A stretch of 64,000 nt of DNA from Candidatus Heimdallarchaeota archaeon (lineage in GTDB: Archaea; Asgardarchaeota; Heimdallarchaeia; JABLTI01), in the NCBI GenBank assembly GCA_019058275.1, contig JAHLVW010000045.1, positions 44,316 to 108,315 of the forward strand. The letters run 5' to 3'. This document shows, piece after piece, positions 1 through 64,000 of the stretch. Numbering within the stretch: position 1 is the first letter of the stretch; every line of letters begins with the position of its first letter. The notes under the pieces are model-generated. The model saw nothing but the letters and a program-made list of their open reading frames with translations, had not been told where the DNA came from and ran no database searches. The position numbers and the translations under genes were made by a program.

Positions 1-1343
1 ATGTTCTTCATCCAACAAAGATTGCTACTTTTAACGAGGTTGGGTACAATACTACAGATGTTTGCATTGTGAATGACGTTGCTTTTCTTGCTGATGTGGT
101 GTTTGGGTTAGTATCCATTGATATTTCTGTTAGTTCAAACCCTATAAAAATTGCCAATTGGACCGATGGGGGGCTACCCATTAGGGTTGCTGAGCAAAAT
201 GATGTTGTCCTTTTAGTTGATTATTCAGATGGGTTAGAAATCTTCAATGTTAGTGACCTAGCAAATCCTGTGAAAACTTTTACGTATAGTATTGTTGGTG
301 CAAAAGATGTGTTAATTGATAGTACTACTGCTTACTTAGCTGTTGAGAATTCAGGTATCGTAGTCCTTAACATTACAGACATTTATGCCCCAACTGTTAT
401 AGATACAGTCTTAGATAGTGGACCAGCTAATGAATTAGAAAAGGAAGGTAATTTCCTCTACTTGGCAGATGGAACTAATGGCATTGAGATTTATAATGTA
501 ACAGATGTTTTCAGTATCTCAAAAATTACTCCTACAGGGAATGTGAACTTTGCAAAAGGAGTAACATATAGTGACAGTATGCTTTATGTAGCAAATGGTT
601 TTGATGGGGTAACAATCCTTGAAGTCTCACAATACACAGATTTGGTAATTGTTGGGCAATTCGATGATGGTGAAAAGACTCACTCTATTGCTATTTATCA
701 AGAGTTCATATTTATAGCAGATGGTTATGATAATTTAGATGTTATAAGTAAATACAACGATAATGATGGTCTTGTAGATTATGTTGAAAACAACATCTAT
801 AATACTGATCCTAATGATCCCGATTCTGATCAAGATGGTTTGTCGGATTTTGAAGAACTGCTGATGTATAATACTAATCCTAACAATTCAGATACAGATT
901 CTGATCAACTACCTGATTTATTTGAATTAGAGAATTCATTGAATCCTTTTGAAGATGATGCTACAGAAGACCCCGATGAGGATGGTCTAACGAATTTAGA
1001 AGAGTATGGGTACTTGACTGACCCTCAAGATGAAGATACAGATGATGATTTTCTTACAGATTATGAAGAGGTAATTGACTACAATAGTGATCCAAACAAC
1101 CCGGACACAGACGGAGATGGTTGGTCAGATAGTTGGGAAGTATATTACGAAACTGATCCACTTGACCCTACTGATTATCCAGATTTAGAAACAACCCCAC
1201 CATTTACTGAACCCCCTCCTGATTCGCTGTTCAGAGGACCTTTCAGCTACTATTACCTTCTTGTGATTATAGGAGGACCATTATTAATAGCAGGTATTGT
1301 ATATTTAGCAATTAAATTGTTTAAGAAACCAGATATTGTCTAA
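1..1343 (+). CDS. Cell-surface protein with LVIVD repeats, DxDxDG Ca-binding (TSP3-like) repeats and a C-terminal TM anchor; 5' end lies outside the window
   Basis: The frame is open from base 3. It has repeated 'YLADG..G(I/L)EI(F/Y)NV(S/T)D' units, repeated 'DTDxDGLxD.EE' units, a Pro/Thr linker and a hydrophobic C-terminal helix followed by KK. Confidence 0.85.
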   Translation, partial: VLHPTKIATFNEVGYNTTDVCIVNDVAFLADVVFGLVSIDISVSSNPIKIANWTDGGLPIRVAEQNDVVLLVDYSDGLEIFNVSDLANPVKTFTYSIVGAKDVLIDSTTAYLAVENSGIVVLNITDIYAPTVIDTVLDSGPANELEKEGNFLYLADGTNGIEIYNVTDVFSISKITPTGNVNFAKGVTYSDSMLYVANGFDGVTILEVSQYTDLVIVGQFDDGEKTHSIAIYQEFIFIADGYDNLDVISKYNDNDGLVDYVENNIYNTDPNDPDSDQDGLSDFEELLMYNTNPNNSDTDSDQLPDLFELENSLNPFEDDATEDPDEDGLTNLEEYGYLTDPQDEDTDDDFLTDYEEVIDYNSDPNNPDTDGDGWSDSWEVYYETDPLDPTDYPDLETTPPFTEPPPDSLFRGPFSYYYLLVIIGGPLLIAGIVYLAIKLFKKPDIV

Positions 1344-1394
1344 TCTCACAATAAAAATTATATTATCTTTTTCCATTTTCTCTTAGAAAGTTCT

Positions 1395-2180
1395 GTGGAC
1401 AGGAATCATATGGTTGACATGGAGAGGATTACTTCAGTAATAACAGCATTTGAAGAATGCATTCAAGAATTACAGGTTGAAGGATTAAAATCACACTTAG
1501 ACTTGCAAAACGACAATATTTTTTGTGAGCTTGCTTCGTATTTGGTACAGCAATGCAATACCTCAAAGCAATGTTTAGATATTCTTATGCGAATTGCAGA
1601 ACTTTACTCCAATATAATGGTAAAGGATATTTCACTCATCGATAAAGTCGTTCAAATTTGCAAACAAGAAGAATTAACCATTACTCCTTATGTGATAGGA
1701 ATTTGGGAGCACGTGAATCTAATAGATAGTATAAACTTGATTGTTGAGCAAATTAACGAATTACATCCATTTGCTAATGATTTTTCATTAGTTCAATCTT
1801 TTGAGGAGAAAAGTTGTTGGTCTATTGAAAGAATAAAAGAAACAATTCAAGCTTTTGCTCATTGGGTAGATGAGGAGTTAGTACCTTTAGCACAAACAGA
1901 AAATTATTACTTGGAACTAGCTGAATTACTCTCTCCTTTAATACACAATCCTTCTCGAAAAGTAGCTAATGAACCTTTCTCTAATCAAGTCAAGTGGTTC
2001 TGGGATTTAACTCAGCACAAGTATGATGAATCACCTACTAGTTGTTACAAAAAAATCTGCTATACTTTAGCTGAACTTAATATTGAACTTGCAGCTTCCA
2101 AAGAATGGATTCCATATCCTAACAAAGAATTTCACACTATGTTTTTGATTACAACATACCTTGAAGGAATAGATGTATAA
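1395..2180 (+). CDS. Hypothetical alpha-helical protein
   Basis: 261-aa ORF with no motif I recognise. Confidence 0.6.
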   Translation: MDRNHMVDMERITSVITAFEECIQELQVEGLKSHLDLQNDNIFCELASYLVQQCNTSKQCLDILMRIAELYSNIMVKDISLIDKVVQICKQEELTITPYVIGIWEHVNLIDSINLIVEQINELHPFANDFSLVQSFEEKSCWSIERIKETIQAFAHWVDEELVPLAQTENYYLELAELLSPLIHNPSRKVANEPFSNQVKWFWDLTQHKYDESPTSCYKKICYTLAELNIELAASKEWIPYPNKEFHTMFLITTYLEGIDV

Positions 2181-2400
2181 TTCATCCATTTAGGGTATTA
2201 ATCACTCATAATTATCAGTAATTTTTTTATAGATGTATTTTAAGTAACAACTAAGGTTGCAATCATGTTTACCTTGAAAATTCATCTAGATATCACTTGG
2301 CGTGATTGGTTTTAATCCCTCTAGATGATGTTAGGTAAAGCAAGCAGCTGTTTTTAACATTCTTTGGAGGTTTTTTAAATTACAAAAGAGTTGATAATAG

Positions 2401-3489
2401 ATGGCATTTGATGGGAAAATTACTGATACACAGAAAGCAATATCTGAATTTGGAATACAAGACATTGGTGAGATAGTTGACTCTCTCAAGGGGGATTTGT
2501 TACATCCTTACCTTGAAAGAGGATTGATGTTCGGGCATACAGATGCTACAAAGATTTTTGATGCTATTAAAAAGAAAATCAGTTTTGCAGTTATGACCGG
2601 TATAAAACCAACAGGGCAGTATCATATCGGTTCGCTTATTACATGCAATGAGGTTTTGTACTTTCAATCATTAGGAGGAAAAGTCTACTTCTGTGTAGCA
2701 GACATGGAATCTTATTTGCATAGCGGTACTTCACTAGAAGAAGGACACAACACTGCAATAGACAATGTTGCTGATATTCTAGCGTTAGGGTTGGATTACA
2801 AGAATTCCTATATCTATAAGCAATCTGAGCAAAAGGACGTACTAAAACTTGCTGTGCTATTTACAAAAAACATTACTTACAACATGATAAAAGCAATCTA
2901 TGGAGAGCAAGCATTTGGAGCATATCAAAGTGCTTTGATTCAAGCAGGCGATATCCTTTTACCACAGCTAAAGCAGTATGAAGGTCCTTGCTTAACAGTC
3001 ACTCCTGTCGGATTAGAGCAAGCACCACATGCAAGATTAACAAGAGATCTAGCAAGGAAACAGCTATTTCGTGAACATTATGGTTTCAAGATGCCTTCAT
3101 TTACATTTCATCAAATATTGGGTTCTCTTGATGGTGGAGATAAAATGTCTAAGAGTGCTGGACATAGTTTTATGTTAACTCTTTCTGAAACGTCAAAATC
3201 ACTGAAGAAAAAGATTGCTCTTGTCTTTACAGGTGGAAGAGAAACTAAACAGGAACAATTAGAGCTTGGTGGTAGACCAGATATTTGCCGAGTGTTTGAC
3301 CTTTACAGATTCTTCTTCATGAATAGGGAAGATGAACTCAAGAAACGACAAAAGGAATGCAAAACTGGTAAAATTCTCTGTGGTGAATGTAAACAGGATT
3401 TATTCTCAAGAGCATGTAAATTTATTGAGAAGCATCAAACGAAGAAAGAATCCAAATTCGACTTAGCTAAACAAATTCTAGAGGAATAA
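2401..3489 (+). CDS. trpS: Tryptophanyl-tRNA synthetase (archaeal type)
   Basis: TGIKPTGQYHIGS (HIGH-like), QAGDIL and KMSKS motifs; TGGR..EQ..LGG; C-terminal CGECK. Confidence 0.92.
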   Translation: MAFDGKITDTQKAISEFGIQDIGEIVDSLKGDLLHPYLERGLMFGHTDATKIFDAIKKKISFAVMTGIKPTGQYHIGSLITCNEVLYFQSLGGKVYFCVADMESYLHSGTSLEEGHNTAIDNVADILALGLDYKNSYIYKQSEQKDVLKLAVLFTKNITYNMIKAIYGEQAFGAYQSALIQAGDILLPQLKQYEGPCLTVTPVGLEQAPHARLTRDLARKQLFREHYGFKMPSFTFHQILGSLDGGDKMSKSAGHSFMLTLSETSKSLKKKIALVFTGGRETKQEQLELGGRPDICRVFDLYRFFFMNREDELKKRQKECKTGKILCGECKQDLFSRACKFIEKHQTKKESKFDLAKQILEE

Positions 3490-3593
3490 TTTATGCATAA
3501 AGAAAATCTATCTGTGAAATATTATCTAAAAAACAAAATACTAAATTGTTTTATGAACCATGCTAAACTTGGTATTTGGCATAGCTGAAAATT

Positions 3594-3971
3594 CTATCTC
3601 TTTCTTTCTTTACGTGTATGACCTAGATTATAAGGATCGAAACTTCTTACAGCTCCTTTTGAAGGTTCTGTAGAAAGCTGTCCATGATAGATTTCTCGTT
3701 CAATTTTTGTCTCCTTAATTCGTTTTAATTCTGCATCAAAATCCTCTTTTAAAATATCAAACCATGCATATGTACCTTCGATTTTGATAACTTTATCAGC
3801 TTCAATAGGTACGATGATACTCTTTCTAAATCTCTTATTAACAAGTATCATTGCATATGGTTTGTATCTTTTAATGGTCTTGCCAGGTAATTTATCGATT
3901 CTAATAATTTTTCCCAGTTTATTGTTTTCTTTATCAGCTGCTATTTTTGCTATTAATCTTTTATAGTTCAC
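3594..3971 (-). CDS. PRC-barrel-like small protein
   Basis: 'KIAADKENNKLGKIIRID...IVPIEADKVIKIE' fits a PRC-barrel pattern. Confidence 0.5.
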   Translation of the reverse strand: MNYKRLIAKIAADKENNKLGKIIRIDKLPGKTIKRYKPYAMILVNKRFRKSIIVPIEADKVIKIEGTYAWFDILKEDFDAELKRIKETKIEREIYHGQLSTEPSKGAVRSFDPYNLGHTRKERKR

Positions 3972-4043
3972 ATCCTCTCACCAGAATTCTACCTAGCATA
4001 AAAACGGATTATCTGTTATTTAAAGATTAATGTTCTTAATTCC

Positions 4044-5102
4044 CTAAGAACCATTTATATGTTGTCCATTTGATGAACCATTCTTAATCTGCTCTTTAAT
4101 AGCCTTATTTTCAAAAATTACAGTTATTATTATTCCAATTGCAACAAGAGTCATGCCAAGAAAGGTTGTCCAAAATGGCACTTCTCTGAAAAATCCGTAT
4201 GCTAGCAGTGTTGCTCCAAACATTTCTCCTAGTGCTGTAACAGTAATAACTGGTGCTTTGATGTACCCTAAGCTATAATTATAAAGTGAATGCCCAAGAC
4301 AAGAAGGTCCAAGCGCAAGCAACCCAAAAAACATGAAGTGTTGCCATTTTAGGCCACTAATTATACTACCACGAGTTATTGGATTTGCTAAAACATAAAT
4401 TAACAAAAATAGTGTACAGAAAGCATAAACTATTGTTGCATAAGAAAAAACATCTAATTTTTCTCTCTTCTTTCTACCAATAACAAAATAACCTGCACCA
4501 GTAATTGCTCCAGCAAGAGCTAATAAGTCTCCATAAAAATAGCCGGTTTCGTCACTTACAATGAAATCTGACACACCAACCATAATAGCTCCAACCAAAG
4601 CTAAAATAATAGCTATAAATTGAGACCACGAAACTCTCTCCTTAAGAAAAATGAGTGATAAAATGAGAGCAAAAAAAGGCATCAAATAGATAATAGTAAT
4701 TGAATTTGCTACACTCGTCATTTGTAAAGACATATTCCATGTGGTAAAATGAATTGCAAGTAATAGACCTGATAGAGAAAGTAATGGTATATCATCTTTA
4801 AGACTAACTTTCTTGAATTCTTTCAGATTCCTTGTTAGTAAAGTACCAATAAACATTCCAATAGTTGCAAAGAATAACCGCCAAAAAGCAATCACTGAAG
4901 CATCTGCTGGTTCTAAACCCAAATCTACTGCATCCTTGCCTGCATAACGAATTAGGATAGATGCAAAAGAAGTCATTATCATAGCAACAACTATGAGAAT
5001 GTAAACATGCTTAGGTATTCCTTGTTTTTTTTCTTTCTGTATAGGAACCTCTTCAGGTATTTCTTTCTTCTCAGAAGGTCCTTGGTTATTATTCACAGTC
5101 AA
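4044..5102 (-). CDS. EamA/DMT family transporter
   Basis: About 10 TM helices in two EamA repeats (AFWRL, LKERVS, GDLLAL, FREVP). Confidence 0.9.
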   Translation of the reverse strand: MTVNNNQGPSEKKEIPEEVPIQKEKKQGIPKHVYILIVVAMIMTSFASILIRYAGKDAVDLGLEPADASVIAFWRLFFATIGMFIGTLLTRNLKEFKKVSLKDDIPLLSLSGLLLAIHFTTWNMSLQMTSVANSITIIYLMPFFALILSLIFLKERVSWSQFIAIILALVGAIMVGVSDFIVSDETGYFYGDLLALAGAITGAGYFVIGRKKREKLDVFSYATIVYAFCTLFLLIYVLANPITRGSIISGLKWQHFMFFGLLALGPSCLGHSLYNYSLGYIKAPVITVTALGEMFGATLLAYGFFREVPFWTTFLGMTLVAIGIIITVIFENKAIKEQIKNGSSNGQHINGS

Positions 5103-5227
5103 TGGAATCTAAAGAATATGGTCTGCTTGTTTATTAAATAAATTCCCTTTATGTTTAATAATAAAATAAAACCCAGTAAAAACTAGAATGAAAAAAGAAA
5201 AAAATGAAAGCTAATTGCCTACAATTA

Positions 5228-8200
5228 TTATTCATTTATTTCTTTGAAGCTATCTGTCATTTCTTTAATGTGATCATTTATGACAACAGATAGGTTATTA
5301 TTTCTATCAATGGATGAAATAGTCCTTTTTGTAAAGCTTTCAATCTGCTTCAGCATAACCTCTTCCAAATCATCTACTGATTTAAGGAAAACCTCAGCAA
5401 TTTCCTCATTGCTTCTATTTGAAAGTACAAATTGTTTTCTTGCGAATAAAGCTACTTCTCTCTTTACCTTCTGTAGCACTCGATTAAAGCCATCTAGTAG
5501 TTCTTTCGTTAGTCTTTCAGTGCTCAAACCAACTCTATCCCCCATAGCATTGACTTCAACATCTAATTCTTTCAAAAATCTACAAGAAAAACTTTCACAA
5601 GTAGAAATGGTCTTCAATGCAGCCTTTTCTGCTTCTTTCAAATCCTGTTTCAAGGATTCATTCAGATTACTAATCGCTTGACCATAGGTTCTCAAGTGAT
5701 TTCTGCCAATGTCTCTAAAACCAATCTTGTATTCCTCAATTCGCCTTGATTCATTTTCAATACGAGTAATAACTTCATCTGTAAGGTTTTGTCTAATGCT
5801 CTCAAGGCTTTCAGTGTATCTTTCTTCTATTCCAAGAACAGCTTGTTCACCAATTACGACTACTCCTTCGGTTTTTCGAGCTGCTTCAGCAGTAATATTT
5901 CCAACTGTACTGAAGATTGCTCCTTCTATACCAGAAGTTTTCGTTTCAAGTTCTTGAACTGATCTGTTAATATCAGTCTCTATAATGTTCATTAGTTCAG
6001 TAGCAACATTCTCATTAAATTGCTTCAATTCATTATTTGATTGTGATAGAGTTGCTAGTTTATTCTCGAGATTTTCCTGAATTGCTAGTGTAAATTTATT
6101 CTTAAATTCGTAAACATTCCCGATTTGACTTTCTTGTAAAACACTTAATTTTTGCTCAAAAGTCCTAATTTGGTTACTAATTAATCTTGCTAATTCGTTG
6201 TTGTTAGCTATTAAATCGTTTTTAAGTTTTTCATCTAAAGCATTTAACTCAATTTCCTGCTTGTTAATCTCAGCAGCAGCTTGTCCAAAAATCTTTTCAG
6301 ATCCTTCCCATAAATTAGTTCGAAGAACTTCAGCTGTGGAATTCACACCATTAGCTAAATCTGAAACGACCTTTTCTGTAAGATTAGTAATTGTCGTTCT
6401 AGTGTTTTTCTCTTGATTAAGTAGAGATGCGACGTCTCTTGCAATAGTCTTCTCAATATCCTCAAAACTATCTTTTGTTTTTTTGACATAATTCTCTCGA
6501 GCTTTTTCAAAAACTTCTTTCAAAGATTCAATTTCTTTAGAAGTTCGACTTCCCCTTCTATTGACTGCATTTTCAAGCGATTTGCCAACTTCCCTTCTAT
6601 TTCTATTGAAGGATTCAAGCTCTTCGGAGAAGAAACGCTCAATTCTTCTAATGAGCTTTTCATACAAGTCTTTATAGTCATCAGAGATTTCATCTATGAG
6701 TTTTATTGATGGACGTTTGGTTTCATCGATCAGTTTATCTTGAACTTTCTTAAATTGTACCAATCGATTATTAATTGTCAAACTATCTTTTTTCAAAGTG
6801 TTTCCAATTTCATCAAGTGATTTTCTCAATAAATTATTAATATTATCTCCAAAACCCTTGAAGCTCTTCGAAATATCATTGTAAGATTGTTGGACTACAT
6901 TAACAATTTCTCTCTCCGATACTTGCTCACTGCTTTGTATTTTATCAATAATCTCATCAATTTCGTTTGAAAGAACCTCCATACTCTCATCTACTTTATT
7001 ATTAACTTGTTGTGTCAATAAGTTAACACTTTCACCTCTCCATCGTTCCAGCTTTCGAGTTAAATTTGCTACCTCTTTGCTTGTATTTTTAAGCTCCTTG
7101 TCATGTGTATTAGAGAAATCTTTGAAGATTGCTTGGAGTCTCTTTTGACTTGAATTAAGTCTATTTTTTAGCAAATCATGATTGCTATCAATTTCCTTAT
7201 CAAATTTATCTATTAATCGGTCAATATCTTTCTCAAAATTTTCCTCTTTCTTTATAGTTTCATTATCAAATCCTTTGCTAATACGCATAAGATCTCCTGT
7301 TAGTACCTTGTCGAATTTCTCCAAAAATGCTGATTCATCATTCTCAATTCTATCTTGTAGTTGTTCTAGGTTTGCCATCAAAGTGTTAATGGGTTCTGTC
7401 AAGGACATATTTATGAAACTGACAAGGTTTTGTACACCAGCTCCATGATTTTCAACTGCATAAAGGAAGTCAGTTTCTAATCGAGCAACAAGATCACTAA
7501 GATCCATTTGGTATTGAGCAACAGAATGGTTTAGAATAATGATGAATAGCTCCATCATTTCGTTTAAAACTTCTCGAGTCTTGTTAGCAGTTCTATGTGT
7601 TAAATTGGTTTTCTCTTCCTGGTTATTTTCAGCTGATTGTTCATATTTTGAGCTTAAACCTTCTAGTTCTACCTTTGCTCCAGCAATATTCCCTTTGGTT
7701 TGTTCAAGTAATGTATTTACTTTACCATTAAATTCCAATGTGAGTTGTTCAATAGCATCACCAAAGATTGAAGTATGGGTTTCCATTAACCTTGCTAATT
7801 CTTGGAATTGAGTATCTAAACTTTCATTGAGCTTTTGGGTTGATTCATTAGCAATTTTGGCTGTTTTAGGTCGTAATCCTTCAATACAGGAAATCATAGG
7901 ACGTTTTTGTTCGGTTAAAACTCGTAAAATCTCTGTTTGGAAATTGTTAGAAGCTTCTTGTATTGCTTCTTTAAGAGAATTAATTGCCTGTTCAATTTGG
8001 TCATTAATGGGTCTTGTAACCTTCTCTAAATCCTCAATACCTGAATCTAATACAGTGAAAATAATATCCTCAAAGGCATCTTGGGATTTACTAAATGCAT
8101 CTTGAACTTCATCAAAGGCTTTGTTTGCATTTGTTTCAAAATCAATAACATTACTTACTCGAGCATCAACGGTTGTTTCCATCTTATTTCTTACACTTTC

Positions 8201-8821
8201 TTGTGCTTCTGACAATAATCTAGAGAATTTCTTTGACAATGGTTCTAGACTTCTAATAATATTAGCACAAGTTTCATCTGAACGAACAGATGATTCTGCT
8301 AAGAATTCATTGGATGTTTGAGCAATTCTACCTAAATCTTTCAAATCCATTTCAACAGAAGCTAAAATACCACTAAAGGAAGCATCCATGGCCATCTCTA
8401 AATCCTTAATATCCTCTTCAGAATGATCTGTTCGTTTTTGTCGTTCGCCTGCACTTGCTTCACGAACGTTTTTGATAGCATTTTCAGTGAAATTATTAAC
8501 GACTTGAGTTGTTGCCTTGAGTTCGCTTTTACGAGCTTCTAAAGAATTGATTAGTCTATCAATAATACTCACAAACCGTGTTACAGGAAAGATTGCAACA
8601 TAGCGTAGATCTTCTTCCCTATCACTTTGAAGAGGGCTAACTAACCCTCTCTCAATGAGGCGATCTAACATTGCAGGAACTCTTCCTTTTGATAAGTTAC
8701 CTCGTTCAGCAATTTCTAAAACAGTGCTGGCACCGTAATTAGACAAAGCTGAGAAAATTCTTTTCTCATTTGCTGTTAAACGAGGTAATAATTCTAGTTT
8801 TTTCGCTTCCTTTACAGCCAT
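5228..8821 (-). CDS. TrmB-type wHTH fused to ~1100 aa of amphipathic helical/coiled-coil sequence
   Basis: N-terminal 'LTANEKRIFSAL...TVLEIAERGNLSKGRVPAMLDRLIERGLV'; the remainder is E/K/L/I-rich, Pro-poor helical sequence. Confidence 0.8.
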   Translation of the reverse strand: MAVKEAKKLELLPRLTANEKRIFSALSNYGASTVLEIAERGNLSKGRVPAMLDRLIERGLVSPLQSDREEDLRYVAIFPVTRFVSIIDRLINSLEARKSELKATTQVVNNFTENAIKNVREASAGERQKRTDHSEEDIKDLEMAMDASFSGILASVEMDLKDLGRIAQTSNEFLAESSVRSDETCANIIRSLEPLSKKFSRLLSEAQESVRNKMETTVDARVSNVIDFETNANKAFDEVQDAFSKSQDAFEDIIFTVLDSGIEDLEKVTRPINDQIEQAINSLKEAIQEASNNFQTEILRVLTEQKRPMISCIEGLRPKTAKIANESTQKLNESLDTQFQELARLMETHTSIFGDAIEQLTLEFNGKVNTLLEQTKGNIAGAKVELEGLSSKYEQSAENNQEEKTNLTHRTANKTREVLNEMMELFIIILNHSVAQYQMDLSDLVARLETDFLYAVENHGAGVQNLVSFINMSLTEPINTLMANLEQLQDRIENDESAFLEKFDKVLTGDLMRISKGFDNETIKKEENFEKDIDRLIDKFDKEIDSNHDLLKNRLNSSQKRLQAIFKDFSNTHDKELKNTSKEVANLTRKLERWRGESVNLLTQQVNNKVDESMEVLSNEIDEIIDKIQSSEQVSEREIVNVVQQSYNDISKSFKGFGDNINNLLRKSLDEIGNTLKKDSLTINNRLVQFKKVQDKLIDETKRPSIKLIDEISDDYKDLYEKLIRRIERFFSEELESFNRNRREVGKSLENAVNRRGSRTSKEIESLKEVFEKARENYVKKTKDSFEDIEKTIARDVASLLNQEKNTRTTITNLTEKVVSDLANGVNSTAEVLRTNLWEGSEKIFGQAAAEINKQEIELNALDEKLKNDLIANNNELARLISNQIRTFEQKLSVLQESQIGNVYEFKNKFTLAIQENLENKLATLSQSNNELKQFNENVATELMNIIETDINRSVQELETKTSGIEGAIFSTVGNITAEAARKTEGVVVIGEQAVLGIEERYTESLESIRQNLTDEVITRIENESRRIEEYKIGFRDIGRNHLRTYGQAISNLNESLKQDLKEAEKAALKTISTCESFSCRFLKELDVEVNAMGDRVGLSTERLTKELLDGFNRVLQKVKREVALFARKQFVLSNRSNEEIAEVFLKSVDDLEEVMLKQIESFTKRTISSIDRNNNLSVVINDHIKEMTDSFKEINE

Positions 8822-9024
8822 AATTTACATCCTCTCGAATGTTATTTTTGATATAGATTCATCGTATTTTTTTAGGTAGAATAGCTAATTTATACATTAT
8901 TTGTTACTAGGATATTGCTTTTATGATTTTGGTTCTAGAACAACTCTTTAAAGCATTTTATTGCTGAAATCATCAAAAATCATTAAAAGTAAGTATTTTT
9001 GACATAGAAATAAGGTTGTAATCT

Positions 9025-9101
9025 GGGCCGGTAGATCAGCCTGGCAGATCGTCTGTTTCGCATACAGGAGGCCGTGGATTCAAATTCCGCCCGGTCCACC
9101 A
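9025..9101 (+). tRNA. tRNA-Ala(CGC), CCA encoded
   Basis: Cloverleaf with GGGCCGG/CCGGTCC acceptor stem carrying G3:U70, anticodon loop TTCGCAT (CGC at 9059-9061), T-loop TTCAAAT and an ACCA end. Confidence 0.96.
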
Positions 9102-9156
9102 TTTAATTCCATTAATTTAACAAAATTTATTTTCAAAATTCCTAATTACTAGTATT

Positions 9157-9606
9157 ATGTCTAATGAAAACCTATTAATAAATAAAGCAAATCTCACTGA
9201 TTTAGATGGAATTTTAGCATTACTGACAACTGTAAATTTACCAATAGAAGGAGTAAAAGAGCATTTAGATAATTTTCTAGTAGTGAAGGATTCAGGAGCT
9301 ACTATGAAAGGTTGTATAGGATTGGAATTATACAAAGAACATGCTTTATTACGCTCAGCTGCAGTTCATCCTGAAAATCAAGGACAAGGCATTGGAAAGA
9401 AACTCACAAAAGCAATTATTTCATTAGTTAAACAATTCGGGGTACAAAAGCTATACCTTATTACTGATACAGCAGAGCGATTTTTCCGTAAAGAAGGATT
9501 TGCTGTTGTTTCAAGAGATAAGATACCAGCCAGTGTGAAGGAATCGGTCGAATTCACTTTTAGTTGTGCCAAAACTGGAGTCTCTATGATCAAGGAGCTA
9601 AAATAG
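9157..9606 (+). CDS. GNAT N-acetyltransferase (ArsN2-like)
   Basis: LLRSAAVHPENQGQGIGKKL acetyl-CoA motif; LYLITDTAERFF..EGF; SVEF..SC tail. Confidence 0.85.
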   Translation: MSNENLLINKANLTDLDGILALLTTVNLPIEGVKEHLDNFLVVKDSGATMKGCIGLELYKEHALLRSAAVHPENQGQGIGKKLTKAIISLVKQFGVQKLYLITDTAERFFRKEGFAVVSRDKIPASVKESVEFTFSCAKTGVSMIKELK

Positions 9607-9628
9607 CAAAAAATAGATTCCAAATTTA

Positions 9629-10594
9629 TTAACCCAGTTGTTCTAATTGAAATGATCTAGCACCCAATTTGCTAATTGTTGTACTTGCAGTTCTTACACC
9701 TAATTGTGCTGCTTTTTTGATATCCTCGCTCTTCAAGAATTCATGTAAGAATCCAGCAGAAAAGGAATCACCTGCACCTGTTGTATCCGCTACCTGTGTA
9801 TTTATGGCAGACTCAAAATATTGTTTGCCTGAGGATGTTTTAATTAGTACTCCTTCTTCACCAAGTGTTAAAACAGCAATCTCAGAAAAATCTAACATAT
9901 AGTCGAGTATCTCATTTCTTTCATTTTTTTGAGTAAAGACTTTTCCTTCATGTAGATTTGAAAAAAGTATTTGTGGTGGGTGTTTCTTCATCATTTTCTG
10001 CAAAATGGGTCTATCATTTTCAATTACTGCATAAGCTGCTAAATCAAAAGTTGTCTTTTTTGATTCTTCAAAGATTTTCCATAATGCTTCTACAGACTTT
10101 GTAATCAGATACCCCTCAATATGAACAGTATCAGCACTTTGAACTATTTTTTCATCAACCATCTCAGCAGGAAGAATATCTGATGCTCCTCTATAAACAA
10201 TAAAAGCTCTATCTTTATTGGGGGTGATTAACGAAAGTAATTGTCCAGTAGAGTTTTCTTTGTCAATAATGCTATGTGTTTTTACATCCTCATTTCTAAG
10301 TATTTCCATATATTCTCTACCATCATCATCATCTCCGTGTTTCCCGTAAAAACTTGTGTTAGAACCTAATTTGGCCATGTTTGACATGACATTTGCACAA
10401 CTACCACCTGAATTCTTTATAATGTCCTTATCTAATTCTGATAGCTTTTTAGCTATGAAATCAATAGTAGTTTTATCTACGACTCGATGCCCACCAACTT
10501 CCATGTCTATTTCCTTAAGAAAAGAAAAATCAACGTAAACAGATAAATCCCAAAGTACTTGACCAAAACCCAACACTTGTTTCATTGAAATCAA
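9629..10594 (-). CDS. PfkB/ribokinase family (adenosine kinase-like) kinase
   Basis: GGSCAN, LTLGEEG and DTTGAGDSF PfkB signatures. Confidence 0.9.
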   Translation of the reverse strand: MISMKQVLGFGQVLWDLSVYVDFSFLKEIDMEVGGHRVVDKTTIDFIAKKLSELDKDIIKNSGGSCANVMSNMAKLGSNTSFYGKHGDDDDGREYMEILRNEDVKTHSIIDKENSTGQLLSLITPNKDRAFIVYRGASDILPAEMVDEKIVQSADTVHIEGYLITKSVEALWKIFEESKKTTFDLAAYAVIENDRPILQKMMKKHPPQILFSNLHEGKVFTQKNERNEILDYMLDFSEIAVLTLGEEGVLIKTSSGKQYFESAINTQVADTTGAGDSFSAGFLHEFLKSEDIKKAAQLGVRTASTTISKLGARSFQLEQLG

Positions 10595-10618
10595 AACTAG
10601 TTAAAGATAGTATTTAAT

Positions 10619-10843
10619 TTACTTTTCCTTCTTTAGTAAATAATCCGCAACTTCTCGAGCCCAATTTCCTATAGGAATTTCTTGATTATTAACCATTCTC
10701 GTGAGATATTCTTTCCAGCTTAATTTCCCATAAGCTTTTTGCCAATCTTTGAACCGATTCTCGAGGTTCTTCTTAGCAATACTATGCGCATCACAATAAC
10801 TTCCTTTTTCAATAGTTGATTTACAGACAACACATTGTTTCAT
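10619..10843 (-). CDS. Small Zn-finger protein
   Basis: CxxC...YCxxH motif; lies 3 bp downstream of topA in the same operon. Confidence 0.7.
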   Translation of the reverse strand: MKQCVVCKSTIEKGSYCDAHSIAKKNLENRFKDWQKAYGKLSWKEYLTRMVNNQEIPIGNWAREVADYLLKKEK

Positions 10844-10846
10844 AGT

Positions 10847-12994
10847 TTATTCCTCTGTGTCTTCGATAATAGTCTCCAGTGCTTCAGCCTTATTACTCTC
10901 ATAGTTTTCTAGAACCTCTAATGGAGTTCCTGAACAATTTAACCAATTTGGGCATATCGTGTATGGTCTCTTACCTTTCTTTCGTATGGTTATCATCGGA
11001 AAACCACAATGTTTGCAATTCTTTTTAGCAGGAATAGCATAGCCAGACTGTGGAATTGGTGCGCTCCAATCACATAATTTCTTGTAATAACCAGTACATC
11101 CTACAAATCTTTTCTTAGTTCTAATCGATCTTGTAACTATTAATTCTCCTTGCTTGCAAACAGGACAAAGACCTAACATACGCTGTCTTTGTTTCAAATT
11201 CTGAACTTGCTCTTGTAGTGCTACACCAATTATCTTCTCTTTCTTGTAGAAGCTCTCAAGGATGTTCTTTAACTGCTTAATCGATTCCATTAGCACAATT
11301 TCTCTATCTTTCTCTCCAGTAGCGATGCTTTCCATATCCTTTTCTAAGTCTCTTGTTAATTCAATAGAAATAATATCTGGACTATTTTTCTCGAGAGTAT
11401 CAATTACAGCAAACCCTAAATCAGTAGCATTTATGCTTTCATCTTCAATATATCCTCTGGAATATAAAATATCAATAATTGATGCTCGAGTCGCTTTTGT
11501 ACCAAGCTCTTCCTCCTCCATTTTCTTTAGCAAGGAATTCGGATTATAACGAGCTGGTGGTTGTGTGTAGCTTTGTTTGTGAATAATGCTTGCAAATTTT
11601 ACTTTCTCTCTCTCAGCAAGATCAGGCAATTCAACTTCATCTACTTTCCCAAAAGGAGCATAGAATTCCAACCATCCCTTTTTGAGAACCTTCATACCAC
11701 GTAGATGGAAAATATGACCATTGAAATCAATATCCAATCGAAGACTTTTCTTAACGGCTGGAGGTCCAAAAATTGCTAGGTATCTGCACACTATTAACTT
11801 GTAAACATTTTGTGCATCAGAGCTCAAACTTGCAGCTGGTCGTTTACCAGTTGGATGTATTGGTGGGTGCGCAAGATCCTTCTTCTTACCAAAAGTAGGT
11901 TTCAATTTGGATAAACTCAGAAGCTTATTCGCTCGATCGCTATAGAGACCAATTTTTGCAAGATTTTTCAATATTGGTTTATGATTTATCGAAGCAGCAA
12001 ATTGCTGACTTCCAGTTCGTGGGTAAGAAATAAGTGCATTAAGATACAAGGATTCAGCAGCTCGTAGAGTTCTGCTAGGAGAATAACCAAAGTAACGATA
12101 TGCTTCTGATTGTAATGAGCCTAAATTAAATGGTAAAGGAGGATTCTGTGTCAGCTGTCTACTAGAGATTTTGCTAACAATACCTTCAGAACCTTTAGTA
12201 TCATTAACTATTTTATCAGCTTCAGTAAGGGTTGGAACAAATTTCTTATTATATTCAAGTTGAACATCTTCACCTTCAAGGACAATTCTTGCATCAATTG
12301 CCCAACGTGGTATAGGTACAAAGGTCTGAATGTTTCTTTCTCTGTCTGCTACAAATTTCAAAGTAGGACCTTGAACTCGTCCAGTTGAGATTAGCTTATA
12401 CCTCCCAGTGGAGTGTTTAATTGAAAGTGTAAGAGCTCGTGTCAAATTAATACCAAATAGCCAATCAATTTCATGACGAGTAAAACCTGCATGAGCAAGA
12501 TTGATGTCAATAGTTGGATTAAGATTTTCAAAAGAACTAACAATGTCCTCCTTAGTCAAAGTAGAAAATTTCATTCGTTTGACTTCAGTTAATTCCTTAT
12601 TACATGCATATTTTGCTATTGCTGCTCCAATAACTTCTCCCTCTAAATCATAATCAGTAGCTATAATTACCCCATCAATATCCCTACTGTATTTCTTGAA
12701 AGCAGCAATAAATGGTCTAGTTTTATTCTTGGGATTGTTCAAGTAAGAAGGAACCCATTTGTAACTGAAAGCTGGATAATGCCAACCACCAATGGAATCC
12801 TCAACAGTAGAGTAAAGATGTCCAAGAGCAGGAATGACAAAAATAGTATCACCATTTCTCCTGCACTCATAAACAGGAACTTTTGCTAAGTTTCTAGGAT
12901 TTGGTAGTTTCCTTGGTTTGCCTGCTTGATCAAGTGCCACAGCTATTCTTTTGGCAGCAGTTGGCTTTTCAGAAATACAAAGGTAATTGGACAA
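10847..12994 (-). CDS. topA: Type IA DNA topoisomerase (archaeal TopA)
   Basis: SEKP, ATDYDLEGE (TOPRIM), STGRVQGPTL, ISYPRT (catalytic Tyr), AHPPIHPT and GTKATR motifs; C-terminal Zn ribbons. Confidence 0.96.
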   Translation of the reverse strand: MSNYLCISEKPTAAKRIAVALDQAGKPRKLPNPRNLAKVPVYECRRNGDTIFVIPALGHLYSTVEDSIGGWHYPAFSYKWVPSYLNNPKNKTRPFIAAFKKYSRDIDGVIIATDYDLEGEVIGAAIAKYACNKELTEVKRMKFSTLTKEDIVSSFENLNPTIDINLAHAGFTRHEIDWLFGINLTRALTLSIKHSTGRYKLISTGRVQGPTLKFVADRERNIQTFVPIPRWAIDARIVLEGEDVQLEYNKKFVPTLTEADKIVNDTKGSEGIVSKISSRQLTQNPPLPFNLGSLQSEAYRYFGYSPSRTLRAAESLYLNALISYPRTGSQQFAASINHKPILKNLAKIGLYSDRANKLLSLSKLKPTFGKKKDLAHPPIHPTGKRPAASLSSDAQNVYKLIVCRYLAIFGPPAVKKSLRLDIDFNGHIFHLRGMKVLKKGWLEFYAPFGKVDEVELPDLAEREKVKFASIIHKQSYTQPPARYNPNSLLKKMEEEELGTKATRASIIDILYSRGYIEDESINATDLGFAVIDTLEKNSPDIISIELTRDLEKDMESIATGEKDREIVLMESIKQLKNILESFYKKEKIIGVALQEQVQNLKQRQRMLGLCPVCKQGELIVTRSIRTKKRFVGCTGYYKKLCDWSAPIPQSGYAIPAKKNCKHCGFPMITIRKKGKRPYTICPNWLNCSGTPLEVLENYESNKAEALETIIEDTEE

Positions 12995-13190
12995 GTTCTT
13001 TCCTTCTTTCGCTCACATTAATGCATGAATAATTAATTGCTTTCAATTAAAAAATCATTCACTCATATTTTTAAAATGAAGTACTATCACTTCAAAAAAA
13101 TAATAAAATAGATAGTATTAAACCCCTTCTAAAGCAATTTTAAAAGCAAAGAGAGTTATATCATACAAGAGATTTTGACTAAAAATTAAG

Positions 13191-14291
13191 GTGTTCCAAA
13201 AAATGGGTGATGATGTAGTTCACTTAAAAGTAGAAATACTTCAAGATTTTATGCGAGATGTATTTATTGGTCTAGGTGCGCCAGAAGAAGATGCGAAAAT
13301 TTGTGCTGATGTGCTTATAGCTTCTGATCTTAGAGGGATAACTTCACATGGCGTTCAACGACTGAAAATGTATTATGACCGTATTAAACTGGGATTAATA
13401 AATCCTGAAACAAACATAACAATAGTTAAAGAAAGTCCTACAACTGCAACCTTTGATGCAGGTCATGGATTGGGTCATGTTGTATCTTACAGAGCAATGG
13501 AATTAGCTATTAAAAAAGCTGAGGAGTATGGAACTGGCGCTGTAGCTGTAGGAAATTCCACACATTATGGTATAGCCGGCTATTATCTAATTATGGCTTG
13601 TAAAAAAGGAATGATTGGATTATCAATAACAAATGCAAGACCATCAATTGCTCCTACGTTTGGAATTGAACCAATGATGGGAACAAATCCATTAACATTC
13701 GGAATGCCAACAGATGAAGAATTTGATTTCATACTAGATTGTGCAACATCAATAACCCAAAGAGGAAAAATAGAAGTTTTTTCAAGAACTGAAACTCCCA
13801 TACCAGAAGGTTGGGTAATAGATAAAGATGGTAAATTGGCAACTGATCCAGTGGAAATTTTAAAACAACTAAAAGATGGTACAGCTGCTTTACTCCCTTT
13901 GGGAGGAGCAGGTGAAATAACTGGTGGGCATAAAGGATATGGTTACTCAGTAATCGTAGAGATGCTATCATCAGCATTATCTGGAGGACCATTTTTGAAA
14001 GACTTGACATTAGATAAGGGTTGGAAGATTGGTCATTTCTTCCTTGCAATAGATGTCTCCAAGTTTATCTCAGTTGATATTTTCAAGAAGATAACAGGTG
14101 ATATTTGTAGAACGCTAAGGAATTCAAAGAAAGCACCAGACCAAGAGAGAATATATACAGCTGGAGAAAAGGAATATGAAATGGAACAGAAGATAGCAAA
14201 AACTGGAGTACCGTTAAATAAAAGTCTACAAAACGATCTATTGACAATGAAGAAAGAACTTGGTTTAGAACAATACAAATTTCCTTTCTGA
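13191..14291 (+). CDS. Ldh_2 family (malate/L-lactate/sulfolactate) dehydrogenase
   Basis: DLRGITSHG, NSTHYGIAG, GTNPL and GGHKGYG motifs. Confidence 0.9.
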   Translation: MFQKMGDDVVHLKVEILQDFMRDVFIGLGAPEEDAKICADVLIASDLRGITSHGVQRLKMYYDRIKLGLINPETNITIVKESPTTATFDAGHGLGHVVSYRAMELAIKKAEEYGTGAVAVGNSTHYGIAGYYLIMACKKGMIGLSITNARPSIAPTFGIEPMMGTNPLTFGMPTDEEFDFILDCATSITQRGKIEVFSRTETPIPEGWVIDKDGKLATDPVEILKQLKDGTAALLPLGGAGEITGGHKGYGYSVIVEMLSSALSGGPFLKDLTLDKGWKIGHFFLAIDVSKFISVDIFKKITGDICRTLRNSKKAPDQERIYTAGEKEYEMEQKIAKTGVPLNKSLQNDLLTMKKELGLEQYKFPF

Positions 14292-14344
14292 TGCTTGCCC
14301 ATTTCCAAATTATAACAAGATCCAAACAATTGATGTGATGAAAA

Positions 14345-14602
14345 ATGTCTGAATGCTACATTTGTGGTAGAGAAGGAATAGCTAAATGCTCAGTTTGCCA
14401 TAAATCAATATGCAAAGTACATACAGAAGATGAGAAAGGAAAAATAATCGAAGAAAGTCTGATAAGCAAATTAATTTGCACTAGCTGTTTGAAAAAAAAG
14501 CGGTTAAATAGAATTCAAATCTATCTCTTTGTATGCTTTATTGTAATAGTTGTGGGAATAACTATAGGAATAATAGTAGTAGGTCGACAATTGTGGTGGT
14601 AA
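14345..14602 (+). CDS. Small Zn-finger protein with C-terminal TM helix
   Basis: CxxC-x6-CxxC-x4-CxxH...CxxC followed by a hydrophobic tail. Confidence 0.7.
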   Translation: MSECYICGREGIAKCSVCHKSICKVHTEDEKGKIIEESLISKLICTSCLKKKRLNRIQIYLFVCFIVIVVGITIGIIVVGRQLWW

Positions 14603-14618
14603 GGAAGAGGAATTTTTT

Positions 14619-15110
14619 TTATAGACTAATTACCGCTTTCTTAGCTTCCTTTCCAGACATAGCTTCAATGTCAATTCGACCTATAGTTACTCGAGAAACT
14701 GATTTTTCAGTAAGCTGCTTTTTAGCTACCTCATCAGGATTTTCTTCCAGTTTTTTAATCATATTCAGAAGCGCTTCCTTCTTTTCATCGAAACTATCAA
14801 TAAACGAAACTGTTCCAACAAACTGAGTTGTAGCATAAAGATGATCACATTTACCTTGCACGTAACCTTTGTCAATCAATGCTTGTCCCCAAACAACATT
14901 ATTAGCATTTAAGATGTCAATTTTCTTTCCTTCTCTAGCACAATGAAAATAAATACAGTTTTTATCAGGATCATAACCATGACTAAGAGTAACAAGATAA
15001 GGTTCATTATCTTTACACATAGCAATAGTTATGTGGTCTGCTAGTTGAATGATTTTCTTCATTTCTTCAGTACTTTCAATTGCTTTTTCCTTTCTTCTAA
15101 TACCTTTCAT
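14619..15110 (-). CDS. Pyridoxamine 5'-phosphate oxidase/NimA-like FMN-binding protein
   Basis: IRRKEK, PYLVTLSHG, IYFHCAREGKKIDIL and MSGK motifs. Confidence 0.88.
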   Translation of the reverse strand: MKGIRRKEKAIESTEEMKKIIQLADHITIAMCKDNEPYLVTLSHGYDPDKNCIYFHCAREGKKIDILNANNVVWGQALIDKGYVQGKCDHLYATTQFVGTVSFIDSFDEKKEALLNMIKKLEENPDEVAKKQLTEKSVSRVTIGRIDIEAMSGKEAKKAVISL

Positions 15111-15151
15111 GAATTTTAACCTCTTCTAGATTAGAAAACCTGATAATTATT

Positions 15152-16477
15152 TCAGGATTCTAATATTCTCTTTATAACATTTTCAGAAATTTGTATTATT
15201 CTATCTTTATCATGTTTAGATTCCATATAATGAAAATGAAAAAACATCTTCTTTCTCAAAGTGAAAACAATAACTGTCATAGCATCAAGTGTGTTTGAAA
15301 TTGCGGCATTAAATGAATCAACAGAATATTTCTCTGATTCTAAAGCTATCCCCAATTTATCTAAAGATCTAAGATTAGTAATTGCAAAAGGATCCTGTCT
15401 GCTAACAATGTCAGTATATAATAATCCAAGTGTTTCTAAAGTTGTTAGAGAAATTGTTTTGTTTAATATTCTGTTAATGCTAAAGACCTTCCTATCACGT
15501 AAATTCCAAATCAATTTTCTTTGGTAACGTTTTGCGTTTTCCCAAAACCCATTTCTCTTATGATATTTTGTTGTAAATACAGTACCACCAGCATATAGGC
15601 CAAATGATTCTCCAATAGGATAGTTCAATCGATTTCTTAGATCGACAGGATTGTTAATTGTCGAAATATCGGGAAGAAATGCAGTGCAAATTGCACTATG
15701 AACAGAAATTCTTCTATCCTTACATTTCTTTAAGAATTCTTTAGTTTGACTTTCAGAAAGATTCCAAGAATGAATTTGTAAATCATCATGCTTTGAATTC
15801 TTATTTTCTTCTAATTCTTTTCTTCGTCTTCCAAATCCAAAAATAAAGAAATGATAAACTTTCAATAATGCAAGCATAATTTTAGACCGAGTAGAAGTTT
15901 TAGGAATTGTCCTTCTAACTTTAGGAGGAAAAATATCTTCCTTTTTTGTGGGTGTATCAAGAACAACTACTTTCTCTGTGGGATTATTTAGATATTTAAT
16001 AATATCTCGAATGAGAAATGCCATAGACATTCCATCTGTTACTGTATGCTGACAGCACAAAACTAGATCAGTATTTTGATTAGCAAACAATAAGGAAACA
16101 CGGAATAGTGGTAATACCTTACTTTCTAAATTAAAAGGTGTTACTAACTGCTTATGGAATTCCTTTAAGGTATCACCTTCATTTTTACGTTCAATAATAG
16201 AAATAGGTATTGACACAACACCTTCTGAAGTAAAACAGGGAATCTCTTGGATATTAAATTCAATTCTGGCTTTTAGTAAAGGATGTCGATGTTGAACTTT
16301 CGATAGAACTTTTTCAAGAAGATCAATTGTTAATTTACCTTGTATACGAAGGATAACAACTAAATTGTAAGGCTGTCCTATTGCAAAATTAAGATATTCT
16401 AATTCATTTAGTTCTCGCTTCATTTGTATAACACTAACGATATTCATAGAATAAATCTTTTCTCTATTGATAAACAT
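15152..16477 (-). CDS. Condensation-domain/PapA5-like acyltransferase
   Basis: HRHPLLKARI; QHTVTDGMS (HxxxDG variant); PVDLRNRL; ITNL. Confidence 0.8.
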   Translation of the reverse strand: MFINREKIYSMNIVSVIQMKRELNELEYLNFAIGQPYNLVVILRIQGKLTIDLLEKVLSKVQHRHPLLKARIEFNIQEIPCFTSEGVVSIPISIIERKNEGDTLKEFHKQLVTPFNLESKVLPLFRVSLLFANQNTDLVLCCQHTVTDGMSMAFLIRDIIKYLNNPTEKVVVLDTPTKKEDIFPPKVRRTIPKTSTRSKIMLALLKVYHFFIFGFGRRRKELEENKNSKHDDLQIHSWNLSESQTKEFLKKCKDRRISVHSAICTAFLPDISTINNPVDLRNRLNYPIGESFGLYAGGTVFTTKYHKRNGFWENAKRYQRKLIWNLRDRKVFSINRILNKTISLTTLETLGLLYTDIVSRQDPFAITNLRSLDKLGIALESEKYSVDSFNAAISNTLDAMTVIVFTLRKKMFFHFHYMESKHDKDRIIQISENVIKRILES

Positions 16478-16508
16478 TATATGAAAGAATAAAAAAAAGA
16501 AATCTGAA

Positions 16509-17123
16509 TTATAGTTTATAACTCAGACCTTTCTCGAAAGCCTTAAGGTTGACTTCAACGTATTTTGGTGGAAGAATAGCCTTCATACCATCAATGATTT
16601 GCTCTTTTGAGATAGGAAGAATATCTGTGTTAGCTACAAGAGCACCTATAAGAATCATGTTCATAGTTCGGTTAACACCAAGCTCTTGAGCATCACTTTG
16701 AGCAGGAACCATGAGTACATTAGGGGTCACTCGCTTAAGATCAGCTTCGATCTCTTCTAAAGAGGGATACTTGATTTCACCCTTTGAATGCCTAACTGCA
16801 AGAGGTTGGTAGGTAGTAGTGTTTATAACAACAATACCATTTTCTCTTAGTTTTGGAAGTGATCTAACAGATTCAAGGGCTTCTAGAGCTATAAGGACAT
16901 CTGCTTCTCCAATAGTACATTGAGGTGACTCAGTAGGATCATAACCAATAGCAAGGTCAGAAACAACAATTCCTCCTCTTTGAGCTAAACCATGAGTTTC
17001 CATGGTCATAACTGATAAACCAGCAAGCTTAGCAGCAGTGGCTAATACTCGACTAGTGGAACCAATGCCTTGTCCACCCATTCCGGTTACATGAACTTTC
17101 AGTGTTTTTCTAGTCATTTTCAT
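16509..17123 (-). CDS. iorB: Indolepyruvate:ferredoxin oxidoreductase beta subunit
   Basis: GMGGQG, ETHGLAQRGG and NLKAFEKG motifs; adjacent to iorA. Confidence 0.92.
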   Translation of the reverse strand: MKMTRKTLKVHVTGMGGQGIGSTSRVLATAAKLAGLSVMTMETHGLAQRGGIVVSDLAIGYDPTESPQCTIGEADVLIALEALESVRSLPKLRENGIVVINTTTYQPLAVRHSKGEIKYPSLEEIEADLKRVTPNVLMVPAQSDAQELGVNRTMNMILIGALVANTDILPISKEQIIDGMKAILPPKYVEVNLKAFEKGLSYKL

Positions 17124-17130
17124 AGCACCT

Positions 17131-19053
17131 CTAGATACGAATAAATTTCTCCATTTGTTTAATAGGCTTCACTTTAAGTGGGCAGGTTTGTACACAGCAA
17201 CCGCAGCCTATACAAAGATCAGTGTTTATCTGCGGTTTCTCACCCTTCTTCTCAATAGCTGGGCAAGCAAAATCAGCAAGACAATTCTGAATGTTACGGC
17301 AAATGTCATGGTCAATCTGGTATGGTTTCGCTAAAGTACCAGCTCTGAGTTCAGCTCGAGAACGCATTAAAGCACATTCTTCTTCTTGGATAACAACAGC
17401 AAATTCGTCCTGAGCAAAAGCTTCTTCCAAAGCTTCAACTAAGGCAGCTACATTATAAGCAGGTACTCTTTTAACGAATTTAACACCCCAAGCTTTCAAA
17501 GTTTCATCAATACTAACTTGTTTTGGATCTTGATATTTTGGAGGAAATCTACCACCTTTCAGTTTTGAACTTGTATTGGGATTCGGTTGATGTCCAGTCA
17601 TTGAGCTATAGCCATTATCCATCACCATAAGTACATGTTTATGTTTGTTGAATACCGCATTTACTATTCCTGGCATTGCTGCATGGAAGAATGTTGAATC
17701 TCCTACGAATGACATTATTGGTGTATCTGGTAATGCTAGCTTCATACCTGATGATGCTGGTACTCCAGAACCCATGCTGTATAGCAATGTTCCTTGATTA
17801 TGTGGGTCCAAATATCCTAGTGAGTAGCATCCTATATCTGCCATTGAATGTCCTTTCAATTTATCCATAACGATTTTTGCTGCGTGAAATGCTGTTCTAT
17901 GGCCACATCCTGGACAGAGGACTGGAGACCTTCTAGGAATATCTAGTTTGGATGAATTTGACTTAATTGGATTAGGAATTTTCAGTAGTTTTGAAAACAT
18001 ACCAACTAACCGAGCTGTATCATACTCAGAAATCATTAAATCTTCATAGTCTTCTTCTTTGCTCTTTCCGATTATTTTTGTACCAGTTATTCCTTGTTCA
18101 AATAGCTCAACTTTCACTAGTTCCTCTATGAATGGATCCAATTCCTCTAGAATCTTGACTGTTTTGTTCTTCTTTATGAATTCCACGATTTTCTTCATTG
18201 GTAATGGATAGATTATACCAAGTTTGAGGATGTTTGCTGAAGTTTCTAGTTTTCTTAGGGCTGCTTTTGTTGCAGCATAAGCATGTCCAGCAGTAATTAT
18301 ACCAATTTGTGGTTCTCCATCTCCCACTTTCTCTTCCTTCAATAAAGCACCACTATTTGCTAGATCCTCCCATTTTTTCAAATTTCTAAGGGATTTTTCT
18401 TTCAGTGGTTTAAGGGTCGCTGGTAGAGGTACGTATCCTCCATCAAGCCAAGGATCATATCCACGTTCGATATTTACTTCCTTCTTTGGGCCATATTCCA
18501 CAAGACCAGTTTGATGACAGATTCTTGTGGTTGATCGAATAACCACAGGCATTTTCCATTTTTGTGCTTGTTCCATAGCAAAAACAACATAGTCTTTTGC
18601 TTCTTGTGCATTTGCTGGTTCAAGCATTGGAATGTGCCCAATTTTCGCATAATACCTATTATCCTGTTCATTTTGTGAGGAATGCGGTCCTGGATCATCA
18701 CCTAAAATAACTACTAAACCACCTGGTATTGTAAACAAACTTAGTTGTACAAACGAATCAGCAGCAACGTTTAATCCAACACTTTTCATAAAGCAAACTG
18801 CTGAAGCACCACCAATTGCTGCGGATGCTGCAACTTCAGTCGCTACCTTTTCATTAGTAGAAAATTCGAAGTATATCCCACTTTTATCAGCGATTTCAGC
18901 TAATCTCATACCAATTTCACTTGTGGGTGAACCTGGATAAGCAGCAGAGACTTTTACTCCTGCTTCAATCATTCCTCGAACAAACGCATCGTTCCCAAGG
19001 AGAATTTCCTTGTACGGTGCATCCATTAACAGAGGATGAGTTTTAGATGCCAT
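17131..19053 (-). CDS. iorA: Indolepyruvate:ferredoxin oxidoreductase alpha subunit (start probably MASKTH at 19053)
   Basis: YPGSPTSEI, NEKVA, DDPGPHSSQNEQD, LCPGCGHR, DIGCY and GDSTFFH (TPP) motifs; C-terminal ferredoxin. Confidence 0.95.
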   Translation of the reverse strand: MASKTHPLLMDAPYKEILLGNDAFVRGMIEAGVKVSAAYPGSPTSEIGMRLAEIADKSGIYFEFSTNEKVATEVAASAAIGGASAVCFMKSVGLNVAADSFVQLSLFTIPGGLVVILGDDPGPHSSQNEQDNRYYAKIGHIPMLEPANAQEAKDYVVFAMEQAQKWKMPVVIRSTTRICHQTGLVEYGPKKEVNIERGYDPWLDGGYVPLPATLKPLKEKSLRNLKKWEDLANSGALLKEEKVGDGEPQIGIITAGHAYAATKAALRKLETSANILKLGIIYPLPMKKIVEFIKKNKTVKILEELDPFIEELVKVELFEQGITGTKIIGKSKEEDYEDLMISEYDTARLVGMFSKLLKIPNPIKSNSSKLDIPRRSPVLCPGCGHRTAFHAAKIVMDKLKGHSMADIGCYSLGYLDPHNQGTLLYSMGSGVPASSGMKLALPDTPIMSFVGDSTFFHAAMPGIVNAVFNKHKHVLMVMDNGYSSMTGHQPNPNTSSKLKGGRFPPKYQDPKQVSIDETLKAWGVKFVKRVPAYNVAALVEALEEAFAQDEFAVVIQEEECALMRSRAELRAGTLAKPYQIDHDICRNIQNCLADFACPAIEKKGEKPQINTDLCIGCGCCVQTCPLKVKPIKQMEKFIRI

Positions 19054-19172
19054 AACATCAATTTCCTTCTTTTCACTAAATAATAGTAATATTTCTTTAA
19101 TCAATAGAATTTAGAAGAGCTCTTAATGTTTTCCGTTTAAAAAAACAAAGCAGATTATTTTAAAGGTAATTT

Positions 19173-20273
19173 TTAGATTTCTTTACACTCAAATAACCCA
19201 TAAGGTAATTCGACCATCAAGATTTCATCTCCATCTTGATGATTTTCAAATATCATGTTAATATCAATGTCAATTGTTTCATATGAAGCTGTATTCATAA
19301 TAGAAACATTTGGAGCTTGAATTGCTACTACAATGTATTTTTGGAATTGATCTTTTTTCTTGAGAACTTTAACATGATCGGGATGACTATCTTTTATTGA
19401 AAGGGTTTTACTTTCTCTAGTTTTTAGATTTTGAATTTCCACTCTTCCTTGTTTTATACCTATGATTTGAAAAGCATTATTTAGATAGTTCACAACATCT
19501 CCTAACTCAAAGTATGGCATTCTTATACAATAAGTGGATTGATAGATAGGTTTCCCATCTTTCATTGACTTTAATTTAGTGCTGTATTCAATGGATGCTG
19601 CCAAATTTTCTGAGAGAAAACTAGTAATAGTTTTAGCGAATTTATCGCTACCAACGTAGAGATCAATTCCCCCTTTGGCTTGATCAACAACTTTAGCGAT
19701 GTAAGCCATTCTATTCTCTCCTACCCTAGAGTCTTTCTTCTGTTGTATTAGATCTGTTATCTGAAGTTGTTCTTCTTCGTTGATAGGTCTTCTATCACTT
19801 CTTATTTGGACAATAGTCTCAAAATAGCCTCGAGTAAATTTTGCACACCTATCACAAACACCAATGTTGACCATTAAAGTCAAATCATATTCTTGTTGAT
19901 AGGGTGGTACATCATCATTAGGTGTTCCTTCAAAAATTATTTTCAGAGTTTGCTTAGATGCTAGATCACATGATGGTTCTTCAAAATCACCTACAATAAC
20001 AACTTGAGCATCTGTTTCTTTCTTTGTTTTATTAAGAAATTTATCCAAGAACTCCAGGACAATTTCCTTGGGATTATCATGAACCTCTGCCCATCTTCCA
20101 TGGTACATGAAATCACCACATAATTTACAAGCTGTTAAGTTGAATTGCTTTTCATAGAATGAGCTTATGAGTGGAAATTCATCCTTGTAGCAACTAAGAC
20201 AAAATCCATCTACTATTGGTTCTTCTTCTTCGCTTTTTCCACACTTACAGCAAATTTGACTCATGAGTCCCAC
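19173..20273 (-). CDS. nmd3: NMD3 family ribosomal large-subunit biogenesis protein
   Basis: Four CxxC pairs, GYFETIVQIR and GGIDLYVGS; sits in the conserved nmd3-DUF424-aIF2beta cluster. Confidence 0.9.
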   Translation of the reverse strand: MGLMSQICCKCGKSEEEEPIVDGFCLSCYKDEFPLISSFYEKQFNLTACKLCGDFMYHGRWAEVHDNPKEIVLEFLDKFLNKTKKETDAQVVIVGDFEEPSCDLASKQTLKIIFEGTPNDDVPPYQQEYDLTLMVNIGVCDRCAKFTRGYFETIVQIRSDRRPINEEEQLQITDLIQQKKDSRVGENRMAYIAKVVDQAKGGIDLYVGSDKFAKTITSFLSENLAASIEYSTKLKSMKDGKPIYQSTYCIRMPYFELGDVVNYLNNAFQIIGIKQGRVEIQNLKTRESKTLSIKDSHPDHVKVLKKKDQFQKYIVVAIQAPNVSIMNTASYETIDIDINMIFENHQDGDEILMVELPYGLFECKEI

Positions 20274-20324
20274 CCTAAGAAATTATGGGGATAAGTATTG
20301 TTAGGTAATGAGAATAAAGTTATG

Positions 20325-20645
20325 TTATCGTAAAAACATTACATGCCCAACTTTACCATGATCTGGGCAATTAATCCACATGACTGCTAATTCATTAACC
20401 ATTCTATTCTCTACAGCAGCATCCACTATTGTTTTACCAATGAGGTTGAAGTTAGTAGCTATCTTCATTTGCTCGAGACATTTTTCTAATGGAACAAGTT
20501 CACCTCCAAAGAAACGATCGTTGATGCAAAGCTCTAGTTCACCTTCACAGATTGTTTTTCCGAGTAAATCTTCGTCACAAACAGTGACCAAATATTCCTT
20601 CTGAGTTTGGCGCACTCGTAGGTAGAACAATTGCTTTTTCGTCAT
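20325..20645 (-). CDS. DUF424 family protein
   Basis: VCDEDLLGK, FFGGE and NLIG motifs; conserved gene position. Confidence 0.88.
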   Translation of the reverse strand: MTKKQLFYLRVRQTQKEYLVTVCDEDLLGKTICEGELELCINDRFFGGELVPLEKCLEQMKIATNFNLIGKTIVDAAVENRMVNELAVMWINCPDHGKVGHVMFLR

Positions 20646-20681
20646 TGATATCTCTCAATCTAGTTTATACATTTAGGTATT

Positions 20682-21089
20682 TTAAACTGGTTTAACACTG
20701 GTACGAGCACCACAAGCTTCACATACGAGGAAGTTAATTCTGTCTTCTTTTACCAGATTAGTGTCTGGTTTTTTACATTCAGGACAGATTACGTAATCTT
20801 TCAAATAACGATTGAGTAATTCATTCATTATTCCTCGAAAATGCTTGCCTGCAAATACAGCTCTTTGCCCTTCTATATTAGCAGATGTTGCTAACTCCTT
20901 AGTAAGGAATTTTAGAAGGTGATTTTCATCACGATTTAAGGCGCTTACAACTTGATGCCAATTCTTAAAGAAAGTACGATTTCCTTCAATTGAGATATCA
21001 GGTCTTGGTGGCTCGAAACGAGATATTTCGAATATCTTCTTAGGTAATTGTTTGCGAGCTCGCTTAAGCAAATCTTCATAGTTTGACAT
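20682..21089 (-). CDS. eif2b: Translation initiation factor 2 beta subunit (aIF-2beta)
   Basis: YEDLLKRA, RFEPP, LNRDENHLLKFL and YVICPECKKPDT...CEACGA motifs. Confidence 0.95.
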   Translation of the reverse strand: MSNYEDLLKRARKQLPKKIFEISRFEPPRPDISIEGNRTFFKNWHQVVSALNRDENHLLKFLTKELATSANIEGQRAVFAGKHFRGIMNELLNRYLKDYVICPECKKPDTNLVKEDRINFLVCEACGARTSVKPV

Positions 21090-21137
21090 AAAGCTAAATC
21101 TTTAGGACTCTAAATTAAAATCTTTTGACTCTAATGA

Positions 21138-21986
21138 ATGATTCGCCGAAAAAACCAAAAGGAATGTTTCATCTGTCATTTTGTGGATTCCATGTTTGTA
21201 AAATTAGGTATCATTGGAGGATCTGGTTTCTATCAATCACCTGGGAAATCTGAAGAAAAAACTGTAAAAACACCTTTTGGAGAGGTTCCTGTTGTCCTAT
21301 CTAAAATTAAAGGCAAAAAGGTAGCTTTTGTCGCGCGACATACAAAAAATCACAGTATACCTCCACACCTCGTAAATTACAAAGCTAACATTTATGCATT
21401 GTACACATTGGGGATTGATCGCATTATATCCACCAGCGCAGTTGGTTCTTTAGATAAGAAAATAATTCCTGGAACTTTCGTTATTCCTGATCAATTTATT
21501 GATTTTACAAAAAAAAGACCAAACACATTCTTTGATGGTATTTTTGAAGTAACTCTACACTCAGGGAAAATGAGAAGTGGTGTTATTCATACAGATTTTT
21601 CAAATCCTTATTGCTTGAATTTGCGGAAAACGATAATAGAAGCAGCTCAAGAAATAAATCAACAAATAATTGGAAAAGGAGTATATATTTGTACTGAAGG
21701 TCCGAGATTTGAAACTCCCGCAGAAATAAAAGCATATAAGAAGTTGGGAGGAACGATTGTGGGAATGACATCAGCAACAGAAAGCATACTAGCTAGAGAA
21801 TTAGGAATGTGTTATTCAACAATCTGTTTGGTGACAAACCTTGCAGCTGGCATGCAAGAGAAAATAACTGCTGAAGAAGTATATGAACTATTTAAATCAA
21901 AAATGGATGATTTAGTAGCTCTTATTGAGAAATCCATTGAAAATCTTACATTATCACAAGACAAATGTGATTGTAACCAAATATAG
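21138..21986 (+). CDS. mtnP: S-methyl-5'-thioadenosine/thioinosine phosphorylase (true start probably ~21192)
   Basis: GIIGGSG, ARH...HSIPPH, PDQFID, EGPRFETPAE, VGMT and TNLAAG motifs. Confidence 0.9.
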   Translation: MIRRKNQKECFICHFVDSMFVKLGIIGGSGFYQSPGKSEEKTVKTPFGEVPVVLSKIKGKKVAFVARHTKNHSIPPHLVNYKANIYALYTLGIDRIISTSAVGSLDKKIIPGTFVIPDQFIDFTKKRPNTFFDGIFEVTLHSGKMRSGVIHTDFSNPYCLNLRKTIIEAAQEINQQIIGKGVYICTEGPRFETPAEIKAYKKLGGTIVGMTSATESILARELGMCYSTICLVTNLAAGMQEKITAEEVYELFKSKMDDLVALIEKSIENLTLSQDKCDCNQI

Positions 21987-22016
21987 TGATTTTTATAAAA
22001 GAAAAAAAGATGATAA

Positions 22017-22048
22017 GAAGGAAATTTCCTGAAAGGAATTTCCCCTTC
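22017..22048. terminator. Hairpin between convergent mtnP and hdrA, possibly a bidirectional terminator
   Basis: GAAGGAAATTTCCT-GAA-AGGAATTTCCCCTTC imperfect inverted repeat in the intergenic gap. Confidence 0.35.
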
Positions 22049-22076
22049 AAATATTTGTTATATTTATCCTGCGAGT

Positions 22077-25000
22077 CTAAGGTGTTGGTGATGATAGGTC
22101 TTCTTCATCAAACGCTGTTTCAATCATTGACTTAATTTGATCGTCTGTGTAGTGTTTAATTGAAATTGCACATGCTGGACAAGCTACCGCACAAGCACCG
22201 CATCCTTCACATAAAATCTCATTTAGATTCGATTTTATAGTGCCATCTTCTTTTTCAATTAAAGTATAAGCACCATAAGGACAGGTTGCGATACAAGTTC
22301 CACAGCCAACGCAGATATCTTCATCATGTTTAGCAGTGATTGATTCTTTTTCAATGATGTCACTTCGTACTAACTCTGTAGCATAGAGAGCTGCAGCAGC
22401 ACCTTGAGCTACAGCATCAGTAATATCTATAGGACCTCTGCAAGCACCAGCAATAAATTTACCAGCTGAAGCAGTTTCAACAGGAGCAAGTTTAATATGT
22501 TTCTCAATGTAGAAACCTTCTGTACTGCAAGACAAACCGAATATTTCAGCAGTCTTCTTCGCATCATCTTGTGGTACCATGGCAACTTGGAGTACTATAA
22601 GGTCTGGACAATAACGAATAGTTTTCTGTAGTTCATCATTAAAGATATCAAAATACATCTTGCCTTCAACATCTTTTCTGATATCACTTGGCACACCTTT
22701 CATGTATTGAACTCCCATATTTCTTGTTTTGTTGTAGAGTTCTTCGTAACCTTTTCCAAAAGTCCTAATATCCTTGTAGAATAGCATGGCATCAATATCT
22801 GATCCGTACTTATGCTTCATTAGATATGTATGTTTAACAGATGCTGTACAACAATAACGAGAGCAGTATTCATTGTAATTCTTGTCTCTGCTTCCAACAC
22901 AATTAATGAATGCGATTGACTTTGGTTTTTTACCTGTTGATGGAACAACTAATTGCCCTTCTGTAGGACCTGCAGAATTTGTATACCTTTCAAATTCAAT
23001 ACCTGTAATGATATCAGGATAATCAAGATTTTTGTAATGATATTCAGGGATAACACTGGGATCGAAGTTCTTAAATCCAGTAGCAAGAATAATTGCACCA
23101 ACTTTTTCGGTAATGTATTGAGGTTCTTCATCATGAAGAATTGCATCAGCTTCACAGGTTCTCACGCATTCTTTGCATACACCACAATCAGCACAGTAAA
23201 TACAACGACAAGCTTCTGTAATGGCTTCTTCCTCAGTTAGGGGTTTGACTACTTCCATCTTTGGATCTTTTACTCTAACTTTTGGATCTTCTTTCTTCAG
23301 TTTAACTCTCTTGATTTTATTAGCCCTTTCATAAGGTGGTTCTTCAATTCTTTCACCAGGTCTAATTCTTGTTTTGTAGATTTGAGATTTCTGAATTCCT
23401 AGAATCTGTCTTCTACCTGTGAGCAAATCAAGACCTCTTAGGTATCTGTGAACAGATTCACCAGCCCATTTGCCTGAAGCAATGGCTTCTATAACTGATT
23501 CAGGGAAGTAATAGAATTCACCACAAACGAAAATATGGGGATTGGTATCTGATTGTAAAGTCATTTTATTTACGATCAAATCGCCTTTTTCATTGACCAT
23601 GTCATCAGGTACAATGCTTCTATCAAAGTATTGCCCAATTGCAACAACAATCAGATCAGCTTTGATTAGCTCCTCAGTACCATCTTTCAAAATTGGTGCA
23701 AAATTCCCATCTTCATCAAAAACCTGAGTACATTCTAGGGTTTCTACACCAGCTACCTTACCATTCTTGCCAACAATTCGCTTAATTCCACAACTATTGA
23801 CGATTTTAATGCCTTCCTCAATAGCTCCTTGAATTTCTTCTTTATAAGCTGGCATTTCAATGTATTGTTCTAAACTAATAACTGTAATATCGGTAGCTCC
23901 TAAACGTCGACAAGTTCGGGAAACATCAACAGCTACATTACCGCCACCAATTACTACCGTTTTAAGTCCTTTTGTAGAAGGCATCTTACCTTCATGTGCT
24001 TTCTTCAAACATTCAATACCATAGCTTATTCCTTCTAAGTCTTCACCCTCAACATTTAATTTTCGAGCACCAGAAGAACCAGTTGCTACAACTACAGCAT
24101 CAAACCCTCTTTGTCGAAGTAAACCGCGTTTCTTAAGTTGATCAAAAGTGAAATCTTCATTCTTTCCTACTTTATAACCTGTTTTTAGTTCTACGCCCAT
24201 ATCTAGAATCATTTGAATTTCCATATCTAGAAGATTTTTGGGTAATCTATAGTCAGGAACAGCATACCGTAAAAGACCACCTGCTTTCTTGTTTTTCTCA
24301 AAAACTGTAACATGATAACCTCTTTTCACTAAGTCCCATGCTGCAGAAAGTCCAGCTGGGCCACCTCCAATAACTGCAACTTTTTCTTTGAATTTCTTTG
24401 GAATAAGTTCAATCTTTGGTGGACCTTTTAATTGCTCAAACTCATAATCGGAAACAAAACGTTTGAGCGTACGAATATTGACAGGTTCATCTACGTTACC
24501 TCGACTACATTCGGCTTCACAATGAGCAGAACAGATTCTACCACATACAGATGGGAAAGGCATTTCTTCTCTAATTAATTCTAATGCTTCAGCATACTTT
24601 TCTTTGGAAATCAGATTTACATAACCTTGTACATGAATGTCAGCTGGACATCCATCTCTACATGGTGGTATACCTTTTTTGTCTATAATATAACATTGAG
24701 GAACAGCTTGTGGGAATGCAATATGAATTGCTTTATGAGTACCTATGCCTTCATCAAAAATGCTGGTGACAATTGATGGACAAGTTTCAACACATTCGCC
24801 ACAAGAAGTGCATTTGTCAGGATCAACATACCGTGGGTGTTTTAGTATTTCAACTTCAAAATTTCCAACATAACCCGAAGCATTAGTAACTTCTGAATTA
24901 GTCAAAACATTAACATTCGGATGATCCCAAACTTCTGCCATTTTAGGAGTTAGAATACAAGCAGAACAATCTTGTGTTGGGAATGTTTTGTCTATTTGAG

Positions 25001-25547
25001 CCATTACTCCACCAATTGTAGACTCTCTTTCAACTAAGGTTGTTTCAATGCCTACTTTACCTAAAGCTAATGATGCTGTTATACCAGCAATGCCCCCTCC
25101 AACAACGAGTGCTTTAGGAATACTTGTAACAGTATTTGGTTCTAAAGGTGTAAGTAGAGTGGCTCTTTTCACAGCCATTCTCACAAGATCTTTAGCTTTT
25201 TTGGTAGCTCTCTCGAGGTCATCAGTAACCCAACTAACTTGCTCTCTAATGTTAGCCATTTCAAACAGATATTTGTTTAATCCTGCTGCTTGTACAGTAT
25301 TTCTAAAAGTTTCTTCATGCATTCTTGGACTACAAGATGCGACAATTACTCGATTCAAATTAAACTCAATAATATCTGCTTGGATACGCATTTGACTTGG
25401 TTTGGAACATGAGTATTTGAGATTCTCAGCATGAACAACACGAGGAAGTGTTTTTGCATATTCTGTTATTTCTGGACAATTGACATTAGCAGCAATGTTT
25501 GATCCACAATCACAAATATAGACTCCAATTCTTTTTTCTTCACTCAT
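22077..25547 (-). CDS. hdrA: HdrA-like flavo-iron-sulfur protein with an inserted GltD/NfnB-like NAD(P)H-binding module (HdrL type)
   Basis: HdrA motifs CDCGSNI, SCSPRMHE, ANIREQ, KTFPTQDCSACIL, CVGSRD and CSRYCC flank PPCRDGCP, CGRICSAHCEAEC, GGGPAG and GGGNVA; C-terminal 2x[4Fe-4S]. Confidence 0.9.
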   Translation of the reverse strand: MSEEKRIGVYICDCGSNIAANVNCPEITEYAKTLPRVVHAENLKYSCSKPSQMRIQADIIEFNLNRVIVASCSPRMHEETFRNTVQAAGLNKYLFEMANIREQVSWVTDDLERATKKAKDLVRMAVKRATLLTPLEPNTVTSIPKALVVGGGIAGITASLALGKVGIETTLVERESTIGGVMAQIDKTFPTQDCSACILTPKMAEVWDHPNVNVLTNSEVTNASGYVGNFEVEILKHPRYVDPDKCTSCGECVETCPSIVTSIFDEGIGTHKAIHIAFPQAVPQCYIIDKKGIPPCRDGCPADIHVQGYVNLISKEKYAEALELIREEMPFPSVCGRICSAHCEAECSRGNVDEPVNIRTLKRFVSDYEFEQLKGPPKIELIPKKFKEKVAVIGGGPAGLSAAWDLVKRGYHVTVFEKNKKAGGLLRYAVPDYRLPKNLLDMEIQMILDMGVELKTGYKVGKNEDFTFDQLKKRGLLRQRGFDAVVVATGSSGARKLNVEGEDLEGISYGIECLKKAHEGKMPSTKGLKTVVIGGGNVAVDVSRTCRRLGATDITVISLEQYIEMPAYKEEIQGAIEEGIKIVNSCGIKRIVGKNGKVAGVETLECTQVFDEDGNFAPILKDGTEELIKADLIVVAIGQYFDRSIVPDDMVNEKGDLIVNKMTLQSDTNPHIFVCGEFYYFPESVIEAIASGKWAGESVHRYLRGLDLLTGRRQILGIQKSQIYKTRIRPGERIEEPPYERANKIKRVKLKKEDPKVRVKDPKMEVVKPLTEEEAITEACRCIYCADCGVCKECVRTCEADAILHDEEPQYITEKVGAIILATGFKNFDPSVIPEYHYKNLDYPDIITGIEFERYTNSAGPTEGQLVVPSTGKKPKSIAFINCVGSRDKNYNEYCSRYCCTASVKHTYLMKHKYGSDIDAMLFYKDIRTFGKGYEELYNKTRNMGVQYMKGVPSDIRKDVEGKMYFDIFNDELQKTIRYCPDLIVLQVAMVPQDDAKKTAEIFGLSCSTEGFYIEKHIKLAPVETASAGKFIAGACRGPIDITDAVAQGAAAALYATELVRSDIIEKESITAKHDEDICVGCGTCIATCPYGAYTLIEKEDGTIKSNLNEILCEGCGACAVACPACAISIKHYTDDQIKSMIETAFDEEDLSSPTP

Positions 25548-25877
25548 AATATGGTGTCTCCTACCACCTAGCTTATTTACCTCGAAATTATTTTGATTTT
25601 CTTAGTTTAAATTTCTCTGTAAAGTATAGAATAAATTCATATCATCAAATGTAAAGAATTATAATATTATAAAAGATTCGTAATTATAAATTTAGCTAAC
25701 GATTTCTTTTATGAAGATTTGAATTTAAAAAAATCATTTTTAAGTGCCTACTCAAAAATAAACACTAATAAAAGGCATAAGGAAAGTTATTAAGATAAAT
25801 ATCCTTAATGTTCTAATCACATGCTTTAGTTAAAATGACTATGAATTTAGCAAGTAAACAATTGCAGGAGAAGAAGA

Positions 25878-26723
25878 ATGTATAGCTATATCTCATTAAA
25901 AGTCAACTGTCCTAACTGTAATAAATCTTTGTTGGACAGAAAGACACTAGTAGATGATATACCAGGCATTAAACTTAGTATTTCAGAAGATGGTACTGAA
26001 GGAATTATTCATTTAAGCTCTTTTTATGGAAGCTATAATTATGATACTGATTTAACCATTGTTCCAGAAAAAGTGTACAAATTTTCATGTCCACATTGCA
26101 ATACACCATTTTTAGAAGATATGAAGTGCAATGAATGCTCTGCTGGTTTAGTCCATATGAACATTAAAGATGGAGGTGTTGTCAGATTCTGCTCAAGAGC
26201 GGGTTGTAAGAAACGTAGTGTAGAATTTGAGGACTTATCATCTGTGCATCATTATTTCCAAGAGACTTATGAAGGGAATATAAACCATGCAACACATACT
26301 GAAGAAGAAGCTAAAGCTCAAAAAGAAATCATTAAAAGTGGTACTTTCCTGAGAATGTATTGCAAACATTGCAAAGAAGGTTTAATTGAGAAAGGATCAG
26401 TTATTTTCAGAATAATAAATGAGAATGATGAAACTGGTTTTCTAATGTTAAGTCCCTATCTTAATGTCTTTACTAATAAATCAACCATTTTTATACCCGA
26501 TGGAGCAGTCGTAAAAGATATTACCTGTCCTCATTGTAAAGCTACTCTAATAGATCCAGAGAAGAATTGTCAAGAATGTGGCTCACCTGCTGTAGAAACT
26601 GATGTAGCTGCTTTACGAAAGCTCATTGAGTTTAATTTCTGTTCTAAGAAAGGTTGCCATTGGCATAGCTTGGATGAGCAAGATCTTCATTTTGTGGTAT
26701 TAGAAGATAGTGAGTATTGGTAA
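25878..26723 (+). CDS. Multi-CxxC (putative Zn/Fe-binding) protein with two internal repeats, paralogue 1
   Basis: Two copies of CPxC...LS(S/P)(F/Y)...CPHC...CxxC...FCSxxGCxx(H/R). Confidence 0.8.
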   Translation: MYSYISLKVNCPNCNKSLLDRKTLVDDIPGIKLSISEDGTEGIIHLSSFYGSYNYDTDLTIVPEKVYKFSCPHCNTPFLEDMKCNECSAGLVHMNIKDGGVVRFCSRAGCKKRSVEFEDLSSVHHYFQETYEGNINHATHTEEEAKAQKEIIKSGTFLRMYCKHCKEGLIEKGSVIFRIINENDETGFLMLSPYLNVFTNKSTIFIPDGAVVKDITCPHCKATLIDPEKNCQECGSPAVETDVAALRKLIEFNFCSKKGCHWHSLDEQDLHFVVLEDSEYW

Positions 26724-26970
26724 ACTATCATTACTCTTAATTTCTTTTCATTTTTTTCTTAAATATCTCTTATAAAAAACAAGCAAAAATATCAATCCTT
26801 TGACTATTTATTAAAATCTTTACTAACAAGTTTATATAATTACAAATCCAAATATAATAAAAAGAAACACAGTAAAAGTTAAGCAATTATTAGCTATGAT
26901 TTTACAAAAAAAAAAAAATAAATTTATAACAAATCACCTTATATCTTAACTTTTACTTGGGGGTCAGCTA

Positions 26971-27759
26971 ATGAGTGATCTAATATCACTAACTGTATGG
27001 TGTCCACTTTGTAGCAAATCATTAATGGATAAAGAGAAATTGATTGATGGAAAGCCTAGTATTAAACTAGGTATTTCAGATAAAAGCAATAAGTGTAATA
27101 TTTATATGAGCTCTTACTACGGAAGTTATAACTTCGATTCTGATTTTGAAACTGTCAATGAGCAAGTTTATAAAATTAGTTGTCCAAATTGCGAAAAACA
27201 AATCACATCTGACATTAAATGTGACGACTGTTCTGCTATGATGATACCTTTAAACATTGAAGGTGTTGGCATAGTAAAATTCTGTTCTAGATCTGGTTGT
27301 AAACATCACACTATAGAAGTAGAGGATTTAGAATATCTTGATTATTACAAAGTTAAAAAAGAGCTGATTGAGAACGGAACGTATCTCCGAACATTTTGTC
27401 CACATTGTAACAAAAGTAATGCTGAAGGTAATGTTGTCAGATTTCTAATAATAAACCAAAAAGGTGAAACTGGCGAATTAATGCTAAGTCCCTATTTGAA
27501 TCTATTTACAAACAAGTCAACTATTGATATACTTGAGGGTGAAGTTGCTCAAGATATAAAATGCCCTAACTGTGAGAAAAGCTTGATAGTCAAAGGAAGA
27601 AACTGCGAAGAATGTGCTTCACAAATTGTAGGTTTGAATGTTGCTGCTGTTTCAAAACTAATAGCGTTCAACTTCTGTGCAAAGAAAGGATGTCATTGGC
27701 ACGGGTTAAGTAGTGATGATATGGAAAGTGTCTTGTTAGAAGACAGTGACGCATGGTAA
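26971..27759 (+). CDS. Multi-CxxC protein with two internal repeats, paralogue 2
   Basis: Colinear with 25878..26723 (shared LMLSPYLNxFTNKSTI, FNFCxKKGCHWH, LEDSxxW). Confidence 0.8.
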   Translation: MSDLISLTVWCPLCSKSLMDKEKLIDGKPSIKLGISDKSNKCNIYMSSYYGSYNFDSDFETVNEQVYKISCPNCEKQITSDIKCDDCSAMMIPLNIEGVGIVKFCSRSGCKHHTIEVEDLEYLDYYKVKKELIENGTYLRTFCPHCNKSNAEGNVVRFLIINQKGETGELMLSPYLNLFTNKSTIDILEGEVAQDIKCPNCEKSLIVKGRNCEECASQIVGLNVAAVSKLIAFNFCAKKGCHWHGLSSDDMESVLLEDSDAW

Positions 27760-27812
27760 TAAACCACTTTGCAAAAGAGAACAAAAATTTCGTAGTTAAC
27801 GAGGATATCTCT

Positions 27813-28364
27813 ATGAGCACGAATAGTATTCGCAAAATAGTTAAACAGGATTTTGAACTTAACACTAATGCAGTACAAAAAATCAATAAAATATTAGAAA
27901 TATCAAATCACGATTCTAGAAATTTAATTCCGATTCTACAAGATTTACAGGACGAATTCAATTATCTTCCAGAAAAAATCATTTCACATATTGCAAAAGA
28001 GTTGAATGTTTCAGAGCATCATATTTACGGTGTTGCTACATTCTACTCGCAATTTAAATTTATTAAACCAGGCAAACATATTATTAGAGTTTGTATGGGG
28101 ACTGCCTGTCATGTTCTTGGAGCACAATCACTTCTAGATAAATTGTCTCGAGATCTGAAAATAGATTCAGGCGAAACGACCGAAGATGAATTGTTTAGCC
28201 TTGAAAGTGTGTATTGCTTAGGATGTTGTGCTTTAGCACCTGTAATGTTGATTGATGACGAAGTTTACGGAAGTATGACTGCAGCTAAAGTAAATAAGAT
28301 CTTGCGAAAATATCGCAAGGTTGACAAGCCAAAGCAAACTAAAAGCGGGACTGGTAAGAAATGA
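27813..28364 (+). CDS. NuoE/HydC-like [2Fe-2S] subunit (start probably MSTNS at 27813)
   Basis: GVATFYSQF, CMGTACH and CLGCCALAP motifs. Confidence 0.92.
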   Translation: MSTNSIRKIVKQDFELNTNAVQKINKILEISNHDSRNLIPILQDLQDEFNYLPEKIISHIAKELNVSEHHIYGVATFYSQFKFIKPGKHIIRVCMGTACHVLGAQSLLDKLSRDLKIDSGETTEDELFSLESVYCLGCCALAPVMLIDDEVYGSMTAAKVNKILRKYRKVDKPKQTKSGTGKK

Positions 28365-30232
28365 GTAATTTTTATTCAATGGTTAAACAAGCTAAAACCT
28401 CTTGGGAAAACTTACAAAACCAAAAGAAGCCAGTCATCTACACTGGAGCAGCATCATGTGGAAGAGCAGCTGGTATATTACCTATAATTGAGGAACTAAA
28501 AGATATCTCAAAACAGATACCCATTGACATAGTTGAAGTGGGATGCATCGGTCCATGTTATCTAGAACCAATTATAGGTATTCAGAAAAAAGGAACACCA
28601 ACGATACTATACGGAAATGTTCAAGCAAGGCAAGTAAAAGAGATAGTGGAAAATTACCTAGTTAAAGGAAACCCACAAGCTGATAAGGCAATTGGTGTGT
28701 TGGGAGAAAATGGCAAAGAAGGAATTCCTTCATTTTGGGAACATCCTATGTTAAAGAATCAAGTACGTATTGTATTAAGAAATTGTGGCATTATTGATCC
28801 AACAAACATTGATCATTATTTAGCAATGGATGGTTATCTTGGTTTAAAAAACGCATTAGCAATGAGTCCAGATGAAGTAATTAAAGTTGTTACTGATGCT
28901 GGCTTACGAGGTAGAGGTGGTGCTGGTTTCCCAACAGGATTAAAATGGAAATTTACACGAATGGAAAAAGAACCAGAGAAGTATATTATCTGTAATGCAG
29001 ATGAAGGTGATCCAGGAGCTTTTATGAATCGATCACTAATTGAAGGTGATCCACATGCAGTTTTAGAGGGCATGGTAATAGGTGCTTACGCAATTGGAGC
29101 TCAGAAGGGGTATGTCTACTGCCGAGCAGAATACCCATTAGCTATAGAACGTTTTGAAAAAGCAATAGCAGACATGAAAGAGCGAGGTTTCTTAGGTGAA
29201 GATATACTAAATAATGATTTCACTTTTAATATTGAAATCAAAAAAGGTGCAGGAGCATTCGTCTGTGGTGAAGAAACAGCACTCATAGCTTCTGTTATGG
29301 GTGACAGAGGAATGCCAAGACAGAAACCACCATATCCATCACAGCAAGGAGTTTGGGATAAACCAACGGTAATAAATAACGTAGAAACATTAGGAACAGT
29401 TCCAACAATCCTAAGAATGGGTAAGAGTTGGTACAGCAAATTTGGAACTGAGCAATCAAAAGGAACGAAAACATTTTCGCTTGTTGGTAAAATAAAACGT
29501 CCTGGACTAATTGAGGTACCATTAGGAACCTCATTACGAGAAGTTGTTTTCAATATAGGTGGTGGGGTTGCTGAAGAGAAGAATTTCAAAGCAATTCAAG
29601 TAGGAGGTCCCTCTGGAGGAACAATACCTTCTGCTTTTATCGATGAACTGTTAGATTATGAGGAACTTGGTAAATTAGGTGCTATAATGGGATCAGGAGG
29701 AATAGTAGTCATCGATGATGAAACATGTGTAGTTGATCTTTCCAGGTACTTCCTTAAATTTACAGAAGCCGAATCTTGCGGAAAATGTGTGCCTTGTCGA
29801 ATTGGTAATAAACAACTTTTAATTTTGCTAGAAAAAATCACTGCTGGTAATGGAACAATTGATGATTTTGAACTTTTGGAAGAACTAGCTCACACAATAT
29901 CAGAAGGTTCACTTTGTGGACTTGGAAAAACAGCTCCAAATCCAGTAATAACCACTTTGACTTATTTTAGAGATGAATATAGAGCACATGTTTTGGATAG
30001 AAAATGTCCTGCAAAAGTATGCAAGGATTTGTTTATTTACCAAGTAGATGAAGAAACTTGCATAGGTTGTGAAATATGTAGAAAGATGTGTCCTACCAAA
30101 GCAGTTACTGGAGAGAAAAAGCAACCGCATGTAATTGACATATCAAAGTGTATCAAATGCGATGTTTGTTTCACTAATTGTCCAGCAAAAGCAATTAGGA
30201 AAATTGACAGGGTGGAGGTAGAAACATGGTAG
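28361..30232 (+). CDS. NuoF/HydB-like FMN/NADH subunit, electron-bifurcating type
   Basis: N-terminal thioredoxin-like FeS domain; GRGGAGFP, NADEGDPGAFM, GAFVCGEE, GGPSG, ESCGKCVPCR and H...CPAKVC motifs; C-terminal 2x[4Fe-4S]. Confidence 0.93.
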   Translation: MSNFYSMVKQAKTSWENLQNQKKPVIYTGAASCGRAAGILPIIEELKDISKQIPIDIVEVGCIGPCYLEPIIGIQKKGTPTILYGNVQARQVKEIVENYLVKGNPQADKAIGVLGENGKEGIPSFWEHPMLKNQVRIVLRNCGIIDPTNIDHYLAMDGYLGLKNALAMSPDEVIKVVTDAGLRGRGGAGFPTGLKWKFTRMEKEPEKYIICNADEGDPGAFMNRSLIEGDPHAVLEGMVIGAYAIGAQKGYVYCRAEYPLAIERFEKAIADMKERGFLGEDILNNDFTFNIEIKKGAGAFVCGEETALIASVMGDRGMPRQKPPYPSQQGVWDKPTVINNVETLGTVPTILRMGKSWYSKFGTEQSKGTKTFSLVGKIKRPGLIEVPLGTSLREVVFNIGGGVAEEKNFKAIQVGGPSGGTIPSAFIDELLDYEELGKLGAIMGSGGIVVIDDETCVVDLSRYFLKFTEAESCGKCVPCRIGNKQLLILLEKITAGNGTIDDFELLEELAHTISEGSLCGLGKTAPNPVITTLTYFRDEYRAHVLDRKCPAKVCKDLFIYQVDEETCIGCEICRKMCPTKAVTGEKKQPHVIDISKCIKCDVCFTNCPAKAIRKIDRVEVETW

Positions 30233-31806
30233 AAAATATGTTAGTCGTAAATGGCAAACAATTACGCTATGTAGAAGGTAAAACAATTTTAGAAATAGCA
30301 AGAGATAATGGGATTCATATTCCCTCTCTTTGTGCTCATGAACGATTGCCTTCTTTTGGTGCATGTAGATTATGCATGGTAAAAGTTCATGGAACATCCG
30401 GATTCATGAATGCCTGCACAACATCTGTGAAACCAGGAATGGTAATAACAACAGATAGCTTGGAAATTAAGAAACTTCGAAGATCAATTTTTGAACTCAT
30501 TCTCTCAGAACATCCTAGTAGTTGTATGATGTGTGATCAAGCAGATCATTGTGACAAATTTAATTCAGGTATCATGAAAGCTGGAGTCATTACCGGTTGC
30601 AATACTTGCCCAAATAAGGAAATGTGTGAAGTGCGAATTGTTGGTGATGAGCTGAACTTCAAAAGCATTCGATTTCCAATGTTCTACAAAGAAATACCCC
30701 TCGAGCGAAATGATCCATTCTTTGATCGAGATTATAACTTGTGTATTCACTGTGGTAGATGTGTCAGAGTTTGTCAAGATGTCGATGGGGCAAATATTTT
30801 AGTCTTTACTAAAAAAGGACATGATACTAAAGTCGGAACTTCTTTTGAAAAACCTCATATCGAAACAAACTGCAAGTTTTGTGGACAGTGTATTGACGTT
30901 TGTCCAACAGGAGCATTATCAGCTAGAGGACAAAAGTGGTATGAATGTCCTGATGACAAAGTAAGAACTACTTGTATTCTTTGCAAAAAAGGATGCCGAT
31001 TTGAAATAGACGTAAAATGGGATCGAATGGTTGGCATGCGTCCGGATCCTGATTACAAAACACTAGAGACTGGCATATGTGTAAAGGGACGATTCTGTTT
31101 ACCAGTGATGTTAAACAATGTCGATCGATTGCGTTTTCCAAGAGTTATGAAGAATTTCAAACTTTACCCAACAAATTGGGATGAGGTAGCTGTCCATGTG
31201 GCAGAAGTAATTGAGAGGTATCCATCATCAAAGATTGCTCTTTACTTATCAAATTTCTTGATTAATGAAGCAGAATATGTTTTTAGAAAATTCGCAAATC
31301 AACTTGAAATAACTAACATCTTCACCAAACCAGAAGACTTAGCACAAATAGACAAGAAAGGAATAAAAGTCCTTTACACGACAGAAGGATTGCCAAAGCT
31401 GAACAAATACAAATCATTAGAGCATATTATTTTCCAAGAAATATTTCCAGCAGATGGATATGAACATGCTGAAGTAATTCTACCTGCAGCTGCGTTCACT
31501 GAGGAATTTGGAACTTATATAACCGAAAGAGGACCAATGCCTCTACAAAAAATCGTAAAAGCTCCTGATCTAGCTCTCGAAGATTGGAAGATAGTTGTAA
31601 AGATTGCTAGAGAATTAGCTCTGACAGGATTCGATTTCCTAGATACAGATGAAATAGACCAGGAAATTGGCAGAGTACATTATCGACCAGAAATAAAACC
31701 AGTAGGTGAGTACTATTTAAAATATCGTGGTACTCCAATTGCTGAAAAAGTGCCTGATTTCGACCTTCTTCTAAGGTATAGAAAAGGTAGGGAGAAAATG
31801 TGGTGA
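30226..31806 (+). CDS. NuoG/HydA-like FeS subunit with a truncated, probably non-catalytic molybdopterin-oxidoreductase-type domain
   Basis: IPSLC..GACRLC..AC [2Fe-2S], HxxxCxxC, 2x[4Fe-4S] and TTCILCKKGC...CVKG, then a short remnant ending VILPAAAFTEEFGT...EDWKI. No H-cluster motifs. Confidence 0.85.
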   Translation: MVENMLVVNGKQLRYVEGKTILEIARDNGIHIPSLCAHERLPSFGACRLCMVKVHGTSGFMNACTTSVKPGMVITTDSLEIKKLRRSIFELILSEHPSSCMMCDQADHCDKFNSGIMKAGVITGCNTCPNKEMCEVRIVGDELNFKSIRFPMFYKEIPLERNDPFFDRDYNLCIHCGRCVRVCQDVDGANILVFTKKGHDTKVGTSFEKPHIETNCKFCGQCIDVCPTGALSARGQKWYECPDDKVRTTCILCKKGCRFEIDVKWDRMVGMRPDPDYKTLETGICVKGRFCLPVMLNNVDRLRFPRVMKNFKLYPTNWDEVAVHVAEVIERYPSSKIALYLSNFLINEAEYVFRKFANQLEITNIFTKPEDLAQIDKKGIKVLYTTEGLPKLNKYKSLEHIIFQEIFPADGYEHAEVILPAAAFTEEFGTYITERGPMPLQKIVKAPDLALEDWKIVVKIARELALTGFDFLDTDEIDQEIGRVHYRPEIKPVGEYYLKYRGTPIAEKVPDFDLLLRYRKGREKMW

Positions 31807-32672
31807 TAAAGATGTACCAAATCGTAGATAAAATTGAGGAAGCACCAAATGTACACAGATTAATAATACATGAACCAATGATTGCAGAAAAAGCTCAACC
31901 AGGGCAATTTGTAATCATAATGTCAGATGAGAAGGGTGAACGTGTTCCTATGTCCATAGCAAGTACAGAGAAAAATACTTTCACAATATTCCTCCTTGAA
32001 TTAGGTATATCTTCTGCAAAAATTGCGAATCTGAAAAAAGGTGATGACCTTTACTGTGTAGTTGGACCACTTGGTATGCCATCAAAGATAGAAAACTATG
32101 GACGAGTAGTACTTGGAGGAGGATGCTATGGTATTGGAGCAATATACCCAATAGCCAAGGCATTAAAAGAAGCAGGGAATCATGTGACTAGTATTCTTGA
32201 AGCAAGAAACAAATACCTACTCTATTATCAAAAGGAACTGGAAGCAGTATCAGATGAAGTATATATTGCTACTTCAGATGGTTCAGTCGGAACTAAAGGA
32301 CATGTGCAAGATGTTCTTGTGAATCTAATAAGAGACGATCATCAATACGACCATGCAAAATTCATTGGCTGTACTTATATGATGATGAATTGTGCACACA
32401 TTACACACCCTTATAAGATTCCAACAATGGTTAGCTTGAATACTATCATGCTTGATGCGACAGGAATGTGCGGTTGTTGTAGGGTCACAGTCGACGGTGA
32501 CACTAAATTTGCTTGTGTTGATGGTCCAGAATTTGATGGTCATTTAGTGAACTGGAATGAACTAATGATGAGAAAGAAATCTTACCATGAAGAAGAGATG
32601 ATTTCCTATCAAACGGGTCCACACGTCTGTAGAGCACTTCTAGAAATAAACTTTGGTGAGAACATTGAGTGA
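31800..32672 (+). CDS. Nfn small subunit (NfnS/NfnA, SudB-like)
   Basis: PGQFVII, GERVPMSI, GPLG, DATGMCGCCRV and FACVDGPEFDGH motifs. Confidence 0.9.
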   Translation: MVIKMYQIVDKIEEAPNVHRLIIHEPMIAEKAQPGQFVIIMSDEKGERVPMSIASTEKNTFTIFLLELGISSAKIANLKKGDDLYCVVGPLGMPSKIENYGRVVLGGGCYGIGAIYPIAKALKEAGNHVTSILEARNKYLLYYQKELEAVSDEVYIATSDGSVGTKGHVQDVLVNLIRDDHQYDHAKFIGCTYMMMNCAHITHPYKIPTMVSLNTIMLDATGMCGCCRVTVDGDTKFACVDGPEFDGHLVNWNELMMRKKSYHEEEMISYQTGPHVCRALLEINFGENIE

Positions 32673-34299
32673 AAAGAAGAAACCTACAACTGAAGAGAAG
32701 AAGCTCATAAAAACAGATGCTAAGCCTAGTACAAAGGAAAAGAAAGCTAAGCCCAAACTTAAGAAACCAACAACAATCAAGAAAGAACCAACGAAAACAC
32801 CTGAGAAAGCTAGTGATAGAGAAAAAAAGAAGCGCCCACCAAGACCACCTCGTGCGAAAATGAATGAGCAACCACCAGAAATCAGGGTTAAGAATTTTGA
32901 GGAAGTTCCCTATGGTTTAACTCCTGAACAAGCAAAAATCGAAGCATCACGATGTATTCAATGTAAAAAACCAAAATGTGTAGAAGGTTGCCCTGTTGGT
33001 GTTAAAATCCCTGAATTTATAGCTTTAATCGCTGATGGTAAATTTGTTGAAGCTGCTTGTAAAATTAAAGAAACGAATGTTTTACCTGCGGTTTGTGGTC
33101 GGGTTTGCCCACAAGAGACTCAATGTGAGGAAACATGTGTCCTTGCAAGACGCAGTGAACCTGTTGCAATTGGTTGGTTAGAGAAATTCTGTGCTGATTT
33201 TGAAAGACTAGGTGGACACATTAAACTTCCAAAGAAACAGAAACCCAATAGAAAGAAAATTGCTATTATTGGATCTGGACCTGCTGGTTTGACTGTAGCA
33301 GGTGATCTTACACTACTCGGTTATTCAGTAACAATATTTGAAGCATTTCATAAGGGTGGAGGTGTCCTTGTATACGGCATTCCAGAATTTCGACTACCTA
33401 AGGAAATAGTCGAAAAAGAGATTCATTACTTAGAACGTCTTGGTGTTACTATTAAATACAATCATGTTATTGGTAGGTGTAAATCAATTGATGAGCTCTT
33501 TACAAGAGATGGTTTTGATACAGTATTTATTGGTGTTGGAGCAGGCTTACCAAGATTCATGAATATGCCTGGTGAAAATCTAACTGGTGTCTATTCTGCA
33601 AACGAATACCTTACAAGATCAAATCTTATGAAAGCATACCTCTTTCCGGATTATAATACACCAATTAGAAAAGGTCGAAGTGTTACAGTAGTTGGTGGGG
33701 GTAATGTTGCTATGGATTGTGCAAGAACAGCAATGAGATTAGGTTCATCAAAAGTCACATTAGTATATCGAAGAGCAAGAGAGCAAATGCCTGCTAGGTT
33801 AGAAGAAATTCACCACGCAGAAGAAGAAGGCATAATTTTAAGATTATTATCCAATCCAGTTGAAATCATTGGTGATGAAAAAGGTCGTGTGACAAAGATC
33901 AAGTGTCAAAGATATGAACTAGGAGAACCTGATGATTCAGGAAGAAGACGACCCGTTCCAATAGAAAATGATTATTTTGAGTATGATACTGATTTAGTTA
34001 TAATAGCTATTGGAAATAATTCAAATCCATTGATCGCTGCTACGACACCTGATATTAAAACAAACAAATGGGGAAATATTGTAGTTGATGACTTAGGAAG
34101 AACTAGCAAAAAGTACGTCTATGCTGCAGGAGACATAGTTACAGGTGCAGCAACTGTAATTTCAGCAATGGGTGGAGCACGACAAGCTGCAATAGGCATC
34201 CATTATGATTTGACAGGACATATAGATCCTGAAATACCAACTGCTTGTGAAATGCCTGATGAGTGGTTAGATGAAGAAGAAAAACCTAAAGCTAATTAG
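32653..34299 (+). CDS. Nfn large subunit (NfnL/NfnB, SudA/GltA-like) with a Lys-rich N-terminal extension
   Basis: EASRCIQC, CVEGCPV, CGRVCPQETQCE, GSGPAG, YGIPEFRLPK, GGGNVAMD and GDIVTGAATV motifs. Confidence 0.92.
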   Translation: MVRTLSEKKKPTTEEKKLIKTDAKPSTKEKKAKPKLKKPTTIKKEPTKTPEKASDREKKKRPPRPPRAKMNEQPPEIRVKNFEEVPYGLTPEQAKIEASRCIQCKKPKCVEGCPVGVKIPEFIALIADGKFVEAACKIKETNVLPAVCGRVCPQETQCEETCVLARRSEPVAIGWLEKFCADFERLGGHIKLPKKQKPNRKKIAIIGSGPAGLTVAGDLTLLGYSVTIFEAFHKGGGVLVYGIPEFRLPKEIVEKEIHYLERLGVTIKYNHVIGRCKSIDELFTRDGFDTVFIGVGAGLPRFMNMPGENLTGVYSANEYLTRSNLMKAYLFPDYNTPIRKGRSVTVVGGGNVAMDCARTAMRLGSSKVTLVYRRAREQMPARLEEIHHAEEEGIILRLLSNPVEIIGDEKGRVTKIKCQRYELGEPDDSGRRRPVPIENDYFEYDTDLVIIAIGNNSNPLIAATTPDIKTNKWGNIVVDDLGRTSKKYVYAAGDIVTGAATVISAMGGARQAAIGIHYDLTGHIDPEIPTACEMPDEWLDEEEKPKAN

Positions 34300-34529
34300 T
34301 AAGTCATAAGAGATATTCTTATGTCATTACCAACTTTTTTATTTTTAATGAGGGTTTAAAGTGCTAGGTTCAGCTACTCTTGATGCAAAGTTTTGGTTTT
34401 ATTTTTTCAATGCAATTCTCTTAATTATTCATGAGATTGATTCGGGATGTTGGAAGGAATAGGAAATATTCAATATTCATGAGGGAATTATTGGATTTTT
34501 ATTACTACACATTCCAATCCAGTCTGTTA

Positions 34530-34663
34530 TTTTGTCCTCACTGTAACAAAAGCAATACAAAAGGGAATGTTGTCAAATTCATTGTCACAAACCAAAAAGG
34601 GGAAACTGGTAATTTAATGCTAAGTCCTTATTTGAATCTGTTTACAAACAAGTCAACTATTGA
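34530..34663 (+). pseudogene. 134-bp remnant copy of the multi-CxxC gene (matches 27394-27527)
   Basis: Ungapped, diverged copy from ttttgtcc to gtcaactattga. It encodes FCPHCNKSNTKGNVVKF...SPYLNLFTNKSTI, and its flanks are unrelated to the parent gene. Confidence 0.8.
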
Positions 34664-34687
34664 GTTTAATGGTTTTAATTTAAATAA

Positions 34688-35461
34688 CTAGAAAGGATAA
34701 ATAGCATTTTTTTCTAGAAAATTTATTGATTCTTCAATTTTTTTTAGATCAGAGACTTCCAATACAACAACAGGATTTTGACAATAATCTTGAACTAATG
34801 CATTAAAGAGTTTCCAATCAACGTTACCTTGACCCGGAGAATTTTCTTCATCTTTTTCTCCATCATTATCGTTTATATGTATGTAAACAATGTTATCGTT
34901 TAGAACTTCAAACCATTTTTTCATAGGCACTCTAGAGAATACATTACAATGTCCAGTATCAAAACAAACTTTCAATTTTGAAGAATTAACACCAAAAATT
35001 ACTTCAGCTAACCATTTTGGTGTATAATCCCACATATTCTCAAGTAAAATTGTGAAATTATAATTATCAACTATACTTGACCAAAACTCAATGTGATTCT
35101 TGACCCAATTTTTATAATAACTTTCACTTCCCATCATTGGATAATAGTTTGTATGAAAAACAATGAATTTTGTTTCCAATTTTTGAGCAATTTCTAGACA
35201 TTGTTGAATTCTTTCAATTGAAACTTGTTTTATCTTACTATCAGGACTGTTTATGTATAAATCAAAAACTGCTCCATGCATCGAATAATACAAATTTTTA
35301 TCAACTTCATTTGTTAGATATTCTCTAAGAATATTTTGATAATTAGTATCAAGTATTTTTGGGAACGCAAAATCAATAATCTCAAAAGCAAAGTTTCTTT
35401 CATTTATGAGATTATAGTATTTTGCCAATGAATTATAAGGTTGTATAAGAATTTTTGACAT
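34688..35461 (-). CDS. Sugar phosphate isomerase/epimerase (AP endonuclease 2-type TIM barrel)
   Basis: SMHG, VFH, LLEN, CFDTGH, IHINDNDG and VLEV motifs. Confidence 0.88.
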   Translation of the reverse strand: MSKILIQPYNSLAKYYNLINERNFAFEIIDFAFPKILDTNYQNILREYLTNEVDKNLYYSMHGAVFDLYINSPDSKIKQVSIERIQQCLEIAQKLETKFIVFHTNYYPMMGSESYYKNWVKNHIEFWSSIVDNYNFTILLENMWDYTPKWLAEVIFGVNSSKLKVCFDTGHCNVFSRVPMKKWFEVLNDNIVYIHINDNDGEKDEENSPGQGNVDWKLFNALVQDYCQNPVVVLEVSDLKKIEESINFLEKNAIYPF

Positions 35462-35729
35462 ATATAGAATAACTCATTTGAGTTAAAAAATAATTAGATT
35501 ATTGATGATTTATAGATTACACGAGTAACCAACAAAACCAACTAATTTAATTAAATGTCTGATTAAAAGTTAAATAGTTTTTTAGCATTTCTCGAGATAA
35601 TTTTAGCAAATTCATTTAAACTTATACTTTTGAAAGAAGCTAAGTTCATAGCAATTTTCTCCAATTCATAAATAAAGAGTAAAGCAAACTTACATTTTTG
35701 ATCATCTTGAATAGCTTTGATCAATAATA

Positions 35730-36406
35730 CTATTCATAACCGTAATCAATCCAAGCTTTTTTCATATCAGGATTTTTATCGAGGTATGAATCAACAAGCT
35801 CTTTTGGCACTCTATTAAATGGACAAGAGAAATTAACACATTTAGTACATATTCGTGTAAATAGGAAAGTAAAACCAAAAATCAAACCAATTACAGAAGC
35901 TCCAATCAAGGTTATTAGTGTAATGAAAATGGATTTATCAAATGGTGTAGTAGTTGCTACAATAACAATACTTGGGACCTGTGCAAGAAGCAGTAAGGTT
36001 ACGAATAATATGAATCCAATAGTTAATAGCACTCTTTCAAAAGTGTTCATTGGTTCGGGGTGATATTTGAAGAATTTTATGAAACCATGGTTAGCCAAAC
36101 AGTGAAGCATAAGACCATCTCGAGAGTAGTAGGGACAATGACTGCAAAGAATTCTAGTCTCAACAATAAAGAAAACTGCAAAATAACCAATTAAAACTCC
36201 AAGTCTCCACCAACCTCCAGTGAAAACAGAACCAACGATAACTCCTCCAAAAATTATGAGTAATGCAGGACTCATAATATATAAGAAACGGAGAACATGC
36301 TGTCGTTTCCATCGGCAATCCAATTTGATGTTATTAGCACATCCTTCACAAAGGGATTCATCTTGCCATGTGCAACAAACTTGATAGGTTTTCTCTGAGG
36401 AACCAT
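35730..36406 (-). CDS. Cys-rich membrane protein (CSHCPYY family); 5' end apparently frameshifted
   Basis: ILCSHCPYY...C, four TM helices and CTKCVNFSCPFN. The in-frame Cys-rich N-terminus (CCTWQDESLCEGC) has no start codon, and the ATG at 36406 is one base out of frame across an A4 run. Confidence 0.7.
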
Positions 36407-36531
36407 TACTAATCTTTCTGAACTCTCCAAAAATAAATTAATAAAACAATATGGTATACAGATATTAACTTTTTTCAAACTAGTTTGTAAGTGGTATTAA
36501 TGACTGAAACATGTAAACTTATTATTGTGTA

Positions 36532-36747
36532 TCATACTCTCGCATAACTAATCCAAACAAGACCCATTAAAGCTAAGAATGGAGCCATGAGTATAAAACC
36601 TATTAGACTAACTAACGATATGCCATAAGATAGTCCCACAGCAACAAGAATGAAGCCTATAAAAGCGAAAAATCCTAAGATAATTGCTATAATAATGAAA
36701 ATCTTGCGTGTTTTTTCCATTTGATTAAATTTTTCTATTAAATTCAT
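36532..36747 (-). CDS. Small two-TM membrane protein
   Basis: 71-aa hydrophobic ORF preceded by a purine-rich leader. Confidence 0.55.
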   Translation of the reverse strand: MNLIEKFNQMEKTRKIFIIIAIILGFFAFIGFILVAVGLSYGISLVSLIGFILMAPFLALMGLVWISYARV

Positions 36748-36921
36748 ATCTATCCCTTTCCATATGGAAAACTCAATTTAAGTACAAATAAACCTATTTA
36801 GTATTTAGAGTTTGGGGAATTAAAAAATGGATAAGTGTATTCATTAGATGATAATTGAGAAGGCAAATTAATAAAATAGTTAGAGTATTCAAAAAGTAAA
36901 TTCATTGAAATTTGGATACAA

Positions 36922-37633
36922 GTGGTTCTAATGACAAAAACTAGCAAATCAGTAATAGCTTATCACAAAAATTGTATAGCAACAGAAGATTCCGAATGCC
37001 AAGATTGTGATTTAGATGGATTGTTAATATGTAGATTTGATAAGCAGTTTGCTAGAAAATTCATGTTAGGAAATACGCTCTATAGATTATTAGCAATAGC
37101 TATATTCGTTCTTTCATGTTTGTTGATCGGTCATTGGTGGATGCTACCAACATATGTTGGAATACTAATACTTACTTTTTTTGTTATTGAACCTCGATTA
37201 TTCTGTAGTCATTGTCCATACTATGAATTAGAAGGAAAATATCTGAAATGTTGGGCTCTAAGAGGAATGCCAAAAATTTGGAAATATAGACCTGAACCAA
37301 TAAGCAAATGGGAGAAATACTTGATGCTTGTATTTGGGACATATATCGATCTATTCCCATTTGTAGGACTAATATGGGGTATTGTCGAATTTGCACGTAA
37401 TGCTGTAGAAACACTTAACTTAGGAATTGGAATAAGTGTTGTAGGTGGGTTATTCATTATTGTGGCTATAATTTTCGCTCAAGTATTACTAGGAATGAAC
37501 TGCAAACTTTTCATGTGGAATGAACGAAGTGACACCTGAAATAGCAGCTAAATTTCTAGAAAAAAATCCAAAAATAAAGGAAGCATGGGAAAAAGCAGGT
37601 TGGAAACCACCAATTAATAATGAAGAAAGCTAG
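36922..37633 (+). pseudogene. Paralogue of the CSHCPYY membrane protein, frameshifted near 37505
   Basis: LFCSHCPYY motif; the homologous C-terminus ANFSCGMNEV...NPKIKEAW continues in the +1 frame to TAG at 37633. Confidence 0.75.
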
Positions 37634-37697
37634 TAAATTCTTGATTCATTAATAAGATTTAAAAAAAGGTAAAGACAGCAATTGAAATACAAAAAAT

Positions 37698-37774
37698 GCC
37701 ACTGTGGCTCAGCCTGGTAGAGCGACAGACTTGTAATCTGTTGGTCAGGGGTTCAAATCCCCTCAGTGGCTCCA
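37698..37774 (+). tRNA. tRNA-Thr(TGT), CCA encoded
   Basis: GCCACTG/CAGTGGC acceptor stem, ACAGA-CTTGTAA-TCTGT anticodon arm, AGGGG-TTCAAAT-CCCCT T-arm and a TCCA end. Confidence 0.97.
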
Positions 37775-37935
37775 TTCAGTTTTTGTAACATCTTATAGAG
37801 TGTCATAATAAATAAGACCTATATTAATTCTTTTTATTGAGAAAAAATCAAATCATTTGTAGACTTATTTTGGTAATATAATCAAACAAGCATTTAGATA
37901 GATATTTTCAATGATAACAAGGAAGATGATTAAGA

Positions 37936-38874
37936 ATGAAAAAGATAGGTCTTGGGAAAAGCTCTCTAAAAGTATCACGAATAGGTTTGGGTACACTTGC
38001 ATTTGGACATAAAACTAAAGGTATTCAAAATAAAGAGGAAATCTATGATTGTCTAAATTATGCATTTGATAATGGTATTAATCTGATTGATACTGCTGAA
38101 GAATATTCTGGAGGATTAACAGAGAAGTATATTGGTGAAGTTGTTAAAGATCGAGGAGATAGAGAAGATTTAGTAATAGTTACTAAAGTTTCCCCTATAC
38201 ACTTAAGTTATAAAAATGTTATAAAAGCAGCCAATAAAAGTTTAGAACGGTTACAAACTGAATACATTGATTTATTCTTAGTTCATTGGCCATGGCCTTA
38301 TAGCCCAATTTCTGAAACAATGAAAGCTATGGATCAGCTTTTAGCAGAGGAAAAAATCAGATATGTTGGGGTTTCTAATTTTCGAAATGTTCTACTTCAA
38401 GAAGCAATTGATAATTTACAGAATGGTGAGATAATAGTTAATGAATTAGAATACAATCTTATTAATCGTATCATTGAGAAAGAAATGCTTCCATATCTGA
38501 GAAAACAAGAAATTCCAGTGTTTGCTTATAGTCCATTGTTGAGTGGATTTCTTACTGCTAATTATGATGAGAATAGTATTTTTCCAGAAAATGATTTTAG
38601 AAATTATGATCCACTTTTTAGAAATAAAGAGAATTTCAGTAAATCTAAGGAGTTATTTGAATTGATGAGAGCAATTGCTGAAAAGCATGATGTTAGTCCA
38701 GCTGAAGTGACTATAAATTGGTTATTAAAAGATAATGATATAATCCCAATTCCTGGAGCAAAAAAGAAAAATCATATTGAAAGCAACATCCATGCTACAA
38801 AATGGGAATTAACTAAAAGGGAATTAGATAAATTAACAAAAATAACTGATGATATTGATTTAAATTGGTTTTAA
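37936..38874 (+). CDS. Aldo/keto reductase
   Basis: IGLGT, IDTAEEY, TK, SLERLQTEYIDL..VHWP, GVSNF, YSPL and PIPG motifs. Confidence 0.95.
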   Translation: MKKIGLGKSSLKVSRIGLGTLAFGHKTKGIQNKEEIYDCLNYAFDNGINLIDTAEEYSGGLTEKYIGEVVKDRGDREDLVIVTKVSPIHLSYKNVIKAANKSLERLQTEYIDLFLVHWPWPYSPISETMKAMDQLLAEEKIRYVGVSNFRNVLLQEAIDNLQNGEIIVNELEYNLINRIIEKEMLPYLRKQEIPVFAYSPLLSGFLTANYDENSIFPENDFRNYDPLFRNKENFSKSKELFELMRAIAEKHDVSPAEVTINWLLKDNDIIPIPGAKKKNHIESNIHATKWELTKRELDKLTKITDDIDLNWF

Positions 38875-38909
38875 ATCTTATAAATTAAAAAAAGAATAGA
38901 ATTGAGATA

Positions 38910-39310
38910 CTATTCAAGATTTTTATTTTCCTCGAAATTTATTATTTGTTTTTTATTAGGGAACATTAAATTATGCGTTCGATTATCAGATGAAAATACA
39001 CTTGTCATTAATTGAATTGTATAGGGTTTATCTTTGCTGTTCTCTGAATCCTTAATTTTACTTACTAAGTTATTTGGTATTACTTTTTTGAAATTATCAA
39101 ATTGAGATAAATAGCTAATGATATTGTATGCTGAGACATAATTAACATGACCTGCATGCATTTCAATTGGTGAAAAAATCATTCCCCCCCTTAAGTAAGC
39201 TTAAAGATATGAATTTTTCAAAGCCAATTACCTCATTATTAATTACATATGAAGTAATTGGCTCTGCAATTAATACATAAAATGGTATATTAAAATCATT
39301 CCCTTTCATA
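38910..39310 (-). pseudogene. Hypothetical gene fragment, probably split at a G7 tract (39184-39190)
   Basis: The upstream frame MKGNDFNIPF...LLKGG joins ORF 38910..39182 only by a frameshift at the poly-G tract. Confidence 0.35.
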
Positions 39311-39365
39311 GAATTCTATTTATTAATTCTCTTCAATAATTTTCTTCTAAATAGTTGATGAAGTC

Positions 39366-39385
39366 CAAATCCCCTCAGTGGCTCC
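39366..39385 (+). repeat. att-like copy of the tRNA-Thr 3' end
   Basis: 20/20 identity to 37754-37773. Confidence 0.85.
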
Positions 39386-39509
39386 GGTTTATCTGATTGA
39401 CTTTATGAATATATGATATAGTTTTATATATTCTCAAAACTAGAAAGCTTAAAATAATTTCTTAGCTTAATTATAATTAACTACATTATTTAGTTAAGGG
39501 AATAGAAAA

Positions 39510-40683
39510 TTGTTTATCATGAAAAAAAGTACAAAATCAATTATATTAGTTTTCATTTTTATTAGTCTACCATTTCTAACTATTTACTTTACTGGAATCG
39601 AATTAACATTTTCCTATTATAATGATACTAATAGTTCATATGTAGTTAATGGTATAGATCCCGCTAATTACCCTCAAGATATTTATGTAGCTTCTAATTT
39701 TGCTTTTATTGCATATGGCTATAAAGGCCTTCAAATATATGATATTACAGCACCAGAAAAGAGAATATTAATTGGCAACTTTTCTGACGGTGGATGGGCT
39801 ACTCATGTTTGGATTAAGGATAATTATGCTTTTGTTGCAGATCGAGATGATGGATTAGAGATTCTTGATATTACAAACAAATCTAACATTCTAAAAATTG
39901 GTTGCTACGATAATTCATTTATTAATAAATTTATTTCAGATTTTTACTACCATGATGATAAGGTTTTTCTTGTTGACTATCAAAATGGACTCCAGATAAT
40001 AAATGTTTCAAATCCTGCTTTACCAGTAAAAATCAGTGAATTATATGTTAGTTCATATTCATATAGAGTATTCATTCATAATGACTATGCAGTTATCTCT
40101 TGTCTTTCAGATGGTTTATGTATAATTAATATATCCAATCCTTTTTCTACCAATAACAATTAGTCAGTACTATAAAAATGGTAAAATATTCTCAGTAAGT
40201 GTTACTAATAATTATGCATTTGCTGTAAATTACAATGTTGAGTTAGAAATTCTTGATATAGGTAATATTACTCAACCAGAATTACTTACTACTTTTCCAA
40301 TAGATGGTAGTCCAACAGGAATTTTACTTATTAATAATACAGCATTCTGTTCAACTGCAATTGCAGGTTTACAGATATTCAGTATAAATAATCCATTATC
40401 TCCTCAAGGTTTGAGTCAAATAGCTGAAAATCCTGAATCAATTGTTGTAAAGAAAAATTACCTATATGTTATACCATCTTATGGTGTTACCATAGGGGAT
40501 TTTAAGTTTAGAATTTATGATATAACTAATATTGAAAATCCCGAAGAGATTATTTGGGAAGGGTTTAACAATAATCCTATAATATGGATTACTTTTGGTG
40601 TAATTAGTAGTTTATTATTAGTGGCTTTTGTGTTTATCATTGTAAATATAATAATAGAAAAGAAGAATAGAAGGAAACATTGA
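39510..40683 (+). pseudogene. LVIVD-repeat membrane-anchored protein, frameshifted at the T5 run near 40142-40146
   Basis: LVIVD repeats (YAFVADRDDGLEILDI). Removing one T gives an open frame through ORF 40411..40683 to the C-terminal TM helix. Confidence 0.8.
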
Positions 40684-41356
40684 ATTCCTTCTTTTTCTTA
40701 AATCAAAGAACTATTAGCTGAAAAATGTATGAAATTGGGAACCAATCATATCGTCGCATTTCAAATCCAGAATGTCCCTCTTTAGCACATATAGCCTCAT
40801 ATGCATCTTCACAAACATCATCTAACCAAGATAGAACTCCATAACCATTTTCAAGATATGTAAAGAATAAGTGAAACATTCCATGTACACCATCCTTATA
40901 ATACCAATGCAAATCAACACCAAATTTCCCTTCAGCTTCGACAAAAGATTCTGGGTAGAAACCCCATAATTGTAAGTGATTATTATGTTCATTTTTGTAT
41001 TCAAAATATATACCTAAGTTCCAAGAATAGCATGGTAACGCCCAGAAAAAGACATAAGTATTATCATTATCAGCATCCTTACAAATTCTTATTGTCCAAT
41101 CATGACATTCTGACCAATCTATAATATTTATCCATTCATCAAACCAATACGAATAATATGAATTGCCAACTAAAAAGAAATAAGAATAATTATCAAATTA
41201 TAACAAAATGAAAAACAAAAAGTGATATTGCATTTAGCAACAATCACCTTTGTTACATATATCTGGATTTTAATCCTTACTAATCTATAGTCAATCTTAT
41301 GCTAAATTTCCTTCAATTTTCTAAAGGCTTTCATTTTGCTACTTCAATTGCTGGTT

Positions 41357-42781
41357 CTAAGTACTTGTATGTATCTGTAGAGGCTTTTGTTCAGTGTCTT
41401 CAATTAAGATTTCAAAAGCTTCTTCTTCTTCTGTGTCTTTTTTATCCTTTATTCCATTAGCTTTTGCCATCACTTTTTGAATTACTGAATCTAATTGTCG
41501 AAGTGGTGTGAATAAGTAGATCAATCCAAAGACTACTGCAGTTAAAATTCCAGATGCTATTAGTACAGCATTTATTCCTACAAATTCAGCAATAACTCCT
41601 GAGAGGAATTGTCCTAGTGGTCTCATTGCTGGGGAAATAGCCATTATTGTTGCAATAACTCGTCCAAGTTTTTCTTTTGGTACTAGTACTTGTATACTTG
41701 TTATGAAACTTACATCTATGATTGCGAATGGTAATGCATATAGGAATAGCACAGCTCCAATTGTCCAGAATCTTCCATTGAAATTCGATGGGATGAATGT
41801 GAGAGCTATTTGACAGAAAACTTGGAATGTGAGACTAAATAATAAGAATATAATGGGTTTATTAGATCCCTTTATTAGGGACATTATGAGTCCTCCAACT
41901 ACAATAGCTGCTTGAAGCATGCTTACAACTATTGCATAACTAACTTCTGTTCCACCATGAATTTTGTTTACGAATAAAGGTAGTAACCCCAGTAATGGTG
42001 ACATGAGGAAATTAATTGCCATTGCTCCAAAAAGAAGCGCTAACATTCCCTTTGTACCTTTGAGTGCATTGTATCCTTCCATAAATTGGGCTACGAATGA
42101 TTGTTGAACTTCTTCTGTTACTTGTTTTACAACCGAAGGTATTGTAATTATTAGCAATGGAATTAATGCTATAACGAAGGTAATAACATCTGCCCATAAT
42201 ATCATACCAATGTTTATGCCAGGAATTGCTAGTAAAGAAGCTCCGATAATTGGACCAATAATGTAAATCAATCCACCAAATAAATAACTAAGACCATTAA
42301 TTCTGCTAAGATGTTTTTGAGGAACCATAGTGGGTGCTATGGACATTGAAATGGGTGCATGAAATGCTTGTGCTGTCCCTCTTATTCCTAGTATAACTAA
42401 AACTGCAGCAATTGAATTGTGGTTAGTTAAGAAGAGAATGGAGAGAGTTACAGTAACTACTGCTTGGAATGCATCAGTAATAATCAATAGTTTTTTCCTA
42501 CTGAAACGATCAGCAAGAACCCCACTAATAGGTGCCACTAAAACATAAGGTCCTAAACTAACCAACGATGCAATCCCTAACATTAATTCACTTTGAGTTG
42601 TAATTGTGAGCCACCAAATTATCGCAAATGATACTATTGAAGAACCAAGCAACGATGCTTGTTGTCCAGAGAAGAAGTATAAGAAGTGTCTAAATCTTCT
42701 TTTTGAATCATCTATTATCTCTGAAACTTCTTTGCTCACATTTTCAGTTCCAGATAATTGTATATTTGATTCCGCCATCAA
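41357..42781 (-). CDS. MFS efflux transporter (MefA/DHA3-like)
   Basis: GQQASLLGS, GVLADRFSRKK and VPQKHLSRING motifs; about 12 TM helices. Confidence 0.9.
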   Translation of the reverse strand: MMAESNIQLSGTENVSKEVSEIIDDSKRRFRHFLYFFSGQQASLLGSSIVSFAIIWWLTITTQSELMLGIASLVSLGPYVLVAPISGVLADRFSRKKLLIITDAFQAVVTVTLSILFLTNHNSIAAVLVILGIRGTAQAFHAPISMSIAPTMVPQKHLSRINGLSYLFGGLIYIIGPIIGASLLAIPGINIGMILWADVITFVIALIPLLIITIPSVVKQVTEEVQQSFVAQFMEGYNALKGTKGMLALLFGAMAINFLMSPLLGLLPLFVNKIHGGTEVSYAIVVSMLQAAIVVGGLIMSLIKGSNKPIIFLLFSLTFQVFCQIALTFIPSNFNGRFWTIGAVLFLYALPFAIIDVSFITSIQVLVPKEKLGRVIATIMAISPAMRPLGQFLSGVIAEFVGINAVLIASGILTAVVFGLIYLFTPLRQLDSVIQKVMAKANGIKDKKDTEEEEAFEILIEDTEQKPLQIHTST

Positions 42782-43015
42782 TCATCACATCCTTTCTAAT
42801 TTCCTCTGGAGTTCTGTTCTTCCAGATTTTTTCCAACATTTTTCTTCTGTTCATCTTTGTTTTTCCTCCAAATTTGAAATTATTCCAATATGGAATTATT
42901 TCCTATATGAAATTATATACAAAGTGCTATATAAAGTTTTTCCAAAATGAAATTAATTCTATAATAGAAGAATTTTTAAACATAGATTGATATAAATTAA
43001 TACGAGGAGCCCAAA

Positions 43016-43798
43016 ATGAATCAAAAAGAAACTCAAGATAGTACAATTAAAAAGAAATATGAGAATATAATTTATGATGAAGTAAGTTTTGGCATAATTA
43101 CATCTCTCAGATTCAATGAACCTCTAAATCTTAAGAATCTGGCTCAACTAATTGGTAGACCAGAAACGACTACAATCCGTTATCTTAAGCAATTGCTTGA
43201 GGATAAATTGATTGACATTGATGCAGAAAAAACCGCTTCAAGTTGGGGGAAATTTTATCACTTATCGGATCCTGTAAAGAAAATTGTAGAACAAAATGAG
43301 AGAGAATCTCAACAACAAGAAAATCAAATTTTTTCAGAATTAGCAAACTATAAAAACATGAGTGAAGAGAAATTACTCCAGATATTTCTTAGGGAAATCA
43401 CAAGTAAAGAAATATCGGATGAGGTTAAAATGCGTTTAAAGGGAGAAACAAATCTTAGCTATAATATTCAGAAAATGATAATTAATAGTTTTATAAATGC
43501 TTCAAACAGATTTAAGAAAGTCCAGGAAGAGAAAGGAGTTGATTATTTAAAGAAGAATTTCATAATGGATCCTGGTGACATTAATACAACTACAATTTTT
43601 GTAAAGTATTCTAAAGTTAAACATGTTTTAGCACTTATCGAGAAGTTCTTAGAATTTCATAAAGGAATAAAGGAATTGCAAAGTGAATTTAAACAAGAGA
43701 TGGATAAAGAAGGAATTCCTGATGATGATAGAAAAACCCATTATATTGGTCTCTTCATGGGTACAACAGATTTTGATTTTAGATTAAAACAGGAATAA
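43016..43798 (+). CDS. wHTH (ArsR-like) transcriptional regulator, divergent from the MFS gene
   Basis: LNLKNLAQLIGRPETTTIRYLKQLLEDKLI...KFYHL. Confidence 0.75.
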   Translation: MNQKETQDSTIKKKYENIIYDEVSFGIITSLRFNEPLNLKNLAQLIGRPETTTIRYLKQLLEDKLIDIDAEKTASSWGKFYHLSDPVKKIVEQNERESQQQENQIFSELANYKNMSEEKLLQIFLREITSKEISDEVKMRLKGETNLSYNIQKMIINSFINASNRFKKVQEEKGVDYLKKNFIMDPGDINTTTIFVKYSKVKHVLALIEKFLEFHKGIKELQSEFKQEMDKEGIPDDDRKTHYIGLFMGTTDFDFRLKQE

Positions 43799-43867
43799 TT
43801 TATAGATTACTTGTTTTACTCATCTCCTTATTTAGTATTAATATGGATTTCCTTTTTAAAAATCATA

Positions 43868-44761
43868 TTAGGATTGAGAATCAATCCATTTTCTCAATGA
43901 TTGAATGTGATTAGGAGATGTCCCACAACAACCACCAACTATTTTTACACCTAGCTTAATAATAGAGGTAATATCGCGCACAAATACTTCAATAGGTTGA
44001 TTATAGACTGTTTTAAAATCTTGTAAAGTAGGTTTGCCAGCATTAGGCTTCACTGATAAAGGATAATCCGTTAATTCTATTGCTTCTCTTACTAAATCAA
44101 TAAATAAAGTTGAACCAGGATCGCAATTAGCACCTATAACATCAACTTCTTCCTTTTCAAGAAGTTGGATGCATTGTATAAGCGAATTTCCCATTAAAGT
44201 ATAGAATCCTTTCTTACCTTTGTTTATAATAAAAGAAGCAATGATAGGTTTAGAAGAGACTTCTTTAATTGCAGATAACGCAGCATGCATTTCTTCAATA
44301 TCAATAAATCCCATAGCATGCCAAAGATTAACACCTTCCCCATCATCACCTTCTAGAATCTCTACTTGTTTAAGGAAACCTTCTCTCCATTTTTCAAAGG
44401 TACCAGATCCTAAAGGATCTCGAAACTCACTTGATGGACCAATTTCTCCAACAATTAGTTTTCCTTTAGGACACACTTCCTTGATATTCTGAAGAGCTAG
44501 TTTATTGATTTCCTTTAATTTATCAGCCATTTTATGCTTTCGAAGATTAAGATAATTTGCATTAAGTGTGATTGTTTGAACCATATCTGCTCCAGCTAAA
44601 TAAAAGGATTTGAGTACTGATTTAACTGTTTCTGGATTTTGGATGTTTAATATATCTGGAGGTTTCCCAGATGTGAATCCCTTTTTTATTAATTCGGTTC
44701 CACTAGAACCATCACCTAATATTACTCTCGCTGGATCTTTCAACCATTTTATGAAGGACAT
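43868..44761 (-). CDS. Homocysteine S-methyltransferase family protein
   Basis: DGSSGT, AGAD, GANC, PNAG and GGCCGT motifs. Confidence 0.9.
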   Translation of the reverse strand: MSFIKWLKDPARVILGDGSSGTELIKKGFTSGKPPDILNIQNPETVKSVLKSFYLAGADMVQTITLNANYLNLRKHKMADKLKEINKLALQNIKEVCPKGKLIVGEIGPSSEFRDPLGSGTFEKWREGFLKQVEILEGDDGEGVNLWHAMGFIDIEEMHAALSAIKEVSSKPIIASFIINKGKKGFYTLMGNSLIQCIQLLEKEEVDVIGANCDPGSTLFIDLVREAIELTDYPLSVKPNAGKPTLQDFKTVYNQPIEVFVRDITSIIKLGVKIVGGCCGTSPNHIQSLRKWIDSQS

Positions 44762-44928
44762 ATTCTAACATTCCAAGTTTAAAGATTTATTCAATTGATT
44801 TTAGGTAGGATATATTATATTTAATCATAATTCATAAAAATATTATGAGAGAGAATAAGCTATTTCATAAATCTAAAATTCAAGATTTTTCCAATAATTA
44901 ATATTTATTTACTTGATTTGCTAGTATT

Positions 44929-45759
44929 ATGACGTATGTGGAGATATCAGAATCAGTAGTATTTGCACAGAATGAGTGGGGATCAAATTCTGTTTGCATT
45001 GCTTTAGAGGATGAGTTGATCTTTATTGATACAGGATTAAATACTTCAGATGCAAGAGCTTTTAGAGAATCTATGGAAGCAAAATACAATCGTAAAGCTA
45101 GTACTTTAATCCTTACTCATGGACATATTGATCATTTCTTCGGTATGGCTGCATATTCAGACCTACAAGTTGTTGCTGCTGAAATAGGAAAAGAAAGATT
45201 CAATAGAATAATTAGTGCAGAATATAATACTGAATTTGTTGAGAATATGTCTAAATATTTCTTGGGTTTCAAGGAATCTGTTAAAGAAGCAAAGCCTTTC
45301 ATGCCTACGATTTGGATCGATGAGAAAATAACTATTGGTATGAATAAAGAGCTGATCTTTGAGATTAAAGGTGGGCATTCAGGTTGTTCATCAGTAATTC
45401 ATTATGTTCCAGAAAAAGTTGTCATTACCGGTGATCTTCTACAAGTGGATGTTTATCCTTACTTTGGTGAACCAGATACAGATTTAGAGAAATGGATAAG
45501 TGCACTAAAGACCTGGGAAGGTATGGATATTAAAGCAGTTTTACCTGGTCATGGTAGACACGTTGAAAAATCCTATCTAACTGGAGTAAGAGTTTTCTTT
45601 GAGGAAATGTTAGCTACAGTAAAGCAATTGAAAGCTGATGGAATACAAATAGAAGAAGTTGCTTACAATTCGAAAATTCCTGCTGGATATTGGCCAAAAG
45701 AAGCTGTTAGAAAACCTGCATATGATTTCAGTATAACTAATCTATACAGAAAACTCTGA
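44929..45759 (+). CDS. MBL-fold metallo-hydrolase
   Basis: IDTG, THGHIDH, GGHS, TGDL and PGHG motifs. Confidence 0.9.
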   Translation: MTYVEISESVVFAQNEWGSNSVCIALEDELIFIDTGLNTSDARAFRESMEAKYNRKASTLILTHGHIDHFFGMAAYSDLQVVAAEIGKERFNRIISAEYNTEFVENMSKYFLGFKESVKEAKPFMPTIWIDEKITIGMNKELIFEIKGGHSGCSSVIHYVPEKVVITGDLLQVDVYPYFGEPDTDLEKWISALKTWEGMDIKAVLPGHGRHVEKSYLTGVRVFFEEMLATVKQLKADGIQIEEVAYNSKIPAGYWPKEAVRKPAYDFSITNLYRKL

Positions 45760-45790
45760 TTACTATTTTTACCTTTTTAATTTATAATTT

Positions 45791-47011
45791 TTATTTTCTA
45801 AAAATAACAGAAGGAAATTGTTTATTTCCACATGATTGTATCATTTCATCGAAATTTAAACCAACAAATTCCGCTGCGCGTTTTAACATTTCAATTTGAC
45901 CATGACTGTAAGGAATTCCCTCTCTTTCTGAATACTCGGATGCTTTAATTGAACGATCACCAGACCATCTTGTTTTTGGACCAAAATATTTTGATTCATA
46001 ATCTTTCATTAATTCTCCTACTCGATTTTTTGCTTCTTCTTTTGTATAAAGACCATCAATAATCTGAGCTTGAAAAGCTAGTGAGACTCTTTTATACCTA
46101 GAACCCATTTCAGCTTTTTCAAGAGAACCACCTGCAATTGCTAGCTCAATTTCAATCATCCTTAGTAGAGCATCTCCTTTATACCCAGAATGAGTCGATC
46201 CAAGTGGGAAGATACTTCCTTTCAAATATTGCTTACCATCTTTTATTCCAATGAATTCTTTGGGATCTAAAGTTGATTTATAATTCTTATCAGCTAAATA
46301 TTCAGGTATTGTTAACATTTCTCCGGTTTTATATGCCTTGATACAATAATTAGCAGCCATTTTTGTTAAAGCCATATCTACTGTAATTATTCCTTTATTA
46401 TGTGGTACAGAGATAGCTATTGGATTGGTACCCATTCTTACCTCTTTTCCTGCACCTTTTGTATAGTCTAATCCTTCTGGATCATCTCCCATTGGTTTGA
46501 CCAAAGCTGATGTTGTACAAGTAACAGTACCAATCAAGTCCATGCCATTTGCTATCATTTCACTCCAAACTCCAGCAGCACCAAAATGGTTTGCTTCCTT
46601 CACAAAGACTTTTGCAATACCATATTTTCTTGCCAGTTTCTTTACTAATTCAACAGCTATCATTGAACTAGTATGCCCTGGAGATGCATTACCGTTGATA
46701 ATTGCAATTGCAGGATATTTTTGAGGTATTATTTCTGGTTTTGCATCTGGTATTACGGTTGTAAATAGTCCTGTTCTTTTTACTGCTTCTTCTAATCCTG
46801 TACCACCCGCAAGACCATGAGAGAAAATCCCTTTTTTATCAGCTTCTATTAATACATGAGCAGTTACTTTTGCAGATTCTTCCGGATAACCGCTTTTTTT
46901 TAAAACCTCATATGCAAAATTGTAGATTTCCTCTACTTTGAAATGATTACGTTTGTCTCTCAATTTGTGATTCACCTGTATAAGATTAACTTCTGAGTCT
47001 TTTCTAAGCAA
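45791..47011 (-). CDS. Second Ldh_2 family oxidoreductase
   Basis: ADKKGIFSHG, NHFGAAG, GTNPI and GYKG motifs. Confidence 0.85.
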   Translation of the reverse strand: MLRKDSEVNLIQVNHKLRDKRNHFKVEEIYNFAYEVLKKSGYPEESAKVTAHVLIEADKKGIFSHGLAGGTGLEEAVKRTGLFTTVIPDAKPEIIPQKYPAIAIINGNASPGHTSSMIAVELVKKLARKYGIAKVFVKEANHFGAAGVWSEMIANGMDLIGTVTCTTSALVKPMGDDPEGLDYTKGAGKEVRMGTNPIAISVPHNKGIITVDMALTKMAANYCIKAYKTGEMLTIPEYLADKNYKSTLDPKEFIGIKDGKQYLKGSIFPLGSTHSGYKGDALLRMIEIELAIAGGSLEKAEMGSRYKRVSLAFQAQIIDGLYTKEEAKNRVGELMKDYESKYFGPKTRWSGDRSIKASEYSEREGIPYSHGQIEMLKRAAEFVGLNFDEMIQSCGNKQFPSVIFRK

Positions 47012-47164
47012 TCAATAATATCCTATAAATAAATCTAATAATTTTTTACTTAAACAAACTTTTGGAATTTCTTTAATAAATCTAATAATCTATGTTCTAA
47101 AAACTACATTTTTTAAAGGAGCATTTTAAAGAGTTCAATTTTGTAATTTAAATTGATGAAATAA

Positions 47165-47518
47165 ATGATAATAAAAAAGACAGCTGAAGAACCACTTTAT
47201 GAGAACCCACATGGAGTAGAAGGGAAAAATCTCTACAGTTATACAAATGCAGTAATAATTCATCTAACAATTAAGCCAGGTGAGTCCTTAAGAAGGCATA
47301 TAACTCATACAGATGTAGCATTTTATGTCCTAGAAGGTAAAGGAATAGTCTTAGTAGGGGACGAGAAAATGGAAATAGAAAAAGATACCTTGATAGAAAG
47401 TCCTGCAGATATTGTCCATTGTTGGTACAATGAGAGCAATGAAAATTTGAGAGTTTTAGTTATCAAAGCACCAAAACCAACCGAACCATCAACGTTTTTG
47501 GAAGAACGAAAACACTAA
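47165..47518 (+). CDS. Cupin domain protein
   Basis: PGE..RHITH...FYVLEGKG...PADIVHCWYN. Confidence 0.88.
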   Translation: MIIKKTAEEPLYENPHGVEGKNLYSYTNAVIIHLTIKPGESLRRHITHTDVAFYVLEGKGIVLVGDEKMEIEKDTLIESPADIVHCWYNESNENLRVLVIKAPKPTEPSTFLEERKH

Positions 47519-47583
47519 AACAAACCTTCATGTAACGAAAGATTCAAAGAAATTAGCTCACTTTGTAATAATAGTGAACATAC

Positions 47584-48388
47584 TTGTCAAGAAATAAATT
47601 TATGTCCAATACAGAATATGATAAAAGCTTCACCCATTTTTGGGGCATTAGGAGAAAAATAGCCCAATCACTTATTCCCCATGGTTTAAAGTCAGGTTTA
47701 AAGATCCTTGATGTTTTAGCAGGTCATGGATTTTATTCATATGAAATAACCAAGATTATTAAAAAAGGGAAAATAATATCAATAGGTTTGCAAAATGATG
47801 TAGAAAGCTTTCAAAGATTCAAGTTGTCAATGAAAAAGAGAAAGCAACAAAAATCGTTAGGATTAATAGATTATAGATTGATGGATATCACAAAGATTGA
47901 TTTTCCTGAAAATACTTTTGATTTTGTTATTAATTTTCTAGGCCTAGAAGATGTAAATATGACTAAAGGAACTAAGGGAGTAAAAGACGCATTAAAGGAA
48001 TGTTGTCGAGTGTTGAAACCAACAGGAACATTACAATTGACATTATGTTTAGAGGGAGATGAACCAGATCAGATCATTGCAAAAGAAATAACAGAAGCAA
48101 TAGGACATCAAGCAATTTTCCATCCGAAAGAATTCTATATTGATGAATTAAAGAGAAACAATAATAGAGGTAATTAATGAAAAATGGTTCTACACAAAAA
48201 GGAAAATGACTTATGACCAAGCAAAAGAGGAATAGTCTTTTGCTTGTAATGAAACACCAAAATATTTCAAAAACTTTGAGATCAAAACCATTCCTTTTGA
48301 GAAATTGTGGAACAAATATAGTAAAAGGATAAAGAAGTATGGTATGGCCTTTTATTCGCAATTGTTAGTATTAATAGGTAAAAAGTAA
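47584..48388 (+). pseudogene. Class I SAM-dependent methyltransferase with a frameshift (~48160) and an in-frame TAG (~48233)
   Basis: ILDVLAGHG, FPENTFDFV and RVLKPTG motifs. The shifted frame continues IEVINEKWFY...EE*SFACNE...LIGKK to TAA at 48388. Confidence 0.75.
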
Positions 48389-48457
48389 ACTCTCAACTAA
48401 CGAAAGATTCAAAAATCCGAAAAGAACAAAAAAGACTACCAAACGAGCGAAATAAAC

Positions 48458-48534
48458 GGCCGGGTAGTCTAGCACGGTATGATACTTGCTTTGGGAGTAA
48501 GTGGTCGCGGATTCAAATTCCGCCCCGGCCACCA
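48458..48534 (+). tRNA. tRNA-Pro(TGG), CCA encoded; integration target
   Basis: GGCCGGG/CCCGGCC acceptor stem, CTTGC-TTTGGGA-GTAAG anticodon arm, GCGGA-TTCAAAT-TCCGC T-arm and an ACCA end. Confidence 0.96.
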
Positions 48535-48609
48535 TTACTTTTGTTTTTTTCTTATTCTTTTGTCATTTTAGTTATTATATCCTTAGTAATTATTTTTCCC
48601 TTCATTCAT

Positions 48610-49230
48610 TCATCTTTTCATTTTTATTGGATCATTTCTCTCTTCATCATCTATTATTATAAACACTCCAACATTTCTTTTGATATATTCCTCTGTCCAT
48701 TCTTTCTTAATCCTCCATCCCCCTGTTGCAAACACACCATTATCCATATCGTAGAATGGTACATGTGTGTGGCTGATGATTAGTTTGTCTGTTGTCAATA
48801 TCATTGGCAAGAAGTCAGAGCCTTTGTTTACTAATCGATTTTTTAGTGCATTTGCTGCTTGCCCCCATGTTTCATCTGCTCTTTTCACTAAACCGATATT
48901 ATGTCCATGACAAACAATAATTCGCCCTTCCTTTGTGTTTAATATTGCCCATGGTAATACTTGAATGGTTGGGCAATCGAATAATATATTTCCTTCATGC
49001 CCCATCCCACCTGTTATGAAAATTATTTTTTCTTTCCATTTTTTATTGTCTATCCATTTTAAGAATCTCTTTAGCGCATTTTTTCCTTTTTCATCATAAG
49101 CATCTATAAAGTCGCCATTTAATATTATGAGATCTACTTTACTTGCAACACTTTCTATTGCTTCTTTAAACTCCTCCTCTAAGCAACCATCTGCTCCTAA
49201 ATGCGTATCACTAAATATCCCTGTCATCAT
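48610..49230 (-). CDS. Calcineurin-like metallophosphoesterase
   Basis: SDTHLG, NGDFID, GGMGHE (GNH variant), HGH and SHTH motifs. Confidence 0.85.
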   Translation of the reverse strand: MMTGIFSDTHLGADGCLEEEFKEAIESVASKVDLIILNGDFIDAYDEKGKNALKRFLKWIDNKKWKEKIIFITGGMGHEGNILFDCPTIQVLPWAILNTKEGRIIVCHGHNIGLVKRADETWGQAANALKNRLVNKGSDFLPMILTTDKLIISHTHVPFYDMDNGVFATGGWRIKKEWTEEYIKRNVGVFIIIDDEERNDPIKMKR

Positions 49231-51568
49231 CTTTCCTTATCATCTCCTCAAGCATTTTTCTTGTGCTGTCTTTTACTTTTTCTGAAGTATTACTCGTTAT
49301 TTGACTTATTTCCTCATCTGCACTCTCTTGCAATAAGTCATGCATTGCTCTTAACACTCGCTTTATTCTTGTAAAAACCGCTTCAGCATTTCCTAACTCC
49401 CCTCCTCGATCATAAAGGGCAATCTTGTTTTCATAATAATTTGTGTATGTACGAAATGATGACTCTGAGATATGAAGCTCTAATTCAATGCTTTTCATCA
49501 GCAATTCCTTTAACAATCTTATTGCTTGTTTCTTTTGTTCTTTTGAAAGAGCGTTTGTAAGACTTGCTACCTCAATAAGCATTCCACTTGTTTTTTCATC
49601 CCAAATGTGATTTTGTAGTTCATTTTCTCTTTTTTCCCTATTAATTACTAATGGCGTTTCATTTTGAGTTGGACTCGTTGATTGGCTCTCAAGTAACTTC
49701 CCATCTTTTGAGTATCTCATTATTTCACTTGTTTCCCAACGAATGATCATCTCACCAAATCGTATTGTTAGCTTCTCAAGTTCCTGCACTCTTGATTGCC
49801 CGTCAATGATAAAAAGAGGTGGTTTCATCCTGTTTCGTTCAACTGCTGTTTTGTTTATGTTAAGTTTATCAACAATTACTTTTTCGTTAGCTAACCTTTT
49901 TACTCTGTAAACTTTACCTTTACTTCCTAGATGTAATAGGTTCCCTGGTAGGGCTGAAAAGATTATGCGGCGCTCATCTATCGAAGCAATTTTCTCACTC
50001 TGATTTTCGTTAGTATTGTCTATTATCTCCCATCGTGGTTCTATCGAGCGGATTCGATGTTTCCTGATAAAAGCATTGACCCCATTTCTATTGGCAATAA
50101 TCAAAGTCCTTTCAATAAAGGGCAAGTGATTGTTTTCAGTTGAAAGTAAACCTTTTGCAAACAATAATGCTATAGCTGTTCGTGTAATACTAGAATCTAA
50201 TTCCTCTTTGCAAAAAGATAAAATATCATCAATCTTAGTTATGCCCAAAACCACCCTCAAGAGTACGAATGCTTGTGTTCTTTGCAGAGCTTTTGAGTCA
50301 AAGAGTATTCGTTCTGTTTTATTTTCTGTTAGAATCTCTTCTATTTTTTTGGGGTGATTCAAATAACAATTATCAATTGCTTTTTCATTATTGAATACTA
50401 ATGAAAAATTCTTTTTCTTAGAAATATCTGAAAACCTTAATCTTCCCAATCGTTGTAATAGACCATTTACTCCTGTAATTGGCCATGAAATATTTACTAT
50501 ATGAACGATATTTGGTATATCCATACCCAGCTCTAGTAATGATGTCGTAAAAACAAACCTTATTGTGCCATTATAAATTCCCTTCAGAATGTCTGTTTTT
50601 TCTTGACCAGTTAATTGACTATTAATACAAGCAAATGGCGAATGCCTTTGTAGGATTTCATCAGGTATGTTTGTTTTTTTCTTAAATAGCTCATTACATT
50701 TTGCTACCAACTCACCTACCTTTTGGATATCATCAACAAAGATCACGCAAGCCCCTTTTACTCTTCGCAAGTAAGGGTCTAACTTCTCTAATAGCAAATC
50801 TTCAATTGATTCTGGTTGAAGAATCATTACTCGAATAGTTCCTCTTGTTGCATTTCCGGTTATTATTTGAGCAGTTGGAAGGAATTTATCACGAAAGGTT
50901 TCTACTTCTTTTACTGTTGCAGAAGCTAGAACTACTCTTACTCTTGAATTTATCTTTTTCAAGATCGCAATCATTTCTCTAATATGTGCTAGGTACCCTC
51001 CTGAACCTGCATGTATCTCATCAACAACAAAGACCCCAACATTAAGGAGCCAACTAAGAAAATCCTCATTGCCTTCTTTAAAAAAGCGATAGAACAATTT
51101 GTCTATGGTTGCTAGGAGGATTTTAGGTTTCTTCTTCTCTATTACTTCAATTTCTTTTCGAGTTAAATCTCCATTATATCTGCTATATGTTATCTTTTTT
51201 CCAGTTACTTCAAAGATCTTATTGCAATATTTTGCAATACGTTGTTCTTGATCCTCAGCAAGCTGTTTTGTTGGGTAGATTATAACAGCACAGTCTATTC
51301 TATTATTAGCAATGTCCTCAAAAATTGGAAATAAAAATGATTCAGATTTTCCTGAACCTGTTCCAACTGCGAGAAAACAATCATTTCTTTTGAGAATTGT
51401 GCTAATCGCTTCTAATTGATATTTATAGAGTTTATATGGCAATAATTCTTGGACACTTTTACCAATTATTTTCAAACCAACATCATCATCACCTACATAA
51501 TAATCAGACACCTCACAATTTGATGGTGGTAGATCAAACACTGATTTCACAGGAATTCCTTTTGACAT
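49211..51568 (-). CDS. SF2 DEAH helicase, Hrq1/SftH (DUF1998)-like (start at 51568 after a GGAGG SD)
   Basis: Q-motif LYKYQ, GTGSGKS, IYPTKQLAEDQ, DEIH, SAT, TSLLELGMDI and QRLGR; C-terminal LYDRGGELG without the usual Cys cluster. Confidence 0.88.
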   Translation of the reverse strand: MSKGIPVKSVFDLPPSNCEVSDYYVGDDDVGLKIIGKSVQELLPYKLYKYQLEAISTILKRNDCFLAVGTGSGKSESFLFPIFEDIANNRIDCAVIIYPTKQLAEDQEQRIAKYCNKIFEVTGKKITYSRYNGDLTRKEIEVIEKKKPKILLATIDKLFYRFFKEGNEDFLSWLLNVGVFVVDEIHAGSGGYLAHIREMIAILKKINSRVRVVLASATVKEVETFRDKFLPTAQIITGNATRGTIRVMILQPESIEDLLLEKLDPYLRRVKGACVIFVDDIQKVGELVAKCNELFKKKTNIPDEILQRHSPFACINSQLTGQEKTDILKGIYNGTIRFVFTTSLLELGMDIPNIVHIVNISWPITGVNGLLQRLGRLRFSDISKKKNFSLVFNNEKAIDNCYLNHPKKIEEILTENKTERILFDSKALQRTQAFVLLRVVLGITKIDDILSFCKEELDSSITRTAIALLFAKGLLSTENNHLPFIERTLIIANRNGVNAFIRKHRIRSIEPRWEIIDNTNENQSEKIASIDERRIIFSALPGNLLHLGSKGKVYRVKRLANEKVIVDKLNINKTAVERNRMKPPLFIIDGQSRVQELEKLTIRFGEMIIRWETSEIMRYSKDGKLLESQSTSPTQNETPLVINREKRENELQNHIWDEKTSGMLIEVASLTNALSKEQKKQAIRLLKELLMKSIELELHISESSFRTYTNYYENKIALYDRGGELGNAEAVFTRIKRVLRAMHDLLQESADEEISQITSNTSEKVKDSTRKMLEEMIRKDDDRDI

Positions 51569-51570
51569 CT

Positions 51571-52122
51571 TTATCCCTCCACCAATCTTGCGCTGATAAT
51601 GAACTCCCAAATTAACTCAACTTTATTTTTCAGAAATTTTTTGAATCCATCATCGAAACCTTCCGGTGAGTATGCTTCAACTATTTCATCAACAGCTAAA
51701 TCAATCATATCAATTTGATTATCTTCTTCTATAAATTCCACTTGACTAAGCATTTCTTTGATTCCCTGTTGAAGGAGTTCTTCCTGCTTCCTCATAGCAA
51801 AATTTCTTTCTTGCCTTTCTGCTATTTCATCAAGTCTTTGATATTCAATTAACATTTCAGGTGGTAACTCTTTTCCAGTGGTCAAGCATAGATATAGCTT
51901 ATTTAATTGAACCAATTTATCTTCCTTGAGCCAATATCTGTAAAGATTTCTACTTCCAACACGCTTGATCAAGCCATCTTGTTGTAATACCTCGAGAGTA
52001 AGATAGGTCTCACTGAGTGGTAAATTTACTTCAATAGAAATCTCTTTGGCACTCTTAGGATAATTGATACCATGTTTATTGTATTCCTCAAGCAAAAAGA
52101 GCATTACTCCAAGTTTATCCAT
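51571..52122 (-). CDS. wHTH DNA-binding protein with a helical C-terminus
   Basis: SAKEISIEVNLPLSETYLTLEVLQQDGLIKR...YRYWL; overlaps the Cas1-like gene stop. Confidence 0.7.
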   Translation of the reverse strand: MDKLGVMLFLLEEYNKHGINYPKSAKEISIEVNLPLSETYLTLEVLQQDGLIKRVGSRNLYRYWLKEDKLVQLNKLYLCLTTGKELPPEMLIEYQRLDEIAERQERNFAMRKQEELLQQGIKEMLSQVEFIEEDNQIDMIDLAVDEIVEAYSPEGFDDGFKKFLKNKVELIWEFIISARLVEG

Positions 52123-53600
52123 GATACAGGCAACTCCAACATTGTTTCACGAAATTCATTAGTAATTGGTGATAATTGGCCAATTGTTCTACCATGCTTT
52201 TGATGATGTTTTTCTTCTCTATCAGGAAAGAGGAAAGCTAACTTTTCAAAATTAGTAATTTCATGATTCACTCTTTGTTCTATGTTTTTTGATCTCATCC
52301 AAACTAATGGTTGAAAATCTAATTTTTGTGTCTCCTCTTGGCAGATTTGGAAAATATTATCATTCAAATTCTCCCTAATCCCAGTTGGCAAACATTCCCA
52401 CTCTAATACTAATCGCCACAATTTAACTGCTAAATTATCCCCGAAAATTGAGTTTTTTATGGATAGGTGCTCCTCCTCTAACCTATTGCCTACATTTGTC
52501 AAGAGAAGATCAAATCTGTCGATTTCTTCCCTACAAGCATCTCTAAAAGAAGAATACTGTTTTCCTCGATAATAACAAGGGTTTTCGAAGAGTTCTTCCT
52601 TCTTTTCAAAAAGGATTTCGTATCCGTATCGTGTTACAGCGTAAGTTCTCCCCCCTTTGAACGCTGTTAACCGCTTAATTTCATCATGAGTAATTTCTTC
52701 AGCTAAGATGGCATCAACTAGCATGTAGTGACCTGCTTTCTTCAGTGAATCACCAAAATCTAATGGTAACCCCATCCAAGAGAGATCAGAATAATAACTA
52801 AAGTGAGAGAAACCACCAACACCTAAATAGTTAATGCCTTTCTCTTCCAGAAGAGTCCATATTTCTTCTTCACAGAATTGATATTCTGTATTAAACAATA
52901 CATCAGTAGGTGTTTGAGCCATACTGTTGAAGTTTCCAATCATGCGCTTGTGTCTGTAGAGACGGTCAGAAACTCTATGGCTTATTCCAAAATCATGTGG
53001 AGCTATTAGTTCATTCGTGAACTTCCAGAGAACCTCAGCAGCAAAACCTTCTGCAGAATTGCATAACTTGTTTGTATGACTATGATAACCAAAGAGATAA
53101 GCGTCACCGATTTTATCAATATGTTTCTTTAATGCTCTCTGATCAGGTAACATTTCTTGCAAAGTAAAAATAAGACTAAGATCACTCTTCATAGCTGTTT
53201 TCATGTAAAGATTATTGAAACCATTTCCTAATCTTATGGCATCAACATAGCCTGCTCTCTTTGGTTCAATTCGTTCAACATTAAACCAACCGCAGAGGTT
53301 TGTTTTCCGCTCGTAATAGCAACCATGATCAAGTAATCGTTGCTTAATCTCATCATCTATACCAGCATAATCAAAGATGTACTTGATATCTTGTAGCTTA
53401 TATCTTACATCTCCAATATACAAATCATCATTGATTATTCGCACATCATATCCTTGATAAATTGGAATTCCTAGTTTTGTTTTTACTTGCTTAATTTCAT
53501 CTGCTTCCAAACCAGTTAATTTGTATATTTGATCATATAGTATATTGTTGCTATCTTTCACACATCGTATATACTGTTTTGTTTTATTTCTATTAGTCAT
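52104..53600 (-). CDS. cas1: Highly divergent Cas1/casposase-like integrase (498 aa from the ATG at 53600)
   Basis: Cas1 motifs in the correct order: beta-rich N-domain (YQGYDVRIINDDLYI...IKYIF...IDDEIKQRLLDHG), AEGFAAEVLW (E184), FGISHR, TPTDVLFNTEY, GINYLGVGGFSH (H266), LPLDFGDSLK (D281/D284) and YRGKQYSSFRDAC. Recognised by eye only. Confidence 0.75.
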   Translation of the reverse strand: MTNRNKTKQYIRCVKDSNNILYDQIYKLTGLEADEIKQVKTKLGIPIYQGYDVRIINDDLYIGDVRYKLQDIKYIFDYAGIDDEIKQRLLDHGCYYERKTNLCGWFNVERIEPKRAGYVDAIRLGNGFNNLYMKTAMKSDLSLIFTLQEMLPDQRALKKHIDKIGDAYLFGYHSHTNKLCNSAEGFAAEVLWKFTNELIAPHDFGISHRVSDRLYRHKRMIGNFNSMAQTPTDVLFNTEYQFCEEEIWTLLEEKGINYLGVGGFSHFSYYSDLSWMGLPLDFGDSLKKAGHYMLVDAILAEEITHDEIKRLTAFKGGRTYAVTRYGYEILFEKKEELFENPCYYRGKQYSSFRDACREEIDRFDLLLTNVGNRLEEEHLSIKNSIFGDNLAVKLWRLVLEWECLPTGIRENLNDNIFQICQEETQKLDFQPLVWMRSKNIEQRVNHEITNFEKLAFLFPDREEKHHQKHGRTIGQLSPITNEFRETMLELPVSWINLE

Positions 53601-53622
53601 TTTTATCTCTCTTTTTTTCCAA

Positions 53623-55698
53623 TCAATTTCTTTCTTGAATGAGCTTAAATGATGAACCGCACCTTGGACACCTTGTTGGTGTTGAACCTTGTTGCGGAAA
53701 GGGTGCTGTACCAAATGCTTCTAAGGGGATCATTTCACCTCGCTCATCATAACAGAATCGGCAAAAATGGGTATATTCTTCCTCGCCCTCTTCTGTTTGT
53801 CCATCAAATCTCTTTGGATTTGATCTATAGAATTCATCAATGGAAAATTGCATTTCTATTGTTTCCTCTTCTAGGAATGCTTCGCACGCAATAGTATCTT
53901 TTCTGAGCATCGAGGTTGTAATATAATCCATTTTTTCTTTTGGTACTTTTCGTTCTGCTGTTTCTCTTACATCCCGCCAAAAATTACAATGATTTTTTTC
54001 ATAATAATAGCAGTCTCCACATTTCTTATAGAAATACTCAGGAATCTCTTTTGTTGAATAATATGTTATTCTTTTCCCTTTTGGTGGTTTACCTGTAACA
54101 GTTTTTAGTGATAATAAATCGTTTTTCTCAAGACTAACTAATGCTCGTTCAACATCTGAACTTAATAATGAAAGGTTTAAAGCAATCAGAGTAAGTGTCA
54201 TTGGAATTGTTGCATATTCTAGCTCTTCTTTGACAGCTTGTTCGATTGCTAACCGGTCTTTCTTTCCTATTAAAGGTACATCCATTAAGTCAAGGTTTTG
54301 TCCTATTGCTTTGCTGATAAGGCCAAAATTCTTTTTTGCTTCGGGTGTCATGTGCTCTTGAAGACTTGCCAATAATATTGATACTTTGAAAATAGTAAAG
54401 CTATCTTGTGTTCTTGAAAGAATTTTAGCAATAACCTCATCTTCATCATTACCTTTAGTTTTCAACCTTCCAAGTACCATTTGTAAATCATCATAAGCTA
54501 ATTTTCCATCAGTAAAATTATGGAAGATTTCCGAGATACAATTCCAATCCAAAGTATCATTTTGTGTTCTATTTTTAATATTCAATAAAACGCCCATGGG
54601 ATCTTCTCGTATTTCTTTGAAATATGTTGAAGCTATAAGGAACTTCTTGCCAAATGGCGTAAGAGTGTATATCCCTGAATTTTCTCTTACTTTAGAAATT
54701 AACGCAAAGTCACCTAGTGATTTTTGATATTTATCAAATAGACCTTCAGAGAAATTCCTTGGTTTAAACAATATTTCAATTAACATTTTTTGAAGAAAAT
54801 CATGACTAGCTTCTAATTTGGATATATTTTGGAGTAATCGACAAATGAGTGAGTTTTGAATTCGTTGAATCATTTTGCTTTTTGATGGTTGTCCAGAATA
54901 GAGTCTTAACAACATTAAATATGGGAGAACAGATTGAAATTCTTCTTTAAGGACCTCTGGATTCAAATCTGAATTAAAGTAAAATTCGTGATCTCCTGAA
55001 ATTTTAACCGCTGTTGTTACTATTAACATGTTCTTTTGTTCATCTAAAGGAACTAAACCTGGAGAGATGTAATGCATTCTGATGTTTTGGTTATTCGCTT
55101 TTCTCTTGAAAAACAAAATGCCATCTATATCAAAAGTAGTGAAGCTTTTTCTGGTTCTTCTTAGCGAGTCATTTTCTCTTAAAGGATCAACAAAAATATA
55201 TGCGTTTGTATGTGGGAGATTAATTCTGTTCTTTAATTTAACATCAGAACTTTTCCGATAAAGTAAGTTTCGAAGCAGACAATCATAGCTTGTAATTATC
55301 ACACAATCATTTGCTGATGGGTAGCTGTTCCCTTTGAATTTTGAAAAAGTGGACGCAACTCGAATGGCATATTTATTTGATAAGGGATAAAAACCTTCAT
55401 TGGATAAATTCTCAGTGGAAAAATTAGTTTCTTGATGAAGATTGAGCATAGTGAATATCTTTCTTGCTTCATCAGCTGTTCGCACAACGATTATAGAAGA
55501 TGAGTTGGCGAATCGCGAATTTAGAAGAGCTGAAGTAACAGCAATTTGTAATTGTTCATCAAGATCTGGTGTCACAAATAGCATATCTTCATCACAGCTT
55601 ACTGCTTTCCGAATAGTAGCATTATCAACACCTCTTGGGAAGGGATAATCTCGAAGAACTGTAGTAATGGCTTTTGGTAAAGCATTCACAAATCTCAT
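53623..55698 (-). CDS. Inactivated Hel308/Ski2-like helicase domain fused to wHTH and C-terminal Cys clusters (start at 55698)
   Basis: Degenerate Walker A 'MLFVTPDLDEQL', Ia 'VRTADEA', Ib 'IITSYDCL', Walker B 'IFVDPL' and III 'ISPG'; a late wHTH; CGDC..C, CRFC and CPRC. Confidence 0.6.
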   Translation of the reverse strand: MRFVNALPKAITTVLRDYPFPRGVDNATIRKAVSCDEDMLFVTPDLDEQLQIAVTSALLNSRFANSSSIIVVRTADEARKIFTMLNLHQETNFSTENLSNEGFYPLSNKYAIRVASTFSKFKGNSYPSANDCVIITSYDCLLRNLLYRKSSDVKLKNRINLPHTNAYIFVDPLRENDSLRRTRKSFTTFDIDGILFFKRKANNQNIRMHYISPGLVPLDEQKNMLIVTTAVKISGDHEFYFNSDLNPEVLKEEFQSVLPYLMLLRLYSGQPSKSKMIQRIQNSLICRLLQNISKLEASHDFLQKMLIEILFKPRNFSEGLFDKYQKSLGDFALISKVRENSGIYTLTPFGKKFLIASTYFKEIREDPMGVLLNIKNRTQNDTLDWNCISEIFHNFTDGKLAYDDLQMVLGRLKTKGNDEDEVIAKILSRTQDSFTIFKVSILLASLQEHMTPEAKKNFGLISKAIGQNLDLMDVPLIGKKDRLAIEQAVKEELEYATIPMTLTLIALNLSLLSSDVERALVSLEKNDLLSLKTVTGKPPKGKRITYYSTKEIPEYFYKKCGDCYYYEKNHCNFWRDVRETAERKVPKEKMDYITTSMLRKDTIACEAFLEEETIEMQFSIDEFYRSNPKRFDGQTEEGEEEYTHFCRFCYDERGEMIPLEAFGTAPFPQQGSTPTRCPRCGSSFKLIQERN

Positions 55699-55699
55699 A

Positions 55700-56302
55700 T
55701 TAATCTCCCTTTTCTTTTTGTGTTGAATAGTTACCAATTGCTGTGCTCCCACAATATTCCTTGATAATTGCTCTTAAATTTTCTTTTAATTCATCTTGTG
55801 ACAAATGACTATTTTCTACTAAACTGTTCAAAAGTGTCTCAATAAGTTCTGATAAGTACCCCTTGTCTGTTTCTAATTGATTTAGAATATATGCTAACTC
55901 CTCTCTGTTCTTTTGTAATTGCTTAATTCCTCTCATAGAAGGTTTCATCTGTTTTATTGTAATAGCAATTTGGAGATCAGGATAGTAAATATTTAGAATA
56001 AAACGGAATAATGGATTATTGATATTAACTTGATAAGCTTGTGTTTTTGAACGCTGAAGTTTGGTTAAAATATTGTTTTTCACTAGAAAGCTAACTAAAT
56101 TATCTATTGTCCTTGAAGATAAGGATAGTTTTTCATCTATTTTGAATGCTTTTAATGAAGGATAATAATATACACCCTGATTTAATGCCTTATCAATCAA
56201 ATATTTGCAGAAGATAGCTACTGAGTTTGTTACTTTTATTTTTGAACTGAATAATCCCTCATGAAAATATTGCTCTTGTACAACTGATATTTCAGAAGGC
56301 AT
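55700..56302 (-). CDS. wHTH protein (replication-initiator/HTH_36-like) with a coiled coil; first gene of the Cas1 operon
   Basis: YPSLKAF...LSLSSRTIDNLVSFLVKNNIL...YQVN; its stop is 1 nt before the next ATG. Confidence 0.6.
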   Translation of the reverse strand: MPSEISVVQEQYFHEGLFSSKIKVTNSVAIFCKYLIDKALNQGVYYYPSLKAFKIDEKLSLSSRTIDNLVSFLVKNNILTKLQRSKTQAYQVNINNPLFRFILNIYYPDLQIAITIKQMKPSMRGIKQLQKNREELAYILNQLETDKGYLSELIETLLNSLVENSHLSQDELKENLRAIIKEYCGSTAIGNYSTQKEKGD

Positions 56303-56341
56303 AATTATCAGTCTAATACTGCTAGATTTTATTTAAAAATC

Positions 56342-56406
56342 AATAAATTCGCTAAAAAACAGAAAGCAAAGCAAAATCAAAAAAATAAATCGCGGAAAAA
56401 CAGAAA
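56342..56406. repeat. Two imperfect ~23-bp direct repeats upstream of the Cas1 operon
   Basis: AATAAATTCGCTAAAAAACAGAAA (56342-56365) and AATAAATCGCGGAAAAACAGAAA (56384-56406), 42 bp apart. Confidence 0.45.
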
Positions 56407-56610
56407 CGGGAATTCATGTTATAGTTAGAAATCGTAATAATCCAGAAAAGCTCAATTTCACATCTGAAAAGAAGCCTTCTCCTACCTTATTTTTCGAAAC
56501 GAGAGATTTCTTTAAGTCCCTTTAAAATTTCTAAAATTGTGTTTTTTTCTTTTTTTTTCAAATTAAAAGTGAAACTCACAAGAAATCATCTTCTAAATTC
56601 CTCTCAGAAG

Positions 56611-56690
56611 CTTGTGTCGGAACGACGACCGTAAAAGGGGCCCCCCACGAAGTGGGGGAAATAGGTCGCACGAGGGGAGCGTTCAGCAAC
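56611..56690. other. GC-rich nested stem-loop (candidate origin/ssDNA signal or ncRNA)
   Basis: CCCCCAC-GAA-GTGGGGG hairpin (56642-56658) nested within CGACC/GGTCG and GAACG/CGTTC stems, in otherwise AT-rich DNA. Confidence 0.55.
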
Positions 56691-56805
56691 AGAGAAAGAT
56701 ATTATTGAAACTAGTTTTTTTTCTTCCGAATTTGTGAATTATTCTTTACAGTCTTTCTCCACTGATAATTTCGGAATTACTCAAAAAAATTCCTTATAGG
56801 TAAAA

Positions 56806-58407
56806 TCAGTTTTTTGTTTGGAAGAATGTTTTAAGGTAAAGTTTTAGAACAGAATTTAGTATCTTATTATTAGTAACTTTTATACCAAAATAGTCGCTTA
56901 TATTTTTGTAAAGGATTTCTTTATTTTCAGATGTAGACAGGATAAGAAGATATCTATTCCGAAGTGATAAATTTCTTACAAGAGAGAGTAATTTTTCATT
57001 AGGTTGTAAGTCTAACCTTGCTTGTGTTTTACGAGAATGAAATAAATCAAGCTTATACTTATGTAAAAAAGGCATCAAATTTATTGGTGTACTAGAAATC
57101 ATTAGTAATAGTTTTTCCAAAAGGGGTATTGGGAGACTATCACTATATTCATATGAAGCTAATTTTCCTTTGGAAATCCCAAGGTATTCAGCTAAGTCTT
57201 GTTGTGTCCAAGAAAAATTATTCCGAACATTTCGTAAGAAAATAGTACATCCTACGACATGAAGAGTAGTAAGAAGGGAAAAGTTGAAGTAGTTTTCACC
57301 TTGTAATGAGAGAATCATTTTTGGATTAAAATCATAGATCAAAAAGTCTGTTGAGTGGTTTACTAGATTATACCTTTGTCGAGTTAGATATTCGTTAAAG
57401 TCTATCTTTTTAATCGGATGCCTTGGATGTAATACATTACTAAGGATGTCTTTTGAAATAGCTTTAATATTAACGGTGTACCCTGTTCCTAAATCTACTT
57501 CTCTTTCAGTTAATGAATATTTAATTTTATTTACATCTAAAACTCTTGCGAATTCATAAGCAAAAAATTTAGAGGAAGAGCTGAAACTAACATTGTCTTT
57601 ATAACTGCCGTCTGCATCTAGTGCTCCAGACCAAAACTCCCAACGAAGATCCTCGTCTGAAACAAAAATAAGTGGTTCTCTTAAAGCATGATACTTTTTA
57701 CCGGTAATAGGTTGATCAGTTAAAAAATTGACTAATCGCACAAGCCACTTATTATTTAGATGAAGTAACCAGACTTTTTTCTCACCGGTAACAGGCCCTT
57801 CAAATCCAAAAAGAGTTTTAGCTAGTGTTTGCATCATTTCCATGTGTTCTTTTGAAAAATCAACTATCACCACATTATGATAATTTAGATGCCCATCACC
57901 AATAACTGAGCCAAGAAAATAAGCTAAATCTCTACTTATTCTTGTAGGCATGTGAAAGTGTTCTCCCCGAGCAGATTGGAATGGAACATAATCTTGTGTT
58001 AGGAATTCTTGCCAGTGATCACTTAACCTGAATAGTGGAAAAGGTAAGCGTTTCTGATTCTCAGTGTAATCAATGATCTTTTGCTGCCACTTCTTAATGG
58101 AATAATCAATAGCTGTATCTTGAAAATAATGATGACTTCTCTCAGCTAATGTTAATGATCGCTTACGTAATTTGCTCGCTAAATCTACTGTTAAAGAAAT
58201 GTATGGTAATCTTTGAATCAGCCGTTCTCCTGCAAGAAAGTCGTGCTTGCGGATCATTATAGAGTAAAGGTTAAGTTTTCCTTGTTCTAGAAATATTTTC
58301 TCTTGCTTTTTTTGTTCTATTAACTTGTTCGCTGTTAACCATTCATTCTTTGGTGTTGGTTCCGTGTCTATCAGTAATGGATCATTTCGCCAGTTAAGCG
58401 TCATCAA
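56806..58407 (-). CDS. Stand-alone double-motif LAGLIDADG endonuclease fused to an XRE-type HTH
   Basis: LAYFLGSVIGDGHL and FWSGALDADGSY motifs; WTQQDLAEYLGISKGKLASYE. Confidence 0.8.
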   Translation of the reverse strand: MMTLNWRNDPLLIDTEPTPKNEWLTANKLIEQKKQEKIFLEQGKLNLYSIMIRKHDFLAGERLIQRLPYISLTVDLASKLRKRSLTLAERSHHYFQDTAIDYSIKKWQQKIIDYTENQKRLPFPLFRLSDHWQEFLTQDYVPFQSARGEHFHMPTRISRDLAYFLGSVIGDGHLNYHNVVIVDFSKEHMEMMQTLAKTLFGFEGPVTGEKKVWLLHLNNKWLVRLVNFLTDQPITGKKYHALREPLIFVSDEDLRWEFWSGALDADGSYKDNVSFSSSSKFFAYEFARVLDVNKIKYSLTEREVDLGTGYTVNIKAISKDILSNVLHPRHPIKKIDFNEYLTRQRYNLVNHSTDFLIYDFNPKMILSLQGENYFNFSLLTTLHVVGCTIFLRNVRNNFSWTQQDLAEYLGISKGKLASYEYSDSLPIPLLEKLLLMISSTPINLMPFLHKYKLDLFHSRKTQARLDLQPNEKLLSLVRNLSLRNRYLLILSTSENKEILYKNISDYFGIKVTNNKILNSVLKLYLKTFFQTKN

Positions 58408-58452
58408 GAATCATTCTCCAATAGCTTTGGTACGATCATACAATAAAAAGTC

Positions 58453-58662
58453 CTATTCTTCTACATACCATATCTGTGTTGGATTCTTGGTTACTCGAAC
58501 CTTTTTCTTTGACTGAATTAAAGCTATCATCTCAATATATTCATTTACAGTTCGCCAATTTAATCCTGTTTTTTTAGCGATCTTTCCCACACTTTGTGGT
58601 TCATCTGTTACCGTAGCCAATATCTGCTTGAAAATTTCCTCAGATTTCCTTCTAGAATCCAT
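58453..58662 (-). CDS. Small wHTH regulator
   Basis: PQSVGKIAKKTGLNWRTVNEYIEMI. Confidence 0.75.
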   Translation of the reverse strand: MDSRRKSEEIFKQILATVTDEPQSVGKIAKKTGLNWRTVNEYIEMIALIQSKKKVRVTKNPTQIWYVEE

Positions 58663-58712
58663 ACTGAAACCCTCGCTATTGTATTCTTATTAAATATTGC
58701 ATACTTATTTTA

Positions 58713-58731
58713 TATAAACGCTAGCTTTATA
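58713..58731. promoter_or_regulatory. Near-palindrome containing back-to-back TATA-like boxes in the divergent promoter
   Basis: TATAAA-C-GCTAGC-TTTATA lies between the divergent starts at 58662 and 58779. Confidence 0.4.
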
Positions 58732-58778
58732 AATATACGAAAGTATATTATTATACAATATCATTGTAAAATAACACG

Positions 58779-60947
58779 GTGACACTCATGTCTAACAAAC
58801 GATCAAAAAACAAGCAAGTGGTTTATTCAAGTAATAAACCGGGGAGAGGAGTGAAATTCTCTGTTTATACTAACGGAGAAATTGTAATAGAAGGAGTAGG
58901 CTCTCAATATGGGTTAAACATTCCTGCTCAGTTAAAACAATGGTTAAATCTTCCAGAAAGAAATGACTCTTTCAATTGGAAACTGAAAGCTGATCTTGAA
59001 ATTATTTACGAGGATAAAAAGCATTTCTTGAAAGATATTTCAGTAACCATTCTATTTAAATCGAAGAAATGGTTCATTAGTCCAAGTAATGTTCTTATCG
59101 AAGGAAAAAATCTTCGCAGCATACTTTCTGAGAGATCTGAATTGATCTGTTCTTTAATTTTACCTAGAAAATATTGGAGTAAAAAATATCTCCAAAGTAT
59201 AAATATATTCAATTCTTTTAACTACAGCGAAAAATCAAATTTCAAAACAATAGCTATTGGTGGAAAAGCAACAGGATTTTATGAAGTAATTCAAGACAAC
59301 AAAAAACAATTTTTTATTAAATTAGAAACAAGTATGAGTGAATCAGGAGCTATACAGTTTCCAGCAGAATTAGCTCAGGTATTTAAGAATTGGACTAGCA
59401 ACAAAGAATTATTCCTTTGTTTGTTTGAAGATGGACAGAAGCAAATAGTTGAAGCATCATTTGTTAAAGATAAAAGTAGACCTGAACGCATTCGAAAAGT
59501 ATTGAATTTTTCTTATAATGGTGAAAGAAAAAATGTTTCCGTAATTTGTCACTCAAGTAATTTAGAATTATCATCTAAGATGAAGCAAGATGTTGAACTT
59601 AAACAAATATTAGTAAAGTTTGGTTTTCAATTAAAATCACTCAAATCAAACGTTTTTCCATTGGGAAGTCATAAAAACAAAAGATTTGAAGAAAAAGTAA
59701 GATTACTTTTTACTAATGCTTTCAATAAAACTGATGCGATAGTCAGAGATGAGGTGGCTTTATCACCTAATTATTTAAAATCTCTCCCAATTGAAAGCCA
59801 GTATACTTTTGATTTGCTAGTATTTTATAAAAACAAGCAATTACCAACACCATCAAAACTTCTACTTCTAATTGAGATAAAATCATCCTTAGGTAAGAGC
59901 AAAACCAAAGTAATTAATGATAGTATAGCTAACTTGAAACATTATCAAACGCATTTAGGAGAGGAAAATGTTCTACCAATTTTTGTTATGAATGCTGTAT
60001 TCAATAAAAGAAAAAAAGAAATTATTGATATGTATAGTATTAAAAACGGTATTTTGATTCTTGACAATGATAAATTATGTTTATTCCGAGATCAACCTGA
60101 ATTGTTAATTGAAACTATTCTTTCATTTAAACAAAAAATATCTCTACTGCAAAATAATCCTTTAGTTACATATCATCCACAAACTAAAGAAATTGTCAGT
60201 ATAGAGAAGCTAAGAAATGAAGCATTAACATTACTTATCAATAAATCGAAGGGGGAGTTAGTTGACCGAAAAACTTTGAATTCTTATTGCATGTTAATGA
60301 ATATTCGTAAAGCAGATTTCAATCGGTTATACCATTACTATGAGTCAGCTGTTAATGAAAATCATTCGATGACATCTTCATTAACTCCTCCTATTTATAA
60401 AAATAAAAGTACAATTATTTACAAAGCCATACACAATCATTTGTGTGAAAACGGTTCTGTTTCCATGATTCAAAAAATACCACAACAATGCTTTAATCGA
60501 TCAAACTCTGAATTAAGACTGCATTCTCAACAAATCTATGATTTTCTACCAAAAGAAATGCATGTTGTGGGTTTGAAAGAATATAACCATCAAGGTAAAA
60601 CCTATGAAAAAATCATTCAAAAAGAACTAGAATCAAAAAAATATGAAGTAATACCTAACATCTTATTCTATTTTGCATTTCGATTAATTGAAATTGATTT
60701 ATTTGCATTGAGAGAAAAGGAGCTTCTTCTTACCAGCTGCAAAAATATGAGTAGTTTTGTTGACTTCCCACAAACTACAGTGGCGATTAAAAGAGCTGTT
60801 AAATTATTATCTTATAGAAAACAATTATTGAATGCAGATAAAGGTTTAGTATGTGTTAGAGTAAATAAACAATTTAGAGATAAATTCAAAAAGAAATTCA
60901 ATAATAAAGTGTTTGCTAAGGATATTGAAGTAAAGATTACTGATTAG
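58779..60947 (+). CDS. Protein with two PD-(D/E)xK restriction-like nuclease domains
   Basis: Domain 1: FEEKV...FDLLV...IEIKS. Domain 2: GKTYEKII...EIDLFA...TSCK. The N-terminal region has AbrB-like 'G.(N/Q)(I/F)PA(Q/E)L' segments. Confidence 0.65.
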   Translation: MTLMSNKRSKNKQVVYSSNKPGRGVKFSVYTNGEIVIEGVGSQYGLNIPAQLKQWLNLPERNDSFNWKLKADLEIIYEDKKHFLKDISVTILFKSKKWFISPSNVLIEGKNLRSILSERSELICSLILPRKYWSKKYLQSINIFNSFNYSEKSNFKTIAIGGKATGFYEVIQDNKKQFFIKLETSMSESGAIQFPAELAQVFKNWTSNKELFLCLFEDGQKQIVEASFVKDKSRPERIRKVLNFSYNGERKNVSVICHSSNLELSSKMKQDVELKQILVKFGFQLKSLKSNVFPLGSHKNKRFEEKVRLLFTNAFNKTDAIVRDEVALSPNYLKSLPIESQYTFDLLVFYKNKQLPTPSKLLLLIEIKSSLGKSKTKVINDSIANLKHYQTHLGEENVLPIFVMNAVFNKRKKEIIDMYSIKNGILILDNDKLCLFRDQPELLIETILSFKQKISLLQNNPLVTYHPQTKEIVSIEKLRNEALTLLINKSKGELVDRKTLNSYCMLMNIRKADFNRLYHYYESAVNENHSMTSSLTPPIYKNKSTIIYKAIHNHLCENGSVSMIQKIPQQCFNRSNSELRLHSQQIYDFLPKEMHVVGLKEYNHQGKTYEKIIQKELESKKYEVIPNILFYFAFRLIEIDLFALREKELLLTSCKNMSSFVDFPQTTVAIKRAVKLLSYRKQLLNADKGLVCVRVNKQFRDKFKKKFNNKVFAKDIEVKITD

Positions 60948-60959
60948 GACTGCATTAAA

Positions 60960-61646
60960 ATGTTCATTGATAAAATTACTAGTAATTCATTACCTCCTCC
61001 AGGTGTTGGAATGACAATTAGTTTTCTTTCACTTGGAAAAGAAACAGATACAAGTGTTGTAGTTAAGCATATCAAATCGGTTAAAAAAGCAAGTCGAAGA
61101 CTTTATTGTTTATTATATGTCCATGAATACCAAGAATTAACAATTATCCAAAAAAGGGAAATTTTCAAACCTTTTATTGATGAAGAATTTGAATCTTTAA
61201 AGTATCACATGGTACTTTTTTCAGGATTATATCATATTACTGAAAATATATCAAAATTACAAGATCTTGGAATGAATCATCCTAATGAACTTGTCCGTTG
61301 TGCTGCTATTTGGTCTCGAGCAAAATTAGGTGACCATAAGGATTTATTTGAACGAATTAAAGTTGAATCACCTAATGTAGAAGAAGATGAATCAATTTCA
61401 TTACTCGCAGCAAGTTTATACTTAATTAATAATAACAAAAATTCACAAGAAATGCTTTTTTTAAAGGATTATTTTCTTGATAATTTTTATGATGAAGGAA
61501 AAAAACAATTTTATGATCTTATCCTTCACAATGTTGACTTTTCATCAGAACTAATTGCTTATTTATTATGGCAAATAGGTTATAAGTATAAAACAATAGA
61601 TGATTGGCGTAGTTTGGATTTGGATTGGTTAATCCTAAATGGATAG
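60960..61646 (+). CDS. Hypothetical helical protein
   Basis: 228-aa ORF, co-oriented and 12 bp after the nuclease gene. Confidence 0.6.
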   Translation: MFIDKITSNSLPPPGVGMTISFLSLGKETDTSVVVKHIKSVKKASRRLYCLLYVHEYQELTIIQKREIFKPFIDEEFESLKYHMVLFSGLYHITENISKLQDLGMNHPNELVRCAAIWSRAKLGDHKDLFERIKVESPNVEEDESISLLAASLYLINNNKNSQEMLFLKDYFLDNFYDEGKKQFYDLILHNVDFSSELIAYLLWQIGYKYKTIDDWRSLDLDWLILNG

Positions 61647-61800
61647 CTTCTGTTATTTCTTTGTAGCTGATCCAATTAATATTATTTCACAAATTATTAC
61701 TATATTCTGCCCAATTATCCATGTTTCTAAAGTTTCATTTAGAGTTTTATATACAATTTCCCTTATTGTACATTGAGAATCAAATAAAGAAGGTTTAAGA

Positions 61801-62673
61801 TTGCATAACAAAGAAAAAACCTATTCTTCAGATACAGATAAAAGTTGGTCAGAATTCATAGCAGGACAATATAAAGGGGCACTTCTTCTTAGTGATCATT
61901 TTCTTGAGGAACATAAATACTCAGATGTGGAAAAAGTACTTGCTAGCGCGATAAGAATGTGCCCAGAACAAGCACTTGGTTATGCAAAACTTGGTGAATT
62001 TTACTTGGAGTATGGTGGGAAAAAGTCCGATGCATTGTGGTGCTTGAATAAAGCTCAACAATTAGATCCTTTAAATGTTGAAAATCTATTGAATCTTTGT
62101 TCATTTTATGAACTCGTAGGTCGATTTAAGGAAGCAAGAGAAATTGGTGAAAAAATTTTGGAACTAGCTCCTGATAATCACAGGTCGTTAGTTATTCTTG
62201 GATGCCATTATGCAAACGATGGTCAATATAATAAAGCATTGCAGTTTTTAGAAAAAGCAACTAAGATTGATTCATCAAATGAAGCTGCTTGGTTTAACCT
62301 TTCAATTCTTCACCACAAACAAGGAAATATACAAGAAGAGTTGAAATGTTTAGAACATGCTATTGGAATAAATCCTTTTTGTTTTGAATATTGGTGTCAA
62401 TTAGGATTCAGCTACAAATCATTAGGCGAATTTGATGAGTGTTTAGAATGTTTCTGGCGTGCAAACAAGATAGCTATATTTGATCCATCAATTATTTTTG
62501 AAATTGCAGTTGTACATGCAATTAAAAAAGAAAAAGAAACAACGTTGGATATTTTAAAACTTGTTAGGGATGATGATTTTCCACTTCATGATGAAATTTT
62601 GAAAGAAGAAGCCTTTAACTTTCTTAAATCGGACAAAGATTTTCAATTACTACTTGCTAGTTTATCTGCTTAA
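61801..62673 (+). CDS. TPR repeat protein
   Basis: Repeated 34-aa units of the form W/Y..LG..Y...G...A...L.KA..(L/I)(D/N)P. Confidence 0.9.
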   Translation: MHNKEKTYSSDTDKSWSEFIAGQYKGALLLSDHFLEEHKYSDVEKVLASAIRMCPEQALGYAKLGEFYLEYGGKKSDALWCLNKAQQLDPLNVENLLNLCSFYELVGRFKEAREIGEKILELAPDNHRSLVILGCHYANDGQYNKALQFLEKATKIDSSNEAAWFNLSILHHKQGNIQEELKCLEHAIGINPFCFEYWCQLGFSYKSLGEFDECLECFWRANKIAIFDPSIIFEIAVVHAIKKEKETTLDILKLVRDDDFPLHDEILKEEAFNFLKSDKDFQLLLASLSA

Positions 62674-62730
62674 CAAAATCACAAGGAGAATTCTACTATA
62701 AGTAATAATTTTAATTACTAATGATTGATT

Positions 62731-62763
62731 TCGCGGATTCGAATTCCGCCCCAGCTACCATTA
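62731..62763 (+). repeat. Copy 2 of the tRNA-Pro 3' end (att/TSD-like)
   Basis: TCGCGGATTCGAATTCCGCCCCAGCTACCATTA differs from 48505-48537 at 3 positions. Confidence 0.85.
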
Positions 62764-62880
62764 TCTTATTCTTCGTATTTTTGTAATTTTATTTCATCTA
62801 TGGTCTTTTCTCTATTTGGTTAGTTTATTTTTCCTATTTCTTGACCAAGTTTAAAAGCTTAGAAAGTCACTATTTTACTG

Positions 62881-63216
62881 ATGATTATGTCTCTCTCACT
62901 TCACCAACAGGCTCTCACTGCTTTTCTTACAAAGCTTCAAAAAGATTATTCCCCCCTATTAGAGCGAATCATACTTTTTGGTTCTTATAGCAAAGGTGAA
63001 GCCTTACCTGAAAGTGATATTGATGTTTTGATTATAATTACAACTGAAGATTTCCGTTTAAGACGTGCTATTATTTCTTTGAGCGCAGAAATCTTTCTTC
63101 AATATGCAGTTGATATTTCACCTAAAGTACTTTCTTTACATGATTTTGAACTCGCGCAAAAAAGGAATAATCTCTTTATACAACATATTCTTTCAGAAGG
63201 TGAAATCATTGTATGA
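62881..63216 (+). CDS. Minimal nucleotidyltransferase (MNT) antitoxin
   Basis: ILFGSYSKGEA...SDIDVL motif; C-terminal ILSEGEII. Confidence 0.92.
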   Translation: MIMSLSLHQQALTAFLTKLQKDYSPLLERIILFGSYSKGEALPESDIDVLIIITTEDFRLRRAIISLSAEIFLQYAVDISPKVLSLHDFELAQKRNNLFIQHILSEGEIIV

Positions 63217-63579
63217 GGAGCAAATTGCACAAGCTGAAGAGAAGCTCCGAGTTGCAGAGTTTCTTTTAAAAGAAGGATTTTACAACGATGCCGTTAGTCG
63301 AGCTTACTATTGCATTTTCTTTGCAGCATCTGCACTTCTTTCCACAAAAGGCATTTCCATAAAACGCATAAAGGTCTTCTTTCACAGTTTAGTTTAGAAT
63401 TTACTAAAACAGGCCAAATTGATGATTCTTTTATCAAAGCTTTTAAGATTGCTAAGGAGTTACGGGAAGAAGCTGATTATTCTATTGTTAGACAATTGTC
63501 GCGAGAGGAAGCTCTCTCTGTTCTTGCAGATGCTAAAAAGTTTCTTATGAAAACAAAGCAAATTATAAAAGAAATATAA
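63209..63579 (+). pseudogene. HEPN domain protein, frameshifted at the A-run near 63361
   Basis: GGTGA SD and TTG start at 63209. AVSRAYY..F.AASALL is in one frame and KTHKG...REEADY in the next; adding one A restores a single ORF. Confidence 0.8.
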
Positions 63580-63807
63580 ATTACAACAGATAAAGGCTAT
63601 TACGCTAATAAAACATTCTTTTATGGGCAGTCTTGATAGAAGGACGTGGGAGTTCAAAGGGCGTTTTCCCTTAGATCACGAATTCAACTCCCGTTCTCCG
63701 CTTCTTTTGTTTTATTTTTATTATGACAATAATTAAATTAGTTGGTATTTGGTTTGATATTCCTCCAGAAGAGATAGAGGAACTCAAACGATCTGCTCAA
63801 GGTCCTT

Positions 63808-63836
63808 GATTCGAATTCCACCCCGGCCACCATTAC
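63808..63836 (+). repeat. Copy 3 of the tRNA-Pro 3' end, closing a ~1.1 kb MNT-HEPN cassette
   Basis: GATTCGAATTCCACCCCGGCCACCATTAC differs from 48510-48538 at 2 positions. Confidence 0.85.
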
Positions 63837-64000
63837 CTTTTCTTTCCTATTTCTATATACTACGTGATAGCCTTTTCTTATGAATTAAAAAATTAATTGT
63901 TCTATAATAACTAGTTGTAACCAAAATGTCAAGTATCTTATAGTTGTAGGGAGAATAATTGTCATTTGAAAAGACAATTACTAATCAACCTAAAACTTAG

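Follow-up and report, generated by a model that had tools for sequence, protein, structure and literature searches.

Which factor brought a 14.2-kb block of genes to the 3′ end of a tRNA-Pro gene in a Heimdallarchaeial genome? The sequence-only reading of this locus had proposed a PolB-less element integrated by a Cas1-like protein. The window, by which we mean the whole 64,000-nt stretch analyzed here, contains tRNA-Pro(UGG) at 48458..48534 on the plus strand, as are all copies of the repeat described below. The repeat, which comprises the T-arm, the acceptor 3′ strand, CCA and 3 nt beyond, begins within this gene (48505..48537) and recurs at 62731..62763 (30/33 match), where the 14.2-kb unit has its right end, and again at 63803..63835 (28/33 match). 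A match to the 33-nt tRNA-Pro 3′ end with three mismatches, as at 62731–62763, occurred 0 times in 100 shuffles, which bears out the proposed bounding of the block by the tRNA end and its copy. The window terminates at the contig end, and its continuation was read from contigs C108 and C52, both of which carry additional repeat copies. Together with the third copy, these identify the block as the first unit of an array. The sequence-only reading had named a tyrosine integrase just past position 64000 as a finding that would count against it; no integrase was found on C108 or C52. The next cassette (62881..63579, plus strand) holds an MNT nucleotidyltransferase gene and a HEPN gene interrupted by a frameshift, in the region of which variant contigs have an additional A after 63360.

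In related genomes, arrays with two to six repeat copies mark tRNA-Pro as a hot spot, and the small cassettes of these arrays (toxin-antitoxin and others) are free of any integrase. The window tRNA-Pro lacks an intron, and the gene in sister genomes has one of 48 nt at position 39. Compared with a 99.3%-identical sister genome, strain-variable DNA starts 42 nt upstream of tRNA-Pro, in the promoter region (48416..48457, plus strand), and not at 48538 as had been proposed; a metagenome contig likewise departs from the window sequence at 48415. This divergence of the tRNA-Pro gene and its promoter fits replacement of the whole island via flanking recombination. The distal tRNA-Pro copies of genomes G000 and G006 share states absent from the resident tRNA.

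These features bear on an alternative that we consider improbable, in which the block is a non-autonomous island. A tyrosine integrase supplied in trans, or one that has been lost, would have inserted it, or strains would have exchanged it through homologous recombination in its flanks; the Cas1-like operon would be a defense or repair rider. A classic signature of tyrosine-integrase att sites is a repeat that extends from the T-arm to the end of the tRNA gene and has a tRNA-like part supplied by the element. The hot spot with its arrays and integrase-free cassettes, and the upstream start of the variable DNA, also agree with such an island, as do six tyrosine recombinases encoded elsewhere in the genome (all on other contigs) and defense cargo (an MmeI-like enzyme and MNT-HEPN).

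Gene content and the Cas1-like protein

Six minus-strand ORFs at 48610–56302 each overlap or abut the next, confirming the tightly coupled operon described earlier, and every gene of the window copy is intact. The first gene encodes a putative wHTH protein (200 aa; 55700..56302) that is conserved and has weak HTH matches only; its former label of 'Rep-like' is not supported. It is followed by p709 (691–709 aa; 53623..55698), the Cas1-like protein (498 aa; 52104..53600) and a wHTH protein kept in all copies (183 aa; 51571..52122; TrmB HTH 4.5e-4, under cut-off). Next comes an SF2 DEAD/DExH helicase (799 aa; 49211..51610; DEAD 4e-29, Helicase_C 2e-12, weak MZB), which is Lhr/YprA(MrfA)-like, with scores well under cut-off for TIGR04121/TIGR03817. 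A metallophosphoesterase gene (206 aa; 48610..49230; Pfam Metallophos E 1e-6) forms the left end of the element, tail-to-tail with the tRNA. For p709, an inactive Hel308-like protein with a Zn finger had been suggested. Only a wHTH and C-terminal zinc ribbons are visible, and the inactive Hel308-like label is not supported: the structure model was poor (pLDDT 47), and a profile comparison with the element's helicase gave no match. The C-terminal half of p709 is fused to a Cas1-like domain in distant paralogues (C106, C93 and C17).

A second module begins with a LAGLIDADG + XRE-HTH gene (533 aa; 56806..58407, minus strand; LAGLIDADG_3 7e-6, HTH_3 3.5e-4), of which the genome contains ~25 paralogues, and a small wHTH gene (69 aa, HTH_45/Sso10a-like; 58453..58662, minus strand). 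On the plus strand, p722 (58779..60947) has two PD-(D/E)xK nuclease-like domains. Its relatives match NERD (7/8) and Hjc (3/8) and have two invariant D...(E/S)xK sets, in agreement with the dual nuclease first proposed. Its conserved partner p228 (60960..61646) is without a family match, and a TPR protein (290 aa; 61801..62673), with a paralogue on C108, constitutes the cargo. Pfam matches also support the phosphoesterase, helicase, LAGLIDADG-HTH and TPR genes as originally read.

Foldseek matched an AF2 model of the 498-aa protein to Archaeoglobus fulgidus Cas1 (4n06, E 1.3e-6) and to casposase (6opm, E 3.8e-6). VIA gave Z 17.1 to Cas1 and 16.3 to casposase; the best 12 matches were all Cas1, and the next had Z 5. 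In hhalign against 31 canonical Asgard Cas1 proteins (E 4.2e-5, 262 columns), E184, N237, H266 and D281/D284 aligned with the Glu, Asn, His and Asp/Glu motifs of Cas1. No variation at these positions was seen among 18 homologues, and the p709-fused paralogues retain the residues. Identity to solved Cas1 structures is 11–14%, a Pfam search of the protein returned no Cas1 match, and just 24 proteins among 1.84 billion were matched at E ≤ 1e-3. As judged from the model and alignments, the protein strongly matches the Cas1 fold and has kept its catalytic motifs, and the Cas1-like gene placed here by the sequence-only reading stands. Divergent Cas1-like loci number at least 16 in the genome, and for 12 of them a LAGLIDADG-HTH gene lies no more than 12 kb away. 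One element copy has a stop codon within the Cas1-like gene, and two copies have a split p709.

Recombinases, transposases, PolB and Cas2 gave no match in Pfam, NCBIfam, PADLOC or PHROGs, and no tyrosine/serine recombinase or DDE transposase was matched in the complete repeat-bounded copies (window and L084). Neither a CRISPR array nor, within the element, a replication gene was found. A search for TIRs gave, in the window copy, a single subterminal inverted pair matching at 13/14 positions (shuffle p ~0.02), with nothing common in three other copies. These absences agree with what had been read from the window. PADLOC recognized no known defense system in the operon, generic helicase matches apart.

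Distribution of the element and its insertion sites

The block is best explained as one integrated member of a family of mobile elements, ~14–16 kb in size and specific to one Heimdallarchaeial genus. The family occurs in 6 of the 11 genomes of this genus, at 0–4 copies per genome, and was absent from the 72 genomes examined in the rest of the class. Its operon order (wHTH, p709, Cas1-like, wHTH, Lhr/YprA-like helicase, metallophosphoesterase) and second module (LAGLIDADG-HTH, small wHTH, p722, p228) are conserved, and the far-end cargo is variable, with TPR in the window and an MmeI-like restriction-modification enzyme in other copies. The phosphoesterase end of the elements directly adjoins the 3′ end of a tRNA gene: in 8/10 copies, the two genes lie tail-to-tail in the same orientation, at tRNA-Pro, tRNA-Ala (three), tRNA-Lys (three) and tRNA-Glu. 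The sequence-only reading had proposed to look for such recurrence of the gene order at tRNA 3′ ends. The L084 copy (16.3 kb) is bounded by a 32-nt perfect repeat.

Near-identical genomes differ in whether they have the element. On contig C81 of G000, which has the empty tRNA-Ala site, identity to a sister genome is 97.9% up to the end of tRNA-Ala and 96% past the element; comparison of these 98%-identical genomes revealed a 13.8-kb insert flanked by a perfect 14-bp repeat. The sequence-only reading had suggested looking for an empty site at tRNA-Pro. In the distal copy, 7 of ~20 T-arm positions depart from the target, compensatory changes in the stem among them, whereas the 14 bp and a 142-nt flank are identical. 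This T-arm segment therefore came with the element, and the distal repeat carries a T-arm mimic that looks like an attP. A ~33-bp target-site duplication, as the ~30-bp repeat had been interpreted, was not borne out, the tRNA-Ala case duplicating only 14 bp.

A fixed chromosomal operon beside coincidental repeat relics of other elements is hardly credible in view of the empty tRNA-Ala site. Three copies without a directly adjacent intact tRNA (L006, L085 and C19, the last with a 500-nt gap) and the intact genes of the window copy, which fit selection for a host function, would suit it, but the variable presence between 98–99%-identical genomes, the restriction of 0–4 copies to a single genus and the tRNA-end position of 8/10 copies contradict it. 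The same comparisons weaken the case for a non-autonomous island. With the same operon end at four tRNA species, it needs four helper integrases or a specificity factor within the element; both boundaries of three complete copies were free of an integrase and of split SSV-type int fragments; the tRNA-Ala insertion is precise; and PADLOC recognized no known defense system in the operon beyond generic helicase matches.

Candidate integration factors

p722 groups strictly by target tRNA, with 47–61% identity in the Ala group, 55% in the Lys group and ~25% between groups, so that the p722/LAGLIDADG module tracks the target at least as well as the Cas1-like gene does. We weighed a possible, though rather unlikely, mobile element whose site-specific step is performed by the second module, with the Cas1-like operon as exchangeable cargo or maintenance functions, e.g. 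defense or repair. In one version this is homing, with cleavage of the tRNA site by the LAGLIDADG-HTH protein and copying of the element into the break through homology-directed repair; in the other, attP and attB are the substrates of p722, which may be assisted by p228. L083, at tRNA-Ala, pairs an operon of the window type (76% identity) with a p722 of the Ala type; the argument is weakened by the near-identity of the Pro and Ala sites, which differ at only 5/33 positions. Near-identical sister genomes have another element at the same tRNA-Pro, with a similar right-hand module and a different left-hand operon. The element-borne tRNA-like segment would supply homology on the far side of the break, the ~25 LAGLIDADG-HTH copies also count in favor of this mechanism, and a homing endonuclease-like gene has been proposed to confer site specificity in Heimdallarchaeum mobile elements, including integration of HeimM2 (PMC8813620).

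Several points oppose a second-module mechanism. The sister-genome element encodes a Cas1-like protein, s680, with aligned E/N/H/D motifs, beside a Cas4-like PDDEXK_1 nuclease, and every variant left-hand operon examined keeps a motif-intact Cas1-like gene, which is not expected of random cargo. The end fixed against the tRNA is that of the operon, not that of p722. The LAGLIDADG-HTH protein may only regulate, since the regulator WhiA has a LAGLIDADG+HTH architecture, and no PD-(D/E)xK protein is known to act as a stand-alone integrase.

The best reading, which we infer with about even confidence, is that the Cas1-like protein is the integrase of the family. We counted for it the fold, the motifs, the 8/10 tRNA ends, the empty site, the lack of a recombinase, the patchy distribution, s680 at the same tRNA-Pro, the ≥16 Cas1-like loci and the p709-Cas1 fusions. 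Counted against it were the lack of reproducible TIRs, the attP-like segment, the distal tRNA-Pro states, the p722 tracking, the upstream tRNA-Pro divergence, the lack of PolB or a replication gene, the stop codon in one Cas1-like gene and the split p709 in two copies. The original proposal of a Cas1-integrated, PolB-less element thus holds for the fold, the tRNA-linked gene order, the empty site and the lack of another recombinase, and is less secure for the role of Cas1, given the lack of reproducible TIRs and the tracking of the target tRNA by p722.

With the Cas1-like protein as integrase, p709 would probably be its partner, as the fusions suggest. Beside the T-arm, at the acceptor/CCA end of the target tRNA gene, the protein would join the 3′-OH ends of the element to the chromosome. 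The target would thereby acquire a short duplication, as with family-2 casposons; at the clean tRNA-Ala insertion it is 14 bp long. The helicase, phosphoesterase and p722 may prepare or free the DNA ends in place of Cas4/Cas2 or PolB, and the T-arm-like sequence at the right end may provide a second binding site for the Cas1-like protein.

Comparison with known systems

In the helicase-nuclease repair pairs Lhr-MPE and YprA(MrfA)-MrfB, a DExH helicase gene overlaps a small nuclease/phosphoesterase gene, as here; in contrast, the present pair lies within a Cas1-bearing mobile element, and its Lhr/YprA model scores are far under the cut-offs. The archaeal tRNA-integrating elements of the SSV and pNOB8 types, which use tyrosine integrases, resemble the present family in four respects: the 3′ part of the tRNA is directly repeated, the element brings a tRNA-like att segment of its own, units stand in tandem at a single tRNA, and the tRNA intron is missing on the element side. 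In contrast to them, no tyrosine recombinase or split int is present in or beside the complete copies described here.

Diverged Asgard Cas1 homologues (aCas1) were reportedly described by Makarova et al. in CRISPR J in 2020, some of them predicted in new mobile elements. The present genes resemble them as extremely diverged Cas1 genes outside CRISPR loci. These Asgard systems include aCas1-TnpB transposons (PMC10691335), whereas no TnpB was found in our element. HeimM2, an 8-kb element carrying a leucine-rich-repeat gene (Wu et al. 2022, PMC8813620), and other Heimdallarchaeum elements share the host group, the insertion beside tRNA genes and a homing-endonuclease-like gene; however, no Cas1, helicase or phosphoesterase is described for HeimM2, and 'Cas1' is absent from the text of that paper.

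Family-2 casposons (Aciduliprofundum boonei, Methanosarcina mazei) also have a Cas1-fold protein outside CRISPR loci, are inserted at the tRNA gene 3′ end beside the T-arm, form tandem arrays (PMC9939771) and generate duplications of ~14 bp (PMC8464041), matching the tRNA-Ala case. Unlike them, our element lacks PolB and has no TIRs that recur between copies, Pfam does not recognize its Cas1, and it has a T-arm mimic at its right end and a helicase, a phosphoesterase, p709 and the LAGLIDADG-HTH/p722 module instead. It may represent a new casposon-like kind, inserted at tRNA genes without a DNA polymerase, in which the Cas1-like gene is the sole integrase-like gene.

Gene content of the block and its Cas1-like protein

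The six minus-strand genes of the operon (48610-56302) overlap or abut. Family matches supported the metallophosphoesterase (206 aa), helicase (799 aa; SF2; DEAD 4e-29; closest to the Lhr-type and YprA-type models of NCBIfam, though far under the cut-off), LAGLIDADG-HTH (533 aa; LAGLIDADG_3 and HTH_3) and TPR (290 aa) genes that had been proposed for the block, which also encodes a 69-aa wHTH protein. The nuclease-like protein p722 (58779-60947, plus strand) had been described as a dual PD-(D/E)xK protein, in agreement with its relatives, of which seven of eight matched NERD and three of eight Hjc, with two invariant D...(E/S)xK sets. The neighbor of the Cas1-like gene, p709 (53623-55698, minus strand), had been called an inactive Hel308-like/Zn-finger protein. 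Its AF2 model (eight homologues) showed a wHTH and a zinc ribbon alone, and the low pLDDT of 47 led us to keep it out of the fold search. The zinc ribbon was thus retained, while the inactive-helicase identity is no more than a weak lead from Atlas features, as hhalign detected no profile similarity to the element's helicase.

Searches with Pfam, NCBIfam, PADLOC and PHROGs found no recombinase, transposase, polymerase, Cas2 or virion protein in the block, and no CRISPR array was detected in 40000-64000. The sole Rfam match was the tRNA, with none in 56619-56685 at the gathering threshold. The absence of a recombinase, transposase, PolB, cas2 and array noticed in the sequence-only reading was thereby upheld. 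The 21 CRISPR spacers from the window's own assembly did not match the element family. A viral reading was rejected, as capsid and terminase matches were absent in PHROGs.

The Cas1-like protein (498 aa; 52104-53600, minus strand) was matched by no Pfam (PF01867), NCBIfam or PADLOC model, nor by any PDB sequence. We modeled it with AF2 from 17 homologues, all from Heimdallarchaeota (mean pLDDT 68.5). The best 50 Foldseek matches were all Cas1 or casposase, with E values down to 1.3e-6 and 22 Cas1 matches at E<=1e-3. An exhaustive structural search (VIA) gave Z scores of 17.1 to A. fulgidus Cas1 (4n06; model 44-436 vs chain 3-345) and 16.3 to a casposase (6opm); the first 12 matches were all Cas1, followed by a match with Z 5. 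The Cas1 fold postulated for this ORF is therefore present in the predicted structure, which comprises an N-terminal beta domain and a C-terminal helical catalytic domain. When aligned by hhalign to 31 canonical Cas1 sequences from Asgard archaea (E 4.2e-5), E184, N237, H266, and D281/D284 fell on the catalytic motifs of Cas1, and the same residues do not vary among 18 homologues. As judged by alignment, the catalytic Glu, His, and Asp/Glu appear to be present in the conserved Cas1 motifs. Searching 1.84 billion representative proteins with the family profile returned 24 matches alone, mostly longer fusions. One protein from the profile search (P0034; E 1.8e-6 to the family profile) scored 21.8 bits to Pfam Cas_Cas1, just below the cut-off, and provides a transitive link to Cas1.

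The Cas1-like gene of the copy in the related genome G006 (G006:C110:38335-39822) contains an internal TAA, and p709 is split into pieces in the C52 and L006 copies.

Insertion at tRNA genes

The tRNA-Pro(UGG) gene was located at 48458-48534 by ARAGORN and Rfam. The final 33 nt are repeated, with 3 mismatches, at 62731-62763, which confirmed the coordinates of the 30/33 copy recognized previously; 100 shuffles produced 0 such matches. An SSV-type split integrase was rejected because no ORF runs across either repeat. A third copy (63803-63835) is 28/33 identical, and the window ends with its contig, C33. Four further copies were found on the 6.7-kb contig C108, together with genes for a TPR paralogue, PIN, CBS, and membrane proteins, and two at the end of contig C52. 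The DNA past the tRNA-Pro array in related genomes matches the C52 end, indicating that the 14.2-kb block is unit 1 of a longer array that extends from tRNA-Pro to the conserved chromosome. The distal tRNA-Pro copies in the window's genome and G006 have common states that are absent from the resident tRNA. Logan contigs containing the stretch (four runs, one study) break at the repeats, and the loose contig ends at 48534/48536 correspond to the other repeat copies (C52, C108). Neither a 48537>62764 joint nor a circle joint was listed for these contigs, which is no evidence that such joints are absent.

Repeat arrays with 2-6 tRNA-end copies spaced 0.3-2 kb apart were also observed at tRNA-Pro of related genomes (L049, G006:C8; L052, G001:C231) and at C52:64243-65738 of the window's genome. 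The chromosome-nearest cassette is common to three species with 92-95% identity, and the site is almost empty in G003 and G010. An MNT-HEPN pair (62881-63579) lies between repeat copies 2 and 3, with the HEPN gene in two frames. In contigs from two runs an additional A follows 63360, and the HEPN frameshift is therefore variable in the population. A low-depth contig (3.2; two runs) joins 61377 to 46811, positions off the repeats, with 21 other letters between them, and is probably derived from a paralogous locus or another strain.

An empty target site, a check proposed for this element at tRNA-Pro, was found at tRNA-Ala(UGC). Contig C81 of the window's genome and a sister genome are 97.9% identical up to the end of this tRNA and 96% identical past the sister's element; the site is empty in C81 and holds 13.8 kb in the sister genome. 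The perfect duplication consists of the tRNA's last 14 nt alone. In the distal T-arm, 7 positions differ, including compensatory stem changes, and the adjoining 142-nt flank shows no difference, indicating that the distal T-arm was brought by the element. These differences rule out a full 33-bp target-site duplication at tRNA-Ala. The ends can be read in two ways, either as a 14-bp duplication beside a T-arm mimic or as an attP x attB crossover within 14 bp. Repeats close to the expected ~30 bp were seen in the window (33 nt with 3 mismatches) and in L084, the G006 copy at tRNA-Ala (32 nt, perfect), but not at this tRNA-Ala insertion, with its 14 bp alone. It is well supported that the block is an integrated, recently mobile element.

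The window's genome contains four copies of the operon (C33, C52, C84, C19), and the family is confined to one genus within the class (6/11 genomes vs 0/72 others). Of the ten copies with a readable phosphoesterase-side flank, eight have the phosphoesterase gene in tail-to-tail arrangement with a tRNA, as anticipated for a gene order that recurs at tRNA 3' ends. The tRNAs are Pro (window copy), Ala(UGC) (L008, L083, L084), Lys(CUU) (C84, L007, L087), and Glu (C19, with a 500-nt gap). The G006 element spans 16.3 kb between perfect 32-nt repeats, followed by a truncated second copy, and no integrase was found within these 16.3 kb. The window's genome has at least 16 divergent Cas1-like loci, and at 12 of these a LAGLIDADG-HTH gene lies no more than 12 kb away; in distant versions of the operon, a Cas1-like domain with intact motifs is joined to the p709 C-terminal half.

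The G006 element carries as cargo a 972-aa MmeI-like restriction-modification enzyme (L084 15398-18316). The tRNA-Lys(CUU) beside the C84 copy (C84:52-165 and 14134-14337, L089) has a 31-nt insertion in the T-loop. The far end of the C84 element bears an inverted tRNA-Lys promoter and 5' part, ending at about position 44, and an intron-less tRNA-Lys 3' part lies 80 nt away. This 3' part is kept almost base for base in a sister genome, where it flanks the opposite side of the tRNA-Lys (also L007). The arrangement may have arisen by inversion between att sites, or the tRNA gene may be split. Besides the divergent loci, the window's genome contains two canonical Cas1 genes (C26, C76), about 25 LAGLIDADG-HTH paralogues, and about 10 helicase-phosphoesterase pairs.

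Module exchange at tRNA-Pro and the candidate integrases

Two sister genomes match the window's upstream sequence at 99.3% and 97.8% identity up to a point 42 nt short of tRNA-Pro, where they diverge, and their tRNA-Pro has a 48-nt intron at position 39 that is absent from the window's tRNA. At 11451-20354 of their tRNA-Pro loci (L097/L098; GCA_019058195.1, GCA_050009915.1), we observed a different element, in which LAGLIDADG-HTH, small wHTH, and p722/p228-like genes (p228 at 60960-61646, plus strand, in the window) accompany a distinct four-gene operon (249, 680, 226, and 260 aa). Of its products, the 260-aa one is a Cas4-like nuclease (PDDEXK_1). The one of 680 aa aligned weakly but motif for motif (E/N/H/D) with Cas1 and the window's Cas1-like protein, indicating that a Cas1-like gene is constant across the variants, as are LAGLIDADG-HTH and p722.

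The window's tRNA-Pro region (48416-48534) shows a compensatory change in the anticodon stem, and its 42-nt upstream stretch is unlike that of the 99.3%-identical sister genomes; a metagenome contig likewise diverges at 48415. Paralogues of the sister element occur on contigs C16, C29, C78, and C89 of the window's genome.

The Cas1 homologue is the best single explanation for the integration, at about even chances, because it is the sole integrase-fold protein, its motifs are intact in every variant, and the 14-bp tRNA-end repeat resembles that of casposons. Evidence complicating this assignment includes the irreproducible TIRs, the different operon in the sister genomes, and the tracking of the target tRNA by p722. 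The last point favors the main rival, in which the LAGLIDADG-HTH/p722 module performs the site-specific step, as a homing endonuclease has been proposed to do in another Heimdall element (PMC8813620). p722 groups by target tRNA, and L083 combines a window-type operon with an Ala-type p722 at tRNA-Ala, an argument tempered by the Pro and Ala target sites differing at 5/33 positions. We consider this rival rather unlikely. A helper integrase, or island swapping via flanking recombination, would fit the att-like repeats but not the operon end fixed at four different tRNAs, and seems improbable.

If Cas1 is the integrase, the family could tentatively be regarded as a third Cas1-driven system lacking a polymerase and TIRs. 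A Cas1/p709 integrase working without Cas2 would insert an element of ~14 kb, recognizing the tRNA T-arm in the target as well as in the end of the element itself. Successive insertions would build CRISPR-like arrays, with tRNA-end repeats around gene-sized 'spacers'. Within one genus the elements would have diversified until each genome had at least 16 loci, whose nuclease or helicase helpers (Hel+MPE or a Cas4-like nuclease) can replace one another. This composite is possible, though short of probable.

Relation to known systems

The only known settings for Cas1 as an integrase are the capture of CRISPR spacers and casposons. Makarova et al. 2020, as cited in later work, reported diverged Cas1 homologues from Asgard archaea, a part of them possibly belonging to new mobile elements. 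Our analysis contributes the empty site, the distinction between the 14-bp repeat and the T-arm mimic that the element carries, the fusions of p709 to Cas1, the exchange of modules at tRNA-Pro, and the size of the superfamily in the window's genome. A tRNA-targeting family with a very diverged, apparently active Cas1 and no polymerase would broaden the known roles of Cas1, bear on the origin of CRISPR adaptation from mobile elements, and offer a possible source of site-specific integrases for kilobase-sized DNA. With the empty/occupied pair, both the precise ends and the target for an in-vitro test are available. If Cas1 does not integrate the elements, an unrecognized tRNA-site recombination machinery (such as LAGLIDADG-HTH or the dual nuclease) would be needed, which would likewise be new.

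CRISPR adaptation modules have Cas2 and an array beside cas1, whereas neither was matched here. In tyrosine-integrase elements, the att sites are direct repeats of the 3' part of the tRNA, one copy being carried by the element, as seen here. No PF00589-type tyrosine recombinase was found in the block or the complete copies, although a very diverged one might conceivably lie in p709 or the N-terminal part of p722; the six tyrosine recombinases of the window's genome are on other contigs. Casposons have a family B DNA polymerase, whereas no polymerase family was matched in any ORF of the block. As for terminal inverted repeats, the window copy has one subterminal 13/14 inverted match (p about 0.02), and none is common to the four copies with known ends. 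The casposon target-site duplication is about 13-15 bp, compared with repeats of 14 bp (tRNA-Ala, perfect), 33 nt (window, 3 mismatches), and 32 nt (L084, perfect) in this family, which an attP x attB crossover would also explain. Family-2 casposons generate a duplication of about 14 bp (PMC8464041); on the first reading of the tRNA-Ala ends, the present family would do likewise, beside an element-borne T-arm mimic.

Follow-up and report, generated by a model that had tools for sequence, protein, structure and literature searches.

Cas1L, a diverged Cas1-fold protein of tRNA-linked islands in Heimdall archaea and a candidate for their integrase

Two settings are known for Cas1: in CRISPR adaptation it works with Cas2, and in casposons it accompanies a family B DNA polymerase (PolB). 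The locus described here raises the question of whether there is a third. It lies in a window (the whole 64-kb stretch of DNA that was analysed) where an earlier note, made from sequence alone, had recognised an extremely divergent 'solo' Cas1 with an apparently intact catalytic set. We term the gene Cas1L:

52104..53600, minus strand: Cas1-like gene (Cas1L), 498 aa, characterised by its ORF, Cas1 fold, catalytic mapping and conservation
Minus strand: Cas1L catalytic codons, E184 at 53049-53051, H266 at 52803-52805, D281 at 52758-52760 and D284 at 52749-52751

Much of what the note had read from the gene held. The ORF at 52104-53600 is confirmed on the minus strand at 498 aa, and the codon positions given for it (53051 for E184, 52805 for H266, 52760/52751 for D281/D284) are correct. 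The ORF starts with the ATG at 53600; a longer alternative from a TTG at 53714 would run into the upstream gene. All the quoted motifs are present: AEGFAAEVLW at residues 183-192, TPTDVLFNTEYQF at 230-242, GVGGFSH at 260-266, LPLDFGDSLK at 278-287 and YRGKQYSSFRDAC at 344-356. The expectation that automated annotation would call the protein hypothetical was also met: searches of Pfam, NCBIfam and PADLOC returned no family even at E ≤ 1, Cas1L falling below the gathering threshold of PF01867, and neither phmmer nor a family hmmsearch against PDB chains found anything relevant.

Structure and profile comparisons do place the protein. Its AF2 model (pLDDT 68, pTM 0.68) has strands at residues 45-98 and helices from 113 onward, the layout of an N-terminal β domain followed by an all-α catalytic domain. 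When the model was searched against the PDB with Foldseek, the top 50 matches were Cas1 or casposase throughout, led by the Methanosarcina mazei casposase 6OPM (6opm_B, E 1.2e-6), with alignments of 340-380 columns that span whole Cas1 chains. The structural aligner VIA-align 2 (VIA), searching 48,161 chains, gave as its best match the CRISPR Cas1 of Archaeoglobus fulgidus (4n06_B; Z 17.9, rmsd 3.0 Å over 240 residues of the α domain), with Cas4-Cas1 (7MI4) at Z 17.4 and 6OPM at Z 16.5; its top 12 were Cas1 or casposase only (Z 17.9-7.5), and the nearest unrelated fold reached Z 5.8. Sequence identity to the solved Cas1 proteins is 5-14%. By hhalign, the Cas1L family alignment (A1) matches 29 canonical Asgard Cas1 sequences with E 1.7e-5 and the motifs in register. 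It matches a second, longer Heimdall Cas1-like family (A3) with a probability of 97.6% and E 3.9e-12 over 408 columns; A3 in turn matches Cas1 (probability 92.3%, E 5.5e-7), and its member P0027 barely clears the Pfam Cas1 cut-off (22.8 vs 22.3 bits). On the fold that the model predicts for both domains, Cas1L genuinely belongs to the Cas1/casposase structural superfamily, of which it is a very diverged member. The finding that would have refuted the earlier claim, a fold unrelated to Cas1, did not materialise: the strong structural relatives are Cas1 and casposases only, and the description as very divergent stands.

One claim about the protein failed. The Cas1 fold ends at about residue 440, leaving a C-terminal extension of ∼55–60 aa and not the ∼110 extra residues that had been supposed; the remaining surplus consists of insertions in the helical domain. 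At the other end Cas1L extends ∼43 aa beyond CRISPR Cas1, the VIA alignment to 2yzs_B starting at model residue 43.

The catalytic claim needs only a correction. In the hhalign profile alignments E184, H266, D281 and D284 fall on the catalytic E, H, D and E/D columns of Cas1 (motifs EG..A, G.lH and LD..E). The 19 database homologues and 9 genus copies examined, all full-length, keep E184, H266 and D281 without exception, across clades that are 40-50% identical to one another; N181, D233, N237 and K287 of the same Cas1L motifs are likewise invariant across these clades. Position 284 is D, E or N: acidic in 17/19 database homologues and 8/9 genus copies, and N in the other two and one, respectively. 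Profile mapping and the invariance of the first three residues thus support the proposed E184/H266/D281/D284 set, with D281, not D284, as the invariant aspartate. At the level of alignment and conservation the metal-binding E-H-D(-D/E) set is retained in Cas1L; its clustering in three dimensions and its activity are inferred, there being no biochemical data and the loop that holds H266 (residues 262-278) being modelled at pLDDT <50.

The label 'solo' held in part. Cas1L is without cas2 and a CRISPR array, yet the gene lies inside a conserved operon:

55700..56302, minus strand: 200-aa wHTH protein, the operon's first gene; weak HTH Pfam matches, kept in all copies
53623..55698, minus strand: 691-aa partner protein, characterised by synteny, fusions, tblastn and invariant Cys pairs
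51571..52122, minus strand: 183-aa wHTH protein (TrmB-like) overlapping the Cas1L stop; Pfam match and synteny
49211..51610, minus strand: SF2 DEAD/DEAH helicase of the Lhr/ligase-associated type (PF00270 4e-29, PF00271 2e-12, TIGR04121 1e-24)
48610..49230, minus strand: metallophosphoesterase, the operon's last gene (PF00149 1e-6) and the nearest gene to the tRNA in every copy
56806..58407, minus strand: LAGLIDADG-HTH(XRE) protein, 533 aa (PF14528 7e-6, HTH_3)
56600..56694, minus strand: candidate ncRNA or DNA site, ∼95 nt, intergenic, conserved at the DNA level

Synteny is complete in all copies (metallophosphoesterase, Lhr-like helicase, wHTH, Cas1-like, 691-aa wHTH/Zn-ribbon partner, wHTH, LAGLIDADG-HTH), of which each genome has 3-5, diverged from one another, within one Heimdall genus. 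Cas1L is the signature gene of this conserved tRNA-island module. The LAGLIDADG-HTH protein co-occurs with both Cas1-like families in nearly all loci. The helicase, whose C-terminus is weakly MZB-like, draws weak PADLOC matches to BrxHI, SngC, Cas3 and DruE. With the phosphoesterase it recalls the Lhr-Core/MPE pairs of ligase-associated DNA-damage-response operons (TIGR04121), which likewise join a DExH helicase to a calcineurin-like phosphoesterase in overlapping frames; unlike those, the Cas1L versions lie in a mobile-island operon and score 86 bits against an equivalog cut-off of 850.

The partner's C-terminal module, a wHTH with a Cys-rich Zn-ribbon, is homologous to the N-terminus of the A3 family (tblastn of p709 to the N-terminus of P0027-type genes, E 1e-8 to 1e-9). 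In distant relatives the partner is fused to a Cas1-like domain: both proteins match a 1021-aa ORF in L012, and the 1215-aa fusion P0024 has its Cas1-like part at 723-1188. A complex prediction of Cas1L with the partner's C-terminal 202 residues scored 0.00 and counts for neither side. We also refer to the partner as a dead-helicase/Zn-ribbon protein.

The intergenic element at 56600..56694 is near-invariant DNA across cassette lineages and is predicted to fold into nested stems. A role as guide or bridge RNA was rejected, as the element is not complementary to the tRNA repeat and matches nothing in Rfam.

The surroundings of the operon show where the module resides. Three features on the plus strand delimit the island and the unit beyond it:

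48458..48534, plus strand: tRNA-Pro(UGG), whose 3′ end is the proximal island boundary (direct repeat DR1, ∼48500-48537)
62731..62763, plus strand: DR2, a 33-nt copy (30/33) of the tRNA-Pro 3′ end, the distal boundary of the island
63808..63836, plus strand: DR3, a further copy of 29 nt, closing a 1.07-kb unit

The island measures 14.2 kb from tRNA-Pro to DR2, and the 1.07-kb unit ending at DR3 carries a nucleotidyltransferase gene. Of eight informative cassettes, seven lie directly against the 3′ end, intact or as a remnant, of a tRNA: tRNA-Pro, tRNA-Glu, tRNA-Lys in two cases and an intron-containing tRNA in three. The phosphoesterase end is always nearest, and in most copies the module is 1-125 nt from the tRNA 3′ end. 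The island at G127:C11 has a 29-nt repeat of 100% identity, whose far-end copy is absent from the first 20 kb and present further out. Genomes G127 and G131 carry different Cas1L clades at the same site, which is empty in four sister genomes. The module, then, sits in islands at tRNA 3′ ends whose boundaries are direct repeats of that tRNA end; these islands are multi-copy, patchily distributed and absent at the same site in sister genomes. Four sediment-metagenome contig sets, compared with 46000-64000, yielded contigs that break at the repeats and no joint skipping the island.

The boundary repeats measure 27-56 nt across islands and are imperfect. In four genomes the non-resident tRNA-Pro copies have in common a G in the T-loop and a T-stem variant that matches it, both missing from the resident tRNAs. 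Because these alleles are common to the copies and not to the resident tRNAs, the repeats probably travel with the units and are not copied from the target. On this ground, and in being imperfect and of variable length, they look more like att sites than target-site duplications. Four genomes have arrays of 3-6 copies of a ∼35-nt tRNA-Pro 3′ segment enclosing units of 0.3-14 kb; all copies in the arrays share one sharply defined 5′ boundary. Some repeat-bounded units carry cargo without a Cas1-like gene (AAA_21 with RloB; a nucleotidyltransferase), and the G127 island has an MmeI-like restriction-modification (R-M) gene, the unit after it encoding a UvrD-like helicase. The search for terminal inverted repeats gave inverted matches at chance level only (e.g. 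20 nt at 48082/61643, outside the repeat boundaries), and apart from a pyrimidine-rich tract no conserved sequence could be recognised at the ends.

Two further genes of the island lie on the opposite strand to the operon:

58779..60947, plus strand: 722-aa protein (p722), conserved beside cassettes; model pLDDT 73
60960..61646, plus strand: 228-aa protein conserved next to p722, function not assigned

The p722 model has N-terminal β-barrel domains and a region similar to the nuclease portions of Can2, Card1 and Can1 (Foldseek probability 0.93-0.99 but low TM-scores). It has no sequence similarity to the PDDEXK_1 nucleases of A3 elements and no match among PDB sequences; protein-atlas leads to NERD and Mrr_cat scored <0.9.

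All 11 ORFs of ≥100 aa in the present island were scanned for domains. Neither these nor the scanned G127 island ORFs contain a polymerase domain that would mark a PolB; ORFs of ≥100 aa between 48.6 and 63.2 kb include no Cas2 or Cas4 domain, and the 64-kb window has no CRISPR/repeat array. The scanned ORFs of the islands include no tyrosine recombinase (PF00589), a very diverged or split integrase not being excluded, and no serine recombinase gene was found in delimited islands with scanned ORFs. The genome does have six PF00589 tyrosine recombinases, all on other contigs, together with two canonical cas1 genes elsewhere and at least 6-8 diverged Cas1-like genes unseen by standard annotation.

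A Cas1-like gene (A1 or A3) occurs in 10/11 genomes of the genus. The A3 elements, of ∼8–11 kb, lie next to tRNA-Leu, tRNA-Val and an intron-containing tRNA, and those at tRNA-Leu and the intron-containing tRNA are flanked by tRNA-end repeats. Scanning of the other ORFs, done for the tRNA-Leu and tRNA-Val elements, showed a PD-(D/E)XK nuclease (PF12705) in both, joined in the tRNA-Leu element by Orc1/Cdc6; such genes are mobile-element content. A search of the open literature (Cas1 in Heimdallarchaeota, Asgard casposons, Cas1-solo, aloposons) found no description of the family.

The reading that we favour, as slightly more likely than not and without biochemical data, is that a new type of mobile element, which lacks PolB and targets tRNA genes, uses Cas1L as its integrase. 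Cas1L would insert such elements at tRNA 3′ ends, by analogy with casposases that act next to tRNA-Pro; for that of Aciduliprofundum boonei the target is tRNA-Pro, at its T-loop and 3′ end (PMC5137440). The wHTH/Zn-ribbon module of the partner would aim Cas1L; the helicase, phosphoesterase and associated nucleases would process ends or repair junctions; and the LAGLIDADG-HTH protein would act in regulation, site cleavage or excision. Against this reading stand the att-like repeats, the cargo units without a Cas1-like gene and the failure to detect terminal inverted repeats. The six tyrosine recombinases could possibly act in trans, the neighbouring cargo (MmeI-like R-M, AAA_21 with RloB, nucleotidyltransferase, UvrD-like helicase) suits a defence island, and with the H266 loop modelled at low confidence the catalytic geometry is inferred.

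The main rival, which we hold clearly less likely, is that the Cas1L operon is defence or DNA-repair cargo of tRNA-linked islands that are assembled and moved by a conventional site-specific recombinase, either supplied in trans or since lost by the element. In that case the substrate of Cas1L would be invading or damaged DNA and not the island's own ends. In its favour, the repeats are att-like and unit-borne, with alleles shared across genomes, imperfect matching and variable length; the tRNA-Pro arrays and the G127 island hold the defence-type genes just listed, in the arrays within units devoid of a Cas1-like gene; the PADLOC matches of the helicase, weak as they are, point the same way; six tyrosine recombinases are encoded elsewhere in the genome; and several diverged paralogues per genome are also typical of defence systems. 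Against it, no gene set other than Cas1-like plus LAGLIDADG-HTH is shared by all these islands, which include 8-kb elements otherwise holding Orc1/Cdc6 and a PD-(D/E)XK nuclease; the module is always tRNA-proximal, mostly within the 1-125 nt noted above; the joining of a DNA-binding wHTH/Zn-ribbon module to a Cas1 catalytic domain is the architecture of a transposase or integrase; and no recombinase was found in the delimited islands with scanned ORFs.

Cassette capture is an unlikely alternative. Here Cas1L would insert kilobase-scale units, and not just its own operon, by the tRNA 3′ end, duplicating a CRISPR-repeat-sized segment of ∼30–35 bp and so building tRNA-end repeat arrays with cargo: an integron-like platform run by Cas1, functionally and mechanistically between casposon insertion and CRISPR spacer acquisition. 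If so, these Heimdall systems would form a third functional branch among Cas1 integrases, one that needs neither Cas2 nor PolB. The arrays in four genomes (3-6 copies of ∼35 nt, units of 0.3-14 kb), their sharp shared 5′ boundary, a repeat length in the CRISPR range and the presence of a Cas1-like gene in 10/11 genus genomes speak for it. Against it, the alleles are common to the units and not to the resident tRNA, a sharing that target duplication does not predict; there is no established link between array size and Cas1L presence, and no biochemical support.

Least credible is an inert Cas1-derived fold (a structural or DNA-binding subunit without catalysis) or a misleading similarity: 5-14% identity to solved Cas1, no Pfam match, low-pLDDT catalytic loops and N at position 284 in a few members would allow it, but the invariance of E184, H266, D281, N181, D233, N237 and K287 across clades of 40-50% identity and a Z of 17.9 over 240 residues, far over background, make it very improbable.

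The integrase reading can be set against known systems. Like the M. mazei and A. boonei casposases, Cas1L has the two-domain Cas1 fold, works without Cas2 or a CRISPR array, belongs to a multi-gene element with flanking direct repeats and lies beside a tRNA 3′ end/T-loop (tRNA-Pro for A. boonei); PD-(D/E)XK nucleases also accompany the sister A3 elements. Unlike casposons, the Cas1L islands have no PolB and no detectable terminal inverted repeats, their repeats are imperfect, att-like and 27-56 nt long where casposons have a 14-15-bp target duplication, and the obligatory companions are LAGLIDADG-HTH, the Lhr-like helicase and the metallophosphoesterase. Cas1L also falls below every Cas1 HMM threshold, and its DNA-binding module resides on the separate 691-aa partner. 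CRISPR Cas1 (PF01867) supplies the best structural matches (4N06 and 7MI4) and has the catalytic E, H and D/E motifs in the same order, but comes with cas2 and an array, matches Pfam and lacks the terminal extensions and helical-domain insertions. With the tRNA elements of tyrosine recombinases (SSV- and pNOB8-type archaeal elements, bacterial genomic islands) the Cas1L islands share tRNA 3′ insertion, direct repeats equal to the tRNA 3′ end, units added in tandem and relatives with empty sites; they differ in that the only integrase-type gene in scanned Cas1L islands is Cas1-like.

Cas1-based surveys undercount the superfamily, because diverged Cas1-like genes are invisible to standard annotation. 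Cas1L provides a candidate integrase where Asgard tRNA-linked islands have no recognisable one, and its family may be one of site-specific DNA-insertion enzymes. A third setting for Cas1 is possible: a Cas1-fold enzyme of Asgard archaea, its catalytic set intact by alignment, on islands without PolB that are directed to the 3′ ends of tRNA genes and also carry a LAGLIDADG enzyme, the dead-helicase/Zn-ribbon partner and a helicase-nuclease pair. It would bear on how Cas1 was recruited and on the evolution of leader/repeat-type target recognition.

The Cas1-like gene analysed here, which we call Cas1L, lies in an open reading frame with an upstream extension:

52104-53714, minus strand: Cas1L open reading frame, upstream extension included

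An ATG at 53600 gives a 498-aa product (P0002), and the gene upstream ends at 53623. An earlier note had described this product, from its sequence alone, as a highly divergent, solo Cas1 with an apparently intact E-H-D catalytic set. Every Cas1 motif that it quoted was found in P0002, and its codon coordinates for E184, H266, D281 and D284 are all correct. Its forecast that automated annotation would call the protein hypothetical also held, because P0002 matched no family in Pfam, NCBIfam or PADLOC, even at E<=1, and a phmmer search of all PDB chains gave no match at E<=10. About 20 relatives were found among 5.8 billion proteins searched, nearly all of 496–500 aa and with identities of 42–81%; those carrying a source name all come from Candidatus Heimdallarchaeota. 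An exhaustive phmmer search of 1.84 billion cluster representatives added only distant relatives:

1215 aa (P0024): Cas1-like domain at 723-1188
843 aa: winged helix-turn-helix (wHTH) and Zn ribbons N-terminal to the Cas1-like domain
246 aa: fragment

The fold was predicted with AlphaFold2 from the family alignment (A1), giving a model (pLDDT 68, pTM 0.68) with strands at 45-98 and a helical domain from 113 onward; confidence is low at 1-43, 210-227, 262-278 and 473-498. All 50 of the best PDB chains in a Foldseek search were Cas1 or casposase, led by a casposase (6opm_B, E 1.2e-6) and A. fulgidus Cas1 (4n06_B, 2.3e-6), with alignments of 340–380 columns that cover the entire Cas1 chains. An independent VIA search of 48,161 chains aligned 4n06_B with model residues 110-436 (Z 17.9, rmsd 3.0 Å over 240 residues), followed by 7mi4_A (Z 17.4) and 6opm_A (Z 16.5). 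The best 12 VIA entries are all Cas1 or casposase and the 13th drops to Z 5.8; thus a fold unrelated to Cas1, which would have refuted the original claim, is not what either search finds. The N-terminal extension, put at ~40 aa in the earlier note, is confirmed as the first ~43 residues, which are conserved within the family. The ~110 extra C-terminal residues were not: the Cas1 fold stops near residue 440, so the C-terminal extension is only ~55–60 aa and the remaining extra length consists of insertions.

Invariant positions in A1 include N181, E184, A188, W192, D233, N237, E244-246, G260-G263, H266, D281, K287 and H291. The proposed catalytic set therein is upheld for E184, H266 and D281 and only in part for D284, a position occupied by D, N or E; E184, H266 and D281 are likewise unchanged in nine more copies found in the genus, with D, E or N at 284. 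For profile comparison, a Cas1 reference was prepared from 29 canonical Cas1 proteins of Asgard genomes (PF01867 loci). A1 matched it with probability 78.5% (E 1.7e-5, 147 columns), in a register that places E184 on the glutamate of ‘lEa’, H266 on ‘gFLH’, and D281 and D284 on the D and the E of ‘LDl.EeF’. These four residues are inferred from that alignment to be the Cas1 catalytic positions; the loop carrying H266 is poorly modelled and spatial clustering was not measured. A second Heimdall Cas1-like family (A3) bridges the gap between Cas1L and canonical Cas1: it matches A1 at 97.6% (E 3.9e-12, 408 columns) and Cas1 at 92.3% (E 5.5e-7), and its member P0027 narrowly clears the Pfam Cas1 threshold.

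As to gene setting, the term ‘solo’ failed. Cas1L is embedded in a set of same-strand genes that overlap or nearly touch, in the order 200-aa wHTH, 691-aa partner, Cas1L, 183-aa wHTH, DExH helicase (of the Lhr/ligase-associated type) and metallophosphoesterase. Upstream of this operon are a LAGLIDADG-HTH gene and then divergent genes for 722-aa and 228-aa proteins. The complete set is found again, with its gene order preserved, around all other copies in the genome of the window (contigs C52, C84 and C19) and in sister genomes. The partner ends in a wHTH and Cys-rich ribbons, a C-terminal module homologous to the N-terminus of A3-type proteins, and in a distant version (contig C106) it is fused with Cas1L in a single 1021-aa ORF, as also in P0024. 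These fusions give good support to the inference that the enzyme's DNA-binding module comes from the partner; there are no binding data, and complex prediction gave no verdict. Two cassettes (C52, L009 3145-5251; and sister genome G127, contig C11, L047 9482-10840) have a split or truncated partner gene beside a Cas1-like gene that is intact.

58779-60947, plus strand: 722-aa protein without sequence relatives in Pfam or PDB

In a Foldseek search with its model (pLDDT 73), the N-terminal beta domains match bicupins, and further matches are to the cOA-activated nucleases Can2, Card1 and Can1 (probability 0.93–0.99, low TM-scores); restriction-endonuclease-like domains are suggested by this prediction.

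The cassettes adjoin tRNA genes, always with the phosphoesterase end proximal to the tRNA. In the window, 75 nt separate tRNA-Pro(UGG) from the phosphoesterase stop codon, and the last 33 nt of the tRNA gene are repeated at 62731-62763 (30/33) and again at 63808-63836, delimiting units of 14.2 kb and 1.07 kb. Other cassettes adjoin tRNA-Glu, tRNA-Lys (two, one of them truncated) and an intron-containing tRNA (two, plus a decayed remnant). In G127 (contig C11) copies of the last 29 nt of the tRNA lie at distances of 25 kb (100% identity) and 21 kb (93%). The site between this tRNA and a small-GTPase gene is unoccupied in four sister genomes; G127 and another sister genome, G131, have islands there whose Cas1L proteins belong to different clades (43% identical), although the flanks are 83–87% identical. 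No tyrosine recombinase, PolB, Cas2 or CRISPR array is present in any of the scanned islands, and the six PF00589 matches in the window's genome are all on other contigs.

The repeated tRNA-Pro segment (~35 nt) comprises the end of the variable loop, the T arm, the acceptor strand and CCA. Four genomes of the genus carry it in arrays of 3–6 direct copies (window 48505-63836; L043 5901-10656; L044; L045), with units of 0.3–14 kb whose cargo includes an AAA_21+RloB pair, a nucleotidyltransferase, proteases and an ABC transporter, without an integrase. The window ends at the contig end, and its final 193 nt (63808-64000) are 96% identical to 4722-4914 of contig C108, which has 3–4 further repeat copies; the array therefore likely extends past the window.

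On C84 (L010 1-120) the phosphoesterase stop codon touches a tRNA-Lys cut off in the T loop, whose 3′ part is absent there. In sister genome G130 (contig C145, L052 6503-6537 and 6737-6771) the phosphoesterase gene's final 35 nt recur in inverted orientation on the other side of tRNA-Lys, at 97% identity; this may reflect another cassette that faces the first, or a contig-end assembly artefact.

A3-type genes, in several subfamilies, occur in 10 of 11 genomes of the genus and encode proteins of ~620–700 aa that combine a wHTH, Zn ribbons and the Cas1-like domain, as in P0027 (619 aa, contig C48). The window's genome has three copies (C48, L003/L054; C91; C16) along with 3–5 A1-type genes and two canonical cas1, about ten Cas1-superfamily genes in all. 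A LAGLIDADG-HTH gene adjoins nearly all A3-type genes. Three A3 elements in G127 lie next to tRNA 3′ ends:

L055 5947-13925 (contig C6): 8.0 kb, at tRNA-Leu, 42-nt repeat at boundaries
Intron-containing tRNA: 10.2 kb, 56-nt repeat at boundaries
tRNA-Val: begins exactly past CCA

The 8-kb element encodes LAGLIDADG-HTH, a PD-(D/E)XK nuclease (PF12705), wHTH, Cas1-like and Orc1/Cdc6 proteins, a content typical of mobile elements, and its scanned ORFs again lack a conventional integrase. A copy of the tRNA-Val end was looked for and not found. Some 11 kb beyond the start of that element is a 3′ fragment of another tRNA, followed by >140 nt at 93% identity to the element's start, which we read as the start of a second element.

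Between the LAGLIDADG-HTH and 200-aa wHTH genes lies a conserved element:

56600-56694, minus strand: intergenic element, ~95 nt

Its DNA is nearly invariant across seven lineages of the cassette, although the proteins of these lineages are just 30–75% identical. In the RNAalifold prediction it forms nested stems (CUC/GAG, CUCGUG/CACGAG, CGACC/GGUCG) plus a hairpin in which two base pairs covary. It matches nothing in Rfam and is not complementary to the tRNA repeat; it may be an ncRNA or a DNA site.

All these tRNA-inserted elements have only one core in common: a LAGLIDADG-HTH gene and a Cas1-like gene that comes with a wHTH/ribbon module. The most economical reading is therefore that Cas1L would act as their integrase, for which there is a precedent in a Cas1-fold enzyme: the A. 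boonei casposase has a target of 15 bp that overlaps the 3′ end of tRNA-Pro, together with a T-loop ‘leader’ (PMC5137440). The weak point of this reading is the nature of the repeats, since those flanking the tRNA-linked elements are imperfect and 27–56 nt long. The non-resident tRNA-Pro copies in the four genomes have in common a T-loop G and a GCGGA/TCCGC stem; the resident tRNA gene has A at that position, with a CCGGA/TCCGG stem in two of the genomes. We infer that this pattern is as expected from att sites on incoming units and not from duplication of the resident target.

The rival explanation, that the Cas1L operon is cargo of islands moved by another recombinase, remains serious, because the repeat alleles fit att sites brought in by the units and because other units between such repeats hold cargo, of defence type or otherwise, and no Cas1-like gene. 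We rank it below the integrase reading, toward which the balance tips slightly and which is plausible and unproven.

We found no description of this Cas1-like family in the literature searched; a paper on circular Heimdallarchaeum genomes that describes elements integrated at tRNAs never mentions Cas1. The main claim of the earlier note, a highly divergent Cas1, is a real finding whose interpretation is supported: Cas1L represents a new branch of the Cas1 superfamily, one that has diverged deeply and occupies a new genomic setting.
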